From the NCBI GenBank assembly GCA_021513715.1, contig CP084167.1, positions 658,117-722,116 of the forward strand: 64,000 nucleotides of DNA. Reading direction: 5' to 3'. The stretch is from Candidatus Heimdallarchaeum endolithica (lineage in GTDB: Archaea > Asgardarchaeota > Heimdallarchaeia > Heimdallarchaeales > Heimdallarchaeaceae). A program made the position numbers and the translations under genes. Under the pieces are notes generated by a model. The model was not told where the DNA came from, searched no databases, and was given only the letters and a program-made list of their open reading frames with translations. Positions 1-64,000 of the stretch are shown here, piece by piece. Positions within the stretch are counted from its first letter, which is position 1; every line of letters begins with the position of its first letter.

Positions 1-1539
1 AGTTGTTTCATTCCAATAATTACCATATATTCCATTATCAAAATAACTATTAGAAGAATAAAATGTGAATTTAGTATTATAAAAATTGTTTAGAAGAAAA
101 GTCGCGTTAGGATAATTTACTACTATATTAGAGTTAATAAAATTACAACCAAGTATAAGTGCATGTTCAAGAGAAGATGGAAAGTTCAAATTGTCATCTG
201 AAAAAGAAGAATTCGAGATTCTTAATTGTTTTAGTTTTGAAAAACCATAACCAAAAGGTACTCCCCTAAAAGTATACCCATTCTTCATAAAAGAACAATT
301 TTCTATAAATAAATTATTCCCCCATGCTATAATTCCCCAACTGTTTCCACTTATTATAGACGAAGTTATTTTCAATTTCGATGTTTCAGAAACAGAAACT
401 CCAACATCGCCATCTTTGATAATACTGTCAGTCAAAGTAATATTATTACTTTGATATACAGAGATCGGGCATGTAAAATCTTTAAGTATTACATTTTCGC
501 TATTAATTAGTACTAATTCTCCTTCAATAGTTGTTGATTCTATAAGAACATCTTTTTGTGATAAAACAAATCTTATATCTTTTCCATTTACTTTATTGTT
601 AATGGAATTAAAGTTAGTAAAATCTCCACCAAAGACTCGAATGGTCTCATTAAACAGTTCATTTTCGTGCAGATATAAATTCGAACCCCCATAAATCTCA
701 AAACCACAAGAGTTTCTATATAATTTATTTCCAAAAATACTAATATTATTTCCATCCCAAATTTCAATACTCCACCTACCATCATAGATATAATTGTAAG
801 ACACTTGTGAATCTTGAAGATTACCAAAGAGAGAAATTGCATCACCAAAATTGTTAAAAGTATTAGAAGATATAACACAATTTGTTCCACTTCCTAGTTT
901 AAGTCCAGAATATGAATAACTATAAGCTGTAAAAACATTATTTGTTATAAATAATCTATCAACACTGCAATCTACACGAATAGCAGCATAATATTCGTTA
1001 TTATTACCATCACTAATGAAACTATTATTTGTAATAGTAATTCCACTTAATACTTCACTTGAATAAAGACGAATTGCTATGAAATAATTAGTAAAAGTAG
1101 TATTTCTTATTAAAGCTGAATCTGTTTGGATTACTAGTCCATGCGTAAGCTTAGTGAAGTCAGATGTTCTATAGCCCAAATCACTTAAGTAACTATTTTC
1201 GATTCTAATTTCTGAGCCTTTTTCAGCGATAATAACATATTTAAGTGTTGGATCAATTGATTTGATTGTGGAATTATTAATATACAAATGACCACCTGAT
1301 TCAACGTGAATACTATATTGTCCATTATCTGTCAAGTTAAAAGAAAGAATAGAATTGTAAATATAACATTCTTCTCCATCTTGAATAACAATATCATTAT
1401 CAAGAAGTATAGACGTATTAACATAGTCAGTTAATTGATAGGAAGGAAATGTATCATCATTAATGAATCCTAAAACATCTTGATTTGAGGAAATCCTTTT
1501 ATTTGGATTACTTGTTCTGATAATTAATACAACCAACAT
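1..1539 (-). CDS. Secreted right-handed beta-helix repeat protein (NosD/CASH-like), 3' end beyond window start
   Basis: Open minus-strand frame reads from ATG at 1539 through position 1 with no stop; N-terminal hydrophobic segment (MLVVLIIRTS); repeated N-x-F/I-x-x-N-x-x-G-I motifs typical of parallel beta-helix repeats. Not in ORF track because it has no stop inside the window. Alternative TTG start at 1584. Confidence 0.6.
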   Translation of the reverse strand, partial: MLVVLIIRTSNPNKRISSNQDVLGFINDDTFPSYQLTDYVNTSILLDNDIVIQDGEECYIYNSILSFNLTDNGQYSIHVESGGHLYINNSTIKSIDPTLKYVIIAEKGSEIRIENSYLSDLGYRTSDFTKLTHGLVIQTDSALIRNTTFTNYFIAIRLYSSEVLSGITITNNSFISDGNNNEYYAAIRVDCSVDRLFITNNVFTAYSYSYSGLKLGSGTNCVISSNTFNNFGDAISLFGNLQDSQVSYNYIYDGRWSIEIWDGNNISIFGNKLYRNSCGFEIYGGSNLYLHENELFNETIRVFGGDFTNFNSINNKVNGKDIRFVLSQKDVLIESTTIEGELVLINSENVILKDFTCPISVYQSNNITLTDSIIKDGDVGVSVSETSKLKITSSIISGNSWGIIAWGNNLFIENCSFMKNGYTFRGVPFGYGFSKLKQLRISNSSFSDDNLNFPSSLEHALILGCNFINSNIVVNYPNATFLLNNFYNTKFTFYSSNSYFDNGIYGNYWNETT

Positions 1540-1960
1540 TAGAAGTAATATTGATCTAACAAGATTCTTATTAAATCTAATCAAATAAACACCAAATTTT
1601 TAACTAATTTTTTTCTTTAAAAAGATTATCTAAGTATCACTAGCAATCATAAAAACATGACTTTTATAAAACTTATTTTTATAAGTAATAATGTTTTGCT
1701 AATTATATACAGATTTAGTTTTGAAATTTATTTGTTTGACAATGATATAGTAATTCAGCAAAAGTAACTTTCACCGCTATATAATAAACTTAATTCCCGA
1801 TATTTTATTGGTGCTAAAGACTATAGTTACCAAATAAAGAAAAACATATGTTTTTACTTTTGTTCAACAAATAATTTTATATTGGGTTATAACCCATAAT
1901 CCTCTAGAAGTCTAAAACGAGAAAAAAGAGGCGATAAAAATAGGATATGGTTCAGGAAGA

Positions 1961-2362
1961 ATGCGTGGTGGAGGGAGAGGAAGGGGAGGAGGATTTGGAT
2001 TAGGAGCAGGAGGAGCCTGTATTTGTCCAGTGTGTGGTACAAAAGCTGCTCATGCAAGAGGGGTACCTTGTTTTCAATCTCGATGCCCACAATGTGGAGC
2101 ACCAATGACTAGAGCAGAAGCTTATGCCGGTCCCCAACCACAGTATAGTAAAAACGTACAAGAAGAGAAAGAATACAAATTTACTACAGCAGCAAAACCA
2201 CATATAGATCAATCTAGATGTAAGGGGTGTGCTTTATGCATAAATAGTTGTCCTTTTAATGTTATTAGAATGGAAAATGGTCATGCAATTATTGATTCTT
2301 CACGCTGCAGAAGTTGCGGAGTATGTATTTCTTCTTGTCCTGAAGGAGCAATAGTTTATTAG
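1961..2362 (+). CDS. Ferredoxin, 2x[4Fe-4S], with Gly/Arg-rich N-terminus and Cys4 zinc-ribbon-like motif
   Basis: C-terminal CKGCALCINSCP and CRSCGVCISSCP motifs; N-terminal GGGRGRGGGFG followed by CxCPVC...CPQC. Confidence 0.75.
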   Translation: MRGGGRGRGGGFGLGAGGACICPVCGTKAAHARGVPCFQSRCPQCGAPMTRAEAYAGPQPQYSKNVQEEKEYKFTTAAKPHIDQSRCKGCALCINSCPFNVIRMENGHAIIDSSRCRSCGVCISSCPEGAIVY

Positions 2363-2404
2363 AAAATGTAGAAAAAAATTAAAAATAGTTGAAAAAAATT
2401 CTTT

Positions 2405-2782
2405 TTATATTTTTAGTGGTTCAATGATTATACTATCTTTATCAAAAGTTGCCAAGTAAAAGTCTTCTGTTAAAATGAGACAACCAGTTGGACAAATATC
2501 TTGACATAATGCACAGAAGCAGCACTTTCCTAAATCTATTTGTGGATAAGTTTTTGGGTATTTTTCTTTATATTCTTTTTTTACTTCTACCATCTTTATT
2601 GCTTTATTTAAGCATATTTTGGCACATGATCCACAAGAGATGCAGTTATCGATGTCAAACTTATGTTTTGCTCTCTCTCTTTCTGGTATCTCTACTTTCT
2701 CCATTGGAAAAAGAACAGTCATTGGTCTTTTGAACAGATTCTTGAATATTTCTGAAATAACACTTAGTTTCATTGTTATCAC
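2405..2782 (-). CDS. NuoI-like 2x[4Fe-4S] subunit of a complex-I-like module
   Basis: Two Cys clusters CISCGSCAKIC and CCFCALCQDICP; last gene of the B-C-D-I operon, 2 nt after NuoD-like gene. Confidence 0.75.
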   Translation of the reverse strand: MITMKLSVISEIFKNLFKRPMTVLFPMEKVEIPERERAKHKFDIDNCISCGSCAKICLNKAIKMVEVKKEYKEKYPKTYPQIDLGKCCFCALCQDICPTGCLILTEDFYLATFDKDSIIIEPLKI

Positions 2783-2783
2783 C

Positions 2784-3896
2784 TCATCTATCTACATCAG
2801 CAGGACATTGGTTTAAACTCCAATAAATAGCAGGGACGTCAGCATAATAAGAATCAGTAAGTAAATGCTTTAAAATAGGTATCATATGAGTAAAAGAAGG
2901 ACCTCTGATCTTAACTCTATAAGGAGTCTTTTTTCCTGTAGCAATCATATAAATAGCGCCTTCTCCTCTTGATAGTTCATTACGTGTATAGGTTTCTCCT
3001 TTAGCTTTGCGGAAGTGAACAATAGGTTTCATATTAGGCGTTTTTACTTCCCCTTTTGGCATTCTGTCAATTGCTTGCTTAACTATCTTCTTGCTTTCTT
3101 CTATTTCTTGCATAGCTATCAAATATCTTGAATAAGCATCTCCTTCATCAAGAACTGGAATTTCAAACTCCAATTCATCATAAATTTCATAAGGATCATC
3201 TCTTCTAACATCTGAAGCAACCCCGCTAGCCCTTAAAATAGGTCCTGTTGCACCTAGTTTAATAGCTTCTTCTTTCGTTAACACTCCTACTTCTTTGAAT
3301 CTTTCCAACCATGCAGGATTTTCTTTTTTTGCGAATTTATGCATATAGTCAATCTTTTCAAATAAAGTAAGAATCTTTTTTTCTGCTTTCTCTGGTAAAT
3401 CTTTTCTTACTCCTCCAGGGCAGATATATCCAGCTGGATAAAGTCTTCCTCCAGTAATATAATCGAACACATCTAGCATATAGTCTCTGTATCCCATTGC
3501 AACATTAAATCCAGTAGTAAATCCTGTTCCCATTGACATCACAGCGTACCATATAAAGTGCGATTGTATTCTTGACAGTTCTGCAAGTATAACTCTGATG
3601 TATTTAGCTCTTTCTGGGATATCATAACCCATTAAAGTATCAACAGCTTCTGCATGGAGAAGATTCCACTGAAGAGGTTCTAAAACACATATTCTATCTG
3701 ATAATACGGAGTTTTGCATAGGTTCTCTATATTCCATTAACTTTTCAAAACCTCTATGTAAATATCCTGGATCTACTACAGCTTTCATCACTCTTTCTCC
3801 ACGAAGTTGAACTCTCACTGAAAAGTTTCCTGAACCAGGGTGAGCTGGTCCAAAGTACATTTCAAAATCTCCTTGTTTTTCTTCTATTTCAGTCAT
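2784..3896 (-). CDS. NuoD-like 49-kDa subunit (complex I / group 4 hydrogenase large-subunit fold, no NiFe-ligand Cys pairs)
   Basis: N-terminal FGPAHPGSGNF and C-terminal ...CPADVDR resemble NuoD; the N- and C-terminal CxxC pairs of [NiFe] hydrogenase large subunits are absent. Confidence 0.8.
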   Translation of the reverse strand: MTEIEEKQGDFEMYFGPAHPGSGNFSVRVQLRGERVMKAVVDPGYLHRGFEKLMEYREPMQNSVLSDRICVLEPLQWNLLHAEAVDTLMGYDIPERAKYIRVILAELSRIQSHFIWYAVMSMGTGFTTGFNVAMGYRDYMLDVFDYITGGRLYPAGYICPGGVRKDLPEKAEKKILTLFEKIDYMHKFAKKENPAWLERFKEVGVLTKEEAIKLGATGPILRASGVASDVRRDDPYEIYDELEFEIPVLDEGDAYSRYLIAMQEIEESKKIVKQAIDRMPKGEVKTPNMKPIVHFRKAKGETYTRNELSRGEGAIYMIATGKKTPYRVKIRGPSFTHMIPILKHLLTDSYYADVPAIYWSLNQCPADVDR

Positions 3897-4438
3897 TTTT
3901 TCACCTCAAAATAATTATCTTCTCTGGGATTACTTTCATTATAATATTCTTGTTGTACATATTTTCGCCAGTCGAAGTCCTTTCTAAACGGAGGAGGGCC
4001 ATCCCAGTCTTCCAACATTAGTGGAGTAAGATTAATGTTTCCTTTAAAAATCACGCCATAAAACTCATGGCATTCTCTTTCACATAATTCTGCATTTTTA
4101 CTCCATAGAGAAGTAACAGAAGATATTGTAGGATTTTCTCTATTTATCCTTGCTTTTATCGTTAAAAGCATTTTTTCTTTATAGGACCATAAATGGTAAG
4201 CAATTTCAAAATTATTCTTTTCAATCCAATCTGTAACACTTATTGTAGAAAGATGTTCAAAACCCATATCATAAGCAATCGAACAAGCATCTACTATTTC
4301 TTTAGGTTCAATAGATACCCAAAGTCTTTTTTTTCTTTGGATATTAACCTTCTTGTTTAATTTCTTACTTAAAGCCGTTACAATTTTTTCTTCTTTATAA
4401 TTATTCTTCTCTTTCTCTACTACACTCATTTTACTCAC
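3893..4438 (-). CDS. NuoC-like 30-kDa subunit
   Basis: ERECHEFYGVIFKGN signature; 4-bp overlap with NuoD-like and NuoB-like genes. Confidence 0.75.
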   Translation of the reverse strand: MSKMSVVEKEKNNYKEEKIVTALSKKLNKKVNIQRKKRLWVSIEPKEIVDACSIAYDMGFEHLSTISVTDWIEKNNFEIAYHLWSYKEKMLLTIKARINRENPTISSVTSLWSKNAELCERECHEFYGVIFKGNINLTPLMLEDWDGPPPFRKDFDWRKYVQQEYYNESNPREDNYFEVKK

Positions 4439-4875
4439 TCATCCGGCATTCCATGAACATGTTGAACTATTTTGAAAACAGCATCAAAAACAGCTTCAGG
4501 TCTGGGAGGACAACCAGGAATATACATGGTTACAGGAAGATAATCTTCAAGCTTCTTAACAGTGTTATATGAATCCCAATACATCCCACCTGTTATTGGA
4601 CATGAACCCAATGCTAAGACAAACTTTGGATCAGGCATTTGCTCATAAATCTTTTGTGCTCTCTTCATTGATTTTGGTGTCTGAAAACCAGCAATAAACA
4701 ACACATCAGCCTTTCTTGGTGAATTAACTGTTATCATTCCAAAACGTTCCATATCCCACCTTGAACCTACAACTGGGACAAGTTCAGTAAATCCACAAGA
4801 GTTAAACCAATTAAAAACCCAAATAGCTTTTACAAAATATTTCATCACAGTTTTCTTCTTAACCATCCTTTCCAC
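4435..4875 (-). CDS. NuoB-like 20-kDa subunit (hydrogenase small-subunit fold)
   Basis: GSCPITGG and GCPPRPE motifs; first motif is SC rather than the usual CC. Confidence 0.8.
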   Translation of the reverse strand: MERMVKKKTVMKYFVKAIWVFNWFNSCGFTELVPVVGSRWDMERFGMITVNSPRKADVLFIAGFQTPKSMKRAQKIYEQMPDPKFVLALGSCPITGGMYWDSYNTVKKLEDYLPVTMYIPGCPPRPEAVFDAVFKIVQHVHGMPDE

Positions 4876-5274
4876 TTTCTTCTCTTTTGTTTAGAAACAC
4901 AATACACAAATTCTTGCTATAATTATTTAAAAAAAAATCTACTTACATATATCTTTTAGGGTAAGGATTTAATCGTTTTGCTATACTTACAAGCCCAAAA
5001 ATGATAAAATAGGTCAATGACTTTTCGGATAACCGAACATTAATCAGTATAAACACCTGTCTAATCGTGTGAATAATTACGCACATGTTCAAAATGGTGA
5101 ATAACTGCGAATTAATTAACAATATATGTGTTTAAGAAAAAGCACATCTGCATTTAAGAATAGAAATTAATCAAACTATTAAATCTAAGAATTTGAGGAA
5201 ATAGATAAAAAAGTAAAAAAAAAGGAAAATAAAGAGACATCTACATTTATAACTTATAATACTCAAATAAATAA

Positions 5275-5400
5275 AAAAATTGTTATAAATGTGAAGGAAA
5301 ATTTGGTTAAGGTGTTCAGGAAAATAAACATTTGTAACGTGGTTCCCGTATGGGTAAGTTAATAACGTACAATCTGTTCTCCAATAAGCAAATAAATTTT
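5275..5400 (-). pseudogene. C-terminal fragment of an alpha/beta-hydrolase paralog
   Basis: Minus-strand translation ENLFAYWRTDCTLLTYPYGNHVTNVYFPEHLNQIFL aligns with the C-terminus of the esterase at 12161-13915 (ETYLNYGRKDCALLTFPYGSHAADIYFPGHFNQIFL); no upstream body or start. Confidence 0.5.
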
Positions 5401-5459
5401 CTTATCAAATCTTTTAAACTGTTAAATAAAAGAAAGAAGAAAAAAAAAGAGTGTAAAAA

Positions 5460-6020
5460 CTATTTTGATAATAGCTCAATAAAATTAGAAACAAATTTTT
5501 CGACTTTTTCCCAATCTCGTAAATCGATTACTTTATTCTTTGTATCATCATATTGTTTGGAAATAATTTCGACCATCTTTTTATCTAACCAGGTCATTTT
5601 GCTTTCAGGAGACAAATCAAGTTTTCCTCCAAATGCTTCAACTAAATTAAAGTTTAATCCGTATTTTTGTAGTCTAGAGAATATATATTCATTCTTTATG
5701 CTCTCATATTTCTCAGGATCTGCTGCAAAGGCAGAAGAAACAAAAAAAGCTTTAATTCCAATGTATTTTTTTAATGCTTCCTTTTCGTTTTTTACGAATT
5801 TTTTCACACTTTTTACCCACATAGACATCTTAATTCCAGTTCCAATAATAAGACCAGAATAATTGTTTATTTTTGGAAGTTCTTGTTTTTGAATTTGACC
5901 TAAGTCAATAATTTCAACATAAAAGTTATTTTTTTCCAATAATTCTTTAATTCTTTTAGTTACCTCTTCTTTGGCACCGTATCTAGAGCCAAAGACAATT
6001 AAAATTTTTTTATCATTCAT
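5460..6020 (-). CDS. Flavodoxin-like protein
   Basis: N-terminal KILIVFGSRYGAKEE flavodoxin-type FMN-binding loop; about 186 aa. Confidence 0.6.
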   Translation of the reverse strand: MNDKKILIVFGSRYGAKEEVTKRIKELLEKNNFYVEIIDLGQIQKQELPKINNYSGLIIGTGIKMSMWVKSVKKFVKNEKEALKKYIGIKAFFVSSAFAADPEKYESIKNEYIFSRLQKYGLNFNLVEAFGGKLDLSPESKMTWLDKKMVEIISKQYDDTKNKVIDLRDWEKVEKFVSNFIELLSK

Positions 6021-6097
6021 AAAAAAAGCAATGCTTGGTTATATTAAAATCTAGTGAAATATAATAATTGAAGAAAATTGTAAAAAAAAGAAAAAAA

Positions 6098-7777
6098 TTA
6101 TAATCTAATTCCGAATGTGGATAATTTCACACTAAACAAGAAAACAAAGAATACAATTGACCACACAGATCCTATAATACTGAGAATCAAAGCTTTTTTG
6201 TTTATTCCATTTTTCATTTCTGTTTTTTGAGCTTCTTTTGAAATAAAGTAAGAAATAAGAGAAAATGGAAAGATAAATAAACCTATTTTCGAAAGTTTAA
6301 GTGCAAAACTCGATTCAGTATGTTTTTCTCTATTGTTTCTATTAAGATCTACCCAGTCGACATTGTAAAAGTTCCCTTGAACATTCAATATATCTTTCTT
6401 CCACCACCTTTTTTCTGTTTCTTGTTTAGGTTCCTTTATGAAAAGATTGCGTAGAAAAACAATTATCCACTTCATGCTACCAAAATAGCCTATTTTCTCC
6501 CAGAAATAAGTCAAAACGTGGTAAAAAGCAAGCGACAATATTATCACAATAATTGTTCCACTCCAAGGAAGTCTTACATATGTGTCAGTCATTACTAAGC
6601 TAACAATAAAGTAGAACAAATTGTAGAAGTATTGCATGTTGTAAATAGTAAAAGGAATAAAACCTAATCGTCTAATGAATTTAGTGTGGTTAGCAAAAAT
6701 AGCACCTTTTCCTCTGAATTCAACTATTCGAAACATTACAGAGATTAAACAAAAGGAAAAACCATTTAAACTCAAAAATTGGAAAAGCCATCCAACTACT
6801 GGAACACCATTCTCTGTTGTCCAATATCTATGTTCACTTATATGTAAATACAAGTTTAGCCCTGCATCCATTCCTTGATTATTGATAACTAAGAATACGT
6901 TTAGAAAGACACCTATTATTCCAATAACAAACATTGCAATACTTATGAAAAAGAACTTTTTTAGAAAAGAAAGTTTAATTTTCTCTTCTTTTTGAGAGAT
7001 ATAAATTCCAAAAATACTCCCAGCGAAACTTGCAGTTAAATAAGGAAAGACTGGTTCCCACATTGCAGCTAATGGACCAAGGAAAAAGCGTAAAACAAAC
7101 TGTCCGAAGGAAGTTATACCAATTACACCAAATTCTACATTTTTTCCTGTAGCAGGATCAATAGCATAGGGATAACCAGGAACTAATTTATCTGATATAA
7201 ACCACATTAGAGGAGTAAAAGCAAGAGCTAACACAGCAAATAAGCTATAGAAAATAATTAAAGTAGAAGGCTTTCTCCATTTTTCGTTTCGTATAAGAAG
7301 CGCATGAACGATACCATTTATAATAATGCACCACGCAATTGTATGAACAGTCTCAAAAAATAAGAAACGCCATAAGGCTTGATCATATGTTCCTGCTTTT
7401 AAGTTGTTTAAATGAAGAAAAACTTCACCAATTGTTCCGTGATAACCTAAAATAGATTCAGATAACATCGCAAAAAAGAGAAGAAAAGAACCAGTAATTA
7501 CTTGACGAAGCATAATCTGTTTCCAATTATCCCCTCTTGCTAATTGTCTTTGCATAGAAATCATATTTCCTATAGCTGAAATAATTAGAAAAAGACCTGC
7601 AAGTCCGCCTAGAAAAGGAAGAACAACCAGTAATAAAACTTGAAATAAAGGTAATTGATCTAATTTAGCAACTAAGGAATCAATATCAAGGGTATCACTT
7701 ATTATATGAAGCACAATCATAAGAAAGATAGATATTCCTCTCAAGAAATCAATAGTAAAAAATCGTTTTTTAATCAT
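6098..7777 (-). CDS. Polytopic membrane protein, acyltransferase-3/DUF1624-like
   Basis: RFFTIDFLRGISIFLMIVLHI N-terminal motif; many predicted TM helices. Start taken at internal ATG 7777 rather than the track start 7894, which lies beyond a 14-nt homopolymer. Confidence 0.45.
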   Translation of the reverse strand: MIKKRFFTIDFLRGISIFLMIVLHIISDTLDIDSLVAKLDQLPLFQVLLLVVLPFLGGLAGLFLIISAIGNMISMQRQLARGDNWKQIMLRQVITGSFLLFFAMLSESILGYHGTIGEVFLHLNNLKAGTYDQALWRFLFFETVHTIAWCIIINGIVHALLIRNEKWRKPSTLIIFYSLFAVLALAFTPLMWFISDKLVPGYPYAIDPATGKNVEFGVIGITSFGQFVLRFFLGPLAAMWEPVFPYLTASFAGSIFGIYISQKEEKIKLSFLKKFFFISIAMFVIGIIGVFLNVFLVINNQGMDAGLNLYLHISEHRYWTTENGVPVVGWLFQFLSLNGFSFCLISVMFRIVEFRGKGAIFANHTKFIRRLGFIPFTIYNMQYFYNLFYFIVSLVMTDTYVRLPWSGTIIVIILSLAFYHVLTYFWEKIGYFGSMKWIIVFLRNLFIKEPKQETEKRWWKKDILNVQGNFYNVDWVDLNRNNREKHTESSFALKLSKIGLFIFPFSLISYFISKEAQKTEMKNGINKKALILSIIGSVWSIVFFVFLFSVKLSTFGIRL

Positions 7778-8203
7778 TAAACAAAAAAAAAAAAAATCTT
7801 TGTTAAAAGTTTTTCCTAATGCTGAAAAAGCGTTTAACTGCAATAAAAAAGTAAAAATTTGTTGGAAATTTAGGTTGTGAATAAATAGTATCATAGAAAT
7901 GAAAAATCAGATTAAAACCATCACTCCCAAGAAAAGATTAAATTTTGGAGTTAGAATCAAAAAGTCATTATAACAAGAAAAAGGATTTTTTGGGATTTAC
8001 TAATTATTATCATCAACTTTGTTTTTGTAAGATTATACTCTTTCTACTGTTATTTTAAAAGCTTATCCAATAAAGTGTAAAAACAGTTCTTGTTAGTGAA
8101 TTTGTTAATAAGAAACAAATAAATGCTCTTTTTTTTCATTAATCACTAATATTCAATTTTAAAATGTTGAAAAATGGAAAAAAAAGGTAAGAATCAGCTT
8201 TTA

Positions 8204-10579
8204 TTATTCTATTTCTTCTTTTGTAACTTTGGGCATTTTCTTTGGCCACCAGTTCCATTTCTGAGCTAATGACATTATTGCTGGAACCAATATTGTTCTA
8301 ATAAAGAAAGTGTCAACTAATACTGAAATACACAAGATAAAACCTATTTGATTCAATATCATCTCTGAGCTAATTAACAACCCTGAGAAGGCTATTGCCA
8401 TTATTATTCCTGCAGCTGTAATTATTGTTCCTGTTTTTTCTACTCCTTTTATTATTGCTGATCTATCAGAATAACCTTTTTTCCTATATTCGCTTATCCT
8501 ACTTAGAAGGAATATATCATAATCAAGTCCTAAACCCAGAACTATTGAAAAGCTAATTATAGGAACAATCCAGTAAAGAGAGTTCACCCCATTTAATACA
8601 TTTGGGAATAACCAGTCTAACACATTTTGCTCAAAAACAAGAACTGCTAAACCAAAAATCCAACTTAAGGTTAAGCCTATTGTTATTAGCAATCTCAAGG
8701 GAATAAAGAGTGAACGAAACATAATTACTATTAGAACGTATACAATCAAAACTACTGTTAAGATCATATAAGGAAAAAGGCTTATTGTTGTTTCTAGGGA
8801 ATCAATCCAAAATATTGCTCCTCCGGCAAGAAAGATCTTATATCCAAACTCTTCTTCAAAATCCTCCATTAATTCTCTTGTGTGTTTCACCCAATCCAGA
8901 GCTTCTTTTCCTTGAGGGTCAAAAGGAGTAATGATTTCAAAGAGTGCAGAAGAATTGTCTGATGTAGCATAATTAATCCACATTTGTTTATAAAGAACAG
9001 AATCACCATCTGATACTGATGGATTCAAAAGCATAGAGGCATAAAACCAAGGAATTGCTTGACCATTCAACCAAGATATACCAGTAATAGATTCATTCGT
9101 CAACATCGTTTCTTGAGATAGATTTGCAATGATCTTCTGACTATTAGTAAAAAAATCTGGTGTTCTTACTCCATTAGTTTCATTAGTTTGAAAAATTAAA
9201 TAATAGGGAAGTAACTGACCAGCTTTAAAATCGTCCTCTAAAAGAGCATAAGCATCCCATGTTTGAGTATTTCTAGGTAAAAGATGTTTGTTCTCCAAAC
9301 TAAGATCCATTTTCATTACATTTATAGATATTGGAATAGCAATAACTAAAACTAGTAAAATTATTGCAATTGCATATTTTTGAGAAAACTTTGTAATAGT
9401 GACCCAATTTATTTTCTTTTTTATTTTTTTGATATTTTGTTTAATTCTCTTATTTTTTCCATTATTCTGCATTTTCTCGATTTTCTTTTCTATTTTCTTG
9501 ATATATTTTTCATTATAGAAGAATTTACCAAAAGTAAGCAATGCTGCAGGAGTAAAAGTCAGATTTGTAAACAAAGTAACAACCACAGTAACGCCAGCTG
9601 ATAATCCCAAAGAAGCAATAGCATTAACAGGAAAGAACATCAATCCTAGAAAACATACTGCAAGAGTTAAACCAGAAACAAGTATTGTATGACCGGAATG
9701 CTCATTCATTAATGAAACAGCAGTATAATTATCTTTACCCTTTTCTACTTCTTCTCTATATCTCGTAAGTAAAAACAAACTATAGTCAATAGATATTGCT
9801 ATGACTAAAGACATCACAATACTCGGAGCAAAGGAAAGAATAGTATATATGTATGTAAATCCGTAAAGAATAAGAAAAGTTGTAAAAATACTAATTGCAA
9901 TGCTAACTAAAGGAAGAATCATAAGTTTAAGTCTTCTAATAACCAACGCTAAAACAATTAGAGCTATAGGTAAAATAAATGAATCCATTCGTTTTAAATT
10001 ATCTATAATTGCAATACTAAAATCTCTGTCCATTACAGCTAATCCTGTAAGAAATATTGTGTATTCTTCATGATTCAAATTTATTTCAGAAACAGTCTCT
10101 TCTACATAATCAATAAGATCAGCTTCCACTTTCTTATCTTCTACTTCATAAATAACAATAATCAATGTTGAAGTTAAATTCTCTGAAACAAATGATTGTG
10201 CTATATCAGATTGATTAATAGCTTGTAGACCATAATAACTGTAAACACCCTTAATTATTTGACTATCCTCAAATTTATCCAATTTATCCATTAGAGCAAA
10301 AGTATAATTTTGAACCTCTGTATTGAGAATAGACCTATTACTCTCTGATTTAATAATAATAATCAAACTTGTACTATTCGCTCTTTCAGGGAATTCTTGC
10401 TCTAAAAACTGTTGAGCCTTATATCCATCAGTATATAGCGGAGGTTCAACCACATTTTCTGTCCTATCAAAAAAATTAAACCCAAATGTTATCCCCAAAA
10501 CAAGTATAATTATCCAAAATACTAGTATTGGTATTTTAAATTTCTTTATGTATTTGTTATATATATCAACAATCCCCAT
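8204..10579 (-). CDS. MMPL-family (RND superfamily) membrane transporter
   Basis: Two repeated halves each with a TM bundle and a large loop domain; motifs LLTRYREEV and LSRISEYRKKG. Start taken at ATG 10579 (MGIVDIYNKY) rather than track start 10675. Confidence 0.7.
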   Translation of the reverse strand: MGIVDIYNKYIKKFKIPILVFWIIILVLGITFGFNFFDRTENVVEPPLYTDGYKAQQFLEQEFPERANSTSLIIIIKSESNRSILNTEVQNYTFALMDKLDKFEDSQIIKGVYSYYGLQAINQSDIAQSFVSENLTSTLIIVIYEVEDKKVEADLIDYVEETVSEINLNHEEYTIFLTGLAVMDRDFSIAIIDNLKRMDSFILPIALIVLALVIRRLKLMILPLVSIAISIFTTFLILYGFTYIYTILSFAPSIVMSLVIAISIDYSLFLLTRYREEVEKGKDNYTAVSLMNEHSGHTILVSGLTLAVCFLGLMFFPVNAIASLGLSAGVTVVVTLFTNLTFTPAALLTFGKFFYNEKYIKKIEKKIEKMQNNGKNKRIKQNIKKIKKKINWVTITKFSQKYAIAIILLVLVIAIPISINVMKMDLSLENKHLLPRNTQTWDAYALLEDDFKAGQLLPYYLIFQTNETNGVRTPDFFTNSQKIIANLSQETMLTNESITGISWLNGQAIPWFYASMLLNPSVSDGDSVLYKQMWINYATSDNSSALFEIITPFDPQGKEALDWVKHTRELMEDFEEEFGYKIFLAGGAIFWIDSLETTISLFPYMILTVVLIVYVLIVIMFRSLFIPLRLLITIGLTLSWIFGLAVLVFEQNVLDWLFPNVLNGVNSLYWIVPIISFSIVLGLGLDYDIFLLSRISEYRKKGYSDRSAIIKGVEKTGTIITAAGIIMAIAFSGLLISSEMILNQIGFILCISVLVDTFFIRTILVPAIMSLAQKWNWWPKKMPKVTKEEIE

Positions 10580-10649
10580 TTCAACCACCCAAAATATGTT
10601 TATTGTATTGGCAATTTTTATTGTCGGCACTCTAAACATAACAACACCC

Positions 10650-10657
10650 TTATATAA
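10650..10657 (+). promoter_or_regulatory. Candidate archaeal TATA box for the TetR-like gene
   Basis: TTATATAA about 30 nt upstream of the ATG at 10687, inside the 107-bp divergent intergenic region. Confidence 0.3.
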
Positions 10658-10686
10658 ACATAACCTTAAAACCATTCAGAAGAGAA

Positions 10687-11376
10687 ATGAATAATGGTTT
10701 CAGGATGAGAAAAGATCAAAGAAAAGAGTTGATTAAGCGAGTAACGATACAAAAAATGATTGAAGTGGGTATAGAAAATGTAAGTATGAAATCAATAGCT
10801 GAAGAAGCAAAGATATCAGACACATTACTTTATCGCTATTATCCCAGTAAATATGTGATTTTGTATGACTTTTTTCTGCATGAATTTGATAGAATTGATG
10901 ATAGGATTGAAGAAATCTTTGAAACAATAAAAATAATGATTACTGATCTTTATCAATCAATACCAATTTTAGTTAAAATATTGAAAAAATTGCTAAAAGA
11001 ATTCAAGTATGGGTTATTATTATTGATAAATGAAGAAGAAAAATTGTTTACTTACTTAGAAGAAGGAAGAAAAATTTGGGAAGAGAAAGGAGAGAAAGTC
11101 CCCACTCTTTCTGTAGAATACTTTCTAAATAAACAAGCAGTAGAAGTTATTGCAGAGTATTTTTCCAGATGTAAAAAAGACGGATTCTTCAAAGAATCAA
11201 TAGACCCAAAAGTTGCTTCAATGATGCTTATTACAATAATCTGGCAAACAATAATAAAAAGACCATACAAGTTCTTAGAACCAGAGATGACTGAAGAAGA
11301 ATACGACAAATTGCTTGATGGACAAATAGATATAATAATCAAGGCTTTGACTCCAAAGTCTAAAAGTGAAAAATAG
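10687..11376 (+). CDS. TetR-family transcriptional regulator
   Basis: N-terminal HTH (MSMKSIAEEAKISDTLLYRYYPSKYVIL); divergent from the MMPL transporter, the classic regulator/efflux arrangement. Confidence 0.7.
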   Translation: MNNGFRMRKDQRKELIKRVTIQKMIEVGIENVSMKSIAEEAKISDTLLYRYYPSKYVILYDFFLHEFDRIDDRIEEIFETIKIMITDLYQSIPILVKILKKLLKEFKYGLLLLINEEEKLFTYLEEGRKIWEEKGEKVPTLSVEYFLNKQAVEVIAEYFSRCKKDGFFKESIDPKVASMMLITIIWQTIIKRPYKFLEPEMTEEEYDKLLDGQIDIIIKALTPKSKSEK

Positions 11377-11420
11377 AATTAAAACTTAAGAAATAAAAAA
11401 GAAGTAGATCCATTATTAAG

Positions 11421-11837
11421 TTAATCTCTGATAAGTTCAATGAAATCGTTGGCAAATTTTTCTACTTTTTTCCAATCTCTGAAGTCAACAATATTGTTTT
11501 TCAAATCTGGTTCATAAACCCATTTTTCTGGAAATACAGGTTGAACATCATACATGCTGTAAAAGAGAATAGTAGGTCTAGTTTCATCTTGAATTATTTC
11601 CCCATAAACTATTGGATGACCAAATTCTCCTTTTGTTAAATCAACCAAATGAACGTTTTCTCCTCCTAAATGGACAATTTTTTTCATTAACATTTCCGTC
11701 ATTTTTTCTATTCCGTTTCCATCAGCGGATACGGAAGGTTGGCGGATAAATCGTCTAATTTCTTCAATATGTTTTGTTTCAAAATCTTCCCTTATTTTTG
11801 AGTAAATTTTCTCAATATTCAATTTAATCACAAACAA
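11421..11837 (-). pseudogene. Truncated M20-peptidase N-terminal fragment fused to a flavodoxin-type C-terminal tail
   Basis: N-terminal IRQPSVSADGNG...YSMYDVQPV resembles an M20/ArgE/DapE N-terminus, but the ORF is only 138 aa; last 20 aa (VDFRDWKKVEKFANDFIELIRD) match the flavodoxin C-terminus at 5460-5520. Confidence 0.45.
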
Positions 11838-12160
11838 GTCATATTGTTTATATAAATAGCTTTTAAGACTCTTTGCTAAAAGTACAACTATTTTATTCTA
11901 CTGTATTGGAGAAAAAGCTATCTTTGACTAAAAAAAACATATTTGTAAATTGAAATATGTGAGGTTATTGGCTTTTTTCTCTTATCTCCGTTCTTTATAC
12001 CAATATTATTAATATTTTCAATTATCTCAAAATTCGAAATATTAACACAGAAAACTTTTGCATAAGCTTTTTCATCGATTTGCTAAAATCAAAGATTTAT
12101 TTGTTGAAATATTATTTAAAAAAATAAAAAGAGAAAATAAAGGAATAAAAAAATAATATT

Positions 12161-13915
12161 TTAAGAATTATAAAGTATTAGGAAACGCTCCATGTAGTAA
12201 AGAAAAATTTGATTGAAATGTCCTGGAAAATAGATATCTGCAGCATGGCTTCCATATGGGAAAGTTAACAACGCACAATCTTTTCTTCCGTAATTTAAGT
12301 AAGTTTCTTTTATCAATTCTGATTCTTCTATTAACCTATCTTTCTCACCTTGAAAGATCAAACATGGAGGAGAATTTTGGTTAATTAATAAACTTGGGTT
12401 GACCCACTCTTCTTTACTTCTTGTTGCAAATTCATACTGAACATTATTTGCTGGATAATAAGGGATTAACCCTTTTATTGTTAGTTTATCTGAAAAAATA
12501 TTTGTATAATTTTCTGAAACTATAGATAACGCTGTTGCACAAGCGAGTTGACCTCCCGCTGATCCTCCTGAAATAAAAACAGAAGATAAGTTAGCTCCAT
12601 ATTTAGCAGCATTCTTTTCTAAATATAAAGTGAAATTTCCTATATGTCTCAACATATCATCGATTATAAAATCTCCATAGACATATTCGGGTCCTGATTG
12701 AAGAGAACCAAAGACTTGTGTATTATTATTTAAGCCATACTGGATATCAAAAACGATGTAGCCCTGAGCGGCTAGATATCTATTCATCATTTGAACATTC
12801 ATCATTCCTTTATCTCCAATAACCCATCCTCCACCATGGATTCTGATAATTGTAGCGTTTCTTCCTGGTAAATCATTTGTAGGTTTTTTTGGTAAATAAG
12901 CATCGAAGTAAAGTTTAATGTTTTTATCAACCAAATAATTACTTTCACTCCCATCAAAGAAAAGAACGTTAGATATTGTTTCGCATTCCGGATTACCAGT
13001 TCCTAGAAAATAACCAGTTAGCTGAAAAGGTGTTTCTAATAGATAATCTTCATAACCTGAATCTTCTATGATTTTTCTCCAATCACCGTCGAAATAAGAA
13101 TTGAACGCGTTACTAAATTCTTTGTCTGTAGAACTAATCGTAGAGGGAATATAGCCCATAGGAATAAAAGATATGGAACTAAATGCCAATCCTAAAACAA
13201 TAATAGTTGTAGCAGTGAATTTCATTTCGCTTATTTTTTTCTTTATTGTGTAAAGAAGGAAGAAAGTAGAATTGTAGATAACTATCCCCAGTATTAAAGC
13301 TCCTGGAATAAAAAAAACGTTCATGAAGAAAAAGAGCGTGTTTTGAATTCTTGGAGCAAAGAAGATTATTATAGCAAATAAACCCATAATCATACCAAAT
13401 AAAGCTTCTATTGTCAAGAGTATTTTCAAAAATTTGTAAAGGATCTTCTTTTTATTTGCTCTTACATCAACTTTGTTTCTGTTTTCCTCTTTCTTTTTTG
13501 AATCTAAAAAGAAAAACAGCAATATCACTAAGGGAATAAAAAAGAGGAGAATAAAGGTTAATAGAATGACTGAACTAAATAAAGCATTAACTACTTTATC
13601 GGGAGTGTAGCCTACAAAATTAATGAAAAAGAGAACAAGAACACTCAGATTTGTATATAGATAAAATATATAAGTTAATATCCTCACCCTTTTGAGCTCA
13701 GTTCCTTCTTTTTCTCTCACTTTGCCTATTAATGCAAAAAACAAACTGTTCAAGAAAATTGTGAGAATAATCAGTAAACCATTAATGTTCCAAACAAACA
13801 AATTTGAGGGAAAAATGAAATAAATTGTTCCTGTAATAATGTTAAGAAGATTTAAAGCAAATAAAACCGAACAAATATAGAAACTCAATGATTTCATAAA
13901 AAAATAAAATTTCAA
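12161..13915 (-). CDS. Membrane-anchored alpha/beta-hydrolase (hormone-sensitive-lipase-type esterase)
   Basis: N-terminal multi-TM region followed by HGGGW oxyanion-hole motif and GGSAGG nucleophile elbow. Confidence 0.7.
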   Translation of the reverse strand: MKFYFFMKSLSFYICSVLFALNLLNIITGTIYFIFPSNLFVWNINGLLIILTIFLNSLFFALIGKVREKEGTELKRVRILTYIFYLYTNLSVLVLFFINFVGYTPDKVVNALFSSVILLTFILLFFIPLVILLFFFLDSKKKEENRNKVDVRANKKKILYKFLKILLTIEALFGMIMGLFAIIIFFAPRIQNTLFFFMNVFFIPGALILGIVIYNSTFFLLYTIKKKISEMKFTATTIIVLGLAFSSISFIPMGYIPSTISSTDKEFSNAFNSYFDGDWRKIIEDSGYEDYLLETPFQLTGYFLGTGNPECETISNVLFFDGSESNYLVDKNIKLYFDAYLPKKPTNDLPGRNATIIRIHGGGWVIGDKGMMNVQMMNRYLAAQGYIVFDIQYGLNNNTQVFGSLQSGPEYVYGDFIIDDMLRHIGNFTLYLEKNAAKYGANLSSVFISGGSAGGQLACATALSIVSENYTNIFSDKLTIKGLIPYYPANNVQYEFATRSKEEWVNPSLLINQNSPPCLIFQGEKDRLIEESELIKETYLNYGRKDCALLTFPYGSHAADIYFPGHFNQIFLYYMERFLILYNS

Positions 13916-14121
13916 TCTATTTATTTATTTTTTGTGTGGAAAATAACAAAAACATTTATTTTCAAATAAATAAATTTGAAGGAAAATATCTGATTATTGG
14001 AAAATATTTATCAAACTTACAAAGCCAAAAATCATAAAAAAACATATTCAAATTCTCATAAATAATATTACACTATTTTTTATTTATGAATATTTAAATA
14101 TGTAAATAGCCGCAAATTTTT

Positions 14122-14466
14122 ATGGAAATCGGATATATTTACCTAATAATATTTGTTGTTTTCCTTGTTTTAGGGGTATTAACACATTTTGGTTATTTGA
14201 ACATAATAATTGAACGTTATTCTGCTTTTCAACATCTTATTAGAAAGAAGAACTTTAAAGTTGATAAAAAGAAGGTATCAAAGTACTATGAGACTCATTT
14301 CTATTTCTTTAGTGTTTTATTCCTTATTTCTGGCATAATAGCCCTAGTTAATTTCACCAATGCTACTCAAGTAGCTTTTTGGATAGTTATTGGTACAATT
14401 ATAATTGGTGTTTTGGCTTTTCTTTTCCTAAACATTTTGAAGAGATTTTTAATTTTTAAAGAATAA
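14122..14466 (+). CDS. Small hypothetical membrane protein
   Basis: 114-aa ORF with three hydrophobic segments; no recognisable motif. Confidence 0.35.
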   Translation: MEIGYIYLIIFVVFLVLGVLTHFGYLNIIIERYSAFQHLIRKKNFKVDKKKVSKYYETHFYFFSVLFLISGIIALVNFTNATQVAFWIVIGTIIIGVLAFLFLNILKRFLIFKE

Positions 14467-14526
14467 ACCTGTAATCTACCAATTATATTTTTTTTCCTAA
14501 AGACTATGTTGCAAACTTATTAGAAA

Positions 14527-14575
14527 TTTTTTCTACTTTTTTTCAATCTCTTAAGTCAATTATTTTGTTTTAATA
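14527..14575 (-). pseudogene. Orphan remnant of the flavodoxin-type C-terminal module
   Basis: Minus-strand KIIDLRD*KKVEK; nucleotide similarity to 5487-5540 and 11449-11500, with TGA where the other copies have TGG (Trp). Confidence 0.4.
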
Positions 14576-14786
14576 TTTTAATATTGTTTAGAAACTATTT
14601 CTGCAATTTCTTATTCCACCATCAACTTAAATCTTTATGAATACCGATTTGCTGGATAATAAGAAAATGGACAAAAGTAAAAAGAAGAAAACATTTTGAA
14701 GATTAAAAAGTAAACTAAGGAAACAGGAATGTTACCAAATTTTTATAACCAAAAAACGAATAGATGGAGTAAATTTCTAATTTTCA

Positions 14787-15161
14787 TTATTCTAAGTATG
14801 GAATCACACAAAGAAAAACAACTTTCTCGCTTCCAATATTTTTATACCCATGAGGTTCATTAGGTGGAACGTACAACACATCATTAGCTTTAACTTCTAT
14901 CTCTTCTTCTTCATTAAAGACCACACAAGTGCCTTGAAGAAAGTAGATTTCGTGTTCTTGAGGATGATGGTGTAAACCTATTTGTCCTTTTGATTCAATT
15001 TCGAACCTTCGCATGGCAAATCTTGGAGCTCCATCTTCTTTACTAATCAACCATCTAATTGTTGTACCAGTTGACCCATAATCATCAACATTCTTTTTTT
15101 CAACTTCTTCAAAATATTTCTTAATCATTTTATTCACAGTTACAATCAAGAATTCAACCAT
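14787..15161 (-). CDS. Cupin-domain protein
   Basis: GLHHHPQEHEIYFLQG ... YVPPNEPHGYKN cupin motifs. Confidence 0.65.
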   Translation of the reverse strand: MVEFLIVTVNKMIKKYFEEVEKKNVDDYGSTGTTIRWLISKEDGAPRFAMRRFEIESKGQIGLHHHPQEHEIYFLQGTCVVFNEEEEIEVKANDVLYVPPNEPHGYKNIGSEKVVFLCVIPYLE

Positions 15162-15386
15162 TTTTTAATTTTTCTCAAATTAATACTGTTTCAATTAATT
15201 TCAATATTCAAATAAAAAAGTAGGTCTGAAGATTGTTTATATCAAATAACTTTTTGGAATGTTGTTAAGCAATTCATTTTATAATTGAATGATATAAGCT
15301 TTATCACATAATTTTTATCAAAAAAATCACACATTAATAATTTTAAAATAGAAAAACCTTAAATTTACTTCGTTTATACATAATTT

Positions 15387-16172
15387 ATGGGAAAAGCTGA
15401 AAAAGATTATATTGATCAACTAGATGCCCAGTACAAACGTCAATCTGTATGGACAAAAGATTATAGAAATAGGATCTATCGTCAGATTGGGATTAAAGGA
15501 GCTAGAAGAGTACTTGAAGTTGGTTGTGGAACAGGAACAATAACCAAAGAAATACGTGAAAAAACTTCTGCCCAAATAACTGCAATAGATAGAGATCATT
15601 TAGTTATTGCCACTGCACAAGAAAATATTACAGATGTAGAATTTTATCGTATGAGCGTTGAAAAGATGTCTTTTCGAGACGAAACTTTTAATATTGTTTT
15701 GTGCAACTATTTCTTTATGTGGCTTGATAAACCTTTCAAGTCTCTTATGGAAATGGTTAGGGTTTGTAAAACAGGGGGATACATAGTCGCTCTTGCAGAA
15801 CCTGATTATGGAGGGTGGATAGAACACCCTGATTTTGGTTTAGGAAAGCAACACATTGAAGGAATTAAAAAACAAGGTGCGGACCCTTTTGTGGGAAGAA
15901 AAATTCTTTCTCTGTTTGAATCTGCAGGATTAGAAACAAATATCTCTGTTGTGGCAAATGTGTGGGAAAAGGAAAGGTTATTAGAACAAATCAAGAATGA
16001 GTGGAAACTTGTTTTAGAAACAGAACAGATAACTGATGAAGAGTACCAAGAGATAATGAAAAAAGAAGTAAAAACGATAGAAGAGAACATGAGAATGATT
16101 TTCTTACCTATATTTTCTGCGGTAGGCAAAAAAGTAAGATGTGTACAAGAACCAAAAACCACTTCTTCATAA
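15387..16172 (+). CDS. Class I SAM-dependent methyltransferase
   Basis: VLEVGCGTGT motif I. Confidence 0.7.
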   Translation: MGKAEKDYIDQLDAQYKRQSVWTKDYRNRIYRQIGIKGARRVLEVGCGTGTITKEIREKTSAQITAIDRDHLVIATAQENITDVEFYRMSVEKMSFRDETFNIVLCNYFFMWLDKPFKSLMEMVRVCKTGGYIVALAEPDYGGWIEHPDFGLGKQHIEGIKKQGADPFVGRKILSLFESAGLETNISVVANVWEKERLLEQIKNEWKLVLETEQITDEEYQEIMKKEVKTIEENMRMIFLPIFSAVGKKVRCVQEPKTTSS

Positions 16173-16251
16173 ATTCTTTTTTTTTCAAATCATATTTAAC
16201 TACAACTTGATTACAAAGGATTTTTTAATAATAAATATAATTAGAAGTTAA

Positions 16252-16941
16252 ATGGATAATATTTCACTATTCTTCTTAATTTTATTTGCTGTAGTGTCGA
16301 TTTTGCATATTATCGGAGAGTTTACAATTGATCTAAAGAACAAACGAAATACTATTTTGAACTCAATTACCAAACTTCTTATTATCCCATCGTTATTAGT
16401 TTTTTACATCATTTCAGTAATTTCAATATATCCCTTTATAGTCTCTGCTTTAGTTTCAGGGTTCTTGGGAGATTTATTTTTACTTTTACAAAGAATATAT
16501 AGAAAAGAACGATTCTTCTATTTAGGACTAGGTTCTTTTGGTCTTGGACATATTTTCTACACTTCTAACTTCATTATTTTATCTTCTTTCCACGATTTTA
16601 GATGCTATTCTATTTTTCTTACATTTCCATTTCTTTTAGCAGGAATAACAATAGCTAAAATTCTATTATCACATATTGAAAAGAAAAAAGAGAAGATTTC
16701 AGTAGTTATTTACATTTTACTAACAGTTATTCTAGGAATTGGTTCTTCCTTACTTTTGGCTTCAAGTTATCTAACAGGTGAGTTACTAATCTATATTGGA
16801 ACTATATTTTTTGCTATTTCAGATGGAATGAATGGATATTGCAGATTTGTTAAACAGATAAAATACAAAGAAACTATAATTATGAGCACTTATATTGTAG
16901 CTCAATTTTTAATTATTTATAATATTATAAAAATTGTTTGA
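16252..16941 (+). CDS. Hypothetical polytopic membrane protein
   Basis: 229 aa, about 7 hydrophobic helices; no confident family assignment. Confidence 0.4.
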   Translation: MDNISLFFLILFAVVSILHIIGEFTIDLKNKRNTILNSITKLLIIPSLLVFYIISVISIYPFIVSALVSGFLGDLFLLLQRIYRKERFFYLGLGSFGLGHIFYTSNFIILSSFHDFRCYSIFLTFPFLLAGITIAKILLSHIEKKKEKISVVIYILLTVILGIGSSLLLASSYLTGELLIYIGTIFFAISDGMNGYCRFVKQIKYKETIIMSTYIVAQFLIIYNIIKIV

Positions 16942-17432
16942 CAAAAATGAATATCTCTATTTAAAAATAATTATTATAATATTTACTACAAAAAATTGAA
17001 TTTAGGAATGAGTTAGAGAAAAGAAAGTATATTCGACTGGAAAAGAAAAAGGATCAAAATATTTTATAATAATAAGGAGTTTTTTCACTTTCTTTTTCTG
17101 ATTAACATTTCTGGTTCTCACAATTATCTATCTTGTGATTGTGAAAAACTTGAAAAATTCTATTCATAAAAACCTTTAGTAATAGAAACATAATGTACAA
17201 AAAGTTTATTGAAAATTCTTACAATAATATCAGTCTTTCTTTCGATATAGTCTACTTTATTTTCTTCACCTAATTTTTTGTTTACTTTCAAAAATAAAAA
17301 AATAGAAAAAAATAATTTTAAGTTATTAGAAAAAAAGTAATTGTTTCTTTGACTTATTACTTTTAATTAACCCTATCTTATTTTAATAATAACTTTATAT
17401 ATTAAAATCTTCTACCTACTAGAAATCACAAG

Positions 17433-18587
17433 GTGAAAAAGGTGTCAACCAAAAGTAATGAAAATCAAGTTGTATCCACTCAAACCAGTGAGAATACAAA
17501 CATTTTGCGTTTACCAGCAGAAAAGAAGTACGAAAAAGAGTTAGAGTTTCTTCATTCTATTGATAAAGGCAAGAAGCCAACAAATTGGTACCTTTCTCCT
17601 CAGATGTTACGAACTTTTATTTTGGGTTCAAATGAACACAATATGAAAATAGAAAAAAAGTTTTACGGCGATCAGAGTTTAGTAGAAAGAGCAATAGTTA
17701 CATTAGCGAGTGATAGGGGATTATTACTTATAGGTGATCCTGGTACAGGAAAATCTTGGTTAGCAGAACTTCTTGCAGCAGGAATAAGTAGAAATTCTAC
17801 TCTTGTTGTACAAGGGACTGCTGCTACTACAGAAGACCAAATAAAATACTCATGGAATATCGCTTCAGTAATAGCTTCTGGCCAATCTCTTGAAACTCTT
17901 ATTCCATCTCCAATAATGCAAGCTATGGAAAAAGGATGTATTGGACGTTTTGAGGAACTTACTCGTTGTACTTCAGATGTACAGGATTCTCTTATTTCTA
18001 TTCTTTCAGAAAAATATATTTCTATTCCTGAACTTTCTGAGCAAATTGTCCATGCAAAAGAAGGGTTCAATGTTATTGCAACTGCTAACAGTAGAGATAA
18101 AGGAGTAAATGATCTTTCCTCTGCATTAAAACGGAGATTCAATTTTGTAACAATACCGATAGTAACGGATACAAAAACTGAGAAAAACATAATCAACTTC
18201 CGAATCAAGGATCTAATGGAAAAGAAAGGTCTAAGTACATCAGTTCCACAACCACTAATTGATATTTTATTAGAAACTTTCAACGCTCTTCGAGATACAA
18301 ATAAATCAAAAAAGAATGAAAATGAAAGACTTGAATCTTCTCTCTCAACAGCAGAACAAATAGGTATCTTAGAAGATGCGCTCTTACAATCGATATTTTT
18401 CACGGAGTACACTCAAGAGCAAGCACTAGCTCGTTCAATAATTGGAGGTTTAACTAGACGTTTGCCTGAAGATCTTACGCTCATGAACAAGTTTTGGCAT
18501 TCTGTTGTCAAAGAAAAAAGTCAAAAGTCTGAAAACTGGAAAAAGTATTTCTCTGAAGGAAAGAAAACAATAAAGACTTTTACATGA
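17433..18587 (+). CDS. MoxR/AAA_5-like AAA+ ATPase (operon gene 1)
   Basis: Walker A GDPGTGKS, Walker B-like IGRFEEL, sensor ATANS, RRF arginine; GTG start. Confidence 0.7.
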   Translation: MKKVSTKSNENQVVSTQTSENTNILRLPAEKKYEKELEFLHSIDKGKKPTNWYLSPQMLRTFILGSNEHNMKIEKKFYGDQSLVERAIVTLASDRGLLLIGDPGTGKSWLAELLAAGISRNSTLVVQGTAATTEDQIKYSWNIASVIASGQSLETLIPSPIMQAMEKGCIGRFEELTRCTSDVQDSLISILSEKYISIPELSEQIVHAKEGFNVIATANSRDKGVNDLSSALKRRFNFVTIPIVTDTKTEKNIINFRIKDLMEKKGLSTSVPQPLIDILLETFNALRDTNKSKKNENERLESSLSTAEQIGILEDALLQSIFFTEYTQEQALARSIIGGLTRRLPEDLTLMNKFWHSVVKEKSQKSENWKKYFSEGKKTIKTFT

Positions 18588-18603
18588 ACAGAGGTAGGTA
18601 TTA

Positions 18604-21537
18604 ATGGCAACAAGTGGCTCCTCTTCAATTTCGGAACAACTTGATACAAATAAAAGTCTCTTAAAGCAACTGATAGAGGTGTCAAAGGAAATTGAGAAAG
18701 AAAAACAATCAAATTCTGTTGAAATTTTTTTAAAGACAATAATCAAAGATATCAAAAGAGTAGAAAATGAAACATTAGAGATTATTCCTGTTTCACATTA
18801 CTCTCTTTCTTCTGCTGTTCATGTATGGCAGAGATTATCAGAAAAAAAACCTAAGGTTATATTTCTTGAAGCACCAGAGGATTTTGAGAGAGAATTGGAA
18901 AATATAAAATATTGCACCCCTCCTGTAGCTTTTCAAGGAATATTAGTCAAAACAGAAGAAATTGACCATGTGTTCTTGCCTATTAACTCTTATACAATCG
19001 TTTCAGAAGCTTCTGCAGAATATCAAGCAATAAAATATGCTTTTGAAAACCCAGGAACAGAGCTAATTTTTGTTGATGCTCCTTGTACTAATCGTGTAAA
19101 ATGGGAGCAAAAATATCTTGCAACTAAAAAATATAAAGCAAAAAAAGAAGAGATTAATGCTAATAACTACAATTTCATTATTGGAAACACGATTCCAACA
19201 AAAAAGGAATTTCTAATCACACTTCTTGAAAAAACAAATTTCGATGATTATAGTCTTTGGTGGGAACAAGTAGCTGAAAATGCACTTTTAGATCTCTCTT
19301 ATGATAATTATAGATATGTAATGGTTTTATTAGGGAGTGTTTTTCGTCGCTCTGGTTCTGATGATAAATTAGAAATAATTAGTTCTCTAAGAGATAAATT
19401 CATGTGGAATAAAATTAAAAGTGTGATAAATTCAAAAAAACTTCAACCAGAAGACTGTGTTTTTATTTGTGGAGCAGCACATGCAATTGCAACAGTTGAA
19501 GAATGGGGAATGAAAGGAATAAAGAAAAAAAATAGACGCAGTAGAAAATCAGAATGGAAATACGGAATAAATCAAGTCGACTACAATTTAATAGATCAAA
19601 TTGCTAATAAAACTCCTGGTTCCACTTCTGAAATACATGCGAAGTGGGATGCAATAAAGAGATCTGTTTACAAAAATAAAAAAGAAGAAATAACTTTAGA
19701 ACTAGACAAGTATAATCAAGCTGTTCATGATAAAATACTCACTTGGGCTTCTGAAACAGTGAAAAAAGCGAGAAAAGCAGGTTATATTACTAGCCCTGCA
19801 GACAGTATTGCAATTGTAGAGCTTACATACGCTCTTAAAGAAATTAGAAATAGAGCACGAATCACACCACGAGAATTTATTGATGCGGCAGTTACAAGTA
19901 TTCAAAAAAACGATTTATATCTTCAACCAGTAGAGGAACTAATTGATGAATACATATTTCCTAATGTTTTAGGAAAAGTAGGGTATAAAGCCTTGCCAAG
20001 CTTGGCAAAAGATGTTTTTGATCGACTTTCTATCTTAAAAATTTCAAGAGATTCAAACAGAGTTCAAAGAGTGCTATTAGATTTAGATAAACAACCAGAA
20101 CTCAAACCTGTTTCTGATTTACTCTGGATGTTAAAACACATGAATATTAATGTTGTTCCAATTGCTGGAAAAAAAACCCTTGGAAAACATATTAAACAAG
20201 AATCATGGGATTTATACATCTACAAAAACAAAAACCCTCTGATTTGGCTTTCATTAGAAGGAATATCAGTAGAAGAAGTTTTTCGTTCCCGAATAACGAA
20301 AAAAGTGAAAAAAGATCCTTCAATTTTATCTATTTTAGAAGCTATAAAATCGGTACTTACTTATTTGAATTATAAGGATATATTATTATTCACTCTCTCT
20401 AATTTACTATTTTCTAATCTTGAAGGTATAATATTTGAAGATCAAAAAAAACTATATTCTTTAACTTTAGAGCTTTTAAACTACTTAAGAACTCTCAAAG
20501 AAGGTATCCCAAAATGGTTTATCTATTACATTGTTAGTTCTTACAGACAATATTGTCAAGAGCTAGTTAAAGCAGCAGCAGATAACTCAATCTCTGCAGA
20601 ACAGTTTTCCATGATTTTCTCTTTCATTTTCAAAATCGAAGGAATAGCCCTAACAGAAGGAGCAAGTAGAGAAGAATTAGAAATAGCAATCAAACTAACT
20701 CTTGACTTGGATGAAATTCCTGAAAATAAGAAAATTATAGCTTTAGCTGCTAATAGTTTGCTTAAGCAAGAAAATGAAAAAGAACTAAGACAAATTATAT
20801 CAAAGGTCTTCTGGAATCCACAAATTATTCAATCAGCTTCAGAAATTGTTTTAGCTTTAGTATATTCTTCAAATTTTGCTCCCAACCTAATATTTCTTTT
20901 TATAGAATTCTTAGACCAATGTTTTCGAAGATTGAGCGATAATCTTATCTCTCAGTGGTTACCACTATTGACTTCACAAATGAAAAAGTTAGATCAAAAC
21001 TATGTTATACAAATCGCTCAAATAGTCAAGAGGTATTATAATCGAGATCTCAAACAAATTGAAGTAATGAATGTTTGGTACGATGAAAGTTTATATGCCA
21101 CGATAACAGACAGAAGAGAAAGAGAAACAGAGATAGCAATTGAAACTGAAAATATTATTATATCTACTAACTTTATTCATAATTTTATTTATGCTTTTCC
21201 AGAAACACTTAACCAACTTTGCTTACTATTAGGTTTTGAACAAATAAAACAATTTCCACTATTTAGTCAATCAACTACTTCAATTAGTTCAATTGAAAAA
21301 ACAGTAGAAAAAGAGATTCCACTTATTACAAGAATTCTAATTAAGAATCCTGCAACAATAATCAATATTAAAAAAATTTTTGAGATAAAAAAAGAGTTCA
21401 CTATCACTAAACAAGATTTGGAAAAATCTAATAAAATTGACAAAGAAAAAGAAGATCTAAAGACATGTGACTCTCCATTTTCTATTTTAAAATCTCATTC
21501 TCAAACCCTTGAGAAAACTAGTGAATTATTAAGGTGA
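18604..21537 (+). CDS. Large uncharacterised protein, possibly DUF5682-like (operon gene 2)
   Basis: 977 aa; N-terminal IPVSHYS...VIFLEAPED...PPVAF resembles, from memory, the N-terminal motif of DUF5682-type proteins; otherwise alpha-helical with no catalytic motif recognised. Confidence 0.5.
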   Translation: MATSGSSSISEQLDTNKSLLKQLIEVSKEIEKEKQSNSVEIFLKTIIKDIKRVENETLEIIPVSHYSLSSAVHVWQRLSEKKPKVIFLEAPEDFERELENIKYCTPPVAFQGILVKTEEIDHVFLPINSYTIVSEASAEYQAIKYAFENPGTELIFVDAPCTNRVKWEQKYLATKKYKAKKEEINANNYNFIIGNTIPTKKEFLITLLEKTNFDDYSLWWEQVAENALLDLSYDNYRYVMVLLGSVFRRSGSDDKLEIISSLRDKFMWNKIKSVINSKKLQPEDCVFICGAAHAIATVEEWGMKGIKKKNRRSRKSEWKYGINQVDYNLIDQIANKTPGSTSEIHAKWDAIKRSVYKNKKEEITLELDKYNQAVHDKILTWASETVKKARKAGYITSPADSIAIVELTYALKEIRNRARITPREFIDAAVTSIQKNDLYLQPVEELIDEYIFPNVLGKVGYKALPSLAKDVFDRLSILKISRDSNRVQRVLLDLDKQPELKPVSDLLWMLKHMNINVVPIAGKKTLGKHIKQESWDLYIYKNKNPLIWLSLEGISVEEVFRSRITKKVKKDPSILSILEAIKSVLTYLNYKDILLFTLSNLLFSNLEGIIFEDQKKLYSLTLELLNYLRTLKEGIPKWFIYYIVSSYRQYCQELVKAAADNSISAEQFSMIFSFIFKIEGIALTEGASREELEIAIKLTLDLDEIPENKKIIALAANSLLKQENEKELRQIISKVFWNPQIIQSASEIVLALVYSSNFAPNLIFLFIEFLDQCFRRLSDNLISQWLPLLTSQMKKLDQNYVIQIAQIVKRYYNRDLKQIEVMNVWYDESLYATITDRRERETEIAIETENIIISTNFIHNFIYAFPETLNQLCLLLGFEQIKQFPLFSQSTTSISSIEKTVEKEIPLITRILIKNPATIINIKKIFEIKKEFTITKQDLEKSNKIDKEKEDLKTCDSPFSILKSHSQTLEKTSELLR

Positions 21538-21544
21538 AAAAATA

Positions 21545-22024
21545 ATGGGTAATAAAATAATAGAAGAAAAAGAAGAAAAAAACAATTTTTATCTTTCTAT
21601 TATCCCTAGAAATACACCTCCTAGAAGAAATTATAAAATCAAAAAAGTCCCTTTTATGGAGTTTAGAGATAACAAAATTCAAGGAGTAGTTTCTAGCGGA
21701 AGTAGTTTTGAACGAGTATATGTTTGTGTTATAAATCTAGAAGACAAAACATTTACATGCCACACAAACAACAATCGTCCTTGTGGAGGACTAAGAGAAA
21801 GAATGTGTAGTCACATCAAAGCTCTACTTGATGTAGCACTACGCAATCAGGAAACTGAATTACTGTTTATGCAATACGATTTTGACTTTTTTGACCCTGA
21901 TGGAAGTAGACGCTATTCTGATGTTTTTACTCGCTTTCAAGAACAATTACATTTTCTAGAAATTAAAATGGATGAGAAAGAAAATTTTCCTGAAATGAAT
22001 TGGTTTGTAGGTGATTTATCATGA
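21545..22024 (+). CDS. SWIM-like zinc-finger protein (operon gene 3)
   Basis: FTCHTNNNRPCGGLRERMCSHIKALL fits the SWIM pattern with the usual second Cys replaced by His. Confidence 0.5.
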   Translation: MGNKIIEEKEEKNNFYLSIIPRNTPPRRNYKIKKVPFMEFRDNKIQGVVSSGSSFERVYVCVINLEDKTFTCHTNNNRPCGGLRERMCSHIKALLDVALRNQETELLFMQYDFDFFDPDGSRRYSDVFTRFQEQLHFLEIKMDEKENFPEMNWFVGDLS

Positions 22025-23331
22025 ACCAAATAATTATTGAAGAAAAGACTCTTGATGAAATAAGAAAAGTTCAATCTGTTTTGCAAGAACTTAGCGAGAT
22101 CTTCATGATAGGGCTAGGTAAACTTACCAAGAAAGAAAAAGAAATTTTCGATAAAGTTAATGAAGGTTTTTCGCATACTCCTCTCTCTGAAGTTCTTGCA
22201 AATAGTTTTTCCAAACTCAAAAACTCTGATTTTTCTGAAGATGTTATTACTCCCCTTGTTTATGCTATCTTATCTCTTCAAGGAGCAATATATGATGCTT
22301 TATTCACTACTGTAGGTGAAGAAAGAACATTTACAGAAATAGGTAAAGTAGAATATTACGATTTTTCACAAGAAAAAGCTGTTCTTATGGAAAATATAAG
22401 AAAATGGTTAATTAGCTTACTCATTAGCGGATTTAAAGATTTACAACTAGATAATATAGATTCGTTTTCCTCTGTGCTTGAAACAATTTCCTCATATCCT
22501 GAATTAACCCGATTAAATGTCTTGTTGCGAGGATTAATCTGCGATTTTAAATTTACACAGAATAAAAAAGAACTAAAAAAATATGCTATTCGATTTCTGG
22601 ATCTTTGGACAAAAAGTTATTTTCTCACTTTAATGGAAATAAAAACTAAAAATAAACGAATTGAAAATGCTAAATTCTATCCCATAGCCTATCAACACTT
22701 CATCCACGAACAATTCTTTGTAGGAATAATTAGAGGAATTGTACAAACAAAGGATAACAGTCTATTTGTTAATTTAGAATTTCCTAGTTTTGTATCACCT
22801 CTTATTCCATCAAAAGAGTTTTACAGCTTAATCTATAAAAACAATGAAGAACTTTTTACTGCTCTTAAGCAATCCAAGGTTGTGATTATTGAAGAAGCTT
22901 CTCTAAGTCCTCAAGGAGTAATGCACATAGAAAAATTTACAGTTTCTGATAAATCATTCAATATTAAAGAAGTTTATGAGAATACAAATAATTTCAAAGA
23001 TATCTATTTAATAAAAAAACCTTCTTTGGATAGACATCATGTACATTACTTTCTACCATTTTTTATCGAAGAAAAACTGCCAAAATTGAGTACCACAGAG
23101 GACACTAAAATTAAATTTAGAAACAATAAATTCAAAAAAAATTCAAAACATTTTAAAAAACCTAAATTTGTTGAACTTCGTTACGATAACGATTTCTATT
23201 GGAATATAATTCAATTTTATTTACCAAAGTTTCCAGAAGAAATTTTGTATTTTGAAACAAAAAATATCAAAATTAAAACAGAAACTTATGAGCTTATGAA
23301 AGAAAAAAGTAGTAAAATACTTAGGAAGTGA
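22021..23331 (+). CDS. Uncharacterised protein (operon gene 4)
   Basis: 436 aa; 4-bp overlap with the SWIM gene; no motif recognised. Confidence 0.5.
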   Translation: MNQIIIEEKTLDEIRKVQSVLQELSEIFMIGLGKLTKKEKEIFDKVNEGFSHTPLSEVLANSFSKLKNSDFSEDVITPLVYAILSLQGAIYDALFTTVGEERTFTEIGKVEYYDFSQEKAVLMENIRKWLISLLISGFKDLQLDNIDSFSSVLETISSYPELTRLNVLLRGLICDFKFTQNKKELKKYAIRFLDLWTKSYFLTLMEIKTKNKRIENAKFYPIAYQHFIHEQFFVGIIRGIVQTKDNSLFVNLEFPSFVSPLIPSKEFYSLIYKNNEELFTALKQSKVVIIEEASLSPQGVMHIEKFTVSDKSFNIKEVYENTNNFKDIYLIKKPSLDRHHVHYFLPFFIEEKLPKLSTTEDTKIKFRNNKFKKNSKHFKKPKFVELRYDNDFYWNIIQFYLPKFPEEILYFETKNIKIKTETYELMKEKSSKILRK

Positions 23332-23335
23332 ATAA

Positions 23336-24946
23336 ATGTCTTTAAAGAGCCATAATATAAAAGCTGCAACATATTGGAATACACTATTAAGTTCGATTAA
23401 CAGCAAAAATAAATTAGAAAATATTATCCCTAAACTTTGCAAAGAAAACGGGCTTCCTCAAAACTTTCTAGAACAAAACTTTGATTTTAAAGATCTTACT
23501 CTTCCTGAAGAAAAACAATCAGAAGAAATTCAACAATTTCAAAAGCTTCTTGAAGAAAAACGAATAGATTTCAAGAATTCTTCTCTAAATCAAATTATTA
23601 AGCAAATTATGACGATGAGAGAAGAACAAAATCCAGAGGATAAAAAAACAAGTTCTTCCTCTTCCAACTTTACGAATCTTCAACGTCTTGTTTTTTCTAA
23701 AGTATTTCAAGAAATTTTTCAACCTGTACAAAAATCTAAAGTAACAGCAAATGATTTTTCAGAATGGAAAGAAAATAAACAACTTTGTCAAGAAGCATTC
23801 GAAGAAATTACTCAAATAGAAGTAGAATTAGAAAAACAAAAACATTCAAAGAAAGATTTGGAAACAACGATTGATGATATTTCACTTTCTGAAAAAGAAA
23901 AAGAAAAATTAACTGATGAATCACCTATTCCTCTAATTGAAGGAGAAAAAGCCAAAGTTTCATCTAAAAAAGGAAAAGGAAAACAAAAGTCTTTAGAGAA
24001 ATCACCTATTGGAGGAACAGAAAAAGGGCAAGGTTTTTTTGTCGATAGAAGAGAGTTGGAAGAAGTTTTTGATCTTATTGAGAATGAAATGATTTCAAAG
24101 ATGAAAATCATTGAATTATTACAAGACGATGAATTGGCAAAAAAAGTCAGTCCTTCAATAGGTATAGTTGAACAACTTCTTCATTTAAAAAAGAGTTTAC
24201 CTGCTTCTGCCATGACAAATGCTAAAATGATTATAAAAAAATATGTACGAGAAGTATCAGATCTATTTAAAACCAGATTTGATAAATCGATCAAAAAAGT
24301 ACCGAATCCTGATATTGTGCCAAAGAAAGTTTTTAGAAATCTAGATCTTCAAAGAACAATCTGGAAGAATTTGCCAAATTATGACATACAAGAAAGAAAA
24401 TTGTACGTAGACCGACTCTATTATCATCGTGCAGGAAAAAAAGAATTACCCTCTAAAGTAGTGATAGTAGTTGACCAAAGCGGTTCAATGGTAGAAGCAA
24501 TGGTACAAACTGTCATTCTTGCATCAATATTTGCTCAGTTACCTAAAGTAAATGTAGATTTGCTAGCTTTTGACACAAAAGTAATTGATCTAACAAAATA
24601 TGTTAATGATCCCTTAGAAGCTTTATTAAAAACTAATCTAGGAGGAGGAACATCAATAACTTATGCTTTAAAGGAAGCACAAAAGAAAATACAAAATCCA
24701 TCAAAAACAGCTCTAGTATTGATCACTGATTATTATGAAGGAGGAAACGCATATGAAAAACTGTTTAATACAATTAAAGATATCAAAGATAATGGAACGA
24801 AATTCATTTCTATTGCTTCTATGACAAGAAAAGGTTATGTCGACGTCAATAGTAATTTTGTACATGCGTTAAAGAAAGAAGGAATAGAGACAATTATGGG
24901 AAATTTCGACAGATTAATAGAGTTGTTAAGAAAATATCTGTTGTAA
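23336..24946 (+). CDS. vWA-domain protein with complete MIDAS motif (operon gene 5)
   Basis: C-terminal vWA fold with DQSGS ... GGGTS ... ITDYYEG; acidic/lysine-rich coiled N-terminal half. Confidence 0.7.
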   Translation: MSLKSHNIKAATYWNTLLSSINSKNKLENIIPKLCKENGLPQNFLEQNFDFKDLTLPEEKQSEEIQQFQKLLEEKRIDFKNSSLNQIIKQIMTMREEQNPEDKKTSSSSSNFTNLQRLVFSKVFQEIFQPVQKSKVTANDFSEWKENKQLCQEAFEEITQIEVELEKQKHSKKDLETTIDDISLSEKEKEKLTDESPIPLIEGEKAKVSSKKGKGKQKSLEKSPIGGTEKGQGFFVDRRELEEVFDLIENEMISKMKIIELLQDDELAKKVSPSIGIVEQLLHLKKSLPASAMTNAKMIIKKYVREVSDLFKTRFDKSIKKVPNPDIVPKKVFRNLDLQRTIWKNLPNYDIQERKLYVDRLYYHRAGKKELPSKVVIVVDQSGSMVEAMVQTVILASIFAQLPKVNVDLLAFDTKVIDLTKYVNDPLEALLKTNLGGGTSITYALKEAQKKIQNPSKTALVLITDYYEGGNAYEKLFNTIKDIKDNGTKFISIASMTRKGYVDVNSNFVHALKKEGIETIMGNFDRLIELLRKYLL

Positions 24947-25058
24947 ATTGAGTTTGCAAACGTTCTCTTTTTTTGTTCAATTTATAATAAAGAAAAATCA
25001 ATAACATTTCTTTTTTCATTCTAACAACTTTAAATAATACCTTTTTTCGCACAATTCT

Positions 25059-25433
25059 ATGAAAGATCTTGATGAATTTAAAAAATTCAGACAAAAAATG
25101 AATGAAAAAATCTTTTTCTATGGAAACAAGCAAATAAACAGATTTTTCTCTTTAGACTCTCAATCTTATCGCGAAGGAGCTTTAACTGAAAAAGTGAAAG
25201 AACTTTTAGGTTTAGCTACATCTACTGTTTTAAGATGTGAAGATTGTATTACATATCATATTATTCGTGCTGTTCAAGTTGGATGTTCAGACGAAGAGAT
25301 AATAGAAACACTAGAAATAGCTTTGATCGTTGGAGGTTCAATAGTTATACCTGAACTACGAAGAGCAGTATCTACGTTAGAAGAACTAAGAGAAAGACAA
25401 AAGAAAGGAATAAACATTGATGAACTTGTTTAA
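25059..25433 (+). CDS. Carboxymuconolactone decarboxylase (CMD/AhpD-like) family protein
   Basis: RCEDCITYH motif in a 124-aa helical protein. Confidence 0.6.
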   Translation: MKDLDEFKKFRQKMNEKIFFYGNKQINRFFSLDSQSYREGALTEKVKELLGLATSTVLRCEDCITYHIIRAVQVGCSDEEIIETLEIALIVGGSIVIPELRRAVSTLEELRERQKKGINIDELV

Positions 25434-25501
25434 TAATTTTCCATTTTTTGTCTAATTTCTTTTGTTAAAATTAAGAACAATACAAGTAATAGTAGCTTTA
25501 G

Positions 25502-26032
25502 TTAACTATAAGTTTTTAACTTATCTAACTCTTGATGTAACAAAGTTTTAGCTTCTAGATTTTTTGAATTGATTCTTAAAGCTTTTTGAAAACATCTAAT
25601 AGCTTCTTCTCCAGCAAGAACTTTACCCAGGCTTATCCAATCGCTCTCAGATTGGGGTTTTTGGTCACCTAACACGAATTTTAAACCTTCTTGAGGTTTA
25701 CCAAAATCAACAAAGACTACATGTTGTTGGATAAGTCCTGTAGATTGGACATTAGGTAATATTGTTTTCAGCAGTGTTTCTTTGTAAGTTGGCTCTTGAT
25801 GTTTCTTAGAAACTAACCAATACCACTCAGTGACTTCATCTTTTATCTTAGTAACTAGAATATGAGATTTGTATTTTACTTCAGTTTTGCATTTTGGGCA
25901 CTTGTAGACATTTATTTTTCCATTCAAGATCTGCTTTAATCTAAATGGTTCCTCGTTCAAATTTATAGATGAGCAAGCTCGAATTTCAAACTCTTTCGAG
26001 CAATTTGGACAAATGATAACCTCTTTTTCCAT
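25502..26032 (-). CDS. CpXC-like zinc-ribbon protein with helical C-terminus
   Basis: CPNC ... CPKC pairs at the N-terminus. Confidence 0.4.
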   Translation of the reverse strand: MEKEVIICPNCSKEFEIRACSSINLNEEPFRLKQILNGKINVYKCPKCKTEVKYKSHILVTKIKDEVTEWYWLVSKKHQEPTYKETLLKTILPNVQSTGLIQQHVVFVDFGKPQEGLKFVLGDQKPQSESDWISLGKVLAGEEAIRCFQKALRINSKNLEAKTLLHQELDKLKTYS

Positions 26033-26390
26033 TGAGCCCCCCTTTTTCAGACTCTAAATATAACATATATAGATTAAGTTTATAAATCTACTTATTTACA
26101 AAAAACCAGTTAGTTTATTGCAAAAATATGGCTTCTTAAGACTTATAGCAGCCATATTTTAAATTTGATATCTTTCTTTTGTCTATTTTTTCTTCGACAG
26201 AAAAAAAAAATGTCTATATTTTTCATAGACACATTTTTTTCTCACATTTTTTTCTCACATTTTTTTCAAAGAGTAATTACGCATTTGATTACCATTTTTG
26301 TATTTTAAATATGTATTAAGTTTTCTTGAAATAAAAAACAATATTTCTGTTACAGAAAAAATCTTTTTATACTGAAAAGTCTCTTTTAAA

Positions 26391-27020
26391 ATGAATTCAA
26401 TGATTCCGCGAACTTCAATGCTCAAACCTAAATTAATTAAGAAGATGATGGCAGAAAGCGAAAAAAAAATCAGAGTCGAAAAAGAATCTATTAATGCTAT
26501 TAATGTTTTTCCTGTTCCAGATGGAGATACAGGAGCTAATATGTATTTTACTATAAAGAAAATTGTTGAAGAAGTTCAAAATGTTACTGATGAAGAAAAA
26601 ATTCTTTCAGCTATCAACAGAGGAGCTTTTTTAGGTGCTAAAGGCAACTCTGGTGTAATCTATTCTCAATTTTTAATAGGTGTAGTTGAAAGTCTTGAAG
26701 AACAACAAAAAATAACTATCTCTTCTTTCTCTAAAGGATTTGCTCAAGGAGTAGAATATGCTTACGATGCAGTTATGAACCCTGTTGAAGGAACAATATT
26801 GACAGTGATTAGAAAAGTATCTGAAAAAGCAGCTGAAATAGCTGACAGAAATGAAGAAATTGGTTGGATAGAGTTTTTTGATGCTTTAATAGAAACAGCT
26901 TACAAGGCTCTAAAAGAAACACAAGATCAACTTGAAGTATTAAAAGATGCAGGAGTAGTAGATGCAGGTGCAAAAGGTTTTGTTCATATACTAGAATCAT
27001 GGAGAAAAGCTTTAGAGTAA
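26391..27020 (+). CDS. DAK2-domain protein (DhaL-like)
   Basis: DGDTGANM signature and GAKGNSG loop. Confidence 0.6.
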   Translation: MNSMIPRTSMLKPKLIKKMMAESEKKIRVEKESINAINVFPVPDGDTGANMYFTIKKIVEEVQNVTDEEKILSAINRGAFLGAKGNSGVIYSQFLIGVVESLEEQQKITISSFSKGFAQGVEYAYDAVMNPVEGTILTVIRKVSEKAAEIADRNEEIGWIEFFDALIETAYKALKETQDQLEVLKDAGVVDAGAKGFVHILESWRKALE

Positions 27021-27088
27021 CAAAATTTACTAAAATAATGTCTTTTTATTTAATTACCTTTAAATAATATTAACATCCTTTTTTTGAT

Positions 27089-28414
27089 ATGACTACTTCC
27101 GAGGAGTCAATACCAAGTGATAAATTTCTGAACATAGAAAAAAATAAGATAGCAAATGAAGAGATATATAAAGAAACAGATAAGGAAAAAGTAATTATAA
27201 CCCCCAAAACAATGAAAAAAAGGAGTAAATTAGATTTATATTACTTTAGCACTGAAATAATACTTATGATTGCAGGTATTGTTATACTATTTTTAGTTTC
27301 AATTAAACCTTCTCTTTTCTTTGAGCATGATTTGATAATAAATAGAGATGAGTATGGAACAGTAATTAGCACATATATGTATTTTGGTGATTTATCCCCA
27401 TTGGCATTAGGACTTACAGCTGTATGTTTGATGTTTCCTCTGTTAAACAACTATCTGTACATTTTTGTACTAGAAAGTGAAAAAAGGTTAAAAGCTTACA
27501 TAATTCGAGCTGCCATAAATGCAATAGCTTTTGCAGTAATACTAGCCATAAATGCAAATGGAATTTATTTTGACAATAATTATTCACTTGCTGTTTTTAT
27601 TGCTTTCTATACTCTTTTTGGGGACTTTTACTTAAGAACACTTTTATTATTTACAAGGAAGCAATCTAAAAGCATTTTATTCAGCAAACTAGAGTCAGCT
27701 TCACCAGCAGAAATAGAATGGAAAAAATACAACAAAATTTCAGGTTACCTAGCTTTAATTTTAGGAATATTCATGCTGCAATTTATCTGGTTGATTTACC
27801 ATCTTGTAATTAGGCCTGTAAAAATTAACAGAACTAAGGATCAACTAATCATTGAATTTTTGGAATTTGGTCAAGAGGTAAATTGTAGTAAAATTGCCCT
27901 AGAATTAGCTATATCATTGGAAGAAACAATTTATAGAATAAAGAGGCTAGTATTTAAAGAGCAAATAACTGGAGAGTTTACCCGTTATGGGTTTATTTTA
28001 CATGAGATAAAAAATCCAAAATGGTTCTCAAATAAAGTATCAGAGAAATACGAATTGTTTATGCTAACTGTGGAAATGTCGGAAAAAGAAAAGCATGTTA
28101 ACAGATTCTTTGATATTGCAGAAAGAAAAAAGATGAACGTAGACGAGTTAAGAAGAATTTTTAAGATAAAAGAAGACTATATTATAAGAGATTTCATTTT
28201 GTTACTACCTCCTAATACAGTTAAATTAAAACGGAATATAGTATCAGGAAAACAGTTTATACTCTTTAACTACGAGCTAATCTTAATGAAAAGAAAGCAA
28301 ATAAAAGAGAGCTTGCTCTATCATTTTGACGAAGTATTCAAACTGAAAATTGCTGATAAAACTCTTACAAAAACAAAAGCAAAAGCAAAAACAAAAGCAA
28401 AAGAAAAAAAATAA
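27089..28414 (+). CDS. Membrane protein with cytoplasmic winged-helix-like domain
   Basis: N-terminal TM helices; central region with HTH-like pattern; lysine-rich C-terminal tail. Confidence 0.4.
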   Translation: MTTSEESIPSDKFLNIEKNKIANEEIYKETDKEKVIITPKTMKKRSKLDLYYFSTEIILMIAGIVILFLVSIKPSLFFEHDLIINRDEYGTVISTYMYFGDLSPLALGLTAVCLMFPLLNNYLYIFVLESEKRLKAYIIRAAINAIAFAVILAINANGIYFDNNYSLAVFIAFYTLFGDFYLRTLLLFTRKQSKSILFSKLESASPAEIEWKKYNKISGYLALILGIFMLQFIWLIYHLVIRPVKINRTKDQLIIEFLEFGQEVNCSKIALELAISLEETIYRIKRLVFKEQITGEFTRYGFILHEIKNPKWFSNKVSEKYELFMLTVEMSEKEKHVNRFFDIAERKKMNVDELRRIFKIKEDYIIRDFILLLPPNTVKLKRNIVSGKQFILFNYELILMKRKQIKESLLYHFDEVFKLKIADKTLTKTKAKAKTKAKEKK

Positions 28415-28557
28415 TCTTTAGTTTTTTTTCTTCTTTTAATATCTCTCTTATATGCTTTACTTACTTATAATTGAACATTTAGTAAATTTGAACATTTTCT
28501 ACTACCCTTTGTGATTTTTAGAGAAAATTTATTTAGTAGCGTGACAATCAATTTTCT

Positions 28558-29628
28558 ATGATATGGCTTTCTTTATTTTATTCAATTCTCTCCTTGGTAA
28601 TCCTAATTGCTTTTCTTGCAGTTATTATTATAAAACAACTTGAACTTCGATGTACAGCTGTTTATTTTCTAATAATCGTTATTGTTTCAATTATTGGATG
28701 GGTTTTAGGAGATATGTTACAGATAGTTTTTAGTAGTTTGGAAAATAGAGGATTAGTGCTTATATTTTCTCGTTTAGCAACAATAAGTAGTATGATTGCT
28801 ATGATTAGTACAGTTTTATTTGCAAGAGTCTTAACTGCTAGACAAACATTAAACTCTACAACTGTAATTATTGCATTTGTTATGTTTAGTGCTGTTGTTG
28901 CACTAACTTTAAGCTCAAGCTATAGAGTAATTGACCCACCAAAGGAAGTTGAGTTTTATAAAACAGAAGCAGAACTCTTATGGGTTATATTAGACGGAGG
29001 TATGGTGATTTTTGCCGGTTCCATTTTCCTCTACTATCTTGTTAGACAAAGAAAAATAGTACAAAACAAGTATTTACCAGTTTTGACTTTAATGAGCGTG
29101 GGAGTAATCATTGCTTTCTACGTAAGTACCATCCTTTACACAATTTATGCAATATGGTTTATAGTTCCTTTATTGCATTTAGAACTAGTAAGTGCAAGTA
29201 TAGGGGCATTAATTATAGGAATCGCTATGATTAAAGGAGGAAAAGAAGCAATCTATTATTCTTCTAGAGTTTTTTCACTACATATTTTTGATGATGTGGG
29301 AATAAGCTACTATGCTAGTGTATTTCAGTCAGGATATATTGTGGATGAACAACTGATCTCAGGAATAGCCTCTGCGATTATAAGCTTTGCAAAAGAGCTA
29401 GTAGGAAAAGATGTTTTTCCAAGAGAAATAGATTTAGATGACTACTCACTCTTACTAGCTAAAAAAGAGAATACCATAATCCTAATTAGTGTTGAATACC
29501 CAACAGCTCACTTAAGACAAACTATGAACAATATTATTGAAAACTTTAGGATGGATATGAGTGATGATGAAATAGGGGAACTTGTTGAAAATTACATTTG
29601 TTTTGAACCAAGAAAACTAGTGCATTAA
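28558..29628 (+). CDS. Polytopic membrane protein with C-terminal roadblock/LC7-like domain
   Basis: About 7 TM helices, then a C-terminal domain (GISYYASVF...LISGIASAIISFAKELVGK...ILISVEY) that aligns with the C-terminus of the 53976-55976 protein and with MglB-type roadblock domains. Confidence 0.45.
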   Translation: MIWLSLFYSILSLVILIAFLAVIIIKQLELRCTAVYFLIIVIVSIIGWVLGDMLQIVFSSLENRGLVLIFSRLATISSMIAMISTVLFARVLTARQTLNSTTVIIAFVMFSAVVALTLSSSYRVIDPPKEVEFYKTEAELLWVILDGGMVIFAGSIFLYYLVRQRKIVQNKYLPVLTLMSVGVIIAFYVSTILYTIYAIWFIVPLLHLELVSASIGALIIGIAMIKGGKEAIYYSSRVFSLHIFDDVGISYYASVFQSGYIVDEQLISGIASAIISFAKELVGKDVFPREIDLDDYSLLLAKKENTIILISVEYPTAHLRQTMNNIIENFRMDMSDDEIGELVENYICFEPRKLVH

Positions 29629-29893
29629 AAGTCTATGCTTGTAAAACAATAGTAAGTTCCTTCAAACAACATTACTTCTTTTTTTTTAAACCATTCAAGT
29701 GGATAACAAATTTTTTGTTTAATGAACTTCAATAAAAATGAAGATAAAATTTTTCAAACTTTATTTAATTACAAAAAAAAGAAGGTTATTAATATCAAAA
29801 AAAGTCTTAAAAAGACCAAACTTGTAAGGTTATCATAAAAGCTAGTAAATTCAATTATAGTATGAAAAAGCAAGCAAAAATAGAGGATAAATA

Positions 29894-30340
29894 ATGAGTA
29901 CTAATTCAAAGTTAATTAAACTTTCAACAATTGTAGCATTAATCGGTTTTCTAATTTCTCTTTTCCTTTTGTATTCTGAAATAACAAATTCATTTTATTG
30001 TATAGTTGAAGAGCATTTTTTTGACTGTTCAAAAGTTAATAAGAGTTCTTATGCAAGTATTCTTGGCGTTCCAATAAGTCTTATAGGTGTTATCTACTAT
30101 TTGTCAATAATAATAGCAGCAATAATGATCAGTAAACAAATTAAGGATAAGATTTTGCTTGATTTTGTACTTCCTGTTGTTACAACTTTAGGATTATTCT
30201 TTTCAATTTATTTAACTTTAATAGAAGCGATTGTAATACAAAAATTCTGTGAATACTGTTTAGTTTCAGCAATATGTAGTACTTCCTTGGCCGTAATTTA
30301 CTTGATAAACCCCATTTCTAAACTCAAAGAAAAAAAATAG
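29894..30340 (+). CDS. VKOR-family (vitamin K epoxide reductase-like) membrane thiol oxidoreductase
   Basis: Loop Cys pair and CEYC motif in a TM helix; four hydrophobic segments. Confidence 0.5.
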   Translation: MSTNSKLIKLSTIVALIGFLISLFLLYSEITNSFYCIVEEHFFDCSKVNKSSYASILGVPISLIGVIYYLSIIIAAIMISKQIKDKILLDFVLPVVTTLGLFFSIYLTLIEAIVIQKFCEYCLVSAICSTSLAVIYLINPISKLKEKK

Positions 30341-30702
30341 AAAGTTAAACAATAACTAAAAATAATCTAGTAGAAATAATCAAAAACTTAAAATAAGCTA
30401 AAAATTTTTATTTATATGGCTGAAGCAATAATATATTTTTGTATTTCCGCTTCAGCCCTCCCTCCCTCAATTTTCCGTTATAATAATGCATTTACCCCCT
30501 ACTCTTTTAAATTTAGACTTAAGAATGTCTTTAAAGAATTTAAAATAAAAAAGATGAAATTTAGTTAAGTAATATTCCTTTTTTCTCTTTTATTTCACTC
30601 CAGATCATTTCATCTTCAAAAAATAATCAAGACTCATTTCCTCTTTTAAACCATCTAATAGAAAGAGGTCATTAAAATAGAAAAAGAAAAAAATAATTTA
30701 AC

Positions 30703-32802
30703 TTACAAAATAGGAATTAATCCTGCTCCACCATTGATGAGCATTAATATTCCCATGAAGATGGATGATGTAAGACTCATTACTACTAGTAGAGTGTTTA
30801 TTGATGGTCCTGCTGTATCTTTGAATGGATCACCTACTGTATCTCCAGTTATAGCAGATTTATGTGTATGTGTTCCTTTTCCTCCTAGGTTTCCGTCTTC
30901 TATCCATTTCTTTGCATTATCCCAAGCTCCTCCTGCATTACTCATAAATATAGCAAACACAAAACCAGAGAGTATTGATCCTGCTAGAAATGCACCTAAG
31001 GAAGCTACTCCAAAGAATATTCCTACAAGTAGTGGTAACAGAATTGATATTAAACTTGGTAGTATTAACTGTTTTAATGATCCTTTTGTTGCAATCGAGA
31101 TCGTTTTTGAGAAATCTGCTGGTTCTTCTCCTGTCAGAATCTTTGGATTTTCTTTAAACTGTCTTCTTATCTCATCAACCATTTTTGCTGCGTTTTTCTG
31201 TACTCCTAAAATCAGTACTGCACTAAACAATGCTGGAGCCATAACTCCAAAGAATGCACCTATTAACACATTTACTGATAGCAAGTTTATTCCACTTTCT
31301 ATTATTCCAGCTTCTTGAGCATATGAGAACATTAGTGCTACAACAGCTAGATTTGCAGCTCCAATTGCAAAACCTTTGGTAATTGCTTTGGCTGTGTTTC
31401 CTGCAGAGTCTAATCTATCAGCAATGCGAATAGTTTCTTCTCCTAAACCACCTTGTTCAGCGATAGCTCTTGAATTGTCTACAATTGGGCCATAGGCATC
31501 ATTTGAAACAATAGTTCCTACAATAGCTAACATTCCTACTGCAGCCATTGCTACTCCAAATTGAGCATCAAGTAAGTAAGCTAAAAACATAGCTATAATT
31601 ATGCCTACTCCTGGAGGAACAACACTTATAAGACCATAGGAAAATCCAGAAAGGATTACTAGTGCATCTCCTTCTTCTGCTGCTTTAGCGATGTTTCTTG
31701 TTGGTGGAAGATCATCCCTAGTAAAGTAGTCACTTGTCCAACCAATGACAATTCCGCTAGCAAGACCTAAGATAACAGCAAAGTAATTTCTCCACAGACG
31801 ACTGATCTCTCCTTCAGTTAATGATTTATTCAAAGTCATTAACCAGACAATTAAAGCACCTAATGCTGCAAATATTAAAGTCGCAAGATAAGTTCCAAGA
31901 TTTAAAGAACGCCCAGGATTATCAGAACTTATGAGTTTAATTATAAATATTCCAATCAATGAAGCAATAAGACCTATTCCAGAGAGAACAAGAGGATAAA
32001 CAATAAAAGTTTCTTTAGCAGCAGTTAATATTAGTGAATTTGCCAGAATCATTGCAGCAACAATTGAAGCAACATAAGAGTCAAATAGATCAGAACCCAT
32101 TCCTGCTAAATCTCCTACATTGTCGCCTACATTATCAGCAATTGTAGCAGGATTTCTTACATCATCTTCAGGTAGATCAAACTCACTTTTTCCTACTAAA
32201 TCTGCTCCCACATCAGCTGTTTTAGTATATATTCCTCCTCCACATTTCATGAATAGAGCGATTGTACTAGCTCCAAAACTGAAACCCAGTACTACATAAG
32301 GTGATTGGAATATCCAGTACAAACCTGAAACACCTATTAGCGCAGCTCCTACTACAGCCAATCCCATCACAGCTCCACCAAAGAAAGCAATGTCAAAACC
32401 TTTCTTTGTTCCTACAGTACAACCTTGCGCAGCTCTTGTATTTGCTTTGACTCCAACCATCATTCCTAACCAACCAGCGATCATGCTTGCTGCAGAACCT
32501 ATAAGGTAAGCTATCGCTTGTTCCCAATTCAGATCTCCAGAAACTACAGGTACTTTATGGTTAGTCATATCTGAAGGTAAGAATAGTAGGATTACTAAGA
32601 ATAGTATAAATACAAAGATGCTAAGCACTGTGTATTGAACCTTCAAGTAAGTTTCTGCCCCTTTTTCTATATAGCCTGAAACTTCTTGCATTTTTTCATT
32701 TCCAGGGTCTTCTTTCATAACTAAGAAAGCGAAGAAAACCGCCATTCCTATCGAAATTACACCTGCTATCAGCGATACAAGTAAAATTAACGGTACAGCC
32801 AT
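30703..32802 (-). CDS. hppA: Membrane-bound H+/Na+-translocating pyrophosphatase
   Basis: 699 aa with GGG(I)YTKTADVGADLVGK and DNVGDNVGD signature motifs; 15-16 TM helices. Confidence 0.9.
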   Translation of the reverse strand: MAVPLILLVSLIAGVISIGMAVFFAFLVMKEDPGNEKMQEVSGYIEKGAETYLKVQYTVLSIFVFILFLVILLFLPSDMTNHKVPVVSGDLNWEQAIAYLIGSAASMIAGWLGMMVGVKANTRAAQGCTVGTKKGFDIAFFGGAVMGLAVVGAALIGVSGLYWIFQSPYVVLGFSFGASTIALFMKCGGGIYTKTADVGADLVGKSEFDLPEDDVRNPATIADNVGDNVGDLAGMGSDLFDSYVASIVAAMILANSLILTAAKETFIVYPLVLSGIGLIASLIGIFIIKLISSDNPGRSLNLGTYLATLIFAALGALIVWLMTLNKSLTEGEISRLWRNYFAVILGLASGIVIGWTSDYFTRDDLPPTRNIAKAAEEGDALVILSGFSYGLISVVPPGVGIIIAMFLAYLLDAQFGVAMAAVGMLAIVGTIVSNDAYGPIVDNSRAIAEQGGLGEETIRIADRLDSAGNTAKAITKGFAIGAANLAVVALMFSYAQEAGIIESGINLLSVNVLIGAFFGVMAPALFSAVLILGVQKNAAKMVDEIRRQFKENPKILTGEEPADFSKTISIATKGSLKQLILPSLISILLPLLVGIFFGVASLGAFLAGSILSGFVFAIFMSNAGGAWDNAKKWIEDGNLGGKGTHTHKSAITGDTVGDPFKDTAGPSINTLLVVMSLTSSIFMGILMLINGGAGLIPIL

Positions 32803-32949
32803 TTTTTTATACTCCTATTTTTTTCTTCTTTTCCGTATCATACACCCGTATTTAAAATTTGTGCAAATTAAAGTTAATAAGTTTAACAATTTTTTTAATA
32901 AAATAATTTATGTTAAATAGTTCAACGATGAAGAAAAATGAGTTTAGGG

Positions 32950-33235
32950 CATACAAAAAGAAAAAATTCATTTCATTTTTTTTAACTCTCTTCCAAATAA
33001 AAATACAGTTAAGATTGTAGCCCCCAAAGCAAGTAAAAACAAATAAATTAAAGTTATTTCGAATGGAGAATTATCCAGAAATTAGCCAAAAGACCAAGGA
33101 AAGACAGCTGCTAATGTGTTGGGTATTGCAAACAAGAAACCAAGTGCTGTTGACCTATTTCCTGATGCACTTCTTCTCTTACATATCTTGTACTTGCTAC
33201 ACTACTAAAGTGTAAAAAGGCTATGAAAGCAAAAT
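32950..33235 (-). pseudogene. C-terminal fragment of an MFS-transporter paralog
   Basis: Minus-strand RSTALGFLFAIPNTLAAVFPWSFG* matches the MFS protein at 35968-37221 (KSRSTALGFLFAIPNTLAAIFPWSFGY); in-frame TAA and an upstream frameshift. Confidence 0.5.
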
Positions 33236-33237
33236 AA

Positions 33238-33660
33238 AATATTATTATTCCACATGTTCGAGAAGGTAAAGGAAAAGGAAAAAGTACTCGTAAGTTTCGC
33301 AGGAAACTTCATCAGTGGAACTTTTCTCTTGTCCTTGCTCTTCTCCGTCGGACACTAATATTAAGAGGTTTTGACCCTCATCGAATATTAACAATAGAAG
33401 AAAGAGGGACATCTTCTCACTGTGCTCGTTACGGGAAGAAAGTTATCCGTCCAGTAAGAGGTTTAGTTCATTGTTCTTCTTGCAATTACACTTTCCACTC
33501 TGACCTCACAGGGGCAATAAATATCGCTCGTAAGTTCCTTGGGGCTCTTTTCCGTCCTCGAGGAACAACTATCACTGATTACCTCACTGGTCAAAGGTTC
33601 AGTTCTACCCATTTCACTGTTTGCCGAGGGCTCAGCCATTGGTTGCAGTCCCAGTAGATG
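33238..33660 (+). pseudogene. 5'-truncated TnpB-like nuclease gene (zinc finger plus RuvC-III)
   Basis: No start codon; translation ...IRPVRGLVHCSSCNYTFHSDLTGAINIARKFLGALFRPRGTTITDYLTGQRF... aligns with the C-terminal ~120 aa of the intact gene at 51095-52609. Confidence 0.65.
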
Positions 33661-33720
33661 AAAAAGGACTTAACTAATTCTATCCTCTTATATTTGAGGT
33701 TTAGTTCTTTCTTTTTTGTC

Positions 33721-33800
33721 TCTCGTGGAGTGAAGAAAGATAGAAAGAAAAACTTTCTTTTCTTCTTTATGATTCCCACGATTCGTGTATGATGTCTGTC
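33721..33800 (+). ncRNA. Degenerate copy of the TnpB-associated structured 3' element
   Basis: CTCGTGGAGTGAAGA...hairpin...CTTTATGATTCCCACGATTC matches 52649-52710; the inner stem differs in sequence but stays complementary. Confidence 0.35.
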
Positions 33801-34017
33801 TCAACTCTTCATAGCATTGTATGACTTGGTTGAGTTCAAGAGATTAAACTTTTACTTGTTTTTTCTCTTGCAAGACAGAGTGCGAAAAACTTTACGTAAA
33901 AAAGTAAATCATGACAAAATACTGCATCTTCTGGTGTTTTTGATCCACATTTTGTACAATATTTCATAAACATTCACCCATATTACTACCATAGTAGTAA
34001 TACTATCTTATATAAAT

Positions 34018-34572
34018 CTATTCAAATCTTTTAGAAGTGAAAGTGAACACATGTTGAATAAAGGATTTGGGGGTGAACCCTCTCCTAAAGTAAAGAATTG
34101 AAAGAAATACTAAACTTAAGAAACCTCCAATTTCATTATAATAGACATAAGGTTGTAAAAGAAACTGAAAGTATGTTTGTGTTTTTGGTTGAAAAGTATA
34201 GTTTACAAAGGGGAAAAACCAAGGAATAAATCCTGCTGTATCTAAAATGATATGCATTATCCAACCCAGAATCAATGCAGAATAAACAGTGGGTTTTTTC
34301 CTGAAAACAACTATGAATAAAATGAACATCAGTATAGCAAATGGAATTGAATGACCAATGTATCTTCCATAACCTGTTATAGGCTCTGAAATGAGTTTAT
34401 CAATAATATCTGGTCCAAGAGCTCCAATTATTAGGGGAATAAAAGCAAAATGAACTATCCCCCAACTATCTGTAGGTTCTAAATTTTTCTTTTTTAGAAG
34501 TAACCAATAATAAAGATGAGCTATAATTTCTGCTGTTAATAATGTGTATCCAATGTGGGCAATTAAGAACAT
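34018..34572 (-). CDS. Membrane-bound metal-dependent hydrolase-like protein (DUF457/YdjM-like)
   Basis: GALGPDIIDK and conserved His residues across TM helices. Confidence 0.45.
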   Translation of the reverse strand: MFLIAHIGYTLLTAEIIAHLYYWLLLKKKNLEPTDSWGIVHFAFIPLIIGALGPDIIDKLISEPITGYGRYIGHSIPFAILMFILFIVVFRKKPTVYSALILGWIMHIILDTAGFIPWFFPFVNYTFQPKTQTYFQFLLQPYVYYNEIGGFLSLVFLSILYFRRGFTPKSFIQHVFTFTSKRFE

Positions 34573-34604
34573 TCAAATCTTTTCTCCGAGTTGAGTTATA
34601 GTTT

Positions 34605-35171
34605 CTATTTTTTTGCTTTATGATGTTTATAAATATTTTTAGTTAATGCATCAAGTAATTGAGTTAACCCTTTACCTGAAATTGCTGAGACTTCAAAGAA
34701 TTCATTGTTAATGTTCTCTCTAGCTGATGTACGGTTTAATCTAAGACAAAAAGCTTGTGCGTCTATAGGATTTAATGTTCTATTTCTTACATTAGGGTTA
34801 TTTCGAAGATCAATTTTATTTCCTACTAGAACTATTGGAATCTTCCCTTTTCTATTGTAATTGATCAATTGCTCTAACCAGAATGTTACTCTTCTAAATG
34901 TCTCTGCTTTTGTAATATCAAAAACTATAAACGCTCCATCAGCTCCTAAATACCATTTAGTTCTTTGAGGAGAGGATAATAGTTCTCTTGCAGGTAAATC
35001 ATAAAGGTCAAAAGCTACTTCTTCTCCTTGTATTGTGCGAAAAACTTTTACAATCTCCGCTTTTAGAGAAGGAACCTTCTCTTTATTTTTTTCATTTTGA
35101 ACTATTTTCTTAAATAAAGTAGTTTTACCTACGCTGTTATCACCTATAAAAAGAATCTTAAATGTGAGCAT
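34605..35171 (-). CDS. Divergent Ras-superfamily small GTPase
   Basis: G1 GDNSVGKTT, G4 GNKIDL, G5 SAISG; G3 is YDLPARE, lacking the Gly and Gln of DxxGQ. Confidence 0.7.
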   Translation of the reverse strand: MLTFKILFIGDNSVGKTTLFKKIVQNEKNKEKVPSLKAEIVKVFRTIQGEEVAFDLYDLPARELLSSPQRTKWYLGADGAFIVFDITKAETFRRVTFWLEQLINYNRKGKIPIVLVGNKIDLRNNPNVRNRTLNPIDAQAFCLRLNRTSARENINNEFFEVSAISGKGLTQLLDALTKNIYKHHKAKK

Positions 35172-35257
35172 TGTTTTTCCTCAGAAACATTCATTTATTA
35201 GTATATACTTAAAAGAATCACTTAAAGTATAAAAAATTAATGTATTAGCTACTTTAC

Positions 35258-35827
35258 TTACTTTTGATTTGATTTATCTCTGATACTTCTTCCAAGAATT
35301 TCAAAGGCTCTATCGATATTTAATCCAGTCTTTGCGCTTGTTTCTAAACAATAATTAATTACACCATACCTCTGTGTACGAAGATTTAGTTCAGTAACAT
35401 ACTTTTGAACTTGTTTGAACTTAACACTCTTTCTATCTCTTAAATCACTTTTATTTGCAAGAACGACAACAGGTACCACTCCTGAACCGTTGAATTTGTA
35501 AAGTTCATTTAACCACATTGGTAGATTTTGAAAAGAAGAAGGACGAGTTATATCAAAGACAAGTAAGGCACCTTGTGCTCCTTTATAAAAACGTGCTCTA
35601 ACTTGCTCAAACATCTGTTGTCCTGCAAGATCCCAAATTTGAAATTTCCACTTCTCATTAGGAATGATTTCTTTGTCTATTGTTGAAAAATCTGCCCCAA
35701 GTGTCATAAGATGACTGGTATTAAATCCGTATCCCATATATTGCATTCTAATAGAAGTTTTTCCTACTGCACCATCACCAATAAGAACGATTTTGAAAAT
35801 AAACAGTTTTTCTGTCATGAAGTTCAA
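35258..35827 (-). CDS. Ras/Rab-like small GTPase
   Basis: G1 GDGAVGKTS, switch I TLGADF, G3 WDLAGQQ, G4 NKSD, G5 ETSAK. Confidence 0.8.
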   Translation of the reverse strand: MNFMTEKLFIFKIVLIGDGAVGKTSIRMQYMGYGFNTSHLMTLGADFSTIDKEIIPNEKWKFQIWDLAGQQMFEQVRARFYKGAQGALLVFDITRPSSFQNLPMWLNELYKFNGSGVVPVVVLANKSDLRDRKSVKFKQVQKYVTELNLRTQRYGVINYCLETSAKTGLNIDRAFEILGRSIRDKSNQK

Positions 35828-35967
35828 CCAATATCTCTGTTAATCTTTTTTTCCTAATATATTCTCCTTATTCCATGTTTAAATTTTTTTATCTAGGAAA
35901 CTTCGTTCAAAAAAAAGTTTAAAAATAACATTTAAAAATAAACATCAAAAAGAGCAGAAGAGAAAGA

Positions 35968-37221
35968 ATGTCGAGGATACATAGTAAAAATCCTATTGCT
36001 TCATTAAGTATTTTGATTTTTGGTCATTTTCTCAACCATTTCTATGCTTATGTGTTTGGTGCAGCAATGTTTGTGATAAGAAATGATATAGTTATGAACA
36101 ATAAACAAATTGGATTATTAGCAACTATTCAAATGGTAGTTTTTGCACTTTGCACTTTTATTGTAGGAGTGTTGGGAGATAAATGGTTAGCAAGTAAAAA
36201 ACTGTTTGTACCCGTAGGTATTTTCTTTATGGCACTACATCTGATAGTTGCATCAATAGCTCAAAGATATATCGTTCTTGCAATTGCAGCAGCGATTGTA
36301 GGTTTTGGTGCTTCTTTTTATCATCCTGTAGCCTATGCAGCAATAGCAGATCTCTATGAAGATAAAAAAGGATTGACTATGGCTCTAAATGCTGCTTTAG
36401 GAATGATTGGAACAGCTCTTACACCAGGAATAATTGCTTCATTTAGCGAGTGGATTGGATGGAGAAAATTCTTTCTATACTTTGGTCTGGGCGCAATAGT
36501 TTTAACTTTTCTAATGTTTATAGGATTTAATAGACTAATAGACTATAGCTTTGAAAAAGAAGAATTAGAACAAATAGAAAAAAGAAGAAATTCAATGACA
36601 ATGAAAGAAAGAATAATCTATTGGCTAAAATTTGAATTTCTAGCTATTCTAACTTTAGCTGTAATAACATGCTTGGCCTATTCTTCGCTTAGATCTGGCT
36701 TATACAAAATAGTGACACAGTTTTTAAGTATTATATTTGTAGATTACTATGATTATAACATATTAAATGCTGGTTGGTTATCATCAGTAATGCTGATAAT
36801 AGGTGGATTAACTGCCATTTTTGGAGGAATATTGAGCGATAAGAAAAATACTCCGTTAACTATGTTTATTTCTTTATTTGGTTCTACAATATCGATTTTG
36901 CTTATTTTTCTATTAGGCAAAAATACAGGAACTTGGGGAATAATAATTCTTTATTTTTCATTTATAGCTTTCTTACACTTCAGTAGTGCTGCAAGTACAA
37001 AATTTGTAACAGAGGAAGTACATCAAAAAAGTAGATCTACAGCTCTCGGTTTCTTGTTTGCGATTCCTAATACACTTGCAGCTATATTTCCTTGGTCATT
37101 TGGATACTTTATGGATAACTCACCGTTTGATATAACACTAATCTATCTGTTCTTCATTGCCTTAGTTGCAACAATGTTAACAATTATATTATTTGCGCGA
37201 GAGCTAAAAAAGAAAAAATAA
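35968..37221 (+). CDS. MFS transporter
   Basis: 12 predicted TM helices in two 6-helix halves. Confidence 0.7.
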   Translation: MSRIHSKNPIASLSILIFGHFLNHFYAYVFGAAMFVIRNDIVMNNKQIGLLATIQMVVFALCTFIVGVLGDKWLASKKLFVPVGIFFMALHLIVASIAQRYIVLAIAAAIVGFGASFYHPVAYAAIADLYEDKKGLTMALNAALGMIGTALTPGIIASFSEWIGWRKFFLYFGLGAIVLTFLMFIGFNRLIDYSFEKEELEQIEKRRNSMTMKERIIYWLKFEFLAILTLAVITCLAYSSLRSGLYKIVTQFLSIIFVDYYDYNILNAGWLSSVMLIIGGLTAIFGGILSDKKNTPLTMFISLFGSTISILLIFLLGKNTGTWGIIILYFSFIAFLHFSSAASTKFVTEEVHQKSRSTALGFLFAIPNTLAAIFPWSFGYFMDNSPFDITLIYLFFIALVATMLTIILFARELKKKK

Positions 37222-37355
37222 TGTGAATTTCGAATTACTTTTATTTTTTTTTATAATAATAATATTCAACCAAGCTGTCTTATTTCTATGTTGAATAAAA
37301 CAAAAAAGACTAATAAAAAAGAATATTAGTAAAAAAAGAAGAAAAATTAAGCTAA

Positions 37356-40300
37356 CTATAATTTTCCTTCATTTGAGCGCTCAAAAGATGAGAATTCATT
37401 AAGAAGGCGGTCAATAGCTTCTGTGATTTCTTCTTTACTACCTGATGCAAAAGTGAAAATAACCATTTCTCCATCTATCACAAGGAGATCTTCAGGAAGG
37501 GTAACTAACCATCTATACAATGCCCCACGATTAGTGAATTCTAATGCATCCACTAAATCTTGAATAGACACTTTTTTAGCTCTTTTTGCTAGTCCTCCTA
37601 AAGTATTTCTTCTTTTAATAGACATTTGCCATTCAGCAAAAGAATCAAATCCTTCATTTAACGCTTGTTGATATGTAGGATAATCTGGAAAACCATTTTT
37701 ACTTGCTTTGCTTGCAGAAGTAAAATCAGGAGCTTTCATTTTCTTAACAAAAATTAACCCATTTTTATTTTCAGCGCCTAGTTTTTGAGCTTCTTCATAT
37801 TCTTCATAATTAGAAAAACCACCATCTTTTATCTTTTTAGCAATATCATAACTAGGAGCCCCTAACTTCTTCGTTAGTTCAAATCTTTCTTTATTTTCAG
37901 CGCCTAGTTTTTGAGCTTCTTCATATTCTTCATAATTAGAAAAACCACCATCTTTTATCTTTTTAGCAATATCATAACTAGGAGCATTAGTTTGTAAAAT
38001 TTCTAAATTCATTTTTCTTTTATTTAAACGGTAGCGAATGAAAAATACCAAGCCAACTATAAATAATAAAAATAATGATCCGATAGGAATAATGTAAAAT
38101 TTTAAAGGGTTAGAACTTGATTTTAAGGGATTTGTATTAAATATTAACTCTATTTTATCGGAAAATCCATCGTTGTCTGTGTCTGTGTCTGTAGGGTCAG
38201 TATAATAAGTATTTACTTCTTCTTCATCAGTTAACCCATCGTTGTCTGTGTCTGTGTCTGTAGGGTCAGTATAATAAGTATATTCTTCTATGTTAGTTAG
38301 CCCATCATTATCATCATCTTCGTTTGCGTTACTTGTTAATGGGTCTAAATTGTAAAGTACTTCCCACCCATCTGGCATTCCATCATTGTCTGTGTCTGTG
38401 TCTGTAGGGTCAGTATAATAAGTATATTCTTCTATGTTAGTTAGCCCATCATTATCATCATCTTCGTTTGCGTTACTTGTTAATGGGTCTAAATTATAAA
38501 GTACTTCCCATCCATCTGGCATTCCATCATTGTCTGTGTCTGTGTCTGTAGGGTCAGTATAATAAGTATATTCTTCTATGTTAGTTAGCCCATCATTATC
38601 ATCATCTTCGTTTGCGTTACTTGTTAATGGGTCTAAATTATAAAGTACTTCCCATCCATCTGGCATTCCATCATTGTCTGTGTCTGTGTCTGTAGGGTCA
38701 GTATAATAAGTATATTCTTCTATGTTAGTTAGCCCATCATTATCATCATCTTCGTTTGCGTTACTTGTTAATGGGTCTAAATTGTAAAGTACTTCCCATC
38801 CATCTGGCATTCCATCATTGTCTGTGTCTGTGTCTGTAGGGTCAGTATAATAAGTATATTCTTCTATGTTAGTTAGCCCATCATTATCATCATCTTCGTT
38901 TGCGTTACTTGTTAATGGGTCTAAATTGTAAAGTACTTCCCATCCATCTGACATTCCATCTTCATCAGTATCAGCTTTTTTGGGATTTGTACCTAAGTAA
39001 TCTTCCAAAAAGGAGGATAAACTATCATTGTCAGGGTCTACATCTGCTAAATTATTTGTTCTGGAAAAGTTTCCTGTTCCACTTAAACCCTGCCAAAAAA
39101 CATTAATACCTGAAGGTTCAAATTCTAAAGCATAAATACTATAGTCAAAACTGCCTATTAATAAATCTAGTTTTCCATCCCCATTTATATCTGCGATAGC
39201 AGGAGAAGAGTCGATATCTCCACCTGTTGTGTATGACCATATTACTGTCCCATTTTGCCCATTAAGAACATAAATCCTGTCATCTTTACTTCCTATTATT
39301 ACATCTAGTTTTCTATCCCCATTTATATCTGCGATAGCAGGAGAAGAGTCGATATCTCCACCTGTTGTGTATGACCATATTACTGTCCCATTTTGCCCAT
39401 TAAGAACATAAATCCTGTCATCTCTACTTCCTATTATTACATCTAGTTTTCTATCTCCATTTATATCTGCGATAGCAGGTGAAGAGTAAATAACTCCACC
39501 TGTTGTGTATGACCATATTACTGTCCCATTTTCCCCATTAAGAGCATAGACTAAGCTATCATAACTTCCTATTATTACATCTAGTTTTCCATCCCCATTT
39601 ATATCTGCGATAGCAGGAGAAGCGCAGATATCATATCCTGTTATATATGACCATATTACTGTCCCATTTTCCCCATTAAGAACATAAATCCTGTCATCTC
39701 TACTTCCTATTATTACATCTAGTTTTCCATCCCCATTTATATCTGCGATAGCAGGAGAAGAGTCGATATCTCCACCTGTTGTGTATGACCATATTACTGT
39801 CCCATTTTGCCCATTAAGAACATAAATCCTGTCATCTTTACTTCCTATTATTACATCTAGTTTTCCATCCCCATTTATATCTGCGATAGCAGGAGAAGAG
39901 TCGATATCATATCCTGTTGTGTATGACCATATTACTGTCCCATTTTCCCCATTAAGAACATAAATCCTGTCATCTCTACTTCCTATTATTACATCTAGTT
40001 TTCCATCCCCATTTATATCTGCGATAGCAGGAGAAGAGTGAATAGCAGCACCTGTTGTGTATGACCATTCTAATAAACCAAATTTTCCTATAACATATAT
40101 TGTATTATCAACGCTACCTACAATTACTTCTGTAACTCCATCATTGTCTATATCCGCTGCAGAACATGAAGAAACAATATAATTGTTAGTTTTGTAGTAC
40201 CAAAGTCGATTAGAAGTCAATGAATTTACCGAACTAGAGAGAGATATCTGCTGTTCTGATAATGGTAAGGAATAACTAAAACTTGGTAAATAAAATGAAT

Positions 40301-40481
40301 CTGTGGACTGTTTAACTGAGGTCAAATTATCTTGTGAATTTGTTGTTGTAATATCTTGATAATTTGATAACACTAATAATACAATAAGCGTTGTAGATAA
40401 AATTATTCTCTTTTTTATAATAAAATTGAATAGCTCATCAAAAATATGACGCCATATTTCATTTTTTTTTGAATTAATCAT
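37356..40481 (-). CDS. Large surface-anchored repeat protein: beta-propeller (FG-GAP/PQQ-like) blades plus thrombospondin-type-3-like calcium-binding repeats
   Basis: N-terminal signal/anchor; 8 copies of YTTGGDIDSSPAIADINGDGKLDVIIGS..DDRIYVLNGENGTVIWS; 5 copies of DTDTDNDGMPDGWEVLYNLDPLTSNANEDDDNDGLTNIEEYTYYTDPT; TM helix; cytoplasmic tail with a duplicated 32-aa unit. Confidence 0.75.
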   Translation of the reverse strand: MINSKKNEIWRHIFDELFNFIIKKRIILSTTLIVLLVLSNYQDITTTNSQDNLTSVKQSTDSFYLPSFSYSLPLSEQQISLSSSVNSLTSNRLWYYKTNNYIVSSCSAADIDNDGVTEVIVGSVDNTIYVIGKFGLLEWSYTTGAAIHSSPAIADINGDGKLDVIIGSRDDRIYVLNGENGTVIWSYTTGYDIDSSPAIADINGDGKLDVIIGSKDDRIYVLNGQNGTVIWSYTTGGDIDSSPAIADINGDGKLDVIIGSRDDRIYVLNGENGTVIWSYITGYDICASPAIADINGDGKLDVIIGSYDSLVYALNGENGTVIWSYTTGGVIYSSPAIADINGDRKLDVIIGSRDDRIYVLNGQNGTVIWSYTTGGDIDSSPAIADINGDRKLDVIIGSKDDRIYVLNGQNGTVIWSYTTGGDIDSSPAIADINGDGKLDLLIGSFDYSIYALEFEPSGINVFWQGLSGTGNFSRTNNLADVDPDNDSLSSFLEDYLGTNPKKADTDEDGMSDGWEVLYNLDPLTSNANEDDDNDGLTNIEEYTYYTDPTDTDTDNDGMPDGWEVLYNLDPLTSNANEDDDNDGLTNIEEYTYYTDPTDTDTDNDGMPDGWEVLYNLDPLTSNANEDDDNDGLTNIEEYTYYTDPTDTDTDNDGMPDGWEVLYNLDPLTSNANEDDDNDGLTNIEEYTYYTDPTDTDTDNDGMPDGWEVLYNLDPLTSNANEDDDNDGLTNIEEYTYYTDPTDTDTDNDGLTDEEEVNTYYTDPTDTDTDNDGFSDKIELIFNTNPLKSSSNPLKFYIIPIGSLFLLFIVGLVFFIRYRLNKRKMNLEILQTNAPSYDIAKKIKDGGFSNYEEYEEAQKLGAENKERFELTKKLGAPSYDIAKKIKDGGFSNYEEYEEAQKLGAENKNGLIFVKKMKAPDFTSASKASKNGFPDYPTYQQALNEGFDSFAEWQMSIKRRNTLGGLAKRAKKVSIQDLVDALEFTNRGALYRWLVTLPEDLLVIDGEMVIFTFASGSKEEITEAIDRLLNEFSSFERSNEGKL
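38150..38960 (-). repeat. Intragenic tandem repeat, 144-bp unit, about 5.5 near-identical copies
   Basis: Unit recurs at 38371, 38515, 38659, 38803, 38947 (period exactly 144 bp); encodes the 48-aa Asp-rich repeat. Confidence 0.85.
39100..40080 (-). repeat. Intragenic tandem repeat, 138-bp unit, 7-8 near-identical copies
   Basis: ATCTGCGATAGCAGG recurs at 39189, 39327, 39465, 39603, 39741, 39879, 40017 (period exactly 138 bp); encodes the 46-aa propeller blade. Confidence 0.85.
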
Positions 40482-40596
40482 ATTTATAACCTTTACATTT
40501 ATATATTACAGATTCTCTGTTAAGAACTGCTTATTTATAAGTTGTAAATAATAAAGTGAAAACAAATATAAATAATTTACTTAATTTTTTCTCGGT

Positions 40597-40700
40597 TCTT
40601 TGTTCACTCAATAGACTTGGATTACACTTTTGGGCACTAGAGAAACATAGGGGTGATTCATAAATTTTTCTCCAGGAGTAAGGAGGTTAAGAGACTAATG
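40597..40700 (-). pseudogene. 3'-terminal fragment of an IS481-like transposase gene
   Basis: Reverse complement of 40621-40700 is near-identical to 44540-44627 (…TPGERFMNHPYVSLVPKSVTQVY*). Confidence 0.6.
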
Positions 40701-40729
40701 AGGTCAACTAAAATTGTAGTAAAAAAGTA

Positions 40730-41270
40730 AATCATGTCTAAAAAGTCTATTTCTTGACTTACACTGCCTGAAGGAGCAAAAGGTAATTGTAGCAGATTAG
40801 AGGACTGTAGAAAGTATTAAGGACACAAGAAGGTAAACGATCAAGGATAGGGGAAGAGAGATTTTGAGGAAACCGAAAACATGTTCAACACTACTACGAT
40901 ATTCAGGGTGATGATTATAGTTATTGAGACCAGAATAAAGACGATGAGCATGGTCTTATCCCTATTATTTATCCTAAAACTAACGCTCGTTATTCTGGTT
41001 ATCCACCATTTGTATCTATAGTCCATGAGTTGAAATTTTACGTAATTTCTTCAGGACTCTCCCCAACCAATCAACAAACTTAGCGAAAGTTGTGAAGACT
41101 GGCTTAAGAGAACATGAAAGACACAGTCTTAATTAAGTTCTCTAAGGGGTTCATCTCCTTATCCCGGGCACTCATAACTCCCAAAGGGAAGACCGGGTGT
41201 CGTAGGAGTGAAACCTACGTCTTTAAGCATATAGCTCAAGACACTAGATAAATTAGAATTAAATATATAA
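40730..41270 (-). pseudogene. 5'-truncated, indel-bearing copy of the IS4/IS5-like DDE transposase gene
   Basis: Minus-strand AHRLYSGLNNYNHHPEYRSSVEHVFGFLKISLP... aligns with the C-terminal half of the transposase at 48491-49435; degenerate right inverted repeat at about 40729-40747. Confidence 0.6.
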
Positions 41271-41286
41271 AGATAGCTGAAAAGTT

Positions 41287-41892
41287 GTGACACTCCCTAA
41301 TATCGTGTATGTATTCTTTATTTTTGCAAATGTGTTTCAGGTTGTTATTGGTCTGATAACTCCACAAACTAAAAATTTAGTTTATTACGTAAAAAAGTAT
41401 CTCATGGACATAGTAGGTCCTACAGCTGAAATTAATGAATTAAGTGTTATTACAAAAACAGGTGATATTAGTGTTAATTCACACACTACTGAAAATGTTA
41501 CAATTAACAACATTATGCTTATTTCAACTACAGGTATTATTCATTTTAGTTTAAGTGATGAAGGAATAAATTATATAAGCAATGCTCTTTCAACCACTAC
41601 TACAGGAAAGATAGAGTTCGATTTTGGAAATAATTGCACTTACAACGGAACAGAAATTAACCTTTCAACAACAACAGGAAAAATAGTTGTTTATTGTACA
41701 AATATGAATTACTTAGTCAATGTATCGTGGTTAATTTCTACAACTACTGGTTCTGTTTATGCAAATATTACTCAAGATTTTATTATTGAAAATCAATTAC
41801 AAGTTTCGTTTTTCATTACAGTAAATACTGGTTCAATAGAAGTATTAACTACTTTTCATGAAGAGCTTTTTTGTACATTTTTGTCAAATTAA
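41287..41892 (+). CDS. Hypothetical protein with STTTGKI repeats (DUF4097/adhesin-like)
   Basis: Three to four repeats of STTTG(K/S)I in a beta-rich sequence; GTG start, so the true start is uncertain. Confidence 0.35.
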   Translation: MTLPNIVYVFFIFANVFQVVIGLITPQTKNLVYYVKKYLMDIVGPTAEINELSVITKTGDISVNSHTTENVTINNIMLISTTGIIHFSLSDEGINYISNALSTTTTGKIEFDFGNNCTYNGTEINLSTTTGKIVVYCTNMNYLVNVSWLISTTTGSVYANITQDFIIENQLQVSFFITVNTGSIEVLTTFHEELFCTFLSN

Positions 41893-42430
41893 AAAATTGG
41901 TGTTTAAATAGTGAAAAGACATTATTAATGTAGAGAGTGAAAAAAAAAGATAGATGTTAAGAAAAATACTTACTCTCTAAGCTGGCACGGCGTGTCAGGA
42001 TAAAAAAAACATGCGCATAAAGAAAGAAATCAAAGAAAATTTGAATACGACTTAACTTTCCCGTGTGAGAGGATTTATTCATCCAGTTTCCACGGTGGAG
42101 GAGTGCTCAACCTTCTCCTCTGGCTCAATGAGTGTTTAGATCTCCCTCCTAGACAGATCTTTCCGAGAGCAAGATTGGCGTACAAAAATATTGTACAAAA
42201 ATTAAGTTGATGAAGATATAGGCTACCTTTTTGAAGCAAATACAGCTACAGGTACAATAAGCATTCCTAGTCAATCAACAAACTATGATACAGCTCTTAA
42301 CAAATACTATTTCTCTCTGCACACCAGTACTGGAGACATAAAAGCAGAGGTATAATCTACTACTTCTTTTTTTTGTTTTTTCTTTTCTAACTTACAATAA
42401 ATTAAAAAATGAACAAATAATTTTTTTTCT

Positions 42431-43576
42431 ATGAACGAAAAATACATCGATCAAATCAGAGCAAATTCTCCGACTTTAAATCAAGTAACTTTTTTAAATC
42501 ATGCAAGTACAGCACCCTTACACGGTAGAACACAGCAAGCGTTTCATGATTATTTGAATCAGTGGTCTAAGTATGATTTTGCTGAATCCAAAGAAAAGAG
42601 TCAACTAGCTCGTGAGGAATTTGCTAAACTAATTGGTGCTTCAAAGGAAGAAATACTTTTTACTTCTGATGTTACTCAAGGTACCAATCTTGCCGTTCAT
42701 ATGTTAGATTATGATGAAAAAAGTAACATTGTATGTTATTGGAATGATTATGCAGGACAAGTACATAGTGCTCTTTTCTTAAATAAAAAGAAAAAAATAG
42801 AATATCGTCCAGTCCCAGATCGTGAAGGTTACATTTATCCTGATGACTTTGCTGAAAAAATAGATAAGAATACTAAAATTGTTCTTTTGTCTCATGTTCA
42901 ATGGATTACTGGGTTTAAATCTGATATCAAAGAAATAACTAAAATTGCTCATGAAAATGGTGCCATGATTCTTGTAGATGTTATTCAGAGTTCAGGTGTG
43001 CTCGAGATTGATGTTAAAGACTGGGATGTTGATTTTCTTACTTCAGGAGTAGCTAAATGGCTTTTAGGACCAAATCAAGCAGGTTTCTTTTACATGAAAA
43101 AAAAGTTAATTGATGAATACGATCCACCTTTACCTGGTTACCAAGGAGCTGATTACGGCTCGATTGACTCACCTTATTGGAATGTTAAACAGATAGAATA
43201 TAGAGAAGGTATTGACAAGTTTCAAATTGCAAATATTGGACCAATGATGTATCAGATTGCATATGAAGGTATGAAAATAATCACTGAATATGGAATAAAA
43301 AAGGTGGAAAAAAGAGTTTTAGATTTAACTTCTTACCTTATCGAGAGAATTCAAGAACTTGGCAATTATGAGTTTTTAAGTCCTATTGAAGATAAATACA
43401 GAGCTGGAATTGTTAATTTCAAAGTTGAAAACAACATTGAGATAGCTAAAAAACTTTCTGAAGAAAAAGTAGTTGTTTCTTCAAGATATGGAGGAATCAG
43501 GATTAGTCCTCATTTTTATAATACCAAAGAAGACTTAGACAAATTTATAGAATTATTTAAGGCAATCAAAAAATAG
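42431..43576 (+). CDS. PLP-dependent class V aminotransferase / cysteine-desulfurase-fold enzyme
   Basis: SHVQWITGF ... ILVDVIQSSG ... SGVAKWLLGP with candidate PLP-binding Lys. Confidence 0.65.
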   Translation: MNEKYIDQIRANSPTLNQVTFLNHASTAPLHGRTQQAFHDYLNQWSKYDFAESKEKSQLAREEFAKLIGASKEEILFTSDVTQGTNLAVHMLDYDEKSNIVCYWNDYAGQVHSALFLNKKKKIEYRPVPDREGYIYPDDFAEKIDKNTKIVLLSHVQWITGFKSDIKEITKIAHENGAMILVDVIQSSGVLEIDVKDWDVDFLTSGVAKWLLGPNQAGFFYMKKKLIDEYDPPLPGYQGADYGSIDSPYWNVKQIEYREGIDKFQIANIGPMMYQIAYEGMKIITEYGIKKVEKRVLDLTSYLIERIQELGNYEFLSPIEDKYRAGIVNFKVENNIEIAKKLSEEKVVVSSRYGGIRISPHFYNTKEDLDKFIELFKAIKK

Positions 43577-43688
43577 ACTTAAATTCGCTCTATCTTACTT
43601 TTTTTGAACTCACTTATTTCTCTGTGTATACTCCACTCACATTGGTAACAAATAAATAGAAGTGGGTTACGTGGGTAAGTGATTAAAT

Positions 43689-44627
43689 ATGAATAAGACC
43701 GAACGTAACCTGGAGAAACTAAGAAAAATTGTAGTTAAAAAAGCTTTGGAAGGAGAGAAGATAAAAGAGATAGCTCACAAGTATATGGTGAGTAGGAAGT
43801 TTGTGTATAAGTGGTTGAAGAGGTTCAGAGAGAACCCTGAAGGAGAATGGTGGAAAGATAGATCCTCCAGACCAAAAACTATACACAGGAAAGTGGATGA
43901 GGAGTTAAAAGAGAGGATAAGGGAGTTAAGAATAAAACAAGGAATGAATGTGGAGAAGATAGCTTATTTGTTGAAGAGAGAAGGAAAAGCACTCTCTCAG
44001 ACGACAGTGACGAAAGTAATAAAAGAGTTAGGTCTTCCTTTATGGGTCAATAGAAAAAAGAGGAAGAGACCTCGATACAAGAGTTTTGAACGTCAAAAAC
44101 CTAACGAACTCTGGCAAATAGATGTGAAAGGACCATTCTGGGTAGAAGAACAGGGACAACATCTCCATCTCATAACCTTGATAGACGACCACTCACGATT
44201 CTGTCTGGGAGCTAAATTCCACCCTTTTGCACCAAAAAAAGAGCAGATAATAAATCTACTAGAGGAAGCAATAAAAGAGTACGGTTACCCCGAGTCTATC
44301 CTCACGGACAATGGAGCACTCTTCTCTTCCGTTAGAGGAGGAACAAGTACCTTCTCCCGTTGGTGTCAAACAGAAGGAATAAAACACATCAGAGCTAGAG
44401 TTTTTCACCCCGAAACATGTGGAAAAGTAGAAAGACTACATGGGACAATCATCCGTGAGATGGAAAGATTAGGTCTAAAATACTGCAACCCCGACCTCTC
44501 CTACTACCGCTCTTACTACAATTTTAGTCGTCCTCACCAATCTCTTAACTTCCTCACCCCAGGAGAAAGATTTATGAATCACCCCTATGTTTCTCTAGTA
44601 CCCAAAAGTGTAACCCAAGTCTATTGA
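43689..44627 (+). CDS. IS481-family-like transposase (HTH plus rve integrase core, DDE)
   Basis: N-terminal HTH; WQIDVKGPF...LIDDHSR...LTDNGALF...HPETCGKVER; GC content higher than flanking DNA. Confidence 0.75.
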   Translation: MNKTERNLEKLRKIVVKKALEGEKIKEIAHKYMVSRKFVYKWLKRFRENPEGEWWKDRSSRPKTIHRKVDEELKERIRELRIKQGMNVEKIAYLLKREGKALSQTTVTKVIKELGLPLWVNRKKRKRPRYKSFERQKPNELWQIDVKGPFWVEEQGQHLHLITLIDDHSRFCLGAKFHPFAPKKEQIINLLEEAIKEYGYPESILTDNGALFSSVRGGTSTFSRWCQTEGIKHIRARVFHPETCGKVERLHGTIIREMERLGLKYCNPDLSYYRSYYNFSRPHQSLNFLTPGERFMNHPYVSLVPKSVTQVY

Positions 44628-44722
44628 GTAAACACTCACTTATTTCTCTGCCTAAATTTTATATAGTAGTACCTTTTTATCCTCTTAATACAAATACATA
44701 TGACCAATACGGGTGATTTAAA

Positions 44723-47593
44723 TTGAAAAAAAAGAAACTTGTAGAGCCTGAGGAAGTAAAAGAAGAAGTTTATTGGCATGCGTTGAAAAAAGAAGAAATT
44801 TTTGAACGCTTAAATACTTCTGAGAATGGTCTTAGCTCTGAAGAAGTCACAAAAAGACACGAAATATACGGTTTAAATAAGATAATAATCAAAGAACGTT
44901 TTAAAATTCTAAAAATGATTATTGAACAATTTCAAGATTTCCTTGTACTGTTACTAGTTGTAGCTGGGACTATAAGTTTAGGTGTAGGTATTTCTTATTC
45001 TAGTCCTGGAAACATTTCTACTGAGATTTATGATGCAATAGCTATTTTTGCAATAGTATTTCTAAATGCAGGAATAGGATTTGCTCAAGACTATAAATCT
45101 AATCAAGCGTTAGAAAAGCTCAAAGAGTATTTTGAACAAGATGTTGTTACTATAAGAAATGGAAAGGAGTTTATTGTTCCTTCTTCAGACCTTGCTCCTG
45201 GGGATATTATAGTAATAGAAGCAGGAGATAAGGTTCCAGCGGATTGTAGAATATTGGAATTGAACAATTTGAAGATAGATGAAGCTCCTCTCACTGGAGA
45301 ATCAAAATCTATAACCAAAAACTTGGAACTTGTTAAAAAAGATGCGAGGATACATGATAGAAAAAATATGGTCTTTATGGGAACAACTTGTGTTTACGGA
45401 AGAGCTAAACTTGTAGTAGTTAAGATAGGAATGGAAACAGAGATGGGTGAAATCGCTAAGTTAACCCAAGTTAAAACAGAGATGACACCTTTACAAAAAT
45501 CTCTTGACAGATTTGGTAAAAGTCTAGGAGCAGTAATTCTGGCTTTATCTGCCGTTATAATGATAGTAGAAATTATTTCAGAGATTCATTTTTACGGTTC
45601 AGAAAAAACTGTTTTTGCGATCATTTTTGAAAGCTTTGAAACAGCGATTGCACTAGCTATTTCAGCTGTTCCAGAGGGATTAGCAGCAGCGATAGTAATC
45701 ACATTAGCTATAGGAGTATCACGTATGGCAAAAAAACGAACAATTGTTTCGAGATTACCTGCCGTTGAAACTTTAGGAAGTGTCAATTACATATGCTCTG
45801 ATAAGACTGGAACCTTAACAAGAAATGAGATGACTGTTAAAGAGATATGGACAGCTGATGATAAAAATATTGAAGTGGAGGGAAGTGGGTATCTAAAAGA
45901 GGGTAGATTTATGCAAGGAGAAAAAGAGTTTGAACCCTCAAAATCTCCTGCACTTATGAAAGTGCTAGAAATATCTTATCACTGTAATAACTCTTCTTTA
46001 ATAAGAAATGGTAATTCCATACAAGTTAGAGGAGACCCCACTGAAGCAGCTCTTTTGGTTGTAGCAGAGAAAGGTGGATTAACTGAAGCTGACAAAAAGG
46101 AAAGAATCCACGAATTGTTCTTTGATAGCGATAGAAAAAGAATGACCACAATTCACAGAGATGGAGATAAAAATATCGCTTTAATGAAAGGTTCTCCTCC
46201 TATTGTTTTACAAAGGTGTAAATACATACTAGTCAATGGAAAAGTTGAACCATTAACTGCAGAGAAACAAAAAACTATAGAAGAAGCAAATATAAATATG
46301 TCATCAAAAGCTCTTCGAGTTCTTGCTATGGCTTACCGTGAAGTTCCTGAAGAATTTGATAGAGATGACTATGACTCTATAGAAGTAGATATGATTTTTG
46401 TAGGATTAACAGGAATGATAGACCCTGCAAGACCTAATGTAAAAGAAGCAATTCAAGAATGTAAAGATGCTGGAATAACTACAATAATGATTACTGGAGA
46501 TCAAAAAGAAACAGCTGTAGCTGTAGCTAAAGAGATTGGAATTCTCACATCTGAAGAAGATCTTGTCGTAAATGGTGAAGAATTAGATTTAATGACTGAA
46601 GAAGAGTTAATAGAAAAAATAGAGAAAATAAAAGTTTACAGCAGAATGAGCCCCAAAGATAAGTACAGAGTTGTTGAAACTTTACAAAAACTGGATAACT
46701 TTGTAGCTGTAACTGGAGATGGAGTTAATGATGCACCAGCACTAAAGAAAGCAGATATAGGTGTAGCCATGGGTATTACTGGAACAGATGTTACTAAAGA
46801 AGTTGCAGATATGGTTATTACAGATGATGCTTTTAATACGATAGTCGATGCAGTAGAAGAGGGACGTAATATCTTTGCTAATATGAAGAGATTTATCAGA
46901 TATACTCTAAGTAGTAATTTTGACGAACTATTTGCAGTATTGCTTATTACCTCATGGTTAGGAGTTTTACCTTTTACTCCCCTACAGATTCTATTCCTTA
47001 ACTTGCTAACAGACGCATTACCAGCTTTAAGTTTATCTTTTGAGCCATATGATCCTAAGTTAATGAAAAAACCTCCAAGAGGAAAGCATGATTCATTCCT
47101 TCGAGAAATGTATTCTTTTGCAGCGATATCAGGTATAGTTGCTTTCTTTGCTTCTGTTTCAATGTTCTTGCTGGTTTATAACCATTTGGGACCACAAAAA
47201 TTCGGTTCGATAAGTATTCCAGAGAATAAAGAACAAATAGTAGCATATGCACAATTTATGGCTTTCATTGTAACCCTTACATTTGAGCTAGTTTTTGTAT
47301 TCATTGCAAGAAATGATAATGATGTTAAAGTATATGAAACTAATCCTTTCAAGAATATGATGCTTATCTGGGCAGTTCTTAGTTCATTTGTATTACTTGG
47401 ACTAGTAATTTTTGTTCCTGTCCTTCAACAAATATTTACATCATTCAACAACTACTACTACGTTCCTGATATAGTTGATTGGGGATGGATCTTACTTTTC
47501 ACAGTAGGATTTAATATTCTAATTGAACTTTTCAGAGAACTCATGATGACTAAAAGAATGAAGAAATTTGCTCACAAAATTGGGTTTGCTTAA
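44723..47593 (+). CDS. P2-type cation-transporting P-type ATPase
   Basis: DKTGTLT phosphorylation site, PEGL in TM4, TGDGVNDAPALKKADIGVAMG hinge; 956 aa. Start appears to be TTG at 44723; the first in-frame ATG is 65 codons downstream. Confidence 0.85.
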   Translation: MKKKKLVEPEEVKEEVYWHALKKEEIFERLNTSENGLSSEEVTKRHEIYGLNKIIIKERFKILKMIIEQFQDFLVLLLVVAGTISLGVGISYSSPGNISTEIYDAIAIFAIVFLNAGIGFAQDYKSNQALEKLKEYFEQDVVTIRNGKEFIVPSSDLAPGDIIVIEAGDKVPADCRILELNNLKIDEAPLTGESKSITKNLELVKKDARIHDRKNMVFMGTTCVYGRAKLVVVKIGMETEMGEIAKLTQVKTEMTPLQKSLDRFGKSLGAVILALSAVIMIVEIISEIHFYGSEKTVFAIIFESFETAIALAISAVPEGLAAAIVITLAIGVSRMAKKRTIVSRLPAVETLGSVNYICSDKTGTLTRNEMTVKEIWTADDKNIEVEGSGYLKEGRFMQGEKEFEPSKSPALMKVLEISYHCNNSSLIRNGNSIQVRGDPTEAALLVVAEKGGLTEADKKERIHELFFDSDRKRMTTIHRDGDKNIALMKGSPPIVLQRCKYILVNGKVEPLTAEKQKTIEEANINMSSKALRVLAMAYREVPEEFDRDDYDSIEVDMIFVGLTGMIDPARPNVKEAIQECKDAGITTIMITGDQKETAVAVAKEIGILTSEEDLVVNGEELDLMTEEELIEKIEKIKVYSRMSPKDKYRVVETLQKLDNFVAVTGDGVNDAPALKKADIGVAMGITGTDVTKEVADMVITDDAFNTIVDAVEEGRNIFANMKRFIRYTLSSNFDELFAVLLITSWLGVLPFTPLQILFLNLLTDALPALSLSFEPYDPKLMKKPPRGKHDSFLREMYSFAAISGIVAFFASVSMFLLVYNHLGPQKFGSISIPENKEQIVAYAQFMAFIVTLTFELVFVFIARNDNDVKVYETNPFKNMMLIWAVLSSFVLLGLVIFVPVLQQIFTSFNNYYYVPDIVDWGWILLFTVGFNILIELFRELMMTKRMKKFAHKIGFA

Positions 47594-47711
47594 TTTTTTT
47601 TTCATTTTATTTTGTTATTTTTCTATTAATAAATGGTTTAATGCTATTCAATAATGTAAAAAAGAAAGACTTAGTTGATTAAACTTTGTCTCACTATTAA
47701 TCCCATTTATC

Positions 47712-48296
47712 TTATTTGTCAAATAGTATTTTGATTTTATCATCTATTTCTTTAGCTTCTTGTTTTTTTCCCATTTGTGATAAAACTCTAGAAAGTAATG
47801 ATAAAATTTCCTTAGAACTTGGATTTATTTCAATTGCTTTCTTTAACAAATCTTCTGCTTCCTCCAACTTGTTTTTTTCAGCTTTTAGTTTAGCTAATTC
47901 AAAAAGAGCAGAACTATTAGTACTATCACTTTCTATTGCTTTAGTAAAAGCATTCTCTGCTTGTTCAATATTATCAAGTTTCAAGTAACACACGCCCAAA
48001 TTAAACCAAGTTATAGTGTCAGAATTGTTAATAGCTAACGCCTTATTGTAAAGTTCTAATGCTTTTTCTAAATCACCTTTTTTTTCTGTTAAAACACCTA
48101 AGTTGGTTAAACATTGAACATAATTTGGGTCATACTCCAACGCAGTCTTATATGCATTAATGGCTTCATCTATTTCTCCTTTTGACTCAAGAATCGCGCC
48201 TAGATTAAACCAACCAAAAGGGTCTGATGGATTTTCCCTTATATATTCTTTAAGATCTTCTATTATTTCAGATATTTCTTCACCCATTTTTATCAC
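47712..48296 (-). CDS. TPR-repeat protein
   Basis: Five to six canonical 34-aa TPR units (W-LG-Y-A-F-A-P pattern). Confidence 0.7.
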   Translation of the reverse strand: MIKMGEEISEIIEDLKEYIRENPSDPFGWFNLGAILESKGEIDEAINAYKTALEYDPNYVQCLTNLGVLTEKKGDLEKALELYNKALAINNSDTITWFNLGVCYLKLDNIEQAENAFTKAIESDSTNSSALFELAKLKAEKNKLEEAEDLLKKAIEINPSSKEILSLLSRVLSQMGKKQEAKEIDDKIKILFDK

Positions 48297-48460
48297 TGTA
48301 ATTATTGAACTAGAATCATTCCTTTTTTTCTTTTATATATTTTGCCTAAATAAATTTAAGAAGTAGCATTATAGTAAGATTTTTTTTTAAAATATTACCT
48401 TTTTTTTTAATGAACAATACATTTACAATAACAATTAAATATCAAATGTAATTCTAGTAT

Positions 48461-49464
48461 AAGCATGTCCAAAAATTAATTTTTATTAATGTGGGGGTTT
48501 ATGTCGGAAGTATGAATTTCTTTCAGATCATAGACCCCCACAAAGCAAGAGAATTCATAATCATTAATGAACCTTTCCTTAAGAAACTGGTGAAAGAGGA
48601 ACCGAGAGAAAGCAAGAGAGGGAGAAAGAGAATAGCAGAAAGATGGGTGATACTGGCTTTAGCAATCATTGCTAGAATAGAAGGGATAGCTTGGAGGAAG
48701 TTAGAGGAAAAGTTGTCTTTATGCGATTTTTTGATAGAAGAGGGGTGGATGAAGAAGATTCCTTCTAAATCTACTTTTCATGCAGTGTGGAGAGCGACAG
48801 AAAGTAAAATCTTAGAGCAGTGGATAATAGATTTAGGTAGGGAAATAGTGAGGAAAAAAGGCTTGAAAGCTATGGCAGTGGATAGTTCAGGGTTTAAAAT
48901 CCGTCAAGCTTCTGTTTGGCGTTTTCTCAAATGGTCAAGAGGGACACTAAAGAAAACCTCTAAACTTTTCTGGAAGATACACCTTATAGTTGGTTTACCC
49001 TCTCGAGCTATAGTCTCTCTCGCTCATTCTGCTAGTAACACTCACGATAGTAAAGTCTTCGGTTTACTCTGGCAGAAACTTCCTTCTGCACTCTTGAGAC
49101 CTTTCTTGCGATTTTATGGAGACTGTGCCTACTGGACAGAAAATATCGTTGGACTTCTTAGCCAACATTCCTTTTTCCCTGTTATTCCCCCAAAAAGTAA
49201 TGCTCGTTATCCCTCTCCTCCTCCCCTCGGACCAATAGTTCAAGCTCATCGTCTCTACCCTGGTCTGTATCGTCGTAATCATCATCCCGAGTATCGTAGT
49301 AGTATTGAACACGTCTTTGGTCTCCTTAAACTCTCTCTTCCCCCAATCCTTGATCGTTTACCCTCCACCATCCTCTCTACCTTGTACAGTTCTCTTCTCT
49401 GTTACAACTACCTTTTACTCCTTCGGACCGTTTAGTTGGTGAAAAAGAATTTTTGGACATGCTT
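48461..49464 (+). mobile_element. IS4/IS5-family-like insertion sequence (1004 bp) with perfect 17-bp terminal inverted repeats
   Basis: Left IR AAGCATGTCCAAAAATT at 48461-48477; right IR is its exact reverse complement at 49448-49464; flanked by direct repeat TAGTAT at 48455-48460 and 49465-49470. Confidence 0.8.
48491..49435 (+). CDS. DDE transposase (IS4/IS5-like)
   Basis: AVDSSGF, YGDCAY and IEHVFG...K motifs; the ATG at 48512 may be the true start. Confidence 0.75.
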   Translation: MGVYVGSMNFFQIIDPHKAREFIIINEPFLKKLVKEEPRESKRGRKRIAERWVILALAIIARIEGIAWRKLEEKLSLCDFLIEEGWMKKIPSKSTFHAVWRATESKILEQWIIDLGREIVRKKGLKAMAVDSSGFKIRQASVWRFLKWSRGTLKKTSKLFWKIHLIVGLPSRAIVSLAHSASNTHDSKVFGLLWQKLPSALLRPFLRFYGDCAYWTENIVGLLSQHSFFPVIPPKSNARYPSPPPLGPIVQAHRLYPGLYRRNHHPEYRSSIEHVFGLLKLSLPPILDRLPSTILSTLYSSLLCYNYLLLLRTV

Positions 49465-49491
49465 TAGTATATTTGGGAAAAAGAGGTAAAA

Positions 49492-50838
49492 ATGACTCCA
49501 AAAGATTCTAAAAAACCTTCAGAACTAGAAAAAGCTATTTTAGAAGCAAAAGCAAAGTTACAAAATGTAGTTGCTAAAAAAGAAGGTAAATATATAAGAA
49601 AAACAGAGCTAGAGAATGCTATAAATGAAGCGTTAAAAAGCTTAAAGCCTGTTTCTGAAGAATTAATAAAGAAGAAAATAAAAACCAGTTCATTTAAAGA
49701 TGAACTAGTAAAGGCAAAGTCAGAACTAAAGCAAGTAAAACAAGAAAAAAAGAGAGTTACAAAAAACGATATGGAATTAGCTATTAAAGAAGCTATTAAA
49801 AATCTAAAACCATTAACTGAAAAAGGGAAAAAGCAAGTTTCTTCAAAAGGAGAATTAGAATTAGCTATTTTAGATGCTTTTTCAAAGCTAATTGAAGTTT
49901 CAGATGAACAGAAAAATTATGCTTTAACAAAGAAAGAACTAAAAATTATAATTAAGGATGCTAAAAATAGATTAAAGAAAGTACCAGAAAAAGAACTCAA
50001 ACATGCATTAACAAAGAAAGAACTAGAGCACGAGCTGAGAGACTTAAAAGGAAAACTAAAACCAGTCCCAGAACAAGTAAAAGTACCAGAACTTTCGATT
50101 AAACAACTTAGAACTGCCATTAAAGAAGCAAAAGTAAGATTAAAACCTGTTCCAGAGAATTTAAAGAGTATAAGTTCTATCTCAGTTGGTAGATCAATAA
50201 AAAAAGAAGGAGAAAAAATAAAAAGGAAACTATTGCCTATTCCAGGAGATGCTAAAACTTTCGAAATTCAGAACATAGAGCACATTAAACTCTTTTCTGC
50301 AGAAAGGTTGGATTTTAATAAATTCATTTCAAAACTAGAAAAACAAAAACAACAACCACTGCGTAAAATAATAATTAATCCAAAAACAAAGTTTTGTAAA
50401 ATAGAGTTAATGAACAAAGATAACCCTAATTCTCCGTATAACATTACAGGAGGAGGAGATATTTTAGAATTCACTTCAACTTACCGTTTCTTGTTTAAAC
50501 ATGGGTATATAAAAATAGAGAATAACTATCCCTTACTCTTTTCAGATAAACAATGGATTGTCTGGTATTTAAGAGAAAAAATAGAATTAACTTTCGTGGA
50601 CATAGCTTTTGCAATGAATGAAACAGTTAGAAACGTTAGAAACCTGTTTAATGAAGCTGAAAAAAGAATAAATCAAATATTAGATTTTGTTGTAGATGAA
50701 GAGCATTACCAATTAGTAGCAGCACATGCAATGAAAAGAAAAGGAGTACGTATCCAACAGATTGGAGATACTATAATTGAGCCTAAAATTACAGAAAAAT
50801 ATCTCATTGAACAACAACAACTAGAAGAATTAACTTAA
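49492..50838 (+). CDS. Lysine-rich repeat protein with C-terminal HTH-like segment
   Basis: At least six repeats of EL..AI.EA...LKPV in the N-terminal 250 aa; C-terminal LTFVDIAFAMNETVRNVRNLFNEAEKRI resembles a sigma-region-4/LuxR-type HTH. Confidence 0.45.
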   Translation: MTPKDSKKPSELEKAILEAKAKLQNVVAKKEGKYIRKTELENAINEALKSLKPVSEELIKKKIKTSSFKDELVKAKSELKQVKQEKKRVTKNDMELAIKEAIKNLKPLTEKGKKQVSSKGELELAILDAFSKLIEVSDEQKNYALTKKELKIIIKDAKNRLKKVPEKELKHALTKKELEHELRDLKGKLKPVPEQVKVPELSIKQLRTAIKEAKVRLKPVPENLKSISSISVGRSIKKEGEKIKRKLLPIPGDAKTFEIQNIEHIKLFSAERLDFNKFISKLEKQKQQPLRKIIINPKTKFCKIELMNKDNPNSPYNITGGGDILEFTSTYRFLFKHGYIKIENNYPLLFSDKQWIVWYLREKIELTFVDIAFAMNETVRNVRNLFNEAEKRINQILDFVVDEEHYQLVAAHAMKRKGVRIQQIGDTIIEPKITEKYLIEQQQLEELT

Positions 50839-51094
50839 ATTGAAGAACTTGAAAAGAAAGTAGAAATACCAAGAGAGTGGGTTATAAAAACAGCTTATAA
50901 AATAGAAACTCTGGAAGGAGGTTATTATCTATGGAAAGAGTTTCTAGGAGCATTAAACAAGGATTCTCTACTGATGATAGAAAACGACAGTTTACCCCAT
51001 GAAAAAATTTTTTGTATAAATTCTTTAGGTTTTTAAATAAATTGCTTAATTAATAAATAGAGAAAAGAAAGTGAAGAAGAAAAAGGATTAGAAA

Positions 51095-52609
51095 ATGGAG
51101 AAAATAGTGAGAACATTAAGAGTAAGAGTAAAAACAGAAAAATTAACGAAGTTCAAAAAAGATAGAATGAGAAAGATAACAGGAAGAGATACTAGAATAA
51201 TAGAAGAATATGTAAAAATAATAAGAAAAGAAGAAGAAAAAGTAATAAGAAAAATAAGCAAACAAGGAGAGATAAGACTAAAAGTGCATAAAGGCAAGTT
51301 AGATGAACTAACACTAACAACAACAAAGAAAACAAATAAGAAAAAAAGGACAGTTGTACCCTATGATCTCAAAAAAAAGTTTCCTAATTGTTCTCACGAT
51401 GAATTTCAAGAGTGTAGAGATGTAGCAGTACAACTTTATGAACAAGGATATAACAAAAAAAAGAACAAAAAAAGAAAAAAAGGATATATTTTACCACCAG
51501 TAAAACGAGCAAGAAAACAACTAATCAATAAAAATAGATTTATCATAAAACATTTGCCTAAAGGGAAAAACACTCTTTCTCGTTGGTGGGTAGGGATAAG
51601 AGACTCATTAGACACACAAAAAAGAAAAAAACGAACACATCGAAGACTATGGATACCACTAGAAATGAGTGAATATCACCAAAAAGAAATAAGAAAAGGA
51701 CAAGTAAAAAGTCTAGAATTAAAATATAACTCACAAAAAAACAGTTGGTGGGTAAATTTTCAGATAACAATTATTCCTCAAGCAGATCTCTACAAGAAAA
51801 AAAAAGTTGACTCTTCTCTTCTTCCTCCAGCTGTGCTGGGAATAGATCTGGGAGAAAAAATACCTGGAGCAGGAGTGTTATTAACATCAACAGGTAAAAT
51901 ATCTCCCAATCATATTTTCTTCTGGAAAATGAAAGAATGGAAAAAAAGGAAGTATATCTATCAACAGAAAATAAGAAGATTGCAACGAAAACTTGCAAAA
52001 AAGAAGAATACATGTAAAGACAAAAGAAGCAATAAAGGATATCAAACATTAAAAAAATTAAGAAAAAGATATCAGACGCTCTCTCATGCTTATTTATATG
52101 CTTTTATCAATGAGTTGTGGAAAGATATTGTTGAACTTACACAGGATTATAATTTAGTCGTTGTTGTTGGTTACCCCAAGGGAGTACACTCGAAATTAAG
52201 AAAAAAAGTAATGAATCAAGACTACAGACCACAGAACTCTTCTACTCGTTTTACTCGTAAAAAGGTTCACCCGTGGAATTACTACCAAATAGTTACTCTT
52301 CTTCGACGAATGTGTCTTCTAAATGGGTTAGAACCCGAACGTATCCTCACCTTACAGGAATATCTTACCTCTTCTCTTTGCTCAAAATGTGGACGAAAGA
52401 CTATTCGACCTGTTAGAGGTCTTGTTTATTGTTCTCATTGTCATTATACTCTTCACTCTGACCTTACCGGTGCAATCAACATCGGGAAATTGTTTCTTCG
52501 TTTTCTTTTTCGCCCCCGAGCATCTACACTAGTTGATTATCTTACTGGACAACACTTTAGTCTCACCTTTTATACTTCCTTCAGGGGTCTCAACCAGTGG
52601 TTGAAATAG
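51095..52609 (+). CDS. tnpB: TnpB-like RuvC nuclease (IS200/IS605 OrfB, Cas12/Fanzor-related)
   Basis: RuvC-I LGIDLG, RuvC-II region around FINELW, zinc finger CSKCG...CSHCH, RuvC-III HSDLTGAINIG; lysine/arginine-rich N-terminal half. Confidence 0.8.
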   Translation: MEKIVRTLRVRVKTEKLTKFKKDRMRKITGRDTRIIEEYVKIIRKEEEKVIRKISKQGEIRLKVHKGKLDELTLTTTKKTNKKKRTVVPYDLKKKFPNCSHDEFQECRDVAVQLYEQGYNKKKNKKRKKGYILPPVKRARKQLINKNRFIIKHLPKGKNTLSRWWVGIRDSLDTQKRKKRTHRRLWIPLEMSEYHQKEIRKGQVKSLELKYNSQKNSWWVNFQITIIPQADLYKKKKVDSSLLPPAVLGIDLGEKIPGAGVLLTSTGKISPNHIFFWKMKEWKKRKYIYQQKIRRLQRKLAKKKNTCKDKRSNKGYQTLKKLRKRYQTLSHAYLYAFINELWKDIVELTQDYNLVVVVGYPKGVHSKLRKKVMNQDYRPQNSSTRFTRKKVHPWNYYQIVTLLRRMCLLNGLEPERILTLQEYLTSSLCSKCGRKTIRPVRGLVYCSHCHYTLHSDLTGAINIGKLFLRFLFRPRASTLVDYLTGQHFSLTFYTSFRGLNQWLK

Positions 52610-52775
52610 ACCTATGTACTATTATACCATAATGGTAGAATACTTAGTACTCGTGGAGTGAAGAGTTCTACTCTTCTTTATGCGTCCCACGATTCCTAGA
52701 TGATGTCAGTATGCTCAAACATCTGTTTCAGCGTTTGTATTCTTCCACTGACGTAGTAGGAGAAAATTGTACAAA
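52610..52775 (+). ncRNA. Candidate TnpB-associated guide-RNA scaffold (omega-RNA/reRNA-like) and element right end
   Basis: Immediately after the tnpB stop: near-palindrome TACCATAATGGTA (52625-52638), nested stems CGTGG...GAAGAG-loop-CTCTTC...CCACG (52649-52700), ending near palindromic TTGTACAA (52767-52774); core conserved with compensatory changes at 33721-33800. Confidence 0.4.
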
Positions 52776-53849
52776 AAATTAACTCATGAAGAAGAATACT
52801 TGATAAACGCTATAGGATTAGGAGGAGAAATAATACCTGACATCAAGAGCAATTTCAAAAAACTAATTGAAATATTCGCAGAAGCTCCTGACGATCTTGT
52901 AAAAATAGGAGATACAGCCTTTTTCATGGGTTATATGGATAATATTTATTCTAGCCAGTTTTGGACAATAAAAAACTTCGTTAAAGGAAACAAAAAAAAT
53001 TGGAAAAAAGATTTTATAAAAATAGCAATAAAAGCATATTCAAAAGCTCTAGATAATATTATTCCATCAGTTAACCCAGTAAAGTACGGTTTGCTAATAA
53101 ACGATTTAGGAGTATTTTACTTATTTCTGTCAGAATTAGAGCAAACTAAAAAACACACTATAGAAGCAATCAAAAATTTACTTGATGCAAAAAAAGCATT
53201 ACCTTTAGAGTTCTTTAAAACAAAACATAGTGATATTTGTTATAATTTAGGACTGGCTCATTTATTTTTGTCTAAAATAGAAGAAAAAGAAGAAAATATT
53301 AAACAAGCTATTCTAAACTTTAACGTTGCTCTGCAAGGAAGAACGTTAAGAATGTATCCATTGAAACATGCTATAACACAAGTCAATCTAGGAATTGTCT
53401 ACCAAAAATTAGCTGAAATCGAAGAAACCTCTTTAAATTGTACATTAAGTATAGAATCTTATAACAATGCTTTGAGATCCAACACTCTAGACGTCATGCC
53501 AACAGAAGCAGCGATGATATATAACAACATAGGTCTATCTTATTGCACTTTATCTGATGTACAGGAAACAGAATACAATATTTCACAAGCTTTAATTGTT
53601 TTAAATGATGCTTTGACCATCAGAAATGAAGCACAGTTTCCTGTTGAATATGCAATTACAACAAGTATTTTAGGAAAAGCTTATACAATTCTAGCAACAG
53701 TAAAAGAAAAAAAAGAATATTATGAAAAGGCAATATCAGCATTTAATAAAACAATTAAGATATTCATCAAGAAATATGAAGACTTCTACCAAGCAATAAT
53801 ACAAGAAAAAGAAAAAGTAGAAGAGAAACTAAAAGAAATAGCGCAATAA
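52767..53849 (+). CDS. TPR-like helical repeat protein
   Basis: Recurrent (N/Y)N(L/I)G..Y..L...E pattern every ~40 aa; start ambiguous (TTG at 52767, TTG at 52800 or a downstream ATG). Confidence 0.5.
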   Translation: MYKKLTHEEEYLINAIGLGGEIIPDIKSNFKKLIEIFAEAPDDLVKIGDTAFFMGYMDNIYSSQFWTIKNFVKGNKKNWKKDFIKIAIKAYSKALDNIIPSVNPVKYGLLINDLGVFYLFLSELEQTKKHTIEAIKNLLDAKKALPLEFFKTKHSDICYNLGLAHLFLSKIEEKEENIKQAILNFNVALQGRTLRMYPLKHAITQVNLGIVYQKLAEIEETSLNCTLSIESYNNALRSNTLDVMPTEAAMIYNNIGLSYCTLSDVQETEYNISQALIVLNDALTIRNEAQFPVEYAITTSILGKAYTILATVKEKKEYYEKAISAFNKTIKIFIKKYEDFYQAIIQEKEKVEEKLKEIAQ

Positions 53850-53975
53850 TTTTCTTTTTTTTAATTACTAAACCCTTCTAGAAAAATCATTTATCTTATT
53901 TGAATCCTACCTAATTTTCTATGTTAATTTTTACTTATATTTATAAATAAAAACATACTATATTTTATTGCTAAA

Positions 53976-55976
53976 ATGAAAAGTTTTTTACCAAAATTTG
54001 TTCTCAATGAAATTGATATATATTTAGAAGATTCTCAAAAGACTATTTTAGAAGAGAAAATAGAAAATATTGTTAGTAATGTTTCAGATTATGATTCAAT
54101 TGCTAAAGATGTTACTTCTTTTCTTTTAGAAATGGATATCAGTGATTTAACAATATATGACAAAATGCTTGTAATTACTTCTGTACTATTGAATTATTGG
54201 AAAAAAGATTATTCTTTTATTTTAAAAATTTATGAGAAGTTTCATTCTACAGACTTACCACTCAGTGTAAAAATTTGTTTTCTTCTAATTTTCCAAGAAT
54301 CTTTTGATTTAGACAATTTTAACTTTTGGAGAGAGGAAATAGAGGAACATATAGAAAATATAACTAATACTGCTGAAAAAGAATTTCTTAGCACTGCTAT
54401 TGAACAATTTGCTTCTAAGCTTGAGCAGAGACCCGAGGTTGGTTATCGTTCAATGAACCAGCTTATTCGTTCTCTTGAGGAGAATGAGCAAATCTCTTAT
54501 CAGTATCCTTTTGTTTTTGAAGCTTTAGAGCTTGAACTTATTCAGTATTCTAACATTTTAGCTGATGAAGTTTTTTCTGAAATCTGGGTAGAATCTGCTA
54601 GAAGAAGAGCTGAAGTAATGGAAAACTATGGTATGTTAGTTCAAGTCAACAGCCTTATTGCTAGTATTTTAGTTAAAGAGTATCATCTAGAAAAAGCTAA
54701 AGAAAAGATTGAAGAAGGGTTGGAGATCGCTAAGAAGATCAATTCACCTATTTTAGCTGCTCAGATTGAATTAAGCAATGCTTTACTATTGAAAATGGAA
54801 GGTAAATTGAATGAAGCTTTAAAGCTGTATGAAGAAATAGCCAAAGTCAAGAATCTTCCTCAAACTTTTCAATTGGATATTTATAGCAAAATAGGTGAGA
54901 TTTATCTTAACAAAGATGAGATAATTAAGGCTGAAGAATACTATCTTAAAGCTCACAAGATTAATAAGAAACTTAATTATTTCAATCCTCTTGTTGAAAT
55001 AGTTATAGGTTACATAAATTTGCTTTTGGAGAAAGATGAAGGAGAAGCTTTAGACAAAGGGCTGAAAATAGCAGAGGAACAGTTTGATTTTTCTTCAATC
55101 CCTTACTACTATTTTTACAAGGGTATTTATGAACAACAAAGGGTCAATCTGACCTTATCTATCGAATATCTTGAAAAAGCATTAAACTCTTTTGAGCACC
55201 AAAAGAACTTTGAAGGTATTGTTTATACTAATGGTGCATTAGCAGAGTCTTATCTTCAAATTTACAAACTCCTTCATGATGACAAATATTCTTCTCAATT
55301 TCTTTACTATATTGACAACCTTATTGAAATATTAAAGGAATTAAACAATCCTCTATATGTTGAAGCTATAAAGACTAAAGCTGGTTATTATTTGGATAAA
55401 GGTTTAATTAAAAATGCTGAAGATTTATTTATTGATGGAATAGAATTTGCTAAAATTCGCAGGTTAAAAGAGGAAGAAGAAGAATTAAAGGAATCACTTA
55501 CTAATAAAAAGAATTTATCGAAAATAACTTTAGAAGGAACACAAATTCTCTTTAGGAAAATCAGAATGTTTAGTTTTGGCAAACATAAAACTGTACCTAC
55601 TAAATTATACTTACTTTTAGTAATAAATGAAGCAGGTATTCCTCTTATTTCTCACTCATTTACTGAAGAGGAAATGATAGATAAGGTATTAGTTTCAGGT
55701 CTAATTTCAGCTATAATTAACTTTTCTTCTGAAGTTTTAGGAAAAGGAGAAGAAACACTGAGATCTATTAATCATGAAGGAAAAGCAGTTATTGTCGAAA
55801 AAAGAGGAAATGTGATGGGTATTTTAGTTGCTGAAGATGAAAATTTTGAGATGAGACTTGAACTTAGACAATTTCTACAGAGAGCTTTAGATAAACTGGT
55901 TTCTGAGCAACCTATTGTTAGAGAAAACGATAGTGAAATAATATCTATTATAGAAGAGGTTTTTGAGAAAAAATAA
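53976..55976 (+). CDS. TPR-like repeat protein with C-terminal roadblock/LC7-like domain
   Basis: Helical repeat body; last ~110 aa (LYLLLVINEAGIPLISH...LVSGLISAIINFSSEVLGKG...MGILVAEDEN) align with MglB/roadblock-type domains and with the C-terminus of the 28558-29628 protein. Confidence 0.5.
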   Translation: MKSFLPKFVLNEIDIYLEDSQKTILEEKIENIVSNVSDYDSIAKDVTSFLLEMDISDLTIYDKMLVITSVLLNYWKKDYSFILKIYEKFHSTDLPLSVKICFLLIFQESFDLDNFNFWREEIEEHIENITNTAEKEFLSTAIEQFASKLEQRPEVGYRSMNQLIRSLEENEQISYQYPFVFEALELELIQYSNILADEVFSEIWVESARRRAEVMENYGMLVQVNSLIASILVKEYHLEKAKEKIEEGLEIAKKINSPILAAQIELSNALLLKMEGKLNEALKLYEEIAKVKNLPQTFQLDIYSKIGEIYLNKDEIIKAEEYYLKAHKINKKLNYFNPLVEIVIGYINLLLEKDEGEALDKGLKIAEEQFDFSSIPYYYFYKGIYEQQRVNLTLSIEYLEKALNSFEHQKNFEGIVYTNGALAESYLQIYKLLHDDKYSSQFLYYIDNLIEILKELNNPLYVEAIKTKAGYYLDKGLIKNAEDLFIDGIEFAKIRRLKEEEEELKESLTNKKNLSKITLEGTQILFRKIRMFSFGKHKTVPTKLYLLLVINEAGIPLISHSFTEEEMIDKVLVSGLISAIINFSSEVLGKGEETLRSINHEGKAVIVEKRGNVMGILVAEDENFEMRLELRQFLQRALDKLVSEQPIVRENDSEIISIIEEVFEKK

Positions 55977-55982
55977 ATGAAA

Positions 55983-57953
55983 TTATGAAACTAGTGGTCT
56001 AATTTGGTATTTTAGACCTATAATTTTCATTATATCCACAGCATCTTCAATTGTGTTTGCTGATATTTCTAGTTCCTCAATAATTTGGTCTATATAGAGT
56101 ATTTCTACTGTACTCATTTTTTCTGTTTCAGGGAGAAGTCTTTCTAAAGCATTGTGATTGTTAATATCTAACTCATGTTCTATAGCATGTACATCGTTAA
56201 ATATTGGATGAGAAGCAAGAGGTTGAATACACACAACTTCCAAAACTTCTACTGATTTGTCAATTAAATCACAAAGTAAATCACACTCTTTTATCAAGTA
56301 TTGAGAAAAATAGTCATCTATTTTCTTTCTGGGAATGTATAGAATCTTTCTTAGAGAGCGCAAGATATAACCTATAGCTTTATCGAGTGTAGTAGTAAGT
56401 TTATAGAAATGGTAATCATCAGGAGCAGGTCTAACACTACTATACATTACCTGGGTGACTTTAAAAACAAGGTCATCAGCAAGCCTTTCCTCTTTTTTTG
56501 CTGCCATCATGAGTTTAATTGCTTGTTCTTTATCGCCATCCAAATATCTCTTAAATGATTGAGCTAACAAATGTATTGTTTTTTGAACTTTCTCTGCATG
56601 CTTTATAGAATGAGAGGCTTGTACCCATCCAGGTCTGGTTTCTATAGCTAAGATAGAAAAAGAAAAACCAAGAATGATTAATAGAGTTCCTGCAAACAAG
56701 AATGGAAATTTGAAAACATTACTGACTAAACTATCGCCTAAAAATTGTAGAACATCAATATTTACAACAAGACCAGCCAAACCAAGAACAATTAAAGGTC
56801 CAGTAAAGTAACCAGAATCTAAAGACGATCGATAAATACCTATACTTTTTTCTCTTTTTATTATAGGAACAACATCTTTTGTAATACTTGGAAGTGAAGG
56901 ATAATAAAGAGATGTTCCTAGTCCAGCAAGTAAAGTTAATAATACTACAACTCCAAAAAGGTCAGTAAAAACGATTAATATAATGCTTGTTCCTGCTAAT
57001 AAAAAACCAAGAATCATTGGTGTTTTTCTTCCTATTCTATCACTCAATTTTCCAGTAAAAGGCATCGTAGTTGACCAAGCTAAAGTAAAAACTGAAGTAG
57101 CTATTCCTATCTGGACATTAGAAAAACCATAAACAGTTGATAATAGTAGAGGAAAAATCAAAACCAGAATACTGTCAGTAATTCTAGATATGTGACCTCC
57201 TAAATTAGCCAATATTAAAGTTGGTACTCTAAAAATATTTTTTGTACTCCATCGACTTTCGACTTTTGTAGCGTCTAAAAGTACTGAATCTTTTGTTCCT
57301 GCAACTAAATCAGTTGTTTCTACTTTCTTAATAAATATGAAACCAAAAGCTAGAGCAATTCCTGCAATTATTAAAGCAAAAATAAAAGTCTCTGCAAACC
57401 CCAGGTTATTTGCTATTACACCTGCTAAGAAAGAACCAAGACTTGAACCTAAATAAACAGAGAATTCCATTGAACCAACAGAAAAAGCTGCTCCTTCATA
57501 TCCTGCTATATCAGTAAGAGCTGACATTGTAGAAGTAAAGAGTAAACCTAATCCTCCTCCAATAAATGCATTTCCAAGGGGTAAGGCCCACAAGTTTCTT
57601 GAAAAAGCTAAAGCAAAAGATCCACAAAGTACTAAAATCAATCCAATCCTAATTGTCCACTTTCGTTGATATTTACTACTTATTGTAGCACTAAAGAAAC
57701 CAGCTATTCCTTTAAAAAGCCCATAAGCTATAACTGCTGAGGAAATTTGGAGGAAAACAATGAAACTTCTTTGAAAATTTTCTTGTGATTCAAATAGAGG
57801 AAAATTTGTAAATGATTCTCCAAAAAGAGATAGTGAAGTTCTTTGTACTCCATAAGCAATACCAGCAAAAAGTAAAACTGTAATAATTGGTCCCCATTTA
57901 GAAATACTGCGTAAGAATGAGAAAGATTCTAGCTTTTTTTCTTTTAGTTCCAT
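55983..57953 (-). CDS. MFS transporter fused to a cytoplasmic PhoU/DUF47-like helical domain
   Basis: About 12 TM helices followed by ~230 aa of helical cytoplasmic domain. Start taken at ATG 57953 (MELKEKK) rather than track start 58118. Confidence 0.55.
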   Translation of the reverse strand: MELKEKKLESFSFLRSISKWGPIITVLLFAGIAYGVQRTSLSLFGESFTNFPLFESQENFQRSFIVFLQISSAVIAYGLFKGIAGFFSATISSKYQRKWTIRIGLILVLCGSFALAFSRNLWALPLGNAFIGGGLGLLFTSTMSALTDIAGYEGAAFSVGSMEFSVYLGSSLGSFLAGVIANNLGFAETFIFALIIAGIALAFGFIFIKKVETTDLVAGTKDSVLLDATKVESRWSTKNIFRVPTLILANLGGHISRITDSILVLIFPLLLSTVYGFSNVQIGIATSVFTLAWSTTMPFTGKLSDRIGRKTPMILGFLLAGTSIILIVFTDLFGVVVLLTLLAGLGTSLYYPSLPSITKDVVPIIKREKSIGIYRSSLDSGYFTGPLIVLGLAGLVVNIDVLQFLGDSLVSNVFKFPFLFAGTLLIILGFSFSILAIETRPGWVQASHSIKHAEKVQKTIHLLAQSFKRYLDGDKEQAIKLMMAAKKEERLADDLVFKVTQVMYSSVRPAPDDYHFYKLTTTLDKAIGYILRSLRKILYIPRKKIDDYFSQYLIKECDLLCDLIDKSVEVLEVVCIQPLASHPIFNDVHAIEHELDINNHNALERLLPETEKMSTVEILYIDQIIEELEISANTIEDAVDIMKIIGLKYQIRPLVS

Positions 57954-58058
57954 AAAATTATTCAGGAAAAATGAATAATAAAGGTTGTTATTTGAATTAA
58001 ATAAAGTACACAATATTACAATAAATTTAAATTTACCCAAGAGTTTGCCAAACAGAAA

Positions 58059-58886
58059 ATGATTAAACAAAAGAAGAAAAAAGACTATTTTGTGAGAAAA
58101 TTCTCTCTTAGCAGACAAATTCTGGCTGATTATAATGATGTTGCAGCTACTTTTCCTAGAGTTAGAGGGCAGTTAGAATATGACATAACAAACGCAAAAA
58201 GAAGAATAGAAGAAATAAAAAAAATAGATAAGTATGATGTTTCTTACACTGCTTGGATTGCAAAATGTATTAGCAGAGCAGTAAAGGAAGATTTAAGGTT
58301 TAATTCCTATAGAAAAGGTAGAAAGATAATCGTTTTCAAAACTGTAGATATTAGTATAATCGTAGAGATTACAACTAAAGAAGGAAAAAAAGTACCTTTT
58401 AATTATGTTATTAGAGACGTAGAAAATAAGAGTGTAAAAGAAATTACAGAAGAAATTCGTGCAGTACAAAAAAGAAAAATAGAAGAAACTGAACAACTAA
58501 CAAGAGATAGTTCAAGTAATTTTTCTTCTCTCTACTTGTTGATTCCACGCTTTATAAGAAAAATGGTAATTAAATCAATATTGAAAAACCCATTTAAACT
58601 AAGAAAACTAATAGGAACTGTAGGAATAACTTCTTTAGGGATGTTTGTTCAAAATTTTGCAGGATGGGCGATTCCTTTTGCTGATAAGACCTTAAATGTA
58701 GCAGTTGGAGGCATGAAGAATTCTGTAGAACTAGTAGAAGGAGAATTAAAAGAAAAAACACTACTGTGTGTAACCTTTCTTGTTGATCATAATCTTATAG
58801 ATGGAGCCCCAATAGCTAGATTTGTTGCTAGGGTGGGAAATTTAATGAAAGATGCTTCTTTTCTTGAAGATATAAATAAACCCTAA
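58059..58886 (+). CDS. Stand-alone 2-oxoacid-dehydrogenase E2-type acyltransferase catalytic-domain protein
   Basis: C-terminal VDHNLIDGAPIARF matches the DHRxxDG active-site motif of E2/CAT-fold acyltransferases; no lipoyl domain. Confidence 0.5.
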   Translation: MIKQKKKKDYFVRKFSLSRQILADYNDVAATFPRVRGQLEYDITNAKRRIEEIKKIDKYDVSYTAWIAKCISRAVKEDLRFNSYRKGRKIIVFKTVDISIIVEITTKEGKKVPFNYVIRDVENKSVKEITEEIRAVQKRKIEETEQLTRDSSSNFSSLYLLIPRFIRKMVIKSILKNPFKLRKLIGTVGITSLGMFVQNFAGWAIPFADKTLNVAVGGMKNSVELVEGELKEKTLLCVTFLVDHNLIDGAPIARFVARVGNLMKDASFLEDINKP

Positions 58887-59088
58887 CTTCAATTGATAAT
58901 ATATTAAATCTATTCTTTTCTCTTCTTTTTCATTTTTGTTCTTCATTTAGGACTTCTTCAGCTAATTGATTTTCTTAAAAACTAAGATTTTCATCTTATT
59001 TTTTTAACGTCAAGTATTTGTAAAAAAGAAACTTTAATATAATGATTACTGGATAAAGTTACAATAACAAACTTGTTAGGAGAACATA

Positions 59089-59766
59089 ATGAATAAAAAG
59101 TACGAAGACGTTTTACATTTCAATCAGAAACAAATAATGGTTTTAAACGAGAAACAGACAGAATTAATTCGAGACCCCCAATATTCTCCAATAACAAGAG
59201 TTCTTCGTTCTGGCCCATTAACTGTTCAAGAAATAACAGAAGAATATAACAAACTTATTCTATTGAATTGTCAAATCGATACAGAAAATAATGGTGATTT
59301 TGAGAAATTAAAAAGGTCTGAGAAATCTATATACAGATATCTTCGTGATCTTGAAGAATCAGGATTAGTAACAGTAGCAGGTCAAAGAGTTATTTTTGGT
59401 CAAACTGCTACACAAAAACTATGGTCGAGAACAGCTAAAATTTTTGTTTTTAAAACACAAACAGTAAATTTCTGGAAAACAGAAGAAGGATTAAAATTTG
59501 CAGAGAAAATTAATGATTTATTGCATATTATTTTTGAAGATTATGATAAAGAGTGCAAATATACTCAAGAATTATTAATAAAATTGAATAAAATAGCTGA
59601 AGAATCTATTTTAGAGATTTTTACTAAAAATCCAGAAAGAATCGATGAAATAATTGGAAGTTGTGATTTCGAAGATCTGAATCATATTCTCAAAGAACTT
59701 CATCTATTAATTTTATTGTTGAAAAAAGATGAGGTTGAAGCTTTGTTACAAAGTTGTTTTGATTAA
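59089..59766 (+). CDS. Hypothetical protein with winged-helix-like segment
   Basis: 225 aa; IYRYLRDLEESGLVTVAGQRVIF resembles a wHTH recognition helix and wing. Confidence 0.35.
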   Translation: MNKKYEDVLHFNQKQIMVLNEKQTELIRDPQYSPITRVLRSGPLTVQEITEEYNKLILLNCQIDTENNGDFEKLKRSEKSIYRYLRDLEESGLVTVAGQRVIFGQTATQKLWSRTAKIFVFKTQTVNFWKTEEGLKFAEKINDLLHIIFEDYDKECKYTQELLIKLNKIAEESILEIFTKNPERIDEIIGSCDFEDLNHILKELHLLILLLKKDEVEALLQSCFD

Positions 59767-59777
59767 TTTAAACGATT

Positions 59778-62000
59778 TTAACCTAGAACAAGTTCTTTTT
59801 TTGGTTTTGATTTTTGTTTAACCTTTTTTACTTCAATAGTTTTTTTCTCTGCTTTATTATCTTTTTTTTCTTTCAAATCTTCTCTTTCTTTATTTAGGAC
59901 TGGTTTTACTGTTTCTTCCTTTTCTTTAACAACGGAAACTTCTTCTTTTTTTGTTTTACATTCTTCTTCTGTCTGTATTTTCTTTATTTTAGTTTCTTTT
60001 TTATCAAGAACAAGCTTTTCTGATTTTTTCTCTTTTTCAAGGTCTTTTGTTTTTATTAATTCTTTCTTTTCTTTAGCCTTTAAGACTTCTTTCTCCATTT
60101 CTTTCTTTTCTTTTTTCTTAACTTTTTTTTCTACCTCTTCAACTACCCTAATATGCATTTTTTCTTTTACTTTTTGATAGAGTTTAGTTGACCAAGGTAA
60201 TGCCTTTTGAATTGAAACACTAGAGAGAGAACGAAGTATTTCTGTAACAAATTTTTTTTGTATTTCTTTATTTCCTGCAAGCTTGTTATATGCATTTAGT
60301 AAAACTGAATAAATATATTCTTCATCATCATAAAGAAACAAAATATCTCTAATAACATTTGAAAGATTTTCGTTTTTTTCAAATTGAAAAATATTTTTAC
60401 AAATTATATCCTCAAAAGATTTTTTAAGAGCTAAACGGTTTGTTTTCTCTGTTTTTAGATCAAAGCATAATTGAATGCTTTCTATAGTTAAATCTTGTAA
60501 TGAATTCGAAATGAATCCTTTTTTTTGACTTAAAACAGAGTTAACAGCATTCAGGAAGTTTGAACTTAAAGTTTCTGAACTAATCGACATTAATTCATTT
60601 CTTTGTTTGTTAAAAACTAATTCACTTTTTAAATTCTGTAGTATTACTATTACTTCTTCTACATCAAAGTTTTTTGCTATTTTGCTCTTAATTGATTCTT
60701 CTGAAAAAAATAGTGAATATTGATAAAATTTTTCGCTTAACTCTAGCAATTTAGAATCTTGATTTTTGTTCATATCTTTTAGATTCATTGAAATAGCTAC
60801 TAACAATCCTTGAATAGTTTTTTCTGTTTTTTTCTTTTCTTCATCTTTTGAAACTTGAAGCTTTAGTAGCATAACAATTAGCTTTTTAATTTGTAAAACT
60901 ACTAGCTCTTTCTCCTCTAATGATAAATCTGACAACTCTGTATCTACTGCAATTAATGATTTGTCTAACAATAAGTTTAAGTTTTCCTTTGTTTTTGAAC
61001 TAACTTGATTTTCCTTATCTAAAGTATGAAAATAAGCAAAAACACTTATTGAAAATAAATCTACTTTTTCTTCTAGTCTATTCAGGAAAACTTCAAAGTT
61101 GTTTATTATTTTTTCTAATTTTTCTTCAGGTTTATCTTGTTGTTCTAAACCTATTTTAAAACTATTTAAGTAATCCTTAGAGCATTTTGAAGAAAAAACA
61201 TACATAATAGTTGGATAAAAAGTAAGATATCTAAGTAGATCTTTCTTAACCATCCTAATATCAAAAAAATATTCAGATTTACTCATAGAAAGTGAAAAAT
61301 TGGTAAGAAATTGTGCTTTTTCTATAGGTAAAAATCTTAAAAGATCATTTTCTAGATGCTCAAATCGTATAAGTTTTCTTCCACAAGAAGGACATTTATC
61401 TTCGATTGTTATTTTTTGTCCACAGATTGAACATAAAACAGTCTTTTTTCTTAATTGCACTCCACATTGATTACAATAATTACTGTCTGGATGATTAGAA
61501 GAACCACAATTTAAACATTTAACAACTTTAAAGGCTGGTTTTTCTTTTTGTTCAAAATGTTGCTCTTTCTGCATTTGTTCATTACTATTACTTATCTTTA
61601 GAATGCTAAATTTTAATCCACAATATTTACAAAAGCGAGCATTGGGAGGGTTAACAGTCCCACAGTTCGAGCATATCAATACGTTTGGTTCAGTTTTTTT
61701 CTCACCTATCTTTGCTCCACATTGTGTACAAAAAACAGCGTTGATTTTTTGTTTTGACCTACAAGAAGGGCACTCTTTTGTTTGTAAAACAGCTATATTA
61801 TTTGTGTTTCTTTCGTTTTTAAAATTAAAACCACATTTAGAGCAAAACAGAGCCTCTTTACGAACATATTTCTGACAAATAGGACATTGTTTAAGAAGTG
61901 TATATTCAGAAGGAATGTCAATCTTATGTCCACAATGAGTACAATAAGAAACTTCTTGTTTATTGAGCAACCCACAACTATTACACATCTTTTTTATCAT
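59778..62000 (-). CDS. Multi-zinc-ribbon protein with long helical body and Lys/Glu-rich tail
   Basis: At least ten CxxC pairs arranged as five double-zinc-ribbon units in the N-terminal 215 aa; C-terminal ~110 aa low-complexity K/E-rich. Confidence 0.5.
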   Translation of the reverse strand: MIKKMCNSCGLLNKQEVSYCTHCGHKIDIPSEYTLLKQCPICQKYVRKEALFCSKCGFNFKNERNTNNIAVLQTKECPSCRSKQKINAVFCTQCGAKIGEKKTEPNVLICSNCGTVNPPNARFCKYCGLKFSILKISNSNEQMQKEQHFEQKEKPAFKVVKCLNCGSSNHPDSNYCNQCGVQLRKKTVLCSICGQKITIEDKCPSCGRKLIRFEHLENDLLRFLPIEKAQFLTNFSLSMSKSEYFFDIRMVKKDLLRYLTFYPTIMYVFSSKCSKDYLNSFKIGLEQQDKPEEKLEKIINNFEVFLNRLEEKVDLFSISVFAYFHTLDKENQVSSKTKENLNLLLDKSLIAVDTELSDLSLEEKELVVLQIKKLIVMLLKLQVSKDEEKKKTEKTIQGLLVAISMNLKDMNKNQDSKLLELSEKFYQYSLFFSEESIKSKIAKNFDVEEVIVILQNLKSELVFNKQRNELMSISSETLSSNFLNAVNSVLSQKKGFISNSLQDLTIESIQLCFDLKTEKTNRLALKKSFEDIICKNIFQFEKNENLSNVIRDILFLYDDEEYIYSVLLNAYNKLAGNKEIQKKFVTEILRSLSSVSIQKALPWSTKLYQKVKEKMHIRVVEEVEKKVKKKEKKEMEKEVLKAKEKKELIKTKDLEKEKKSEKLVLDKKETKIKKIQTEEECKTKKEEVSVVKEKEETVKPVLNKEREDLKEKKDNKAEKKTIEVKKVKQKSKPKKELVLG

Positions 62001-62168
62001 ATAGACCCAGCACTAATTTCTATTTAGAATAAAACATGCAAGTATATATAACTAGTTTTTTTATAATTATTCAAAAATTAAAATTCTTATTGTACAGCTG
62101 TTTGTACAGTCCTTTTTTCTCTCTGTACAAAGTCTTTATATAAATACAATGAAAATCCAAGACAAAAT

Positions 62169-64000
62169 ATGAAAAATAGAATTGAAACAAAAAATAGAAA
62201 TTTCATTTTGATTTTGGTAATGATATTTTTACTCAGTTTTTCAAGTGAACACATTTTAGTTAGCGCATCAATTACTATTTACTCAGAAAGCAATATACAC
62301 TTCTCTGATGAAACTGCGGAAATCATAATAAATTCAGATGATGATTTTGTAAAATATGGATTTCCTGGTAATGGTTCAGTAGATAATCCATATATTATAA
62401 GCAATTTAACTCTCAACACTTCGAAAATGTACGGTTTTGTTATTACTAACATAAGCTCTTATTTTATCATTGAAAACTGTTTTATTAGATCTGCACATTA
62501 TGGAATATTTATTGGTCATATTAAAGGAAATCATACAATTATTAGAAATAATACCTTTTATAAAAATCCAGTAGCTATTGAAATCTCTCACGTACCTGGT
62601 ATTTCTATTATAAACAACACTTTCAATGAAAATATAGATTTTGGAATATTTATTGAATACTCTCCCAATTCTACTATTAGCTCGAATAATTTCTACAAAA
62701 ACGGTGTTGGTTATACAGGAAATGGTTTGATAATCAAAAGTTCTAAAGATTCAATTATATTAAACAACTCATTTGTTAGTGATGGTCTGGCTATTGATCC
62801 TTCTAATTCAGGAAATGAATTAAATTTATTCAATAATACTGTTAATAATAAAGAAATAGGTTACTTTTTAAGAAAAAACAACTTGAATATAGATCAATCT
62901 GTTTATGGCCAAATAATTATTACAGATTGTTATAATGTTAGTATTTCAAATCAACAAATTTCAGAAACAGATGTAGCTATTTCTATTTATTATTCAACTA
63001 ATGTATACATTTCTAACAATAATCTTAAGGTTAATGACAAGGGTATTTTCCTATTTCAAACATATAATTTTACAATAGAAGGCAATTCACTTGAAAATAA
63101 CTCTTTGTATGGTTTAGGAATTAATGATTGTACTAAATTTAACATTATAAATAATGATATTATCAAAAATAGAAAAGGAATAGAACTTTTTATCATCGAT
63201 GGATTTCTAAGTTCCAATATTACTAAAAATAGAATCAAAGAGAATTTAGAACAAGGAATAGCATTAAGTAGTGTAAATAAGGTAAACATAAGCGAGAATG
63301 TCATATTTAAGAACTTAGTTGGATTATATGCCTATTATTCTTCTGATGTTTATATAGTTTCAAATTATTTTGAGTCTAATTCACTCTATGCGATAATTTT
63401 AATGGATAGTACAAGTGAATTCCATATTTACTATAACTATTTTACAGCAAATAACTATGAAAACGAAAATGAAAGCCAATGTTTAGATGATGGCATAGAC
63501 AACCTTTGGTACAATCCTGAAACAAAGAAAGGGAATTATTGGTCAGACCTTTATCATGAAAAAGAATACATAATAGATGGTTTTGCAGAAAGTGTAGATC
63601 AATATCCAATAGACCTATTTATTATAGATTACCCCAATTTATTTAGTTGGAAACGTATAACAATTTTTCTTTTAGTTACAGTGGCCCTTATAGGAGGAGG
63701 AATTTATTTCTTAAGTAGAATAATTAAAAGAAACAATTCTTATCTTTCTGACAAAAAGAAAGAATCAAAGAATGAGGAAAAATTGATTTATGATCCTAAA
63801 AAAGAAAAAAAAGATAAGCACTTAAGTTCTCCAACTGCTACTTTGAATAAGCAAATCAAAAAACATTTAGCAAAGAGCTTTTCTAAATGGTTTATAGTGG
63901 GTTCATTTTCTGTTCTTCTCATCAGTTCTGGTTTTCTCGCATACAAAATTTCTGTTTCTCCTGATAACAATAATTCTAATATTATCGTAAATTATGCACA
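62169..64000 (+). CDS. Secreted right-handed beta-helix repeat protein with C-terminal TM anchor, 3' end beyond window
   Basis: ATG at 62169, open frame to the window end; signal-like N-terminus; repeated N-N-x-F/I-x-x-N beta-helix units; TM helix (ITIFLLVTVALIGGGIYFL) followed by a Lys-rich segment. Confidence 0.6.
   Translation, partial: MKNRIETKNRNFILILVMIFLLSFSSEHILVSASITIYSESNIHFSDETAEIIINSDDDFVKYGFPGNGSVDNPYIISNLTLNTSKMYGFVITNISSYFIIENCFIRSAHYGIFIGHIKGNHTIIRNNTFYKNPVAIEISHVPGISIINNTFNENIDFGIFIEYSPNSTISSNNFYKNGVGYTGNGLIIKSSKDSIILNNSFVSDGLAIDPSNSGNELNLFNNTVNNKEIGYFLRKNNLNIDQSVYGQIIITDCYNVSISNQQISETDVAISIYYSTNVYISNNNLKVNDKGIFLFQTYNFTIEGNSLENNSLYGLGINDCTKFNIINNDIIKNRKGIELFIIDGFLSSNITKNRIKENLEQGIALSSVNKVNISENVIFKNLVGLYAYYSSDVYIVSNYFESNSLYAIILMDSTSEFHIYYNYFTANNYENENESQCLDDGIDNLWYNPETKKGNYWSDLYHEKEYIIDGFAESVDQYPIDLFIIDYPNLFSWKRITIFLLVTVALIGGGIYFLSRIIKRNNSYLSDKKKESKNEEKLIYDPKKEKKDKHLSSPTATLNKQIKKHLAKSFSKWFIVGSFSVLLISSGFLAYKISVSPDNNNSNIIVNYA

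Follow-up and report, generated by a model that had tools for sequence, protein, structure and literature searches.

The gene at 1961..2362 of the window (the whole stretch of DNA analysed, 64,000 nucleotides of contig CP084167.1 of Candidatus Heimdallarchaeum endolithica) encodes a clostridial-type ferredoxin preceded by a Gly/Arg-rich tail and a small Cys6-His ribbon, and the ribbon was found to be a member of a large protein family. Our preferred reading, held tentatively and with slightly less than even confidence, is that this Heimdallarchaeaceae protein serves as a ferredoxin-type redox partner of an adjacent module resembling MbsJKLN, the ribbon being an extra metal or docking site. The ORF is on the plus strand, starts with ATG, ends with the stop codon at 2360-2362 and specifies 133 amino acids, running from MRGGGRGRGGGFGLGAGGACICPVCGTKAAHARGVPCFQSRCPQCGAPMTR through a linker to two CxxCxxCxxxCP motifs (residues 87-98 and 116-127). 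Its product is identical to GenBank entry UJG44087.1 of Ca. Heimdallarchaeum endolithica. Viewed as a single gene, this is a modest finding, a ferredoxin with an accessory domain that has already been deposited as "4Fe-4S binding protein". The features of the locus are listed in Table 1.

Table 1. Features of the ribbon-ferredoxin gene and its neighbours in the window
Feature	Position	Strand	Basis
TATA-like element TTTTATAT, putative promoter	1875-1882	+	Read from sequence
Perfect 14-bp palindrome TGGGTTATAACCCA abutting the TATA-like element, candidate operator	1883-1896	+	
Shine-Dalgarno-like GAGGCGAT, followed by in-frame (I)KIGYGSGR codons before the ATG (region 1928..1960)	1928-1935	+	
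Gly/Arg-rich cationic tail MRGGGRGRGGGFGLGAGG, residues 1-18, predicted disordered	1961..2014	+	pLDDT, orthologue identity, family consensus
Cys6-His ribbon domain ACICPVCGTKAAHARGVPCFQSRCPQCGAPMTR, residues 19-51	2015..2113	+	HMMER search, column conservation, AF2
Variable disordered linker, residues 52-78	2114..2194	+	pLDDT <50 at residues 55-76; 7-63% identity to relatives
Clostridial-type 2x[4Fe-4S] ferredoxin domain, residues 79-133, and stop codon	2195..2362	+	Pfam, AF2, Foldseek
A/T-rich spacer of 42 nt between convergent stop codons	2363..2404	.	Read from sequence
NuoI/MbsN-like 2x[4Fe-4S] subunit, expected ferredoxin docking site	2405..2782	-	TIGR01971 NuoI 2.6e-29
NuoD/MbsL-like subunit	2784..3896	-	6u8y_L 8e-88, end to end
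NuoC/MbsK-like subunit	3893..4438	-	Pfam Complex1_30kDa 7e-29
NuoB/MbsJ-like subunit	4435..4875	-	6u8y_J 1.5e-42
Flavodoxin_5-family protein upstream of BCDI, loose locus association	5460..6020	-	Pfam PF12724 1e-17

By motifs and predicted fold, residues 79-133 are a textbook clostridial ferredoxin, in which the two motifs would each hold a [4Fe-4S] cluster. The Pfam models Fer4, Fer4_6, Fer4_7, Fer4_9 and Fer4_10 all exceeded their cut-offs, with Fer4-type matches spanning residues 79-131 and scores of 46.6 bits for Fer4 (cut-off 21.1), 38.1 for Fer4_10 (25.5) and 36.1 for Fer4_7 (27). The AF2 model of the domain had block-mean pLDDT values of 88-92, and Foldseek aligned it with the ferredoxin domains of HdrA and HydB (probability 1.00, rmsd 0.7-1.6 Å) and with the ferredoxin of C. 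acidurici (1fdn, TM 0.89). Model and matches display the (beta-alpha-beta)2 ferredoxin fold, and the core is as standard as the original prediction had stated. The window protein has in common with clostridial-type ferredoxins (C. acidurici Fd, 1FDN, and the HdrA and HydB domains) two CxxCxxCxxxCP motifs within about 55 residues. It is different from them in a conserved additional N-terminal region of about 78 residues, which comprises the tail, the ribbon and the linker.

If the start codon had been mis-called and the true start lay downstream, the N-terminal region would be untranslated. Homologue comparison makes this hardly credible. Among the Heimdall orthologues, tail and ribbon are 58-94% identical, a degree of conservation on a par with that of the ferredoxin core (73-89%), as against 11-63% for the linker; identity to the tail and ribbon of distant fusions is still 55-78%, again with a diverging linker. 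More than 1000 protein clusters contain a match to the domain, and no internal start ahead of the ferredoxin domain retains a conserved product. The downstream-start explanation fails because the N-terminus is conserved in all orthologues and the in-frame conservation extends upstream of the ATG. Residues 1-51 are, judged from this conservation, translated and under selection. The GC content is 0.44-0.53 across 1905-2129 as against 0.18-0.30 in the flanks, so that the GC-rich N-terminal codons in an AT-rich background, noticed at the outset, are real; they result from the use of Gly, Arg, Ala, Pro and Cys codons.

No ATG, GTG or TTG was found between the stop codon at 1913-1915 and position 1961. 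The sequence GGCGATAAAAAT is invariant across four lineages, and in the 8 codons upstream of the ATG, 7 of 10 substitutions fall at third positions by manual count. At one related locus (L004) an ATG occupies the place of the window's ATA at 1934, at another (L001) AGA replaces the ATG at 1961, and a distant relative (P0089) has the N-terminus M-IGYGRGRG. The (I)KIGYGSGR codons may represent an N-terminal extension of 7-9 residues or the relic of one; the window protein begins with MRGGGRG or, given an upstream translation start, with (M)KIGYGSGR. Searching positions 1-6200 against Rfam at E<=0.1 produced no match.

Sixteen of the 18 residues of the tail are Gly or Arg. Residues 1-16 have pLDDT values below 50, and the tail is nevertheless 83-94% identical to those of orthologues and fits the G-rich leader GGxGxGPGG of the family consensus. 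The ribbon contains two CPxC knuckles, CPVC at residues 22-25 and CPQC at residues 42-45 (C22, C25, C42 and C45), together with an accessory set of C20, H31 and C37. Six conserved Cys and one His therefore take the place of the Cys4 arrangement originally described. In the AF2 model, residues 21-50 had block-mean pLDDT values of 85-92. Residues 19-21 and 28-30 form short strands there, residues 41, 48 and 50-51 are in beta-bridges, and the two CxxC knuckles sit on a beta-hairpin pair as in a zinc ribbon. The window protein fully matches the family consensus, GGxGxGPGGxCxCPxCGx4HxxGxPCx4CPxCGxxMxR, at G17, G18, C20, C22, P23, C25, G26, H31, G34, P36, C37, C42, P43, C45, G46, M49 and R51.

A single metal is expected at the pair of invariant CPxC knuckles, with M(Cys)4 coordination as in rubredoxin or a zinc ribbon. 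Column conservation was measured across 203 domain instances. In the family, loss of C20 and loss of C37 coincide (Fisher p = 4e-9), a pattern of sequence change that points to a functional pair; this co-evolving pair and the conserved H31 offer further candidate ligands. Known families gave little to compare with. Pfam and NCBIfam searches with the N-terminal 74 aa at E<=10 upheld the zinc-ribbon likeness only at sub-threshold level and yielded no assignable family, the best Pfam match being DNA_ligase_ZBD with 23.9 bits, under its cut-off of 25.8, and the others lower. A PDB sequence-profile search and Foldseek on the ribbon model returned generic zinc-ribbon and rubredoxin knuckles only (best Foldseek E 0.58), and the N-terminal 61 aa gave a single candidate and nothing significant in a word-index search for homologues. 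Like the zinc ribbons and rubredoxin knuckles of Rpo12/RpoP, the adenylate kinase lid and HVO_2753, the window ribbon has two CPxC-type knuckles in a small beta-hairpin fold. The matches to such generic ribbons are weak (Foldseek E at least 0.58, Pfam scores under the cut-offs), and the family differs from them in three additional conserved residues of ligand type and in its Gly-rich leader, which is fixed.

The N-terminus alone, searched by phmmer/HMMER against 1.8 billion representative proteins, matched 1184 clusters (50% identity) at E<=1e-3, with E values down to 1e-26; the predicted Gly/Arg-rich, zinc-ribbon-like extension is thus a genuine homologous domain. With a family profile, at least 3193 clusters at 90% identity were obtained, and the copies of Pfam and NCBIfam searched hold no model for the family. 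The domain is widespread in anaerobes, where the usual member is a protein of 50-90 aa named "DUF5320" or hypothetical by NCBI. DUF5320 proteins of anaerobes consist of MPRGDGTGP, a Gly/Arg-rich stretch and a ribbon, and they share their ribbon and leader with the window protein, at 50-70% identity within the domain; the Pfam DUF5320 model itself covers the MPRGDGTGP start and a coiled-coil tail, without the ribbon. Membership of the window protein in DUF5320 was rejected, as the MPRGDGTGP motif is absent and PF17253 gave no match at E<=10; it also differs from these small stand-alone proteins in being fused to a ferredoxin. One cluster member of 284 aa (P0159) is a probable assembly chimera and was left out. 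The family is defined here by a sharp Cys6-His signature, and it is consistently tied to the Fe-S carrier systems of anaerobes; with a family model and a single metal analysis, thousands of proteins that at present go by "hypothetical" or "DUF5320" would be better annotated.

Fusion partners of the ribbon domain include NifX-like, RnfB-type FeS, PDZ and Fer4 domains. Among the best 150 family representatives, Nitro_FeMo-Co (NifX-like) was found in 15, Fer4 in 7, DUF134 and Sigma70_r4_2 in 3 each, and an RnfB-type FeS domain in one. The 150 ORFs neighbouring the ribbon at 40 genome loci comprised Mrp/NUBPL-type ParA ATPases (24), Fer4 (22), Nitro_FeMo-Co (13), DUF5320 (10), NifH-like proteins (6) and sigma-54 activators (5). 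At one locus (L025) the gene order is IscU-like NifU_N, MinD-Fer4 ATPase, an unassigned ORF and the ribbon; elsewhere the gene immediately after the ribbon gene encodes a small ferredoxin of its own (L058) or a MinD ATPase into which Fer4 is inserted (L059, L126). The typical context of the ribbon is Fe-S metabolism resembling that of orange-protein (ORP) systems, with Mrp/MinD-Fer4 ATPases, NifX-like proteins and IscU. Fusion of ribbon and ferredoxin, with the ribbon first, was observed in five unrelated lineages (P0057, P0064, P0069, P0089 and L057) and also in two bacterial genomes (L012, L051), and the reverse order occurs in P0072 and P0088.

The DUF134 and Sigma70_r4_2 fusions, three of each, would also suit a nucleic-acid-binding or regulatory protein, in which an RGG-like tail and a zinc ribbon bind RNA or DNA and the ferredoxin domain acts as a redox sensor; RNA-binding proteins with RGG and zinc-finger elements have a similar appearance. 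Such a role is very improbable, as no helix-turn-helix or known nucleic-acid-binding domain was detected in the window protein by Pfam, the family context is overwhelmingly that of Fe-S metabolism, and the window has one ribbon gene only, which lacks regulatory-type neighbours.

The ferredoxin gene is convergent on the NuoI-like gene, as predicted; the NuoI-like ORF ends at 2405, and the gap between the stops is 42 nt, not 43. The operon described as Nuo-like does contain the B, C, D and I genes, and its assignment can be sharpened to the MBS/MBX type. Its order B-C-D-I corresponds to J-K-L-N of P. furiosus MBS/MBX (6U8Y), and the D and B subunits match MBS chains best among solved structures: the NuoD/MbsL-like subunit scored 8e-88 with MbsL versus 3e-68 with Nqo4 and 9e-43 with MbhL, and the NuoB/MbsJ-like subunit 1.5e-42 with MbsJ versus 4e-37 with NdhK and 2.5e-31 with MbhJ. 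For the NuoI/MbsN-like subunit, MbsN (6u8y_N, 1.2e-20) came second to cyanobacterial NdhI (1.2e-22). MbsL keeps two of the four [NiFe] cysteines, C85 and C385 (PMC7684303). Alignment with 6u8y_L showed that the NuoD/MbsL-like protein retains precisely these two (RICVlEP versus RICVpEP, and QCPaDvDR versus NCPpDiDR), and the NuoB/MbsJ-like protein, as in MBS, has just three Cys available for the proximal cluster. On these sequence features, the BCDI neighbours are of the MBS/MBX type, that is, a predicted ferredoxin-oxidising module. In the approximately 27 kb examined beside the BCDI genes, neither the genes of the Mrp-like membrane arm of MBS (MbsA-H, M) nor any other MBS or complex I membrane subunits were found.

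In P. furiosus, MBS is a membrane-bound sulfane sulfur reductase that receives its electrons from ferredoxin (PMC7684303), and for this reason the adjacent ferredoxin gene would be a sensible partner. A preprint on Heimdallarchaeia independently proposes, for NuoBCDI arms without NuoEFG, that NuoI is where ferredoxin docks (10.1101/2024.07.04.601786). If the partner reading is right, the gene product would be a soluble iron-sulfur protein of two modules joined by a disordered linker of about 25 residues. The C-terminal module would be a low-potential clostridial-type 2x[4Fe-4S] ferredoxin that passes electrons to the NuoI/MbsN-like subunit at its distal cluster, as in MBS and in cyanobacterial NDH-1, which is also fed by ferredoxin; the ribbon and tail would serve for tethering or docking, or would add a further metal centre. 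The donor ferredoxin of P. furiosus MBS is a separate single-cluster protein that is not known to carry a ribbon. A ferredoxin of this kind would be a concrete candidate for feeding the NuoEFG-less complex-I-like or MBS-like modules of Heimdallarchaeia, for which publications so far merely postulate a donor, and the ribbon would provide a built-in handle for pull-down or docking studies.

The ferredoxin and BCDI genes are convergent and hence would not be co-transcribed. The ferredoxin gene appears to have its own promoter with a conserved palindromic candidate operator, and for this reason its regulation may be separate from that of the BCDI operon. This promoter region is kept at L004, L006 and L001, in the last with one mismatch in the palindrome and with a protein only 54% identical. 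The palindrome is unique in the window, with 0.16 matches expected by chance at up to 2 mismatches. It does not match the SurR site, GTTn3AAC, as its own spacing is GTTn2AAC.

Comparison of loci showed the convergent arrangement of ferredoxin and NuoI genes in the window, in Ca. H. aukensis (L011) and in a lineage with 54% identity (L001-L003). In P0057, which is 45% identical, the fusion gene shares a strand with NuoB-C-D-(NuoI::GltD) and follows it at a distance of 1.3 kb downstream. Adjacency of the fusion and BCDI genes thus recurs in two Heimdall lineages and on one distant metagenome contig; on this distant NuoBCD-adjacent contig NuoD is only 35% identical and the gene order is different. 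Many seeming fusions in the tblastn output proved to be pairs of adjacent genes, and among a further eight fusion genes that were verified as single ORFs, the one at L008 alone has NuoBCD nearby. NuoBCD was not found within about 3-8 kb in L009, L010, L012 and L051. When 46 loci from GTDB genomes and 80 from metagenomes were surveyed, the fusion was accompanied by NuoBCD in the Heimdall clade and at L008 and in no case outside them, none of the 80 metagenome loci having NuoBCD.

Several observations weigh against the partner reading, among them the convergent orientation and the lack of membrane subunits in the roughly 27 kb examined beside BCDI. The L006 locus, with a ferredoxin of 83% identity, has the same flanking genes but no BCDI cassette between them, and its ferredoxin gene converges directly on the esterase orthologue; most of the other fusion loci are without NuoBCD. 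In addition, the family-wide neighbourhood of the ribbon is one of Fe-S cluster biogenesis, not of respiration, and fits a role in cluster assembly at least equally well. The "dedicated electron carrier" originally predicted is accordingly supported as to its ferredoxin-dependent MBS-type neighbour; dedication is not established, given the convergent genes, the separate putative promoter and operator, the locus without BCDI and the single case among eight fusions.

The absence at L006 also shows that the BCDI cassette was inserted into, or deleted from, the stretch that separates the ferredoxin gene from the esterase gene. This would be expected if the protein were a generic housekeeping ferredoxin, in which a structural zinc ribbon contributes to stability, solubility or oligomerisation and the adjacency to BCDI is an accident of a variable locus. 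The unrelated neighbours of most fusion genes elsewhere, the generic zinc ribbons returned as structural matches and the plain GenBank name are in line with such a protein. We nevertheless consider it unlikely. Recurrence of the NuoBCD adjacency with a 35%-identical NuoD and a different gene order is judged improbable by chance, a structural Cys4 zinc ribbon needs fewer than the seven potential ligands conserved here, of which two Cys co-vary, and the strong association of the whole family with Fe-S proteins speaks for a specific role.

That association bears more directly on another explanation, according to which the protein is primarily an Fe-S cluster handling factor and not an electron shuttle, and builds, stores or inserts clusters. 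The ribbon would bind iron or a labile Fe-S cluster, the tail would bind anionic iron-sulfide and the ferredoxin domain would supply reduction; the clusters could be the three [4Fe-4S] of the adjacent BCDI module, and the protein would amount to an ORP-type system, the usual setting of the ribbon domain, reduced to a minimum and without an ATPase. We regard this as rather unlikely, though it draws on several lines of evidence. The family fusions to Nitro_FeMo-Co, Fer4, DUF134 and RnfB-type FeS domains and the neighbourhoods rich in Mrp/NUBPL-type ATPases, Fer4 and Nitro_FeMo-Co are in its favour, as are the IscU-like/MinD-Fer4/ribbon order at L025 and a NifX-like gene overlapping the start of the ribbon-ferredoxin gene at L008.

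The make-up of these neighbourhoods is that of the Desulfovibrio ORP cluster, whose genes encode the MinD-Fer4 ATPases Orp3 and Orp4, the NifX-like Orp8, Orp9 (MrpORP) and the small Orp5 (PMC6345978). Component types of the ORP complex, together with sigma-54 activators, are the commonest neighbours and fusion partners of the ribbon family. There is also a likeness in position, as a small gene lies upstream of two MinD-Fer4 ATPase genes both at ribbon loci and in the ORP cluster, where it is DVU2105 (Orp5). Orp5 is reported to be a homologue of a small [2Fe-2S]-binding protein, and Dde_3197, a small protein of the ORP operon, reportedly binds [2Fe-2S]. No named Desulfovibrio match was present among the best 120 of the family profile search. 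The Heimdall locus differs from the ORP cluster in having no ORP ATPases and no NifX-like genes: motif searches of the window for a second ribbon, a second Gly/Arg tract, a MinD/Mrp Walker A motif and a NifX-like gene were all negative. Of the Fe-S carrier and assembly genes typical of the family (Mrp/MinD-Fer4 ATPase, NifX-like, DUF5320), none is in the window, where the neighbours are MbsJKLN-like.

A second model for cluster handling is IssA of P. furiosus, a thioferrate storage protein that binds thioferrate via a cationic Gly/Arg/aromatic tail following a NifX-like domain (PMC5524996). Elemental sulfur is described as inducing IssA together with MBS (PMC8219758). IssA and the window protein both carry a cationic, Gly/Arg-rich disordered segment on an Fe-S-related domain, and some family members have an IssA-like layout of NifX-like domain, G/R tract and ribbon. 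This is different from the window protein, which has no NifX-like domain (no PF02579 match), and the tail of IssA has a single Cys and no ribbon. Moreover, electron transfer is the simplest role for a plain 2x[4Fe-4S] ferredoxin domain, which weighs against a cluster handling factor.

Partner and handling roles might also be combined. Tail and ribbon would then form an iron or iron-sulfide site of [2Fe-2S] or rubredoxin-like type, and a ferredoxin with three centres would physically couple the MBS-like module, as a stand-alone unit that reduces sulfane sulfur, to Fe-S formation or delivery; the ribbon and the small ORP-operon protein that binds [2Fe-2S] could be one and the same domain. We hold this combination to be distinctly doubtful. 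If true, it would link the reduction of sulfur with Fe-S biogenesis in an archaeon closely related to eukaryotes, and it would give a function to an uncharacterised domain family with thousands of members.

The flavodoxin-family gene upstream of BCDI is present at the locus in two lineages. In Ca. H. aukensis, the 8 kb to each side of the ferredoxin gene contain no homologue, and in the 54%-identity lineage (L001-L003) the homologue and the ribbon-ferredoxin gene share a strand, with the homologue immediately upstream.

The ORF at 1961..2362 encodes a 133-aa protein, the ribbon-ferredoxin, composed of a Gly/Arg-rich tail, a cysteine-rich ribbon domain, a linker and a ferredoxin core. It is identical to GenBank UJG44087.1 of Ca. 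Heimdallarchaeum endolithica, so the gene is already deposited, under the bland annotation "4Fe-4S binding protein"; the Ca. H. aukensis counterpart shares 98% identity. The C-terminal domain is ordinary: residues 79-131 matched Fer4-clan families above the Pfam cut-offs, and the full-length model contained a confident ferredoxin domain, superposing on solved ferredoxin domains at 0.7-1.6 Å, with the tail (1-16) and linker (55-76) disordered. These matches, with two CxxCxxCxxxCP motifs, bear out the 2x[4Fe-4S] core of the original prediction. The GC-rich N-terminal codons were also seen (GC 0.44-0.53 over 1905-2129 versus 0.18-0.30 in the background), caused by Gly, Arg, Ala, Pro and Cys codons in an AT-rich genome, and the convergent NuoI-like ORF, 2405..2782 (-), indeed ends close by, 42 nt from the ferredoxin stop.

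Positions of the features described, counted within the window
Feature	Position	Strand	Basis or remark
Ribbon-ferredoxin ORF	1961..2362	+	stop codon 2360-2362
Gly/Arg tract MRGGGRGRGGGFGLGAGG	N-terminal start of protein	+	translated ORF
Cysteine-rich stretch ACICPVCGTKAAHARGVPCFQSRCPQCGAPMTR	after Gly/Arg tract	+	translated ORF
Linker, ~25 residues	between cysteine-rich stretch and ferredoxin motifs	+	translated ORF
Two CxxCxxCxxxCP motifs	after linker, C-terminal part	+	translated ORF
NuoI-, NuoD-, NuoC-, NuoB-like genes (BCDI)	2405-4875	-	Pfam and NCBIfam; convergent on ferredoxin gene
Relic of esterase 3' end	5264-5380
Esterase gene	12161-13915
Palindrome TGGGTTATAACCCA with TATA-like box	1875-1896		perfect, 14 bp
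Acidic ORF MVQEECVVEGEEGEEDLD	1947-2003		18 codons, +1 frame
Gene running off left window end	1-1600	-	533 codons open
AAA_5/VWA cluster	17433-24946	+
1041-aa ORF	37356-40481	-
Tandem repeats within that ORF	38428-38864		at least 3 units of 144 nt
rve-integrase element copies/fragments	44049-44636; 40601-40722

Close homologues were few, the word-index search giving 4 clusters at 90% identity, and every source name among them being Heimdallarchaeaceae. Identity to orthologues was 83-94% in the tail, 58-88% in the ribbon, 73-89% in the ferredoxin core and 11-63% in the linker; compared with distant fusions, tail and ribbon kept 55-78% and the linker about 7-11%. Since tail and ribbon are conserved while the linker drifts, a mis-called start, with the real one further downstream and the N-terminus untranslated, is scarcely credible, and the predicted N-terminal extension can be regarded as genuine. 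Judged by this conservation, the region is translated and under selection. The eight codons KIGYGSGR (1937-1960), in frame 5' of ATG 1961, are kept in 4 lineages with mostly third-position changes; locus L004 has ATG in place of the window ATA 1934, L001 lacks an ATG equivalent to 1961, and P0089, a distant relative, starts with M-IGYGRGRG. In the window, no canonical start codon follows the stop at 1913-1915 until 1961. Therefore, the exact N-terminus is uncertain by up to 9 residues, which leaves the domain content unaffected; the codons 1934-1960, (I)KIGYGSGR, may reflect initiation at a non-AUG codon or recent shortening of the N-terminus.

The palindrome TGGGTTATAACCCA abuts the TATA-like box upstream of the gene and looks like a candidate repressor operator; it occurs once in the window, and three further Heimdall lineages conserve its region, one of them with a protein only 54% identical. 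The codons of the Gly/Arg tract are overlapped by the acidic ORF MVQEECVVEGEEGEEDLD, whose ATG and stop are conserved in L001; conservation of the main frame probably accounts for it.

Exhaustive HMMER searching of 1.8 billion representative proteins with residues 1-61 retrieved 1184 clusters at E<=1e-3, 62 of them at E<=1e-10, and a profile of small family members gave at least 3193 clusters (90% identity) at E<=1e-6 among 8000 scored candidates, which by sequence similarity places the N-terminal module in a huge uncurated family. The consensus of 203 domain instances was GGxGxGPGGxC(93%)xC(100%)PxC(99%)Gx4H(94%)xxGxPC(95%)x4C(100%)PxC(99%)GxxM(78%)xR(75%), with the two CPxC knuckles essentially invariant in all four Cys. 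A Gly/Arg-rich, zinc-ribbon-like N-terminus had been proposed; a domain does lie there, but with six Cys and one His, not a Cys4 pattern. C37 was missing in 8 of 15 instances lacking C20 versus 2 of 188 having it (window protein numbering; Fisher p = 4e-9, some instances being repeats within one protein and not independent), and these two Cys seem to act as a pair. The AlphaFold2 model, built with a 70-sequence alignment, shows a small beta structure with two knuckles over residues 21-50 (block-mean pLDDT 85-92). Pfam and NCBIfam gave only sub-threshold generic zinc-ribbon matches to the window N-terminus and scanning 150 family members found no dedicated family; the domain thus has no model in either database. 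PDB searches with the ribbon returned only generic zinc ribbons by sequence profile and weak zinc-ribbon/rubredoxin knuckles by Foldseek (best E 0.58). A nucleic-acid-binding or regulatory protein is a very improbable reading. Small family members are named "DUF5320" or "hypothetical" by NCBI; the former label derives from an N-terminal MPRGDGTGP motif and was rejected for the window protein, in which the motif is absent. The domain is common but undescribed, and its definition is the most useful by-product of the analysis.

The family consists mostly of free-standing 50-100 aa proteins. In the best 150 representatives, the ribbon was found fused to NifX-like Nitro_FeMo-Co (15 members), PDZ (13, some apparently with a trypsin-like protease), Fer4 (7), DUF134 (3), cation-efflux ZT_dimer (2) and an RnfB-type FeS domain (1). 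Five large proteins (P0005, P0006, P0011, P0017 and P0049; 985-1516 aa) carry 3-5 tandem ribbons each, quite a different use of the module; over the 150 representatives as a whole, PDZ domains occur in 13 and trypsin-like proteases in 2. The ribbon-then-ferredoxin order seen in the window is also that of P0057, P0064, P0069, P0089 and L057, and it occurs in bacterial genomes of a deltaproteobacterium (L012) and a Peptococcaceae member (L051); P0072 and P0088 have the reverse order. At other loci, the next gene downstream of the ribbon gene encodes a separate small ferredoxin (L058) or a MinD-type ATPase carrying a ferredoxin insert (L059, L126). This classic fused-versus-adjacent pattern argues that the ribbon works together with ferredoxin-like domains.

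The genomic company of the family is Fe-S-centred. At 40 species-representative genome loci, the 150 ORFs beside ribbon genes included Mrp/NUBPL-type ParA ATPases (24), Fer4 (22), Nitro_FeMo-Co (13), DUF5320 (10), NifH-like proteins (6) and sigma-54 activators (5), and one Desulfarculaceae locus reads IscU-like NifU_N, MinD-Fer4 ATPase, unassigned ORF, ribbon. The orange-protein (ORP) cluster of Desulfovibrio has the same gene inventory, and its small component Orp5 is described as a homologue of a small protein with demonstrated [2Fe-2S] binding (PMC6345978), a lead to a possible relationship with the ribbon family. The cationic tail is likewise reminiscent of the tail with which P. furiosus IssA binds thioferrate (PMC5524996). 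That the protein is an ORP- or IssA-like factor handling Fe-S clusters is somewhat unlikely.

The BCDI genes, by their PDB matches, are of MBS/MBX type (MBS, membrane-bound sulfane sulfur reductase), nearest to P. furiosus MBS (6U8Y). The D-like subunit matched MbsL end to end (8e-88), then Nqo4 (3e-68) and MbhL (9e-43); the B-like subunit, which has three Cys for the proximal cluster, matched MbsJ best (1.5e-42); for the I-like subunit, MbsN (1.2e-20) was second to cyanobacterial NdhI (1.2e-22). Cyanobacterial NDH-1 is reportedly ferredoxin-dependent. MBS needs ferredoxin too, and the D-like subunit retains exactly the same two cysteines of the ancestral [NiFe] site as MbsL (PMC7684303); docking of ferredoxin on NuoI has been proposed in a preprint for the NuoBCDI arms of Heimdallarchaeia (10.1101/2024.07.04.601786). 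No membrane-arm genes lie beside the module or within ~27 kb; the peripheral module stands alone at this locus. We tentatively infer that the MBS-like module would have this protein as a ferredoxin-type redox partner, ribbon plus tail serving as a docking element or an extra metal site, a reading put at a little under even. A literature search of limited coverage found neither the fusion nor its place beside an MBS-like module described.

Synteny with NuoBCD(I), on which the original prediction called for a check, is partial and recurrent. The convergent ferredoxin/NuoI arrangement is found in the window, in Ca. H. aukensis (L011) and in the L001-L003 lineage, where the ferredoxin is only 54% identical and a flavodoxin-family gene lies just upstream of it; in the window such a gene lies upstream of NuoB. 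Metagenome contig L008 encodes a fusion 45% identical to the window protein as the last gene of a one-strand series with short gaps (309-6280): NuoB, NuoC, NuoD, NuoI::GltD-like (PRK13984, 667 aa), thioesterase, NifX-like and ribbon-ferredoxin, an order that hints at a soluble NuoBCD complex linked to NAD(P)H. No NuoBCD was nearby at four other fusion loci with readable flanks (L009, L010, L012, L051) or at any of 80 metagenome loci. At L006 (1164-2099), the gene of an 83% identical ferredoxin is convergent with, and directly next to, the orthologue of the window esterase gene, and in the window a relic of the 3' end of that esterase lies at 5264-5380; therefore the BCDI cassette represents an insertion or a deletion (2363-5380). 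A generic ferredoxin with a structural zinc ribbon, beside the module by accident, is a rather improbable explanation.

Several further features were observed. Upstream of 1855, the window is not shared with Ca. H. aukensis; the gene at the left end, divergent from the ferredoxin gene, looks like one for a repeat-rich beta-helix protein. The copies or fragments of the rve-integrase insertion element are 88-90% identical to an element adjoining the L006 ferredoxin gene. The cluster in the table encodes a MoxR-like AAA_5 ATPase, DUF5682 (977 aa), two proteins without family match and a VWA/CoxE-like protein, and the tandem repeats resemble a beta-propeller/FG-GAP-like gene in L001.

Follow-up and report, generated by a model that had tools for sequence, protein, structure and literature searches.

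Four adjacent genes of Ca. Heimdallarchaeum endolithica, carried on a 64-kb stretch of DNA (the window), very probably encode the head (MbsJKLN) of an enzyme of the MBS/Mbx type. MBS (formerly Mbx) is the membrane-bound sulfane-sulfur reductase of Pyrococcus furiosus (PDB 6U8Y; PMC7684303). The best overall explanation, to which we give an even chance, is that this MBS-type head is detached from its membrane partners and acts as a soluble reductase; docking on a distant membrane anchor is nearly as likely.

Locus organisation and gene identity

The source organism is an Asgard archaeon with a closed genome of low G+C content (~30%). On the minus strand of the window four open reading frames follow one another at 4875..4435, 4438..3893, 3896..2784 and 2782..2405, and the longest frames are joined by a 4-bp overlap, a second 4-bp overlap and a 1-bp gap. 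The start calls on an identical public contig (L001) give junctions of +5, −4 and +10 bp, and the ATG at 4866 called there is likely the true start of mbsJ. NCBIfam labels the four proteins NuoB, NuoC, NuoD and NuoI and, together with the Pfam matches listed below, the set of four matches is beyond chance; the first-pass annotation had described four packed genes for peripheral subunits only, and this description stands. The MbsL sequence is identical to UJG44089.1 (Ca. Heimdallarchaeum endolithica). The features of the locus are as follows.

1855..5378, no strand: exchanged-looking 3.5-kb block of promoter region, mbsJKLN and ferredoxin gene (blastn limits, dS)
1961..2362, plus strand: convergent ferredoxin gene, 133 aa (Pfam Fer4 families)
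2363..2404, no strand: T-rich 42-bp spacer between the convergent ends of mbsN and the ferredoxin gene (sequence reading)
2405..2782, minus strand: mbsN, NuoI homologue, 122-125 aa (Fer4_7, 2x[4Fe-4S]; NCBIfam NuoI 2.6e-29)
2784..3896, minus strand: mbsL, NuoD/[NiFe] large-subunit homologue, 370 aa (Complex1_49kDa 3e-71; best PDB match 6u8y_L, 8.6e-88)
3893..4438, minus strand: mbsK, NuoC homologue, 178-181 aa (Complex1_30kDa 7e-29; best PDB match 6u8y_K, 3.5e-15)
4435..4875, minus strand: mbsJ, NuoB/hydrogenase small-subunit homologue, 143-146 aa (Oxidored_q6 6e-23; best PDB match 6u8y_J, 1.5e-42)
4876..5378, minus strand: upstream non-coding region of the operon, inside the block conserved with Ca. 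H. aukensis (sequence reading)
5460..6020, minus strand: Flavodoxin_5 (HemG-like) protein, 186 aa (Pfam Flavodoxin_5 1e-17)

An A/T-rich TATA-like element, TTTAAATAATTATA, at ~4918-4932 lies ~45-65 nt upstream of the candidate starts 4875 and 4866 and may be the promoter element of the operon, and the spacer at 2363..2404 is likely a bidirectional oligo-T terminator. Rfam found no RNA elements in the 64-kb window.

Assignment to the MBS/Mbx branch

Among solved structures 6U8Y is the best match for three of the four subunits (L, J and K). MbsL scored 298 bits with 6u8y_L versus 234 with Nqo4 and 150 with MbhL, and MbsJ scored 148 bits with 6u8y_J versus 131 with NdhK and 112 with MbhJ; for MbsN, NdhI came first (1.2e-22, 83 bits) and 6u8y_N second (1.2e-20, 77 bits). 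In neighbour-joining trees the family was monophyletic in 100/100 bootstraps and sister to the P. furiosus MbsL group in 77/100, and it grouped with P. furiosus MbsL to the exclusion of complex I NuoD in 99/100. The module had been described as quinone-module-like and of complex-I type, a view that the structural matches and the phylogeny of the NuoD-like protein overturn, as do its residues. All the hallmarks of MBS (PMC7684303) are present: two cysteines in L, no equivalents of His38/Tyr87 or of MbhL E21, and a three-Cys proximal cluster, whose motif in MbsJ has a shortened loop of the same length in the family as in P. furiosus. A full family member, L042, has the Mbx gene order, MnhE-MrpF-MnhG-MbhD-MnhB-4L-antiporter-x-NuoH-J-K-L-N.

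Active-site and cluster-binding residues

MbsL keeps the first Cys of each [NiFe] pair, C70 (RICVLE) and C364 (QCPADVDR), which align with RICVPE and NCPPDIDR of P. furiosus, and has E73 and D367 at the positions of the second. C70 and C364 are invariant in alignment A1, and the exception among the family loci covering them is one unclassified locus with Ala at position 70. Retention of two of the four [NiFe] cysteines, C85 and C385, is the MBS signature in MbsL (PMC7684303). The earlier claim that the NuoD-like protein is not a hydrogenase holds, two of the four NiFe-ligand cysteines being lost; the statement that it lacks both Cys pairs had overlooked the two cysteines that are kept. A [NiFe] hydrogenase was rejected on the ligand motifs, only one Cys per pair being found in MbsL; no HycI or Hyp gene is found in the window.

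The residues do not fit a quinone site either. The beta1-beta2 loop of MbsL, HPGSGNF, aligns with HPSTHGV of Nqo4 and HPALKEP of NiFe subunits, and the quinone residues of Nqo4 are absent, with Gly23 at the equivalent of His38 and Val71 at the position of Tyr87. An equivalent of MbhL E21, the proton-reduction residue, is also absent. The HPGSGNF coupling loop is the same in all sequences that cover it, whatever the gene context.

In MbsJ (the NuoB homologue) the tandem CC for cluster N2 is missing (NSCGF vs SCCF). Its cluster cysteines C27, C92 and C122 align gap-free with C28, C93 and C123 of P. furiosus MbsJ, and F24 replaces the non-ligating C25 (NSCGFTE vs TGCGGIE, aligned without gaps); F24 and the three cysteines are invariant in 60 family members. 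The proximal [4Fe-4S] cluster would be coordinated by these three cysteines only. MbsN contains two complete CxxCxxCxxxC(P) motifs, for a medial and a distal [4Fe-4S] cluster, and is presumed to be the ferredoxin-docking subunit. The eight cluster cysteines and C88 vary little or not at all (Ser replaces C88 in 1 of 65).

Genes annotated as "NADH-quinone oxidoreductase B/C/D/I" in closed Asgard genomes are in this case neither complex I nor hydrogenase, and metabolic reconstructions should count them as neither. The re-annotation matters since Ca. Heimdallarchaeum is used in hydrogen-syntrophy scenarios of eukaryogenesis.

Absence of the membrane arm from the locus

Pfam scans of every window ORF of at least 120 aa, reaching 59 kb upstream and 2.4 kb downstream of the module, revealed no NuoA/H/J-N, Mrp, NuoE/F/G or Hyp/HycI genes, and related loci extend the downstream flank free of membrane-arm genes to 9.6 kb. 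The first-pass annotation, which had seen neither membrane-arm nor NADH-input genes nearby, is thereby borne out within the 64 kb. The genes NuoA, H, J, K, L, M and N are absent from the related loci as well. In MBS the anchor gene comes immediately before J (order M-J-K-L-N). The MbsM/NuoH anchor (PF00146) was not found in the 64 kb, nor within 9-10 kb in L003, L004 and L014-L016, and is present in the family members L042, L049, L050 and L060. With no membrane-pump genes nearby, the module may work alone or join partners encoded elsewhere.

Searches with the NuoH proteins of L006 and L010 gave no protein labelled Heimdallarchaeum or Heimdallarchaeaceae among the best 120 matches, a weak negative because an MbsM of the L042 type would be too distant from both queries to appear; an outlier match, P0156, belongs to an unrelated D-H-I cluster. 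A multi-pass 598-aa protein (6098-7894) was considered as a membrane partner and rejected: it belongs to no Pfam or NCBIfam family and is missing from the H. aukensis and L003 loci, and so is not a conserved partner. An MMPL transporter adjoins the module in the window, in L014 and in the unrelated L023, and not in other loci.

Gene contexts across the family

At eight Asgard loci, which represent at least seven genomes and include one on the closed chromosome of H. aukensis (CP084166.1), JKLN stands alone with unrelated flanks, of which 1.4-10 kb are visible. Within the stand-alone Heimdall clade the dN/dS of J and L is 0.03-0.11, which indicates that the stand-alone module is under purifying selection. 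Of the family loci whose context can be interpreted, 12-13 stand alone, 9 lie beside HdrABC (two of these resting on a weak single HdrA-like match) and 18 lie beside membrane genes; the head thus repeatedly has non-membrane neighbours. In membrane-linked loci with both flanks visible a NuoH-type gene lies beside JKLN, following an intervening [NiFe] D gene in L043, L046 and L052. Loci of the membrane-linked, Hdr-linked and stand-alone kinds are mixed with one another across the tree, so that either gene context switches easily or partners are often encoded elsewhere.

We compared the columns conserved at 90% or more in stand-alone plus Hdr-linked members with those in membrane-linked members and obtained 84 vs 84 (of 146) for MbsJ and 188 vs 187 (of 370) for MbsL. 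No relaxed selection was found in the stand-alone members, and almost no position conserved in the membrane group is changed in the stand-alone group. The occurrence of the same head beside a pump, beside HdrABC or alone bears on the modular assembly of complex I and, if the cassette proposal given below holds, the ancestor of the complex I Q-module would be a plug-in unit that archaea combined with an Mrp pump, HdrABC or nothing.

The ferredoxin and a probably exchanged cassette

The 2x[4Fe-4S] domain of the convergent ferredoxin is C-terminal, and its N-terminal segment is zinc-ribbon-like and rich in RGG and Cys. The ferredoxin gene is the only conserved neighbour of the operon, being found beside it also in L014 (98% aa identity) and L003 (54%), and its product is a candidate electron donor. 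The DNA at 1855..5378 is 95-96% identical to that of Ca. H. aukensis, versus ~73-86% in the flanks (blastn), and dS is 0.01-0.16 inside the block versus 0.41-1.78 in flanking genes. The unit recombining between the two species is exactly JKLN plus the ferredoxin and carries no membrane gene; judged by these sequence comparisons, it looks like a 3.5-kb cassette recently exchanged between them. The Flavodoxin_5 protein adjoins the module in the window and in L003, and its H. aukensis homologue lies ~6 kb away; it is loosely associated with the module and a possible alternative low-potential donor.

A possible soluble reductase and its alternatives

Our leading reading, with slightly less than an even chance, is that of a soluble, ferredoxin-driven sulfane-sulfur reductase. 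In the Heimdallarchaeum lineage the genes of the head would have been separated from those of the MbsM anchor and of the Mrp-type ion-pumping arm. The electrons would come from reduced ferredoxin docked on MbsN, plausibly the convergent 2x[4Fe-4S] protein of the same cassette, and would travel via the two clusters of MbsN to the proximal [4Fe-4S] cluster of MbsJ, for which the cluster-binding cysteines are seen in the sequence. By homology with P. furiosus MBS, the iron of this cluster that is without a Cys ligand may directly reduce a sulfane-sulfur compound or similar small oxidant, with nickel, quinone and NADH not involved, in keeping with the ligand losses. The four-subunit enzyme, soluble or loosely membrane-associated, would serve as a non-energy-conserving electron sink, like the C-MBS subcomplex. 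C-MBS subcomplexes of P. furiosus that were purified from the supernatant after centrifugation at 100,000 x g can reduce dimethyltrisulfide, and Fe-S-cluster iron lacking a Cys ligand has been proposed as the site of sulfane-sulfur reduction in P. furiosus MBS (PMC7684303). The substrate we propose is taken from this hyperthermophile enzyme of ~50% identity. The fuller proposal, that MbsJKLN and its own ferredoxin form a free-standing exchangeable cassette for a soluble Fe-S-catalysed reductase of sulfane sulfur, or a related compound, in Heimdallarchaeum, is put forward tentatively.

Such an enzyme would be an unrecognised sulfur-dependent electron sink in supposedly purely H2-evolving fermenters; Ca. 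Heimdallarchaeum has been described as having no terminal electron acceptor pathway (PMC8813620). If the head is active alone, four genes encode a mesophile's cluster-catalysed sulfur reductase whose expression would be much simpler than that of the Pyrococcus complex with its 13 subunits.

Against the soluble reading, the substrate chamber of MBS is formed jointly by L, J and the anchor M (PMC7684303), and sequence constraint and the coupling loop are equal in stand-alone and membrane-linked members; as a head long without an anchor might drift at this interface, the unchanged HPGSGNF loop counts against it. The same constraint favours a split operon, in which the head belongs to a membrane-bound, ion-translocating MBS-like complex and a distant locus supplies the anchor (MbsM/NuoH) and the Mrp-type arm, or in which it shares the anchor or arm of MBH as an alternative head; we consider this a serious contender, although somewhat on the doubtful side. 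The intermixed contexts in the tree also agree with it, as does the Asgard relative L006, which carries a NuoH-type gene directly upstream in the order H-J-K-L-N and which also speaks against the soluble reading. In L054-L058 an MBS-like head with its own H adjoins an MBH-like B-C-D(NiFe)-H-I set and one antiporter set is seen in the flanks fetched, a layout of two heads beside one visible arm which suggests that heads can share arms. Each Heimdallarchaeum genome is reported to have one "MBH complex" (PMC8813620), its operon being either the JKLN locus or another, and this complex could supply an anchor or arm in trans; the supplements of that paper hold no gene-level hydrogenase table. However, the NuoH-type gene that accompanies JKLN in membrane-linked loci is absent from the 1.4-10 kb flanks of the eight Asgard loci, the exchanged cassette carries no membrane gene, and the NuoH searches above add a weak negative. 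The H of L006 most resembles the H subunits of [NiFe] complexes from Hodarchaeales (~54% identity) and looks like a secondary re-anchoring, not the ancestral state.

By analogy with Mvh-Hdr, the head could instead be the part through which electrons enter or leave a soluble complex of several enzymes whose other genes lie elsewhere, for example a flavin-based bifurcating system of the HdrABC type, which we regard as improbable. The nine loci with Hdr-type genes beside JKLN speak for it. In five of them (L008, L021, L022, L080 and L009, a duplicate) the genes immediately after JKLN encode HdrA, which is 770-777 aa long and includes an MvhD/FlpD domain, then HdrC and HdrB. The upstream genes in L099 encode a CCG protein resembling HdrD and a large protein of the FAD_binding_4 family. 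The pairing of hydrogenase-type large and small subunits with HdrABC is also the established Mvh-Hdr architecture (PMC6085437). Hdr genes are, however, absent from the 64-kb window and from the flanks of the Heimdall-clade loci, where the sole conserved neighbour is the ferredoxin.

That the module is the Q-module of a true complex I of 11 subunits, of Nuo or Fpo type, whose operon has been split is hardly credible and was rejected on residues, phylogeny and model scores, for although the NCBIfam NuoD model PRK06075 gives 378.6 bits (cut-off 360), the public annotation reads "NADH-quinone oxidoreductase subunit D" and a VKOR gene in the window (29894-30340) hints at some cellular quinone, the His38/Tyr87 equivalents are Gly and Val, the NuoB homologue has SC and not tandem CC, the family branches outside complex I NuoD, the FpoD model gives 295 bits against a cut-off of 600, and the genome paper finds no terminal electron-accepting pathway (PMC8813620).

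Comparison with known systems

The module shares with P. furiosus MBS and C-MBS the four head subunits in the order J-K-L-N, the two kept cysteines of L with Glu and Asp at the other two positions, the lack of the quinone His/Tyr and of the proton-reducing Glu, the shortened three-Cys proximal motif and the two N clusters. In P. furiosus the isolated head is catalytically competent in vitro. The Heimdallarchaeum module differs in lacking mbsM and the nine membrane genes at the locus, in being only ~50% identical to the Pyrococcus proteins, in having Phe for the non-ligating C25 throughout the family and in lacking the C-terminal extensions of Pyrococcus J and N (143 vs 192 aa; 122 vs 208 aa); complete relatives such as L042 have one antiporter-like subunit and not two, and the host is a low-G+C (~30%) Asgard archaeon and not one of the hyperthermophilic Thermococcales.

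The subunits of the complex I/NDH-1 Q-module (NuoB, C, D and I) are homologous to those of the Heimdallarchaeum head, and its chain of three [4Fe-4S] clusters is the same. Like cyanobacterial NDH-1, the head is without NuoEFG and probably receives its electrons from ferredoxin at the NuoI subunit; unlike the Q-module, it has no quinone His/Tyr, no tandem Cys in NuoB and no NuoA/H/J-N nearby, and it branches outside NuoD. The Asgard [NiFe] complexes L010 and L013 belong to the same superfamily and also have a NuoBCDI-type head without NuoEFG. Their large subunits keep both CxxC pairs (RxCGxC, DPCxxC) and are accompanied by H, J, K and L/M/N genes, whereas Heimdallarchaeum MbsL has lost two ligands; L013 has a HycI protease gene 3.4 kb upstream, and the Heimdallarchaeum module has no maturation genes nearby. 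[NiFe] heads and MBS-like heads can share genomes or gene clusters (L043, L052, L054-L058).

Ehr complexes, as Marreiros et al. are said to have described them in 2013, are members of the complex I/group 4 hydrogenase superfamily without the NiFe cysteines and quinone residues, and reportedly are membrane complexes with antiporter-like subunits and of unknown substrate; the Heimdallarchaeum head, likened to them by description only, similarly lacks a full NiFe Cys set and the quinone residues. MvhAGD-HdrABC of methanogens places a soluble large/small pair on HdrABC, but the NiFe site of Mvh is functional and MvhD is a subunit of its own, and the window has no Hdr genes; the MvhAGD-HdrABC layout is mimicked by the Hdr-linked members of the family.

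The MBS-type module and its distinguishing residues

The four-gene NuoB-C-D-I module proposed by the first-pass annotation is real and its limits are correct, as four abutting minus-strand ORFs with Pfam and NCBIfam assignments are found in the window, which has a G+C content of ~30%.

Genes of the module
4875..4435, minus strand: NuoB-like ORF (mbsJ); Pfam Oxidored_q6, 6e-23; NCBIfam NuoB
4438..3893, minus strand: NuoC-like ORF (mbsK); Pfam Complex1_30kDa, 7e-29; NCBIfam NuoC
3896..2784, minus strand: NuoD-like ORF (mbsL); Pfam Complex1_49kDa, 3e-71; NCBIfam NuoD
2782..2405, minus strand: NuoI-like ORF (mbsN); Pfam two-cluster ferredoxin domain; NCBIfam NuoI

With gene starts as called on the identical public contig, the spacings between successive genes come to +5, -4 and +10 bp. 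A TATA-like A/T box lies ~50 nt 5' of mbsJ and may act as a promoter, and the 42-bp T-rich spacer 3' of mbsN, the last gene, may act as a terminator. A Pfam scan of all window ORFs of at least 120 aa detected no NuoA/H/J-N, Mrp, NuoE/F/G, Hyp or HycI genes in the 64 kb, which confirms the earlier observation that no membrane-arm or NADH-input genes lie near the module.

In PDB searches the large subunit matched best with MBS (formerly Mbx), a membrane-bound reductase of sulfane sulfur from Pyrococcus furiosus, 6U8Y, at 8.6e-88 and 298 bits, with scores of 234 for Thermus thermophilus Nqo4 and 150 for MbhL of the [NiFe] membrane-bound hydrogenase (MBH). The top matches of the B-like and C-like proteins were likewise 6U8Y chains, and the I-like protein scored slightly higher with NdhI than with MbsN. 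The features that separate MBS from its relatives have been set out with its structure (PMC7684303), and all of them are found in the window module. Of the four Ni-Fe cysteines, MbsL retains only C70 and C364, the others being replaced by Glu73 and Asp367 in a pattern identical to that of Pyrococcus; it has Gly23 and Val71 at the positions of the complex I quinone residues His38 and Tyr87, and Asn24 in place of the proton-reducing Glu of MbhL. In MbsJ, C27, C92 and C122 align without gaps with Pyrococcus C28, C93 and C123, predicting a proximal [4Fe-4S] cluster with three Cys ligands, and the fourth, non-ligating Pyrococcus cysteine, C25, is a Phe. These diagnostic MbsL and MbsJ residues are invariant or nearly so across 60-69 family members. 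In a neighbour-joining tree of large subunits with 100 bootstraps, the family formed a clade in 100/100, joined the P. furiosus MbsL group in 77/100, and all MbsL-like sequences were split from complex I NuoD in 99/100.

On the residue pattern and the tree, the module is neither a hydrogenase nor a quinone module, so that the earlier exclusion of a hydrogenase is upheld but the quinone-module reading fails. The claim that the NuoD-like protein lacks both Cys pairs was right for the second Cys of each pair, which is gone, and wrong as worded, since one Cys of each is kept. The module is better classed as a head of the MBS type, detached from its pump.

The C-x-x-E and C-x-x-D motifs that replace the NiFe CxxC pairs (C70/E73 and C364/D367; window 2784-3896) are invariant or nearly so and match those of P. 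furiosus MbsL. This constellation of two Cys, Glu and Asp is conserved in the MbsL family, yet the Pyrococcus C85A/C385A mutant keeps activity.

The large subunit is identical to UJG44089.1 of Ca. Heimdallarchaeum endolithica (closed genome, 3.33 Mb) and shares 99% identity with UJG41305.1 from the closed genome of Ca. H. aukensis PM71 (CP084166.1). Both are publicly named 'NADH-quinone oxidoreductase subunit D'; the assignment thus corrects the naming of these genes in closed Asgard genomes that are much cited. An Asgard-wide study of complex-I-like enzymes described NuoBCDI heads in Heimdallarchaeia and treated them as [NiFe] hydrogenases that are active and whose membrane arms are shortened (bioRxiv 10.1101/2024.07.04.601786). 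Two of our loci, L010 and L013, are of this kind and have both CxxC pairs; the window module differs from them in kind. We found no description of stand-alone or Hdr-linked MbsJKLN modules in the literature, of which our coverage was incomplete.

Gene context across the family

By BLAST against subunits of complete operons we annotated the surroundings of large-subunit relatives at 80 metagenome and 3 genome loci, and counted contexts within the close family, defined by at least 54% identity, at loci with interpretable context. A NuoH-type and/or antiporter-like gene lies near the four genes (JKLN) at 18 loci and Hdr-type genes at 9, two of them on a single weak HdrA-like match, while 12-13 loci are stand-alone, with at least 5 kb (at least 3 kb in one case) of unrelated genes on both sides. 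The complete operon of L042 reads MnhE-MrpF-MnhG-MbhD-MnhB-NuoK-like-antiporter-x-NuoH-J-K-L-N, the gene order of Mbx/MBS but with a single antiporter-like subunit. Directly 5' of it (L042 3176-3822) are ferredoxin and FeThRed_B (ferredoxin:thioredoxin reductase catalytic subunit) genes, which hints at a link to disulfide or sulfur chemistry.

At five loci (L008, L009, L021, L022 and L080) the genes directly 3' of JKLN are those for HdrA (~775 aa, containing an MvhD/FlpD domain), HdrC and HdrB, an arrangement that suggests a soluble, Mvh-Hdr-like MbsJKLN-HdrABC complex in these relatives. L025, L027 and L032 are also Hdr-linked, and some heads stand beside giant HdrA-like fusions. The stand-alone Asgard locus L099 (226-4689) carries HdrD-like (Fer4_8 and CCG) and 1070-aa FAD_binding_4 protein genes ~2.4 kb 5' of JKLN on the same strand.

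All six Heimdall-clade loci (the window, H. aukensis, L003, L004, L015 and L016) are stand-alone with different flanks. The sister, Hodarchaeales-like clade has two stand-alone loci; another locus of that clade, L006, has a NuoH-type gene directly 5' of J (7825-8958), the sole Asgard case of an anchor gene adjoining JKLN. This NuoH is ~54% identical to the one in Hodarchaeales operons for complex-I-like [NiFe] hydrogenases, for example L013, and only ~30% to the family's MbsM-type anchors, hinting at secondary re-anchoring through a borrowed subunit. In L043, L052 and L054-L058 the MBS-like head stands beside an MBH-like NuoB-C-D(NiFe)-H-I with one Mrp/antiporter set visible within the fetched flanks, and the two heads may serve a single pump as alternatives; in L054-L058 the MBS-like head has its own NuoH-type gene. 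A further locus, L097 (8770-11457; GCA_048938655.1), has an unusual three-gene cluster for NuoD-like (406 aa), NuoH and NuoI proteins and no NuoB, NuoC or antiporter on the visible contig stretch.

A cassette that was probably exchanged recently

Between H. endolithica (window 1855-5378) and H. aukensis (L014 8518-12032), 3.5 kb of DNA is 95-96% identical, with dS of 0.01-0.16. The block spans the promoter region, mbsJKLN and, convergent with these, the ferredoxin gene (1961-2362, plus strand); the flanking genes have dS of 0.41-1.78 (MMPL, TetR and esterase 0.67-1.78) and are rearranged. The simplest reading of these sequences is that the five-gene cassette was recently recombined or transferred between the two species, and exchange of exactly these genes argues that the head together with the ferredoxin is a self-sufficient unit. 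In the stand-alone clade, MbsJ and MbsL have dN/dS values of 0.03-0.11.

Soluble enzyme or docked head

We tentatively prefer, with a little less than even confidence, to regard JKLN as a soluble enzyme. Absence of the anchor gene is long-lived and seen repeatedly, the exchanged cassette consists of JKLN and ferredoxin, the same head is recurrently paired with the soluble HdrABC system, and the C-MBS subcomplexes of P. furiosus show catalytic activity after purification from a 100,000 x g supernatant (PMC7684303). NuoH-family searches with two queries returned no Heimdallarchaeum- or Heimdallarchaeaceae-labelled protein among the best 120 matches, although an L042-type anchor is too distant from these queries to show.

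Sequence conservation speaks against a soluble enzyme: compared with membrane-linked members, neither stand-alone nor Hdr-linked ones are relaxed, with equally many columns at least 90% conserved, and they almost never change residues conserved in the membrane group; the three kinds are intermixed in the tree. The beta1-beta2 loop, through which head and membrane arm are coupled in MBS and in complex I, is invariant in every context in all sequences covering it. Docking of JKLN onto a membrane partner encoded elsewhere is only slightly less likely than the soluble reading. Such a partner could be supplied by the 'MBH complex', one of which is reported per Heimdallarchaeum genome beside two cytosolic sulfhydrogenases (PMC8813620), and arm sharing is conceivable because the adjoining MBS-like and MBH-like heads of L054-L058 have one visible antiporter set. 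It is very unlikely that JKLN is the head of another soluble complex.

The module carries binding motifs for two [4Fe-4S] clusters in N and for a third, the three-Cys one, in J. By homology with MBS, reduced ferredoxin would dock on MbsN, electrons would reach the proximal cluster, and there the iron without a Cys ligand would reduce a sulfane-sulfur compound. Gene context suggests the convergent ferredoxin, or possibly the nearby Flavodoxin_5 protein, as donor and a non-pumping electron sink as the reaction. No terminal electron-accepting pathway was discernible in Heimdallarchaeum species (PMC8813620), and a sulfur-linked sink is suggested as possible. The four-gene module also lends itself to tests of cluster-catalysed sulfur reduction and of how complex I arose from modules.

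Other genes in the window

An MMPL/RND-type transporter gene (window 8204-10675) lies shortly 5' of JKLN in both Heimdallarchaeum species; in L014 it (791 aa) is two genes 5' of mbsJ with an esterase between, and in L023 (5825-8581), a phylogenetically distant stand-alone locus, immediately 5' of JKLN. This recurrence may be coincidence. Between the MMPL and flavodoxin genes, 6098-7894 encodes a 598-aa protein, predicted to have ~10 membrane helices and matching no Pfam or NCBIfam family, which is missing from this position in H. aukensis and L003. Genes for a VKOR (vitamin K epoxide reductase family) protein and a membrane H+-pyrophosphatase lie at 29894-30340 and 30703-32802; VKOR normally requires a quinone and is notable in a host described as having no respiratory chain. 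The small GTPases listed below are of a family typical of Asgard archaea.

Further features of the window
17433-24946: cluster of MoxR-like AAA_5 ATPase, DUF5682 (977 aa), two family-less proteins and VWA CoxE-like protein
34605-35171 and 35258-35827: two adjoining Ras/Roc-family small GTPase genes
43689-44627: rve-type integrase (mobile element)
48491-49435: DDE transposase (mobile element)
51095-52609: TnpB/Cas12f-like protein with TNB domain (mobile element)

Follow-up and report, generated by a model that had tools for sequence, protein, structure and literature searches.

Flavodoxin 3' ends at a Candidatus Heimdallarchaeum endolithica locus as leftovers of gene decay, including an in-frame deletion fusion with an M20 peptidase gene

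Short direct repeats of gene 3' ends within a few kilobases are known from two settings, the duplicated 3' ends of genes at att sites and the orphan C-terminal cassettes of polymorphic toxin loci. A third setting in which the 3' end of one gene can come to close another is microhomology-mediated deletion, which may leave an in-frame chimeric pseudogene. The protein families concerned in the present case are Flavodoxin_5 (PF12724), comprising HemG-like long-chain flavodoxin-like proteins, and Peptidase M20/M25/M40, comprising a catalytic domain (PF01546) and a dimerization domain (PF07687). The DNA analyzed here (the window, a 64-kb stretch of the genome of Ca. Heimdallarchaeum endolithica PR6, A+T-rich with 30.5% GC) was described in a sequence-only reading as containing the same C-terminal coding tail at three loci. 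Two explanations were offered there, namely that a short segment had been repeatedly copied onto gene 3' ends or that several flavodoxin paralogs had decayed, leaving only their tails.

When compared with these systems, the locus resembles att-site duplications and toxin cassettes in having short direct 3'-end repeats within a few kilobases. It differs from them in lacking an integrase and any toxin or immunity gene, in the 13 to 24% divergence of the repeats and in having native genes in conserved synteny between them. The closer likeness is to microhomology-mediated deletion, with a single junction in a 5-nt direct repeat, the loss of 2.36 kb, a strain-specific event and the destruction of both parental domains. 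In this respect the locus shows nothing unusual, except that the predeletion state, a second truncation (in the environmental contig L054) and an older remnant are all visible in one population. With respect to Flavodoxin_5, both the Pfam score and the predicted fold clearly place the gene FldA in the family, and the repeated "module" corresponds to the conserved C-terminal D-L-R-D-W...F motif of the family (last short strand plus C-terminal helix), whereas the fragments at 11421-11515 and 14507-14620 amount to about 30 to 38 codons and are unable to form the fold. With respect to the M20 family, the first ~107 codons of the chimeric open reading frame (ORF) are an M20 5' end by descent, but the chimera has only ~16 of roughly 380 PF01546 residues and does not score against that domain. 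The features of the locus are as follows.

5460-6020, minus strand: FldA, an intact Flavodoxin_5 gene of 186 aa (Pfam PF12724, full-length nhmmer match, AF2 model, Foldseek).
10687-11376, plus strand: TetR-family regulator gene, convergent with the chimera (Pfam TetR_N; synteny with L001, L002 and L004).
11421-11837, minus strand: chimeric ORF, 138 aa from a TTG start, composed of an M20 5' end and an FldB 3' end.
11421-11510, minus strand: FldB-derived tail of the chimera, the last 29 codons plus stop (nhmmer, alignment).
11511-11515, minus strand: deletion junction, a 5-nt microhomology ATGAA (three-way comparison of the window, L001 and L004).
11516-11837, minus strand: M20-derived part of the chimera, codons 1 to ~107 (DNA alignments to Ca. 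H. aukensis L004 and to L054, L055 and L009).
12161-13915, minus strand: BD-FAE/alpha-beta-hydrolase esterase gene with an N-terminal membrane domain (Pfam).
14122-14466, plus strand: DUF3784 membrane-protein gene, convergent with the remnant and lying between the remnant and the esterase (Pfam PF12650).
14507-14620, minus strand: psi-FldC, pseudogene remnant of a third flavodoxin paralog (nhmmer E value of 2.5e-9, translations, alignment).

All three tail loci lie on the minus strand, and their similarity within the 64-kb window was far above chance. In blastn comparisons of the window, FldA and the remnant were 76% identical over 87 nt (E value of 2e-10), the chimera and the remnant 87% identical over 47 nt (E value of 4e-11), and FldA and the chimera 93% identical over 27 nt (E value of 1.6e-5). 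A DNA profile made from six flavodoxin genes was then used to search the 64-kb window by nhmmer with all filters off (--max), and exactly three significant matches were obtained, the next best having an E value of 0.29. These matches were the whole FldA gene (6020-5462, E value of 4.5e-149), the chimera tail (11516-11422, E value of 5.6e-15, profile positions 478 to 569) and the remnant (14620-14507, profile positions 440 to 555 with two 1-nt gaps). Further tail copies or lost flavodoxin 5' parts were not found in the window by blastn, tblastn or nhmmer --max. The presence of the same tail at three loci, and the placement of those loci, was therefore borne out by both search methods, while the size of about 50 bp given to the tail was too small, the flavodoxin part being about 90 to 95 nt in the chimera (11421-11515) and about 114 nt in the remnant (14507-14620).

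FldA is the only complete flavodoxin paralog in the window, and what the other two loci match is its 3' region (about 5462-5590). The protein passed the Flavodoxin_5 gathering threshold (E value of 1e-17 and 65.2 bits against a cut-off of 27). Its AF2 model (pLDDT of 87.9, pTM of 0.86) exhibited strands alternating with helices, including a short strand at residues 164 to 166 and a C-terminal helix at residues 170 to 185, and the best Foldseek matches in the PDB were flavodoxin, WrbA and PnpB, each with a probability of 1.0. The sequence search against the PDB produced marginal matches only (E > 0.2). FldA is thus predicted to adopt the flavodoxin-like alpha/beta fold with a C-terminal helix. 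In some sources, FldA homologues bear the annotation menaquinone-dependent protoporphyrinogen oxidase.

Among 27 aligned flavodoxin homologues, D166, D169 and W170 were invariant and L167 and R168 nearly so, with hydrophobic positions following. As judged from this alignment, conservation in this flavodoxin subfamily is highest in the DLRDW..VEKF..F tail, and according to the predicted structure the tail is an integral part of the flavodoxin fold rather than a separable domain. Both fragments encode the last short strand and helix only, with the remnant additionally covering the preceding helix. The tails differ among themselves by 13 to 24% in DNA, which fits old paralogy, the full-length paralogs being 56 to 58% identical in protein. 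Since the tail is the best conserved part, it is only there that the DNA similarity of old paralogs has survived, and hence the tail has the look of a module.

The ORF at 11421-11837 is annotated by NCBI as a 133-aa hypothetical protein of Ca. H. endolithica starting at 11822 (K9W46_02685), to which the ORF protein is 99% identical. Its N terminus had been recognized as a truncated M20 peptidase fragment, and this was confirmed by the 99% DNA identity that the M20 part shares with the intact L054 gene at its 5' end; relative to aukensis the identity of this part was 89% in protein. The native M20 upstream region is also kept, reaching about 11963. In the tail, 26 of the 29 residues (an identity of 0.897) were identical to FldB of aukensis and to the FldB protein P0018. 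The chimera had no Pfam match at an E value of ≤0.01, the only one listed being a subthreshold GlutR_dimer match (E value of 0.039); PF12724 did not match, nor did Pfam M20 at an E value of ≤0.1. In the intact M20 orthologue, PF01546 covers residues 92 to 470 and PF07687 covers residues 239 to 390, and the dimerization domain is absent from the chimera along with nearly all of the catalytic domain. The N-terminal segment therefore belongs to the M20 family by descent and not by domain content. The ORF was found to have no full-length homologue elsewhere, the only full-length match among 5.8 billion proteins being the ORF itself, which fits a strain-specific accident rather than a gene family.

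In Ca. H. aukensis (L004) and in two Heimdallarchaeaceae MAGs (L001 and L002), the gene order was found to be methyltransferase (MT), cupin, M20, small ORF, FldB, convergent TetR and MMPL, with an M20 of 502 to 524 aa and an FldB of 190 aa (P0018). Window 11963-11511, comprising the M20 upstream region and the first ~107 codons, aligned to L004 6344-6802 with 86% identity, and window 11515-8041 aligned to L004 9160-12641, comprising the last ~31 FldB codons, TetR and MMPL. These two blastn blocks overlapped by exactly 5 nt, corresponding to the ATGAA at 11511-11515, and about 2.36 kb is missing from the window relative to L004. The M20 side of the junction reads ...TGGGTTTATGAA|GAAAAAATG and the FldB side reads ...GAACATGAA|CCAGATATG, while the window reads ...TGGGTTTATGAACCAGATTTG. 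The ATGAA has one and the same codon phase in the two genes (M20, ..TAT GAA|GAA AAA; FldB, ..CAT GAA|CCA GAT), and the reading frame therefore continues to the FldB stop. Beyond this stop, the chimera tail runs on into the conserved FldB-TetR spacer and into TetR itself, the conserved right-hand neighbor of FldB in the relatives, with the TetR stop codon located 44 nt from the chimera stop. Close relatives thus have the two parent genes as neighbors in the same orientation, and one breakpoint suffices to produce the chimera.

From these comparisons we propose that FldB lay about 0.7 kb downstream of M20 on the same strand and that a single recent deletion of ~2.36 kb would have extended from M20 codon ~107 to FldB codon ~161. 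The ends would have been joined at ATGAA, creating an in-frame fusion that reads to the FldB stop. What the fusion would retain is, from M20, the promoter, the start and ~16 residues of the catalytic domain and, from the flavodoxin, no more than its final short strand and C-terminal helix.

Up to exactly 11511, three environmental contigs (L054, L055 and L009) had 98 to 99% identity to the window, and they then continued into an intact M20 gene of 505 to 524 aa and the small ORF. The presence of an intact M20 in such near-identical strains indicates that the deletion is specific to PR6 and recent. The PR6 genome was assembled from Nanopore data with Canu (PMC8813620), and an assembly artefact was considered. 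An independent Logan assembly (L066, run SRR15988961) was 100% identical over 12,690 nt (window 4687-17376), junction included, which argues against a Nanopore/Canu artefact, and this candidate was rejected.

We also considered whether the chimeric ORF could be a functional new gene, encoding a small protein that uses the M20 N-terminal segment and the flavodoxin helix. Its open frame, its native M20 upstream region and its low omega relative to aukensis would accord with such a role, the M20 fragment and the tail both having values of 0.13 to 0.16. These values could reflect constraint, but the recency of the deletion explains them equally well, since the fusion is too young to have drifted; in the dN/dS of the chimera versus aukensis, constraint and recency are inseparable, and the differences between PR6 and L054 are too few to use. 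An in-frame outcome is expected by chance in one case out of three, both parental domains are missing, and the chimera was found in PR6 itself only, with an intact M20 in strains that are 98 to 99% identical. We therefore hold a functional new gene to be very improbable. The chimera is best regarded as a young chimeric pseudogene that, judging from what remains of its parents, is non-functional.

Two further observations were made on the M20 genes of this group. The motif FYSMYDVQP (window ~11540-11560; also P0002 to P0007 and L054) has Met where the Nitrososphaerota proteins P0030 and P0035 have His (FYN-H-YDVQP). The latter is similar to the conserved HxD motif by which M20 enzymes bind metal, and the Asgard M20 subfamily at this locus may accordingly be predicted to have altered metal binding. 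In the Logan contig L003 (5992-7500), the M20 homologue aligned in one frame over 506 residues although gene calling had divided it into two genes (137 aa and 350 aa). The Lys of ..NQKGP.. is exchanged there for an in-frame stop, which could represent a pseudogene, a sequencing error or recoding.

The comparison with L054 also bears on how the junction arose. PR6 and L054 were 99.0% identical over 11.9 kb up to 11511 and 88.8% identical from 11494 through TetR, and the drop was abrupt at the chimera junction (window 11494-10862 versus L054 13585-14215). Such a switch in identity implies that either PR6 or L054 has a recombination boundary there. The junction might thus derive from the import of diverged DNA out of another Heimdallarchaeum lineage, through illegitimate recombination anchored at the microhomology, with a homologous crossover to the right (in TetR, MMPL or beyond), rather than from a simple intrachromosomal deletion. 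The mosaic character of the locus relative to aukensis is in keeping with such an import (dS of 0.01 to 0.04 for 1855-5378, 0.36 to 0.67 for the backbone and >1.8 for the cupin and esterase), and gene flow has been reported in these genomes (PMC8813620). However, L054 has an FldB truncation of its own, so that the diverged right flank could equally be an import in L054 and not in PR6. Moreover, no contig was found that combined the PR6-type right flank with an intact FldB, the sole contig with an identical TetR being from the same strain. We consider import unlikely but deserving of some weight; it would alter the mechanism alone, leaving the product and its non-functional status unchanged. 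Simple deletion remains our preferred reading of the junction.

The FldB truncation in L054 was located at ~13560-13660, where the spacer that comes after the small ORF runs straight into the last ~24 FldB codons, the joint being a CAAT.ATATTG microhomology. L054 thereby lacks what corresponds to L004 8520-9180. The L054 tail is mutated at conserved positions (RDW to RNW, VEKFA to EEKYT). PR6 keeps 21 nt of FldB that are absent from L054, indicating that the two truncations are independent, and FldB appears to be dispensable in the endolithica clade. FldA was not found at the aukensis locus (about 22 kb of aukensis), nor was there an aukensis FldA among the homologues listed. The loss of FldB, as well as that of the third paralog FldC, may have been tolerated through redundancy with FldA.

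The remnant at 14507-14620 corresponds to about flavodoxin residues 147 to 183 and carries two 1-nt deletions, one TAA and the TGA that had been reported in place of the Trp codon, which was seen in the translations. It reads in two frames as ..EIAEIVSKQY*NIKTK / NKIIDLRD*KKVEKISNKFAT*. Its homology to flavodoxin-coding sequence reaches about 50 nt further 5' than the tail, as had been proposed as a sign of paralog decay. A 3-nt gap and the SKQY codons are in common with FldA-type genes, and the ending NKFAT resembles that of the flavodoxin P0059 (NEFATLIG); by sequence comparison, the remnant comes closest to the window copies but does not derive from either of them. The same lesions were observed in six related contigs (L054 to L059, 96 to 99% identical to the window), and hence the remnant predates the PR6 deletion. 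The DUF3784 arrangement was also the same in L054 to L058.

To the left of the remnant, the window esterase had 65.6% amino acid identity to the esterase of L006, its closest homologue, versus 57.9% to the aukensis esterase. In L006 the intact flavodoxin P0059 ends 10 nt ahead of the esterase, and it was in this contig only that the esterase-flavodoxin adjacency was met. Among 45 metagenome loci, of which one (L009) was from the same species, no flavodoxin was found beside the esterase at the 44 more distant ones (32 to 52% identical). Likewise, an intact flavodoxin between the cupin and DUF3784 was not found in the relatives (L054 to L058, P0085, P0087 and P0088), the last three being more distant Heimdallarchaeaceae that have no intact FldC by the cupin and the same divergent MT/cupin orientation as the window. 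We suggest that 14507-14620 would be the older, mutated 3' end of FldC, a paralog once located upstream of the esterase, and that the locus formerly contained several paralogous Flavodoxin_5 genes, of which PR6 retains only FldA whole. FldC was thus probably once intact at the remnant site, a scenario that rests on the single contig L006, 65.6% identical in the esterase, and that L006 supports without proving.

In sum, the three copies very probably represent one intact flavodoxin gene and the 3' leftovers of two flavodoxin paralogs wrecked by deletion. Of the two explanations offered initially, the decay of flavodoxin paralogs was the one sustained, both by the chimera deletion as rebuilt from intact relatives and by the frameshifts, stops and extended homology of the remnant. 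The other, in which unrelated genes acquire at their 3' ends copies of a mobile coding module of ~50 bp, as in integration-site duplication or C-terminal cassette swapping, would account for the direct orientation of the three copies, their spacing within 9 kb and the closing of an ORF with a non-flavodoxin N terminus by one of them. Yet the relatives have a whole FldB at the exact place of the fusion, and the copies are only 76 to 93% identical. No integrase or transposase lies between or beside them, the intervening genes being DUF3784, the esterase and the native M20 5' end in synteny with the relatives, and there is no fourth copy in the window. Nor is homology confined to the module between unrelated flanks, as it runs upstream into flavodoxin-coding sequence in the remnant and downstream through the FldB-TetR spacer and TetR in the chimera. 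Given this divergence, the positions at sites that a whole flavodoxin occupies or plausibly once occupied and the lack of mobility genes, we regard copying of a module as extremely improbable. The tail feature is real, and it is ordinary gene decay, not a mobile coding module.

A different question is whether the tails have been retained for a reason. Oligo-T tracts act as archaeal terminators. On the antisense strand, the chimera tail is AAATTTTTCTACTTTTTTCC; its T5 and T6 tracts (about 11455-11475) form the first run of at least 5 T met on the plus strand after the TetR stop, and the remnant has antisense T6 and T7 tracts. The tails might thus have been selectively kept because these tracts would terminate the convergent TetR and DUF3784 transcripts, flavodoxin deletions then being tolerated only if they stopped short of the tail. 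Consistent with this, the two independent FldB truncations (PR6 and L054) both retain the T-tract stretch, and in L054 the tracts persist despite the mutated conserved codons. On the other hand, there are only three events, and a random deletion endpoint in a 573-nt gene leaves at least 70 nt about 80% of the time. In addition, DUF3784 has a T8 run of its own before the remnant, and A+T-rich coding sequence gives T runs by chance. Selective retention is therefore doubtful, rather more so than import. It is slightly less likely still that the tails are not neutral debris and that the T5 to T7 tracts, antisense to the W-K-K-V-E-K-F codons, are putative terminators for TetR and DUF3784. If true, a terminator role would explain why three independent truncations (FldB in PR6, FldB in L054 and psi-FldC) stopped 70 to 115 nt before the flavodoxin stop. 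Ordinary decay of the paralogs is the reading retained here.

Several other rearrangements were observed at the locus. Window 1855-5378, a Nuo/hydrogenase-like operon (NuoB-, NuoC- and NuoD-like genes) together with its upstream spacer, was 95% identical to L004 14299-17813 of aukensis. The dS of this operon versus aukensis was 0.01 to 0.04, compared with 0.36 to 0.67 for neighboring backbone genes, in genomes of 88% ANI, and the operon looks like a recent exchange between endolithica and aukensis. Its NuoC-like gene had 7 amino acid changes relative to aukensis and almost no synonymous ones. Between MMPL and this operon (window 5384-8041 versus L004 12641-14299), PR6 has FldA and a 598-aa multipass membrane protein with no Pfam match, whereas aukensis has an esterase. 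In PR6 a diverged esterase (dS of 1.9) and DUF3784 lie between the cupin and M20, and the PR6 cupin is inverted and diverged (dS of 3.1) relative to aukensis. An ENA contig (L008 1-1607) matched window 6743-5384 and 3150-2902 with 92 to 95% identity, jumping from just downstream of FldA (5384) to 3150 in the NuoD-like gene and skipping 2.2 kb, which represents either a structural variant or a chimeric assembly. At window 12012-12050, a 40-nt AT-rich inverted match to the 5' end of the aukensis esterase (L004 12701-12740; 85%, E value of 7e-5) was examined as the trace of an inversion and set aside, as it fits no simple rearrangement and may be either a rearrangement trace or a chance match. 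Taken on gene order and divergence, the locus is a rearrangement hot spot.

The chimera is a clear-cut case of microhomology-mediated deletion, here in an Asgard archaeon; its use is practical, for annotation, without conceptual novelty. As a strain-specific deletion chimera, K9W46_02685 of the reference Ca. H. endolithica genome should not be counted as a gene family, a peptidase or a novel Asgard protein. For a Heimdallarchaeum population, the two FldB truncations together with the older remnant document that flavodoxin paralogs were lost more than once, in independent events, from a single locus prone to rearrangement.

Follow-up and report, generated by a model that had tools for sequence, protein, structure and literature searches.

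The genome of Candidatus Heimdallarchaeum endolithica, a Heimdall (Asgard) archaeon, contains a run of five same-strand genes in which a MoxR-class AAA+ ATPase and a VWA protein are encoded alongside three further proteins. The locus raises the question of whether these genes belong to a characterised MoxR/VWA system and, if not, what their products might do. From analysis of the whole 64-kb stretch of DNA in which they lie (the window), we are highly confident that the operon belongs, as a Heimdallarchaeial representative, to the YehL-type MoxR AAA+/VWA/DUF5682 family.

Organisation of the operon

The five reading frames occupy positions 17433–24946 of the forward strand, exactly as first annotated, and they form one operon, as judged from the gaps of 16, 7, −4 and 4 nt between them and the Shine–Dalgarno-like motifs that precede the genes. 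The spacings of 17, 8 and 5 nt given in the initial annotation were coordinate differences, each one too many; the negative value reflects a 4-nt overlap of the gene 4 start with the gene 3 stop. A GGTGA-like Shine–Dalgarno motif lies 5–9 nt upstream of each of genes 2–5. Gene 1 (17433–18587; 384 aa) probably begins at its second GTG, at 17442, giving a protein of 381 aa, because a GGTGA motif (17432–17436) is placed ahead of that codon.

The TATA-box-like element TTTATATA (17394–17401, forward strand), 32–39 nt upstream of the first GTG, is a candidate archaeal promoter for the operon. The 490-nt gap 5′ of the operon has a GC content of about 27%, so TATA-like strings are common there and constitute weak evidence. 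A run of seven T residues (24968–24974, forward strand), 22 nt past the gene 5 stop codon, is a candidate archaeal terminator, likewise a weak signal in a genome of 30% GC. The operon has the GC content of the window as a whole and is flanked there by housekeeping genes, the nine flanking ORFs comprising DUF3784, cupin, methyltransferase, YhhN, CMD, CpXC and Dak2 proteins and two with no Pfam match. None of the five proteins has a transmembrane segment. A Pfam search assigned families to the products of genes 1, 2 and 5 (AAA_5, DUF5682 and VWA_CoxE, respectively), while genes 3 and 4 returned no match even at E≤10.

The AAA+ and VWA proteins

Gene 1 matches AAA_5 at 1.8e-38, and gene 5 (23336–24946; 536 aa) matches VWA_CoxE over residues 334–505 at 2.3e-29 (102.9 bits against a cut-off of 26.4); the pairing of a MoxR-class AAA+ ATPase with a vWA/MIDAS protein, noticed at the outset, is real. 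The early description of the AAA+ motifs as intact holds for the Walker A sequence (GDPGTGKS, residues 101–108), sensor-1 (ATAN, residues 216–219) and the arginine finger (within KRRF, residues 233–236). The Walker B motif is a variant, hhGRFEE (GRFEE, residues 171–175), with Glu-Glu rather than Asp-Glu. The ATPase motifs are conserved among homologues, the GRFEE-type Walker B being kept in at least 90% of 83 of them. Because this motif is Glu-Glu, the ATPase competence of gene 1 is an assumption of what follows.

The N-terminal 245 or so residues of the gene 5 protein are non-conserved and K/E-rich and probably act as a linker; next come a conserved helical domain and the VWA domain, in that order. 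The MIDAS metal site (24473–24745, forward strand) is complete, as had been claimed, with DQSGS at residues 380–384, T439 (in GGGTS) and D465 (in ITDYYEGG) all present, and it is kept in at least 90% of 79 homologues.

A TIKI/TraB-like domain in the DUF5682 protein

Gene 2 (18604–21537; 977 aa) encodes a DUF5682 (YehM-like) protein. The resemblance of its N-terminus to DUF5682, proposed in the initial annotation, is confirmed by a match to PF18934 at 1.6e-26 (93.3 bits against a cut-off of 26). An N-terminal TIKI/TraB/ChaN-like α/β domain (residues ∼55–330; 18766–19593, forward strand) is followed by a middle region, a C-terminal α-helical repeat (ARM/HEAT-like) scaffold (residues ∼556–810; 20269–21033, forward strand) and a low-confidence tail. 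The N-terminal domain of DUF5682 has an α/β fold with a parallel β-sheet core, as in solved TIKI/TraB/ChaN/Ere members, and appears to fold like the TIKI/TraB/ChaN hydrolases, a relationship that is new for DUF5682/YehM.

Candidate catalytic residues in gene 2 are H65 (PVSHYS), E89 (FLEAPED), E139 (SEASAEYQ), D158, R263 and H293 (CGAAHA). H65, E89, E139 and H293 are situated at strand C-termini and are invariant in 12 diverse proteins representing all DUF5682 types; together they resemble the catalytic set, 2His/2Glu, described for TIKI enzymes (PMC6254334). It is probable that DUF5682/YehM contains a hydrolase domain of TIKI/TraB type equipped with a candidate catalytic set, and we infer that this domain has hydrolase activity. 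None of 13 DUF5682 members matched PF01963 (TraB_PrgY_gumN) in Pfam at E≤10, and PDB profile searches with the gene 2 N-terminal domain returned spurious matches only, with no solved TIKI-superfamily member among them. Proteins of the TIKI fold are not all enzymes: ChaN binds haem, and PMT is without the motif. The gene 2 domain differs from the TIKI/TraB/PrgY/ChaN/erythromycin-esterase superfamily in sitting inside a scaffold of ∼1000 aa and in being coupled to an AAA+/VWA pair. To our knowledge, no characterised TIKI-family protein combines such coupling with a large scaffold.

The zinc module and the orphan protein

Gene 3 (21545–22024; 159 aa) encodes a small, predicted zinc-binding protein. 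It has 120 relatives among 1.84 billion representative proteins and is 40% identical to its Plantactinospora orthologue (E 1e-34). The putative zinc motif, C72-x7-C80-x7-C88-x-H90 (CHTNNNRPCGGLRERMCSH; 21758–21814, forward strand), contributes to a set of residues, C72, T74, N76, C80, G81, G82, C88 and H90, each of which is at least 90% conserved in 99 relatives. Whereas the SWIM signature is CxCxnCxH, gene 3 and its relatives have the CCCH pattern C-x7-C-x7-C-x-H, in which Thr stands where CxC has its second Cys and a seven-residue insert (NNNRPCG) brings a new Cys. The absence of the CxCxnCxH ligand pattern rules out canonical SWIM (PF04434) membership; gene 3 itself has no match to PF04434 at E≤10, and 2 of the 99 relatives touch it (best E 0.0021). 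Alignment with the SWIM proteins of type B2 operons (see below) using hhalign is in register but weak (E 0.0021, probability 13%), and the comparison with E. coli YehQ is not significant. What survives of the initial designation 'SWIM-like zinc finger' is the weak SWIM link; the module probably works like SWIM and derives from it. The gene 3 domain is also found fused to WGR (P0047), and in a sister family it occurs on the C-terminal side of pentapeptide repeats (DNA mimics) and of BRCT domains.

Gene 4 (22021–23331; 436 aa) encodes an orphan protein with an N-terminal four-helix bundle, a C-terminal half rich in β-structure and a conserved tail at the C-terminus, E-[KR]-[SA]-[SG]-[KR]-[IL]-L-R. 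Its model is poor (pLDDT 60), so that any role given to it is a guess. DUF5691, for which the operon was to be checked, is not detectable in gene 4: there is no Pfam match, and hhalign comparison of gene 4 profiles of 6 and 80 sequences with four DUF5691 proteins gave E values of 0.16–0.38.

Conservation as a unit

A neighbourhood survey reveals that the cluster is conserved as a unit, in that about 70 of the 84 related loci, from six other Heimdall genomes, Actinomycetes, cyanobacteria, Myxococcales and Bacteroidota, carry all five genes. Conservation across two domains of life goes far beyond what chance would produce. Each of the five genes has an orthologue in the bacterial counterparts of the Heimdall operon, with median identities of 61% (gene 1), 30% (gene 2), 38% (gene 3), 22% (gene 4) and 43% (gene 5). 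The order is 1-2-3-4-5 in Heimdall loci and 3-4-5-1-2 in bacteria, where Actinomycetes, cyanobacteria, Myxococcales and Fulvitalea (Bacteroidota) have the layout hypothetical 167 aa–hypothetical ∼450 aa–VWA–AAA–DUF5682; the circular order is identical. A neighbour-joining tree of gene 1 places the Heimdall sequences in a clade of their own, whose sister group comprises every sampled bacterial sequence of this architecture, which is distinct and which we term type A. Genes 3 and 4 are fused in several lineages (L004/L006, P0054, P0057 and P0047), and a 1257-aa Streptomyces plasmid protein joins DUF5682 to VWA. These fusions imply one physical complex, and we infer that the five proteins assemble together. 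The Asgard setting, with its eukaryote-like GTPases, had been taken to heighten interest in the locus; it adds nothing demonstrable, as the system is shared with bacteria and not with eukaryotes.

Relationship to E. coli yehLMPQ

The closest named relative of the operon is yehL-yehM-yehP-yehQ (b2119–b2122) of E. coli K-12, a link absent from the initial annotation. Gene 1 is 40% identical to YehL over 359 of 384 residues (E 7e-88), and the two have the same N-terminal extension. YehM matches PF18934 at 2.4e-98; its N-terminal domain aligns with that of gene 2 (E 4e-8), the invariant residues being common to both. Gene 5 is 29% identical to YehP over 259 residues (E 7e-42). In both operons the DUF5682 gene lies directly downstream of the ATPase gene, the genes are tightly spaced and co-directional, and a CoxE-type VWA protein with a MIDAS and a zinc-finger protein are encoded. 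The E. coli operon, however, consists of four genes, ordered AAA–DUF5682–VWA–SWIM, against five in the Heimdall operon; the 759-aa YehM lacks ∼200 residues of gene 2; and YehQ, a 614-aa PF04434 SWIM protein, is not detectably similar in sequence to either gene 3 or gene 4. Upstream of yehLMPQ stands a WGR/DUF4132 gene set (yehF/H/I); no such gene occurs in the 64-kb window, and one was found at only 1 of 84 type A loci.

The E. coli architecture, type B1, occurs also in Bacillus mycoides and on Iodobacter plasmids. In a further one, type B2, the order is SWIM–DUF5691–AAA_5–DUF5682–VWA, as found in Deinococcus, Rhizobium, Hymenobacter and on Methylosinus plasmids; the bacterial clusters of SWIM, MoxR-AAA, vWA, DUF5682 and DUF5691 genes that the initial annotation had mentioned do exist. 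Like the Heimdall operon, type B2 has five genes, with two non-enzymatic proteins, one of them a zinc finger, added to an AAA+/DUF5682/VWA core, which in type B2 they precede, zinc finger first. Its zinc protein is a PF04434 member of ∼460 aa, in contrast to the 159-aa CCCH derivative of gene 3, and it has DUF5691, which gene 4 does not detectably resemble. The type B2 ATPase is ∼40% identical to gene 1, compared with ∼61% for type A, and branches outside the type A clade. The YehL-type family thus has at least three architectures; in the Heimdall operon, the place of YehQ, or of the SWIM and DUF5691 pair, is taken by a small, probably SWIM-derived CCCH zinc protein and the orphan gene 4 product.

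Comparison with characterised MoxR/VWA systems

As the initial annotation had supposed, no characterised MoxR/vWA system in Pfam, NCBIfam or PADLOC claims the five genes, and CoxD/E, NorQ/D, CbbQ/O, GvpN, Mg-chelatase and the known MoxR-vWA conflict systems are all rejected as identities for the operon. Gene 1 scores 43.1 bits against the GvpN model TIGR02640 (cut-off 266.8) and 36.5 bits against MadB (cut-off 475); no CbbQ or NorQ model is among the NCBIfam matches listed. Pfam Mg_chelatase reaches 17.2 bits (threshold 20.3) and bpMoxR 18.1 bits (cut-off 27). No coxMSL or CoxF genes are present among the nine flanking ORFs, and the flanks of related loci are equally unrelated; the VWA_CoxE match of gene 5 reflects only the broad VWA subfamily. 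The operon has in common with CoxD/CoxE and the conflict systems a MoxR-class ATPase, a CoxE-type vWA protein and further dedicated components. In the MoxR-vWA ternary conflict systems the third components are VMAP, iSTAND, FtsH and β-propeller proteins, and neither SWIM nor TraB is mentioned in their description (Kaur et al. 2020, PMC7159879). Pfam detected none of these components, and no variable vWA effector domain, in the five proteins. In PADLOC the best E values for the five proteins, 1e-4 to 5e-3, fell on generic ATPase regions; neither these proteins nor E. coli YehI/K/L/M/P/Q nor the type B2 proteins gave a significant match.

A working model and its alternatives

The model that we favour is built on the order, homology, co-conservation and fusions of the genes, on fold similarity and on the conserved residues, together with the general mode of action described for MoxR-VWA pairs (PMC7159879). 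Gene 1 would form a hexameric AAA+ motor, with gene 5 as its VWA co-factor, whose MIDAS metal would clamp a partner or client by an acidic residue. The large scaffold would be gene 2, its TIKI/TraB-like domain serving as a His/Glu hydrolase (peptidase or esterase), and genes 3 and 4 may act as one zinc-finger module, either a sensor or an adaptor for the substrate. Hydrolysis of ATP by the ring, passed on through the VWA protein, would remodel the complex and so expose or activate the hydrolase, or load and release its substrate; the hydrolase would in this way be gated by ATP. We put forward the AAA+/MIDAS-gated hydrolase tentatively, at rather less than even confidence; the blended proposal of family membership and mechanism we hold to be somewhat more probable than its negation.

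A bolder version, which we consider doubtful, makes the YehL-type operons an unrecognised class of ATP-gated intracellular protease, common to Heimdallarchaeia and morphologically complex bacteria, in which a MoxR ring and MIDAS adaptor jointly control a scaffold-borne TIKI/TraB-type endopeptidase and the SWIM-derived zinc module selects a specific signalling or cytoskeletal protein as target. RRSP, a characterised TIKI-fold enzyme, cleaves Ras-family GTPases. Such GTPases are abundant in the Heimdall host, and nothing here ties RRSP activity to the operon.

The bias of type A loci towards multicellular bacteria (Actinomycetes, filamentous cyanobacteria, Myxococcales) is similar to that of the ternary systems (PMC7159879) and suggests an NTP-dependent anti-phage or anti-invader system, in which a threshold would be set by the AAA+/VWA pair, with the TIKI-like domain as a toxic effector freed upon infection. 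TIKI-fold toxins are known (RRSP, HopBA1), gene 4 is fast-evolving (22% identity to bacteria), and members of the family occur on plasmids, some adjoining type I R-M, PDDEXK nuclease, recombinase or VapBC genes; E. coli yehL and yehM are moreover silenced by H-NS, as is often true of horizontally acquired genes (PMC3686432). Nevertheless, the PADLOC result, the missing third components and effector domain, the housekeeping flanks and the unremarkable GC content argue against conflict, as do the 61% identity of the AAA+ protein between archaea and bacteria and the finding that 5353 of 5426 complete E. coli genomes carry yehLMPQ on the chromosome in one copy, which makes it a core locus and not a variable island; we think this explanation unlikely. 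That core status and the strongly conserved ATPase would suit the housekeeping role of a dedicated maturation chaperone in the manner of CoxD/CoxE, NorQ/NorD, CbbQ/CbbO, RavA/ViaA or Mg-chelatase, inserting a metal or cofactor into, or activating, one specific client enzyme, with DUF5682 and genes 3 and 4 as accessory assembly factors and not enzymes. Every characterised MoxR-VWA pair acts in this mode (PMC3893208, PMC7159879), gene 5 is of the CoxE-type family and gene 3 is predicted to bind zinc. We judge it distinctly improbable even so: no conserved client gene adjoins the operon, the flanks varying between the window, other Heimdall loci and bacteria; the models for known chaperones score below their cut-offs or, for CbbQ and NorQ, are missing; and the invariant candidate 2His/2Glu set favours catalysis over mere binding.

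The WGR fusion of the gene 3 domain and the pentapeptide-repeat and BRCT contexts of its sister family point instead towards nucleic acids, as do the WGR/DUF4132 genes immediately upstream of type B1 operons, including that of E. coli, and a Streptomyces variant with a 1639-aa 'DNA-binding protein'. On this view the zinc module of SWIM type, partnered in other variants by WGR/DUF4132, would recognise a nucleoprotein or the ends of DNA or RNA, and the complex so recognised would be dismantled or processed by the AAA+/VWA motor. These associations, however, belong to relatives: the Heimdall operon has no WGR, DUF4132 or BRCT gene, DUF4132 is near 1 of 84 type A loci, and the conserved core is without nuclease, helicase or recombinase. 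SWIM domains, moreover, serve protein–protein contacts too, and we regard nucleic-acid remodelling as very unlikely.

Implications for the YehL-type family

YehL is one of seven recognised subfamilies of MoxR AAA+ proteins, occurs in almost all E. coli genomes and has been recognised as uncharacterised (PMC3893208); the literature searched yielded no function, client or mechanism for it and no mention of DUF5682 or DUF5691. The family extends into the Asgard archaea as an intact unit. This bears in no direct way on eukaryogenesis, since no eukaryotic counterpart of the YehL-type system was seen. The TIKI/TraB-like domain of DUF5682 suggests a testable function for the whole YehL-type family, and what was an anonymous DUF operon becomes a concrete hypothesis, that of an AAA+/MIDAS-gated hydrolase, which may be tested in E. 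coli with the residues for mutation already named.

Relationship of the cluster to E. coli yehLMPQ

Because its domain set resembles the yehLMPQ operon of E. coli, we tested that operon as a relative of the five-gene cluster at 17433–24946. YehL, an AAA_5 protein, shares 40% identity with gene 1 along its entire length (E = 7e-88); YehM matches PF18934 at 2.4e-98 and its N-terminus aligns with that of gene 2 at E = 4e-8; YehP belongs to VWA_CoxE and shares 29% identity with gene 5 (E = 7e-42); and YehQ carries a SWIM domain (PF04434). YehL gives its name to one of seven MoxR subfamilies and is described solely as uncharacterised (PMC3893208); yehL and yehM are silenced by H-NS (PMC3686432). 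Our literature search returned no functional study on DUF5682, DUF5691, yehLMPQ/YehQ or the combination of MoxR, SWIM and vWA, and no mention at all of DUF5682 or DUF5691. The operon (locus L085, K-12 NC_000913.3:2204596–2210944) is present in 5353 of 5426 complete E. coli genomes, nearly always as a single chromosomal copy. In 934 E. coli genomes its identity to the K-12 sequence is only 90–95%, seemingly low for an operon of the core genome.

A tblastn search of plasmids with gene 1, together with inspection of annotated neighbourhoods, defined three architectures. Type A, that of the window, reads gene 3–gene 4–VWA–AAA–DUF5682, and its bacterial gene 3 and 4 members are annotated 'hypothetical'; Fulvitalea is an example, confirmed by HMMs derived from the proteins of the window. 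Type B1 (E. coli, Bacillus mycoides, Iodobacter) reads DUF4132–AAA–DUF5682–VWA–SWIM, and type B2 (Deinococcus, Rhizobium, Hymenobacter, Methylosinus) SWIM–DUF5691–AAA–DUF5682–VWA; the bacterial cluster mentioned in the initial annotation corresponds to type B2. In a neighbour-joining tree of gene 1, type A forms one clade with B1 and B2 outside it, and the Heimdall sequences are monophyletic within type A, sister to all sampled bacterial members. We conclude that the cluster is a Heimdallarchaeial member, with a distinct architecture, of an uncharacterised YehL-type MoxR/VWA/DUF5682 family; the earlier observation is confirmed and its interpretation supported.

Several individual loci deserve mention. 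At the type-A locus of Virgisporangium aliadipatigenens a DUF4132 (YehI-like) gene (L025:795–3518, −) lies directly upstream on the opposite strand, and one gene 3 relative (P0047, 719 residues) unites an N-terminal WGR domain with the gene 3 and gene 4 domains in a single protein; these two cases connect the type-A architecture with the WGR/DUF4132 genes found alongside yehLMPQ in E. coli. The annotation of a Hymenobacter radiodurans plasmid (L091:9124–12034) splits the DUF5682 gene into three fragments in succession, and this is probably a decaying copy. The gene table of the Methylosinus trichosporium OB3b plasmid (L092), which is known to be incomplete, gives no VWA gene following DUF5682.

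Conservation of the five-gene module

Gene 2 is 100% identical to a protein of Candidatus Heimdallarchaeum endolithica. The five genes occur in identical order on other Heimdall contigs, genes 3 and 4 being joined as a 597-residue protein in one Heimdall lineage. In the actinobacterium Plantactinospora the complete set is arranged as 3–4–5–1–2, with 40% identity to the window in gene 3 (1e-34) and 20% in gene 4 (6e-16). A scan of 100,044 species, one genome each, found a gene 2 relative in 547; the best 80 of these comprise six Heimdall genomes, many Actinomycetes, two cyanobacteria, one member of the Myxococcales and one of the Desulfococcaceae. With HMMs from the window proteins, all five genes were detected at about 70 of 84 loci, the exceptions being mostly truncated contigs, and the circular gene order is common to Heimdall and bacteria. 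Median identities between the window and its bacterial orthologues are 61%, 30%, 38% and 22% for genes 1 to 4, and 43% for the C-terminal 300 residues of gene 5. The flanking genes differ everywhere, and the five genes therefore constitute a self-contained module. Desulfococcaceae bacterium HSG8 encodes a DUF5682 relative (L078:3027–5726) with 31% identity to gene 2, and the other four genes went undetected in the surrounding 13 kb or so; this relative is possibly a stand-alone or differently partnered variant.

Operon layout and signals

The positions first assigned to the five forward-strand reading frames proved exact: gene 1 (17433–18587, 384 residues, AAA_5), gene 2 (18604–21537, 977 residues, DUF5682/PF18934), gene 3 (21545–22024, 159 residues) and gene 4 (22021–23331, 436 residues), both lacking a Pfam match, and gene 5 (23336–24946, 536 residues, VWA_CoxE). 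The intergenic figures of 17, 8 and 5 nt were each 1 too high, and the untranslated gaps are 16, 7, −4 and 4 nt. A GGTGA-like Shine-Dalgarno motif lies 5–9 nt 5′ of the ATG in each of genes 2–5; at gene 1 the corresponding motif (17432–17436) stands before the second GTG, at 17442, which is for this reason the likelier start. A TATA-like TTTATATA (17394–17401) at the end of the 490-nt non-coding gap and a run of seven T (24968–24974) after the gene 5 stop are weak signals in a genome of 30% GC. No transmembrane segments were predicted in any of the five proteins. No tRNA, Rfam match or meaningful flanking repeats were found around the operon, whose GC content (0.304) matches that of the window (0.305), and on these grounds a mobile element or recent transfer was rejected.

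The AT-rich gap that precedes the operon (16942–17432) contains neither an open reading frame nor an Rfam match. An AT-only inverted repeat of 19 nt (16921–16939/16965–16983), 89% complementary, spans the stop codon of the preceding YhhN gene and may be the terminator of that gene. An antisense frame of 246 codons (17672–18412, −) lies wholly within gene 1 and is almost certainly spurious, since the AAA+ protein on the sense strand is strongly conserved. Beyond the downstream neighbours of the operon, two consecutive frames (27089–28414, +, and 28558–29628, +; 441 and 356 residues) gave no Pfam match at E ≤ 0.001.

The AAA+ ATPase and the VWA protein

Gene 1 matches AAA_5 at E = 1.8e-38 and has the Walker A motif GDPGTGKS, a sensor-1 ATAN and an arginine finger within KRRF. 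Conservation was scored over about 80 homologues of each of genes 1 and 5: the Walker B motif of gene 1 is GRFEE, with its Glu-Glu pair, in at least 90% of sequences, and the MIDAS of gene 5 (DQSGS, T439, D465) is complete and conserved. The VWA_CoxE match of gene 5 (E = 2.3e-29) covers residues 334–505; the N-terminal 245 or so residues are unconserved, rich in Lys and Glu, and probably form a linker.

Among characterised MoxR/VWA systems, CoxD/E, NorQ/D, CbbQ/O, GvpN, Mg-chelatase and RavA/ViaA were rejected, their profile matches being sub-threshold or absent and the flanking genes unrelated. In the NCBIfam equivalogs, GvpN and MadB fell far under their cut-offs, and no CbbQ or NorQ model appeared among the matches listed.

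Genes 3 and 4

Neither protein has a Pfam match even at E ≤ 10. When 1.84 billion representative proteins were searched exhaustively with phmmer, 120 relatives of gene 3 were recovered, about 70 of them small and of the operon type; in the remainder the domain lies C-terminal to pentapeptide repeats. Such repeats precede the gene 3 domain in 44 of the 99 relatives scanned, 10 of which also have a BRCT domain, at the N-terminus. The relatives P0070–P0141 (for example P0077, P0086 and P0095) make up a separate pentapeptide-repeat family of 250–900 residues with the gene 3 zinc module at the C-terminus; the joining of DNA-mimic repeats to a SWIM-derived finger is, as far as we have seen, an uncharacterised architecture.

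The conserved core of gene 3, Y-x-[CV]...C-x-T-[NQ]-N-x-x-P-C-G-G-x3-4-C-[KS]-H, supplies a CCCH set (C72, C80, C88 and H90). Pfam SWIM is touched by 2 of the 99 relatives (best E = 0.0021), and profile–profile comparison with type-B2 SWIM proteins gives a weak match that is in register (E = 0.0021, probability 13%), in which Thr replaces the second Cys of CxC and a seven-residue insert brings a new Cys. Lacking a Pfam match and having this weak profile link only, gene 3 was rejected as a canonical SWIM protein, and we read it as derived from SWIM.

Word-indexed searches recovered only 3–7 homologues of gene 4. Archaea and bacteria share its C-terminal tail, E-x-S-S-K-I-L-R, which counts among the invariant residues of gene 4 along with DLW and DRH. 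Equivalence to DUF5691 or to the C-terminal part of YehQ/SWIM proteins was rejected, hhalign being not significant with shallow and deep profiles alike; a short shared L-x3-W-L-x2-L-x3-G motif proves nothing. By these comparisons genes 3 and 4 are without family assignment.

A candidate hydrolase domain in DUF5682

The Pfam match of gene 2 (E = 1.6e-26) spans residues 76–585 only. Its AlphaFold2 model (pLDDT 72.8) has a confident α/β N-terminal domain (residues ~55–330), a middle region and confident helical repeats (residues ~556–810). When the N-terminal domains of 12 DUF5682 sequences from types A, B1 and B2, YehM included, were aligned, H65, E89, S137, E139, D158, W220, E225, R248, R263, M267, G290 and H293 were invariant in all 12. 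In the model H65, E89, E139, D158 and H293 each lie at the C-terminal end of a predicted parallel strand, the usual position of the active site in parallel-strand folds of this kind. The order of motifs, [GP]-x-x-H-x-S, E, E-x-x-x-E, D, R-[ED]-x-x-M and G-x-x-H, is one that we take to parallel TraB/TRABD proteins, as a lead only. Searching the PDB by Foldseek with the gene 2 model gave nothing at E ≤ 0.001 and insignificant helical-repeat matches only; no sequence profile ties DUF5682 to TraB (PF01963) or to any solved chain, and the designed TIM barrels matched in the solved-chain profile search were discarded as repeat artefacts. DUF5682/YehM apparently carries a TIKI/TraB-like, candidate catalytic domain.

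Proposed mechanism and alternative functions

At least four separate lineages or 50%-identity clusters (L004/L006, P0054, P0057 and P0047) have genes 3 and 4 fused. In a type-B operon on a Streptomyces plasmid, a 1257-residue 'DUF5682 family protein' has a VWA domain at its C-terminus, matched by the gene 5 HMM at 5.9e-39 over residues 985–1236, and a separate VWA gene is not present. These fusions, together with translational coupling, argue for physical contact between the products of genes 3 and 4 and between those of genes 2 and 5. In MoxR–VWA pairs, the AAA+ ring spends ATP remodelling a protein held by the MIDAS of its VWA partner (PMC7159879, PMC3893208). In our working model for the window operon, where the complex, its catalytic activity and its gating are all inferred, gene 1 as a hexamer would be the motor and gene 5 the adaptor, gene 2 a scaffold bearing the TIKI/TraB-type hydrolase, and genes 3 and 4 a zinc-finger module that senses a signal or presents the substrate; remodelling driven by ATP would gate the hydrolase, or load and release its substrate. 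The invariant Glu of the gene 4 tail (E428) could, speculatively, be a candidate MIDAS ligand.

Three other functions may be weighed against this model. A conflict (anti-phage) system would suit the phyletic pattern, the silencing by H-NS and the plasmid copies that adjoin restriction–modification, nuclease or toxin–antitoxin genes. However, PADLOC returned nothing meaningful for the window, E. coli or type B proteins, so that known defence systems were rejected; variable effectors are lacking, the ATPase is very conserved, and yehLMPQ is a near-constant, single-copy chromosomal operon in E. coli. A dedicated chaperone for cofactor insertion agrees with all the precedents, but the loci have no conserved client gene. 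The association of relatives with WGR, BRCT, pentapeptide and DUF4132 domains speaks for a role linked to nucleic acid, although neither the window locus nor 83 of the 84 type-A loci contain these.

For the YehL-type family as a whole, the new result of greatest use is the apparent TIKI/TraB-like, candidate catalytic domain in DUF5682/YehM, which opens the family to experiment in E. coli.
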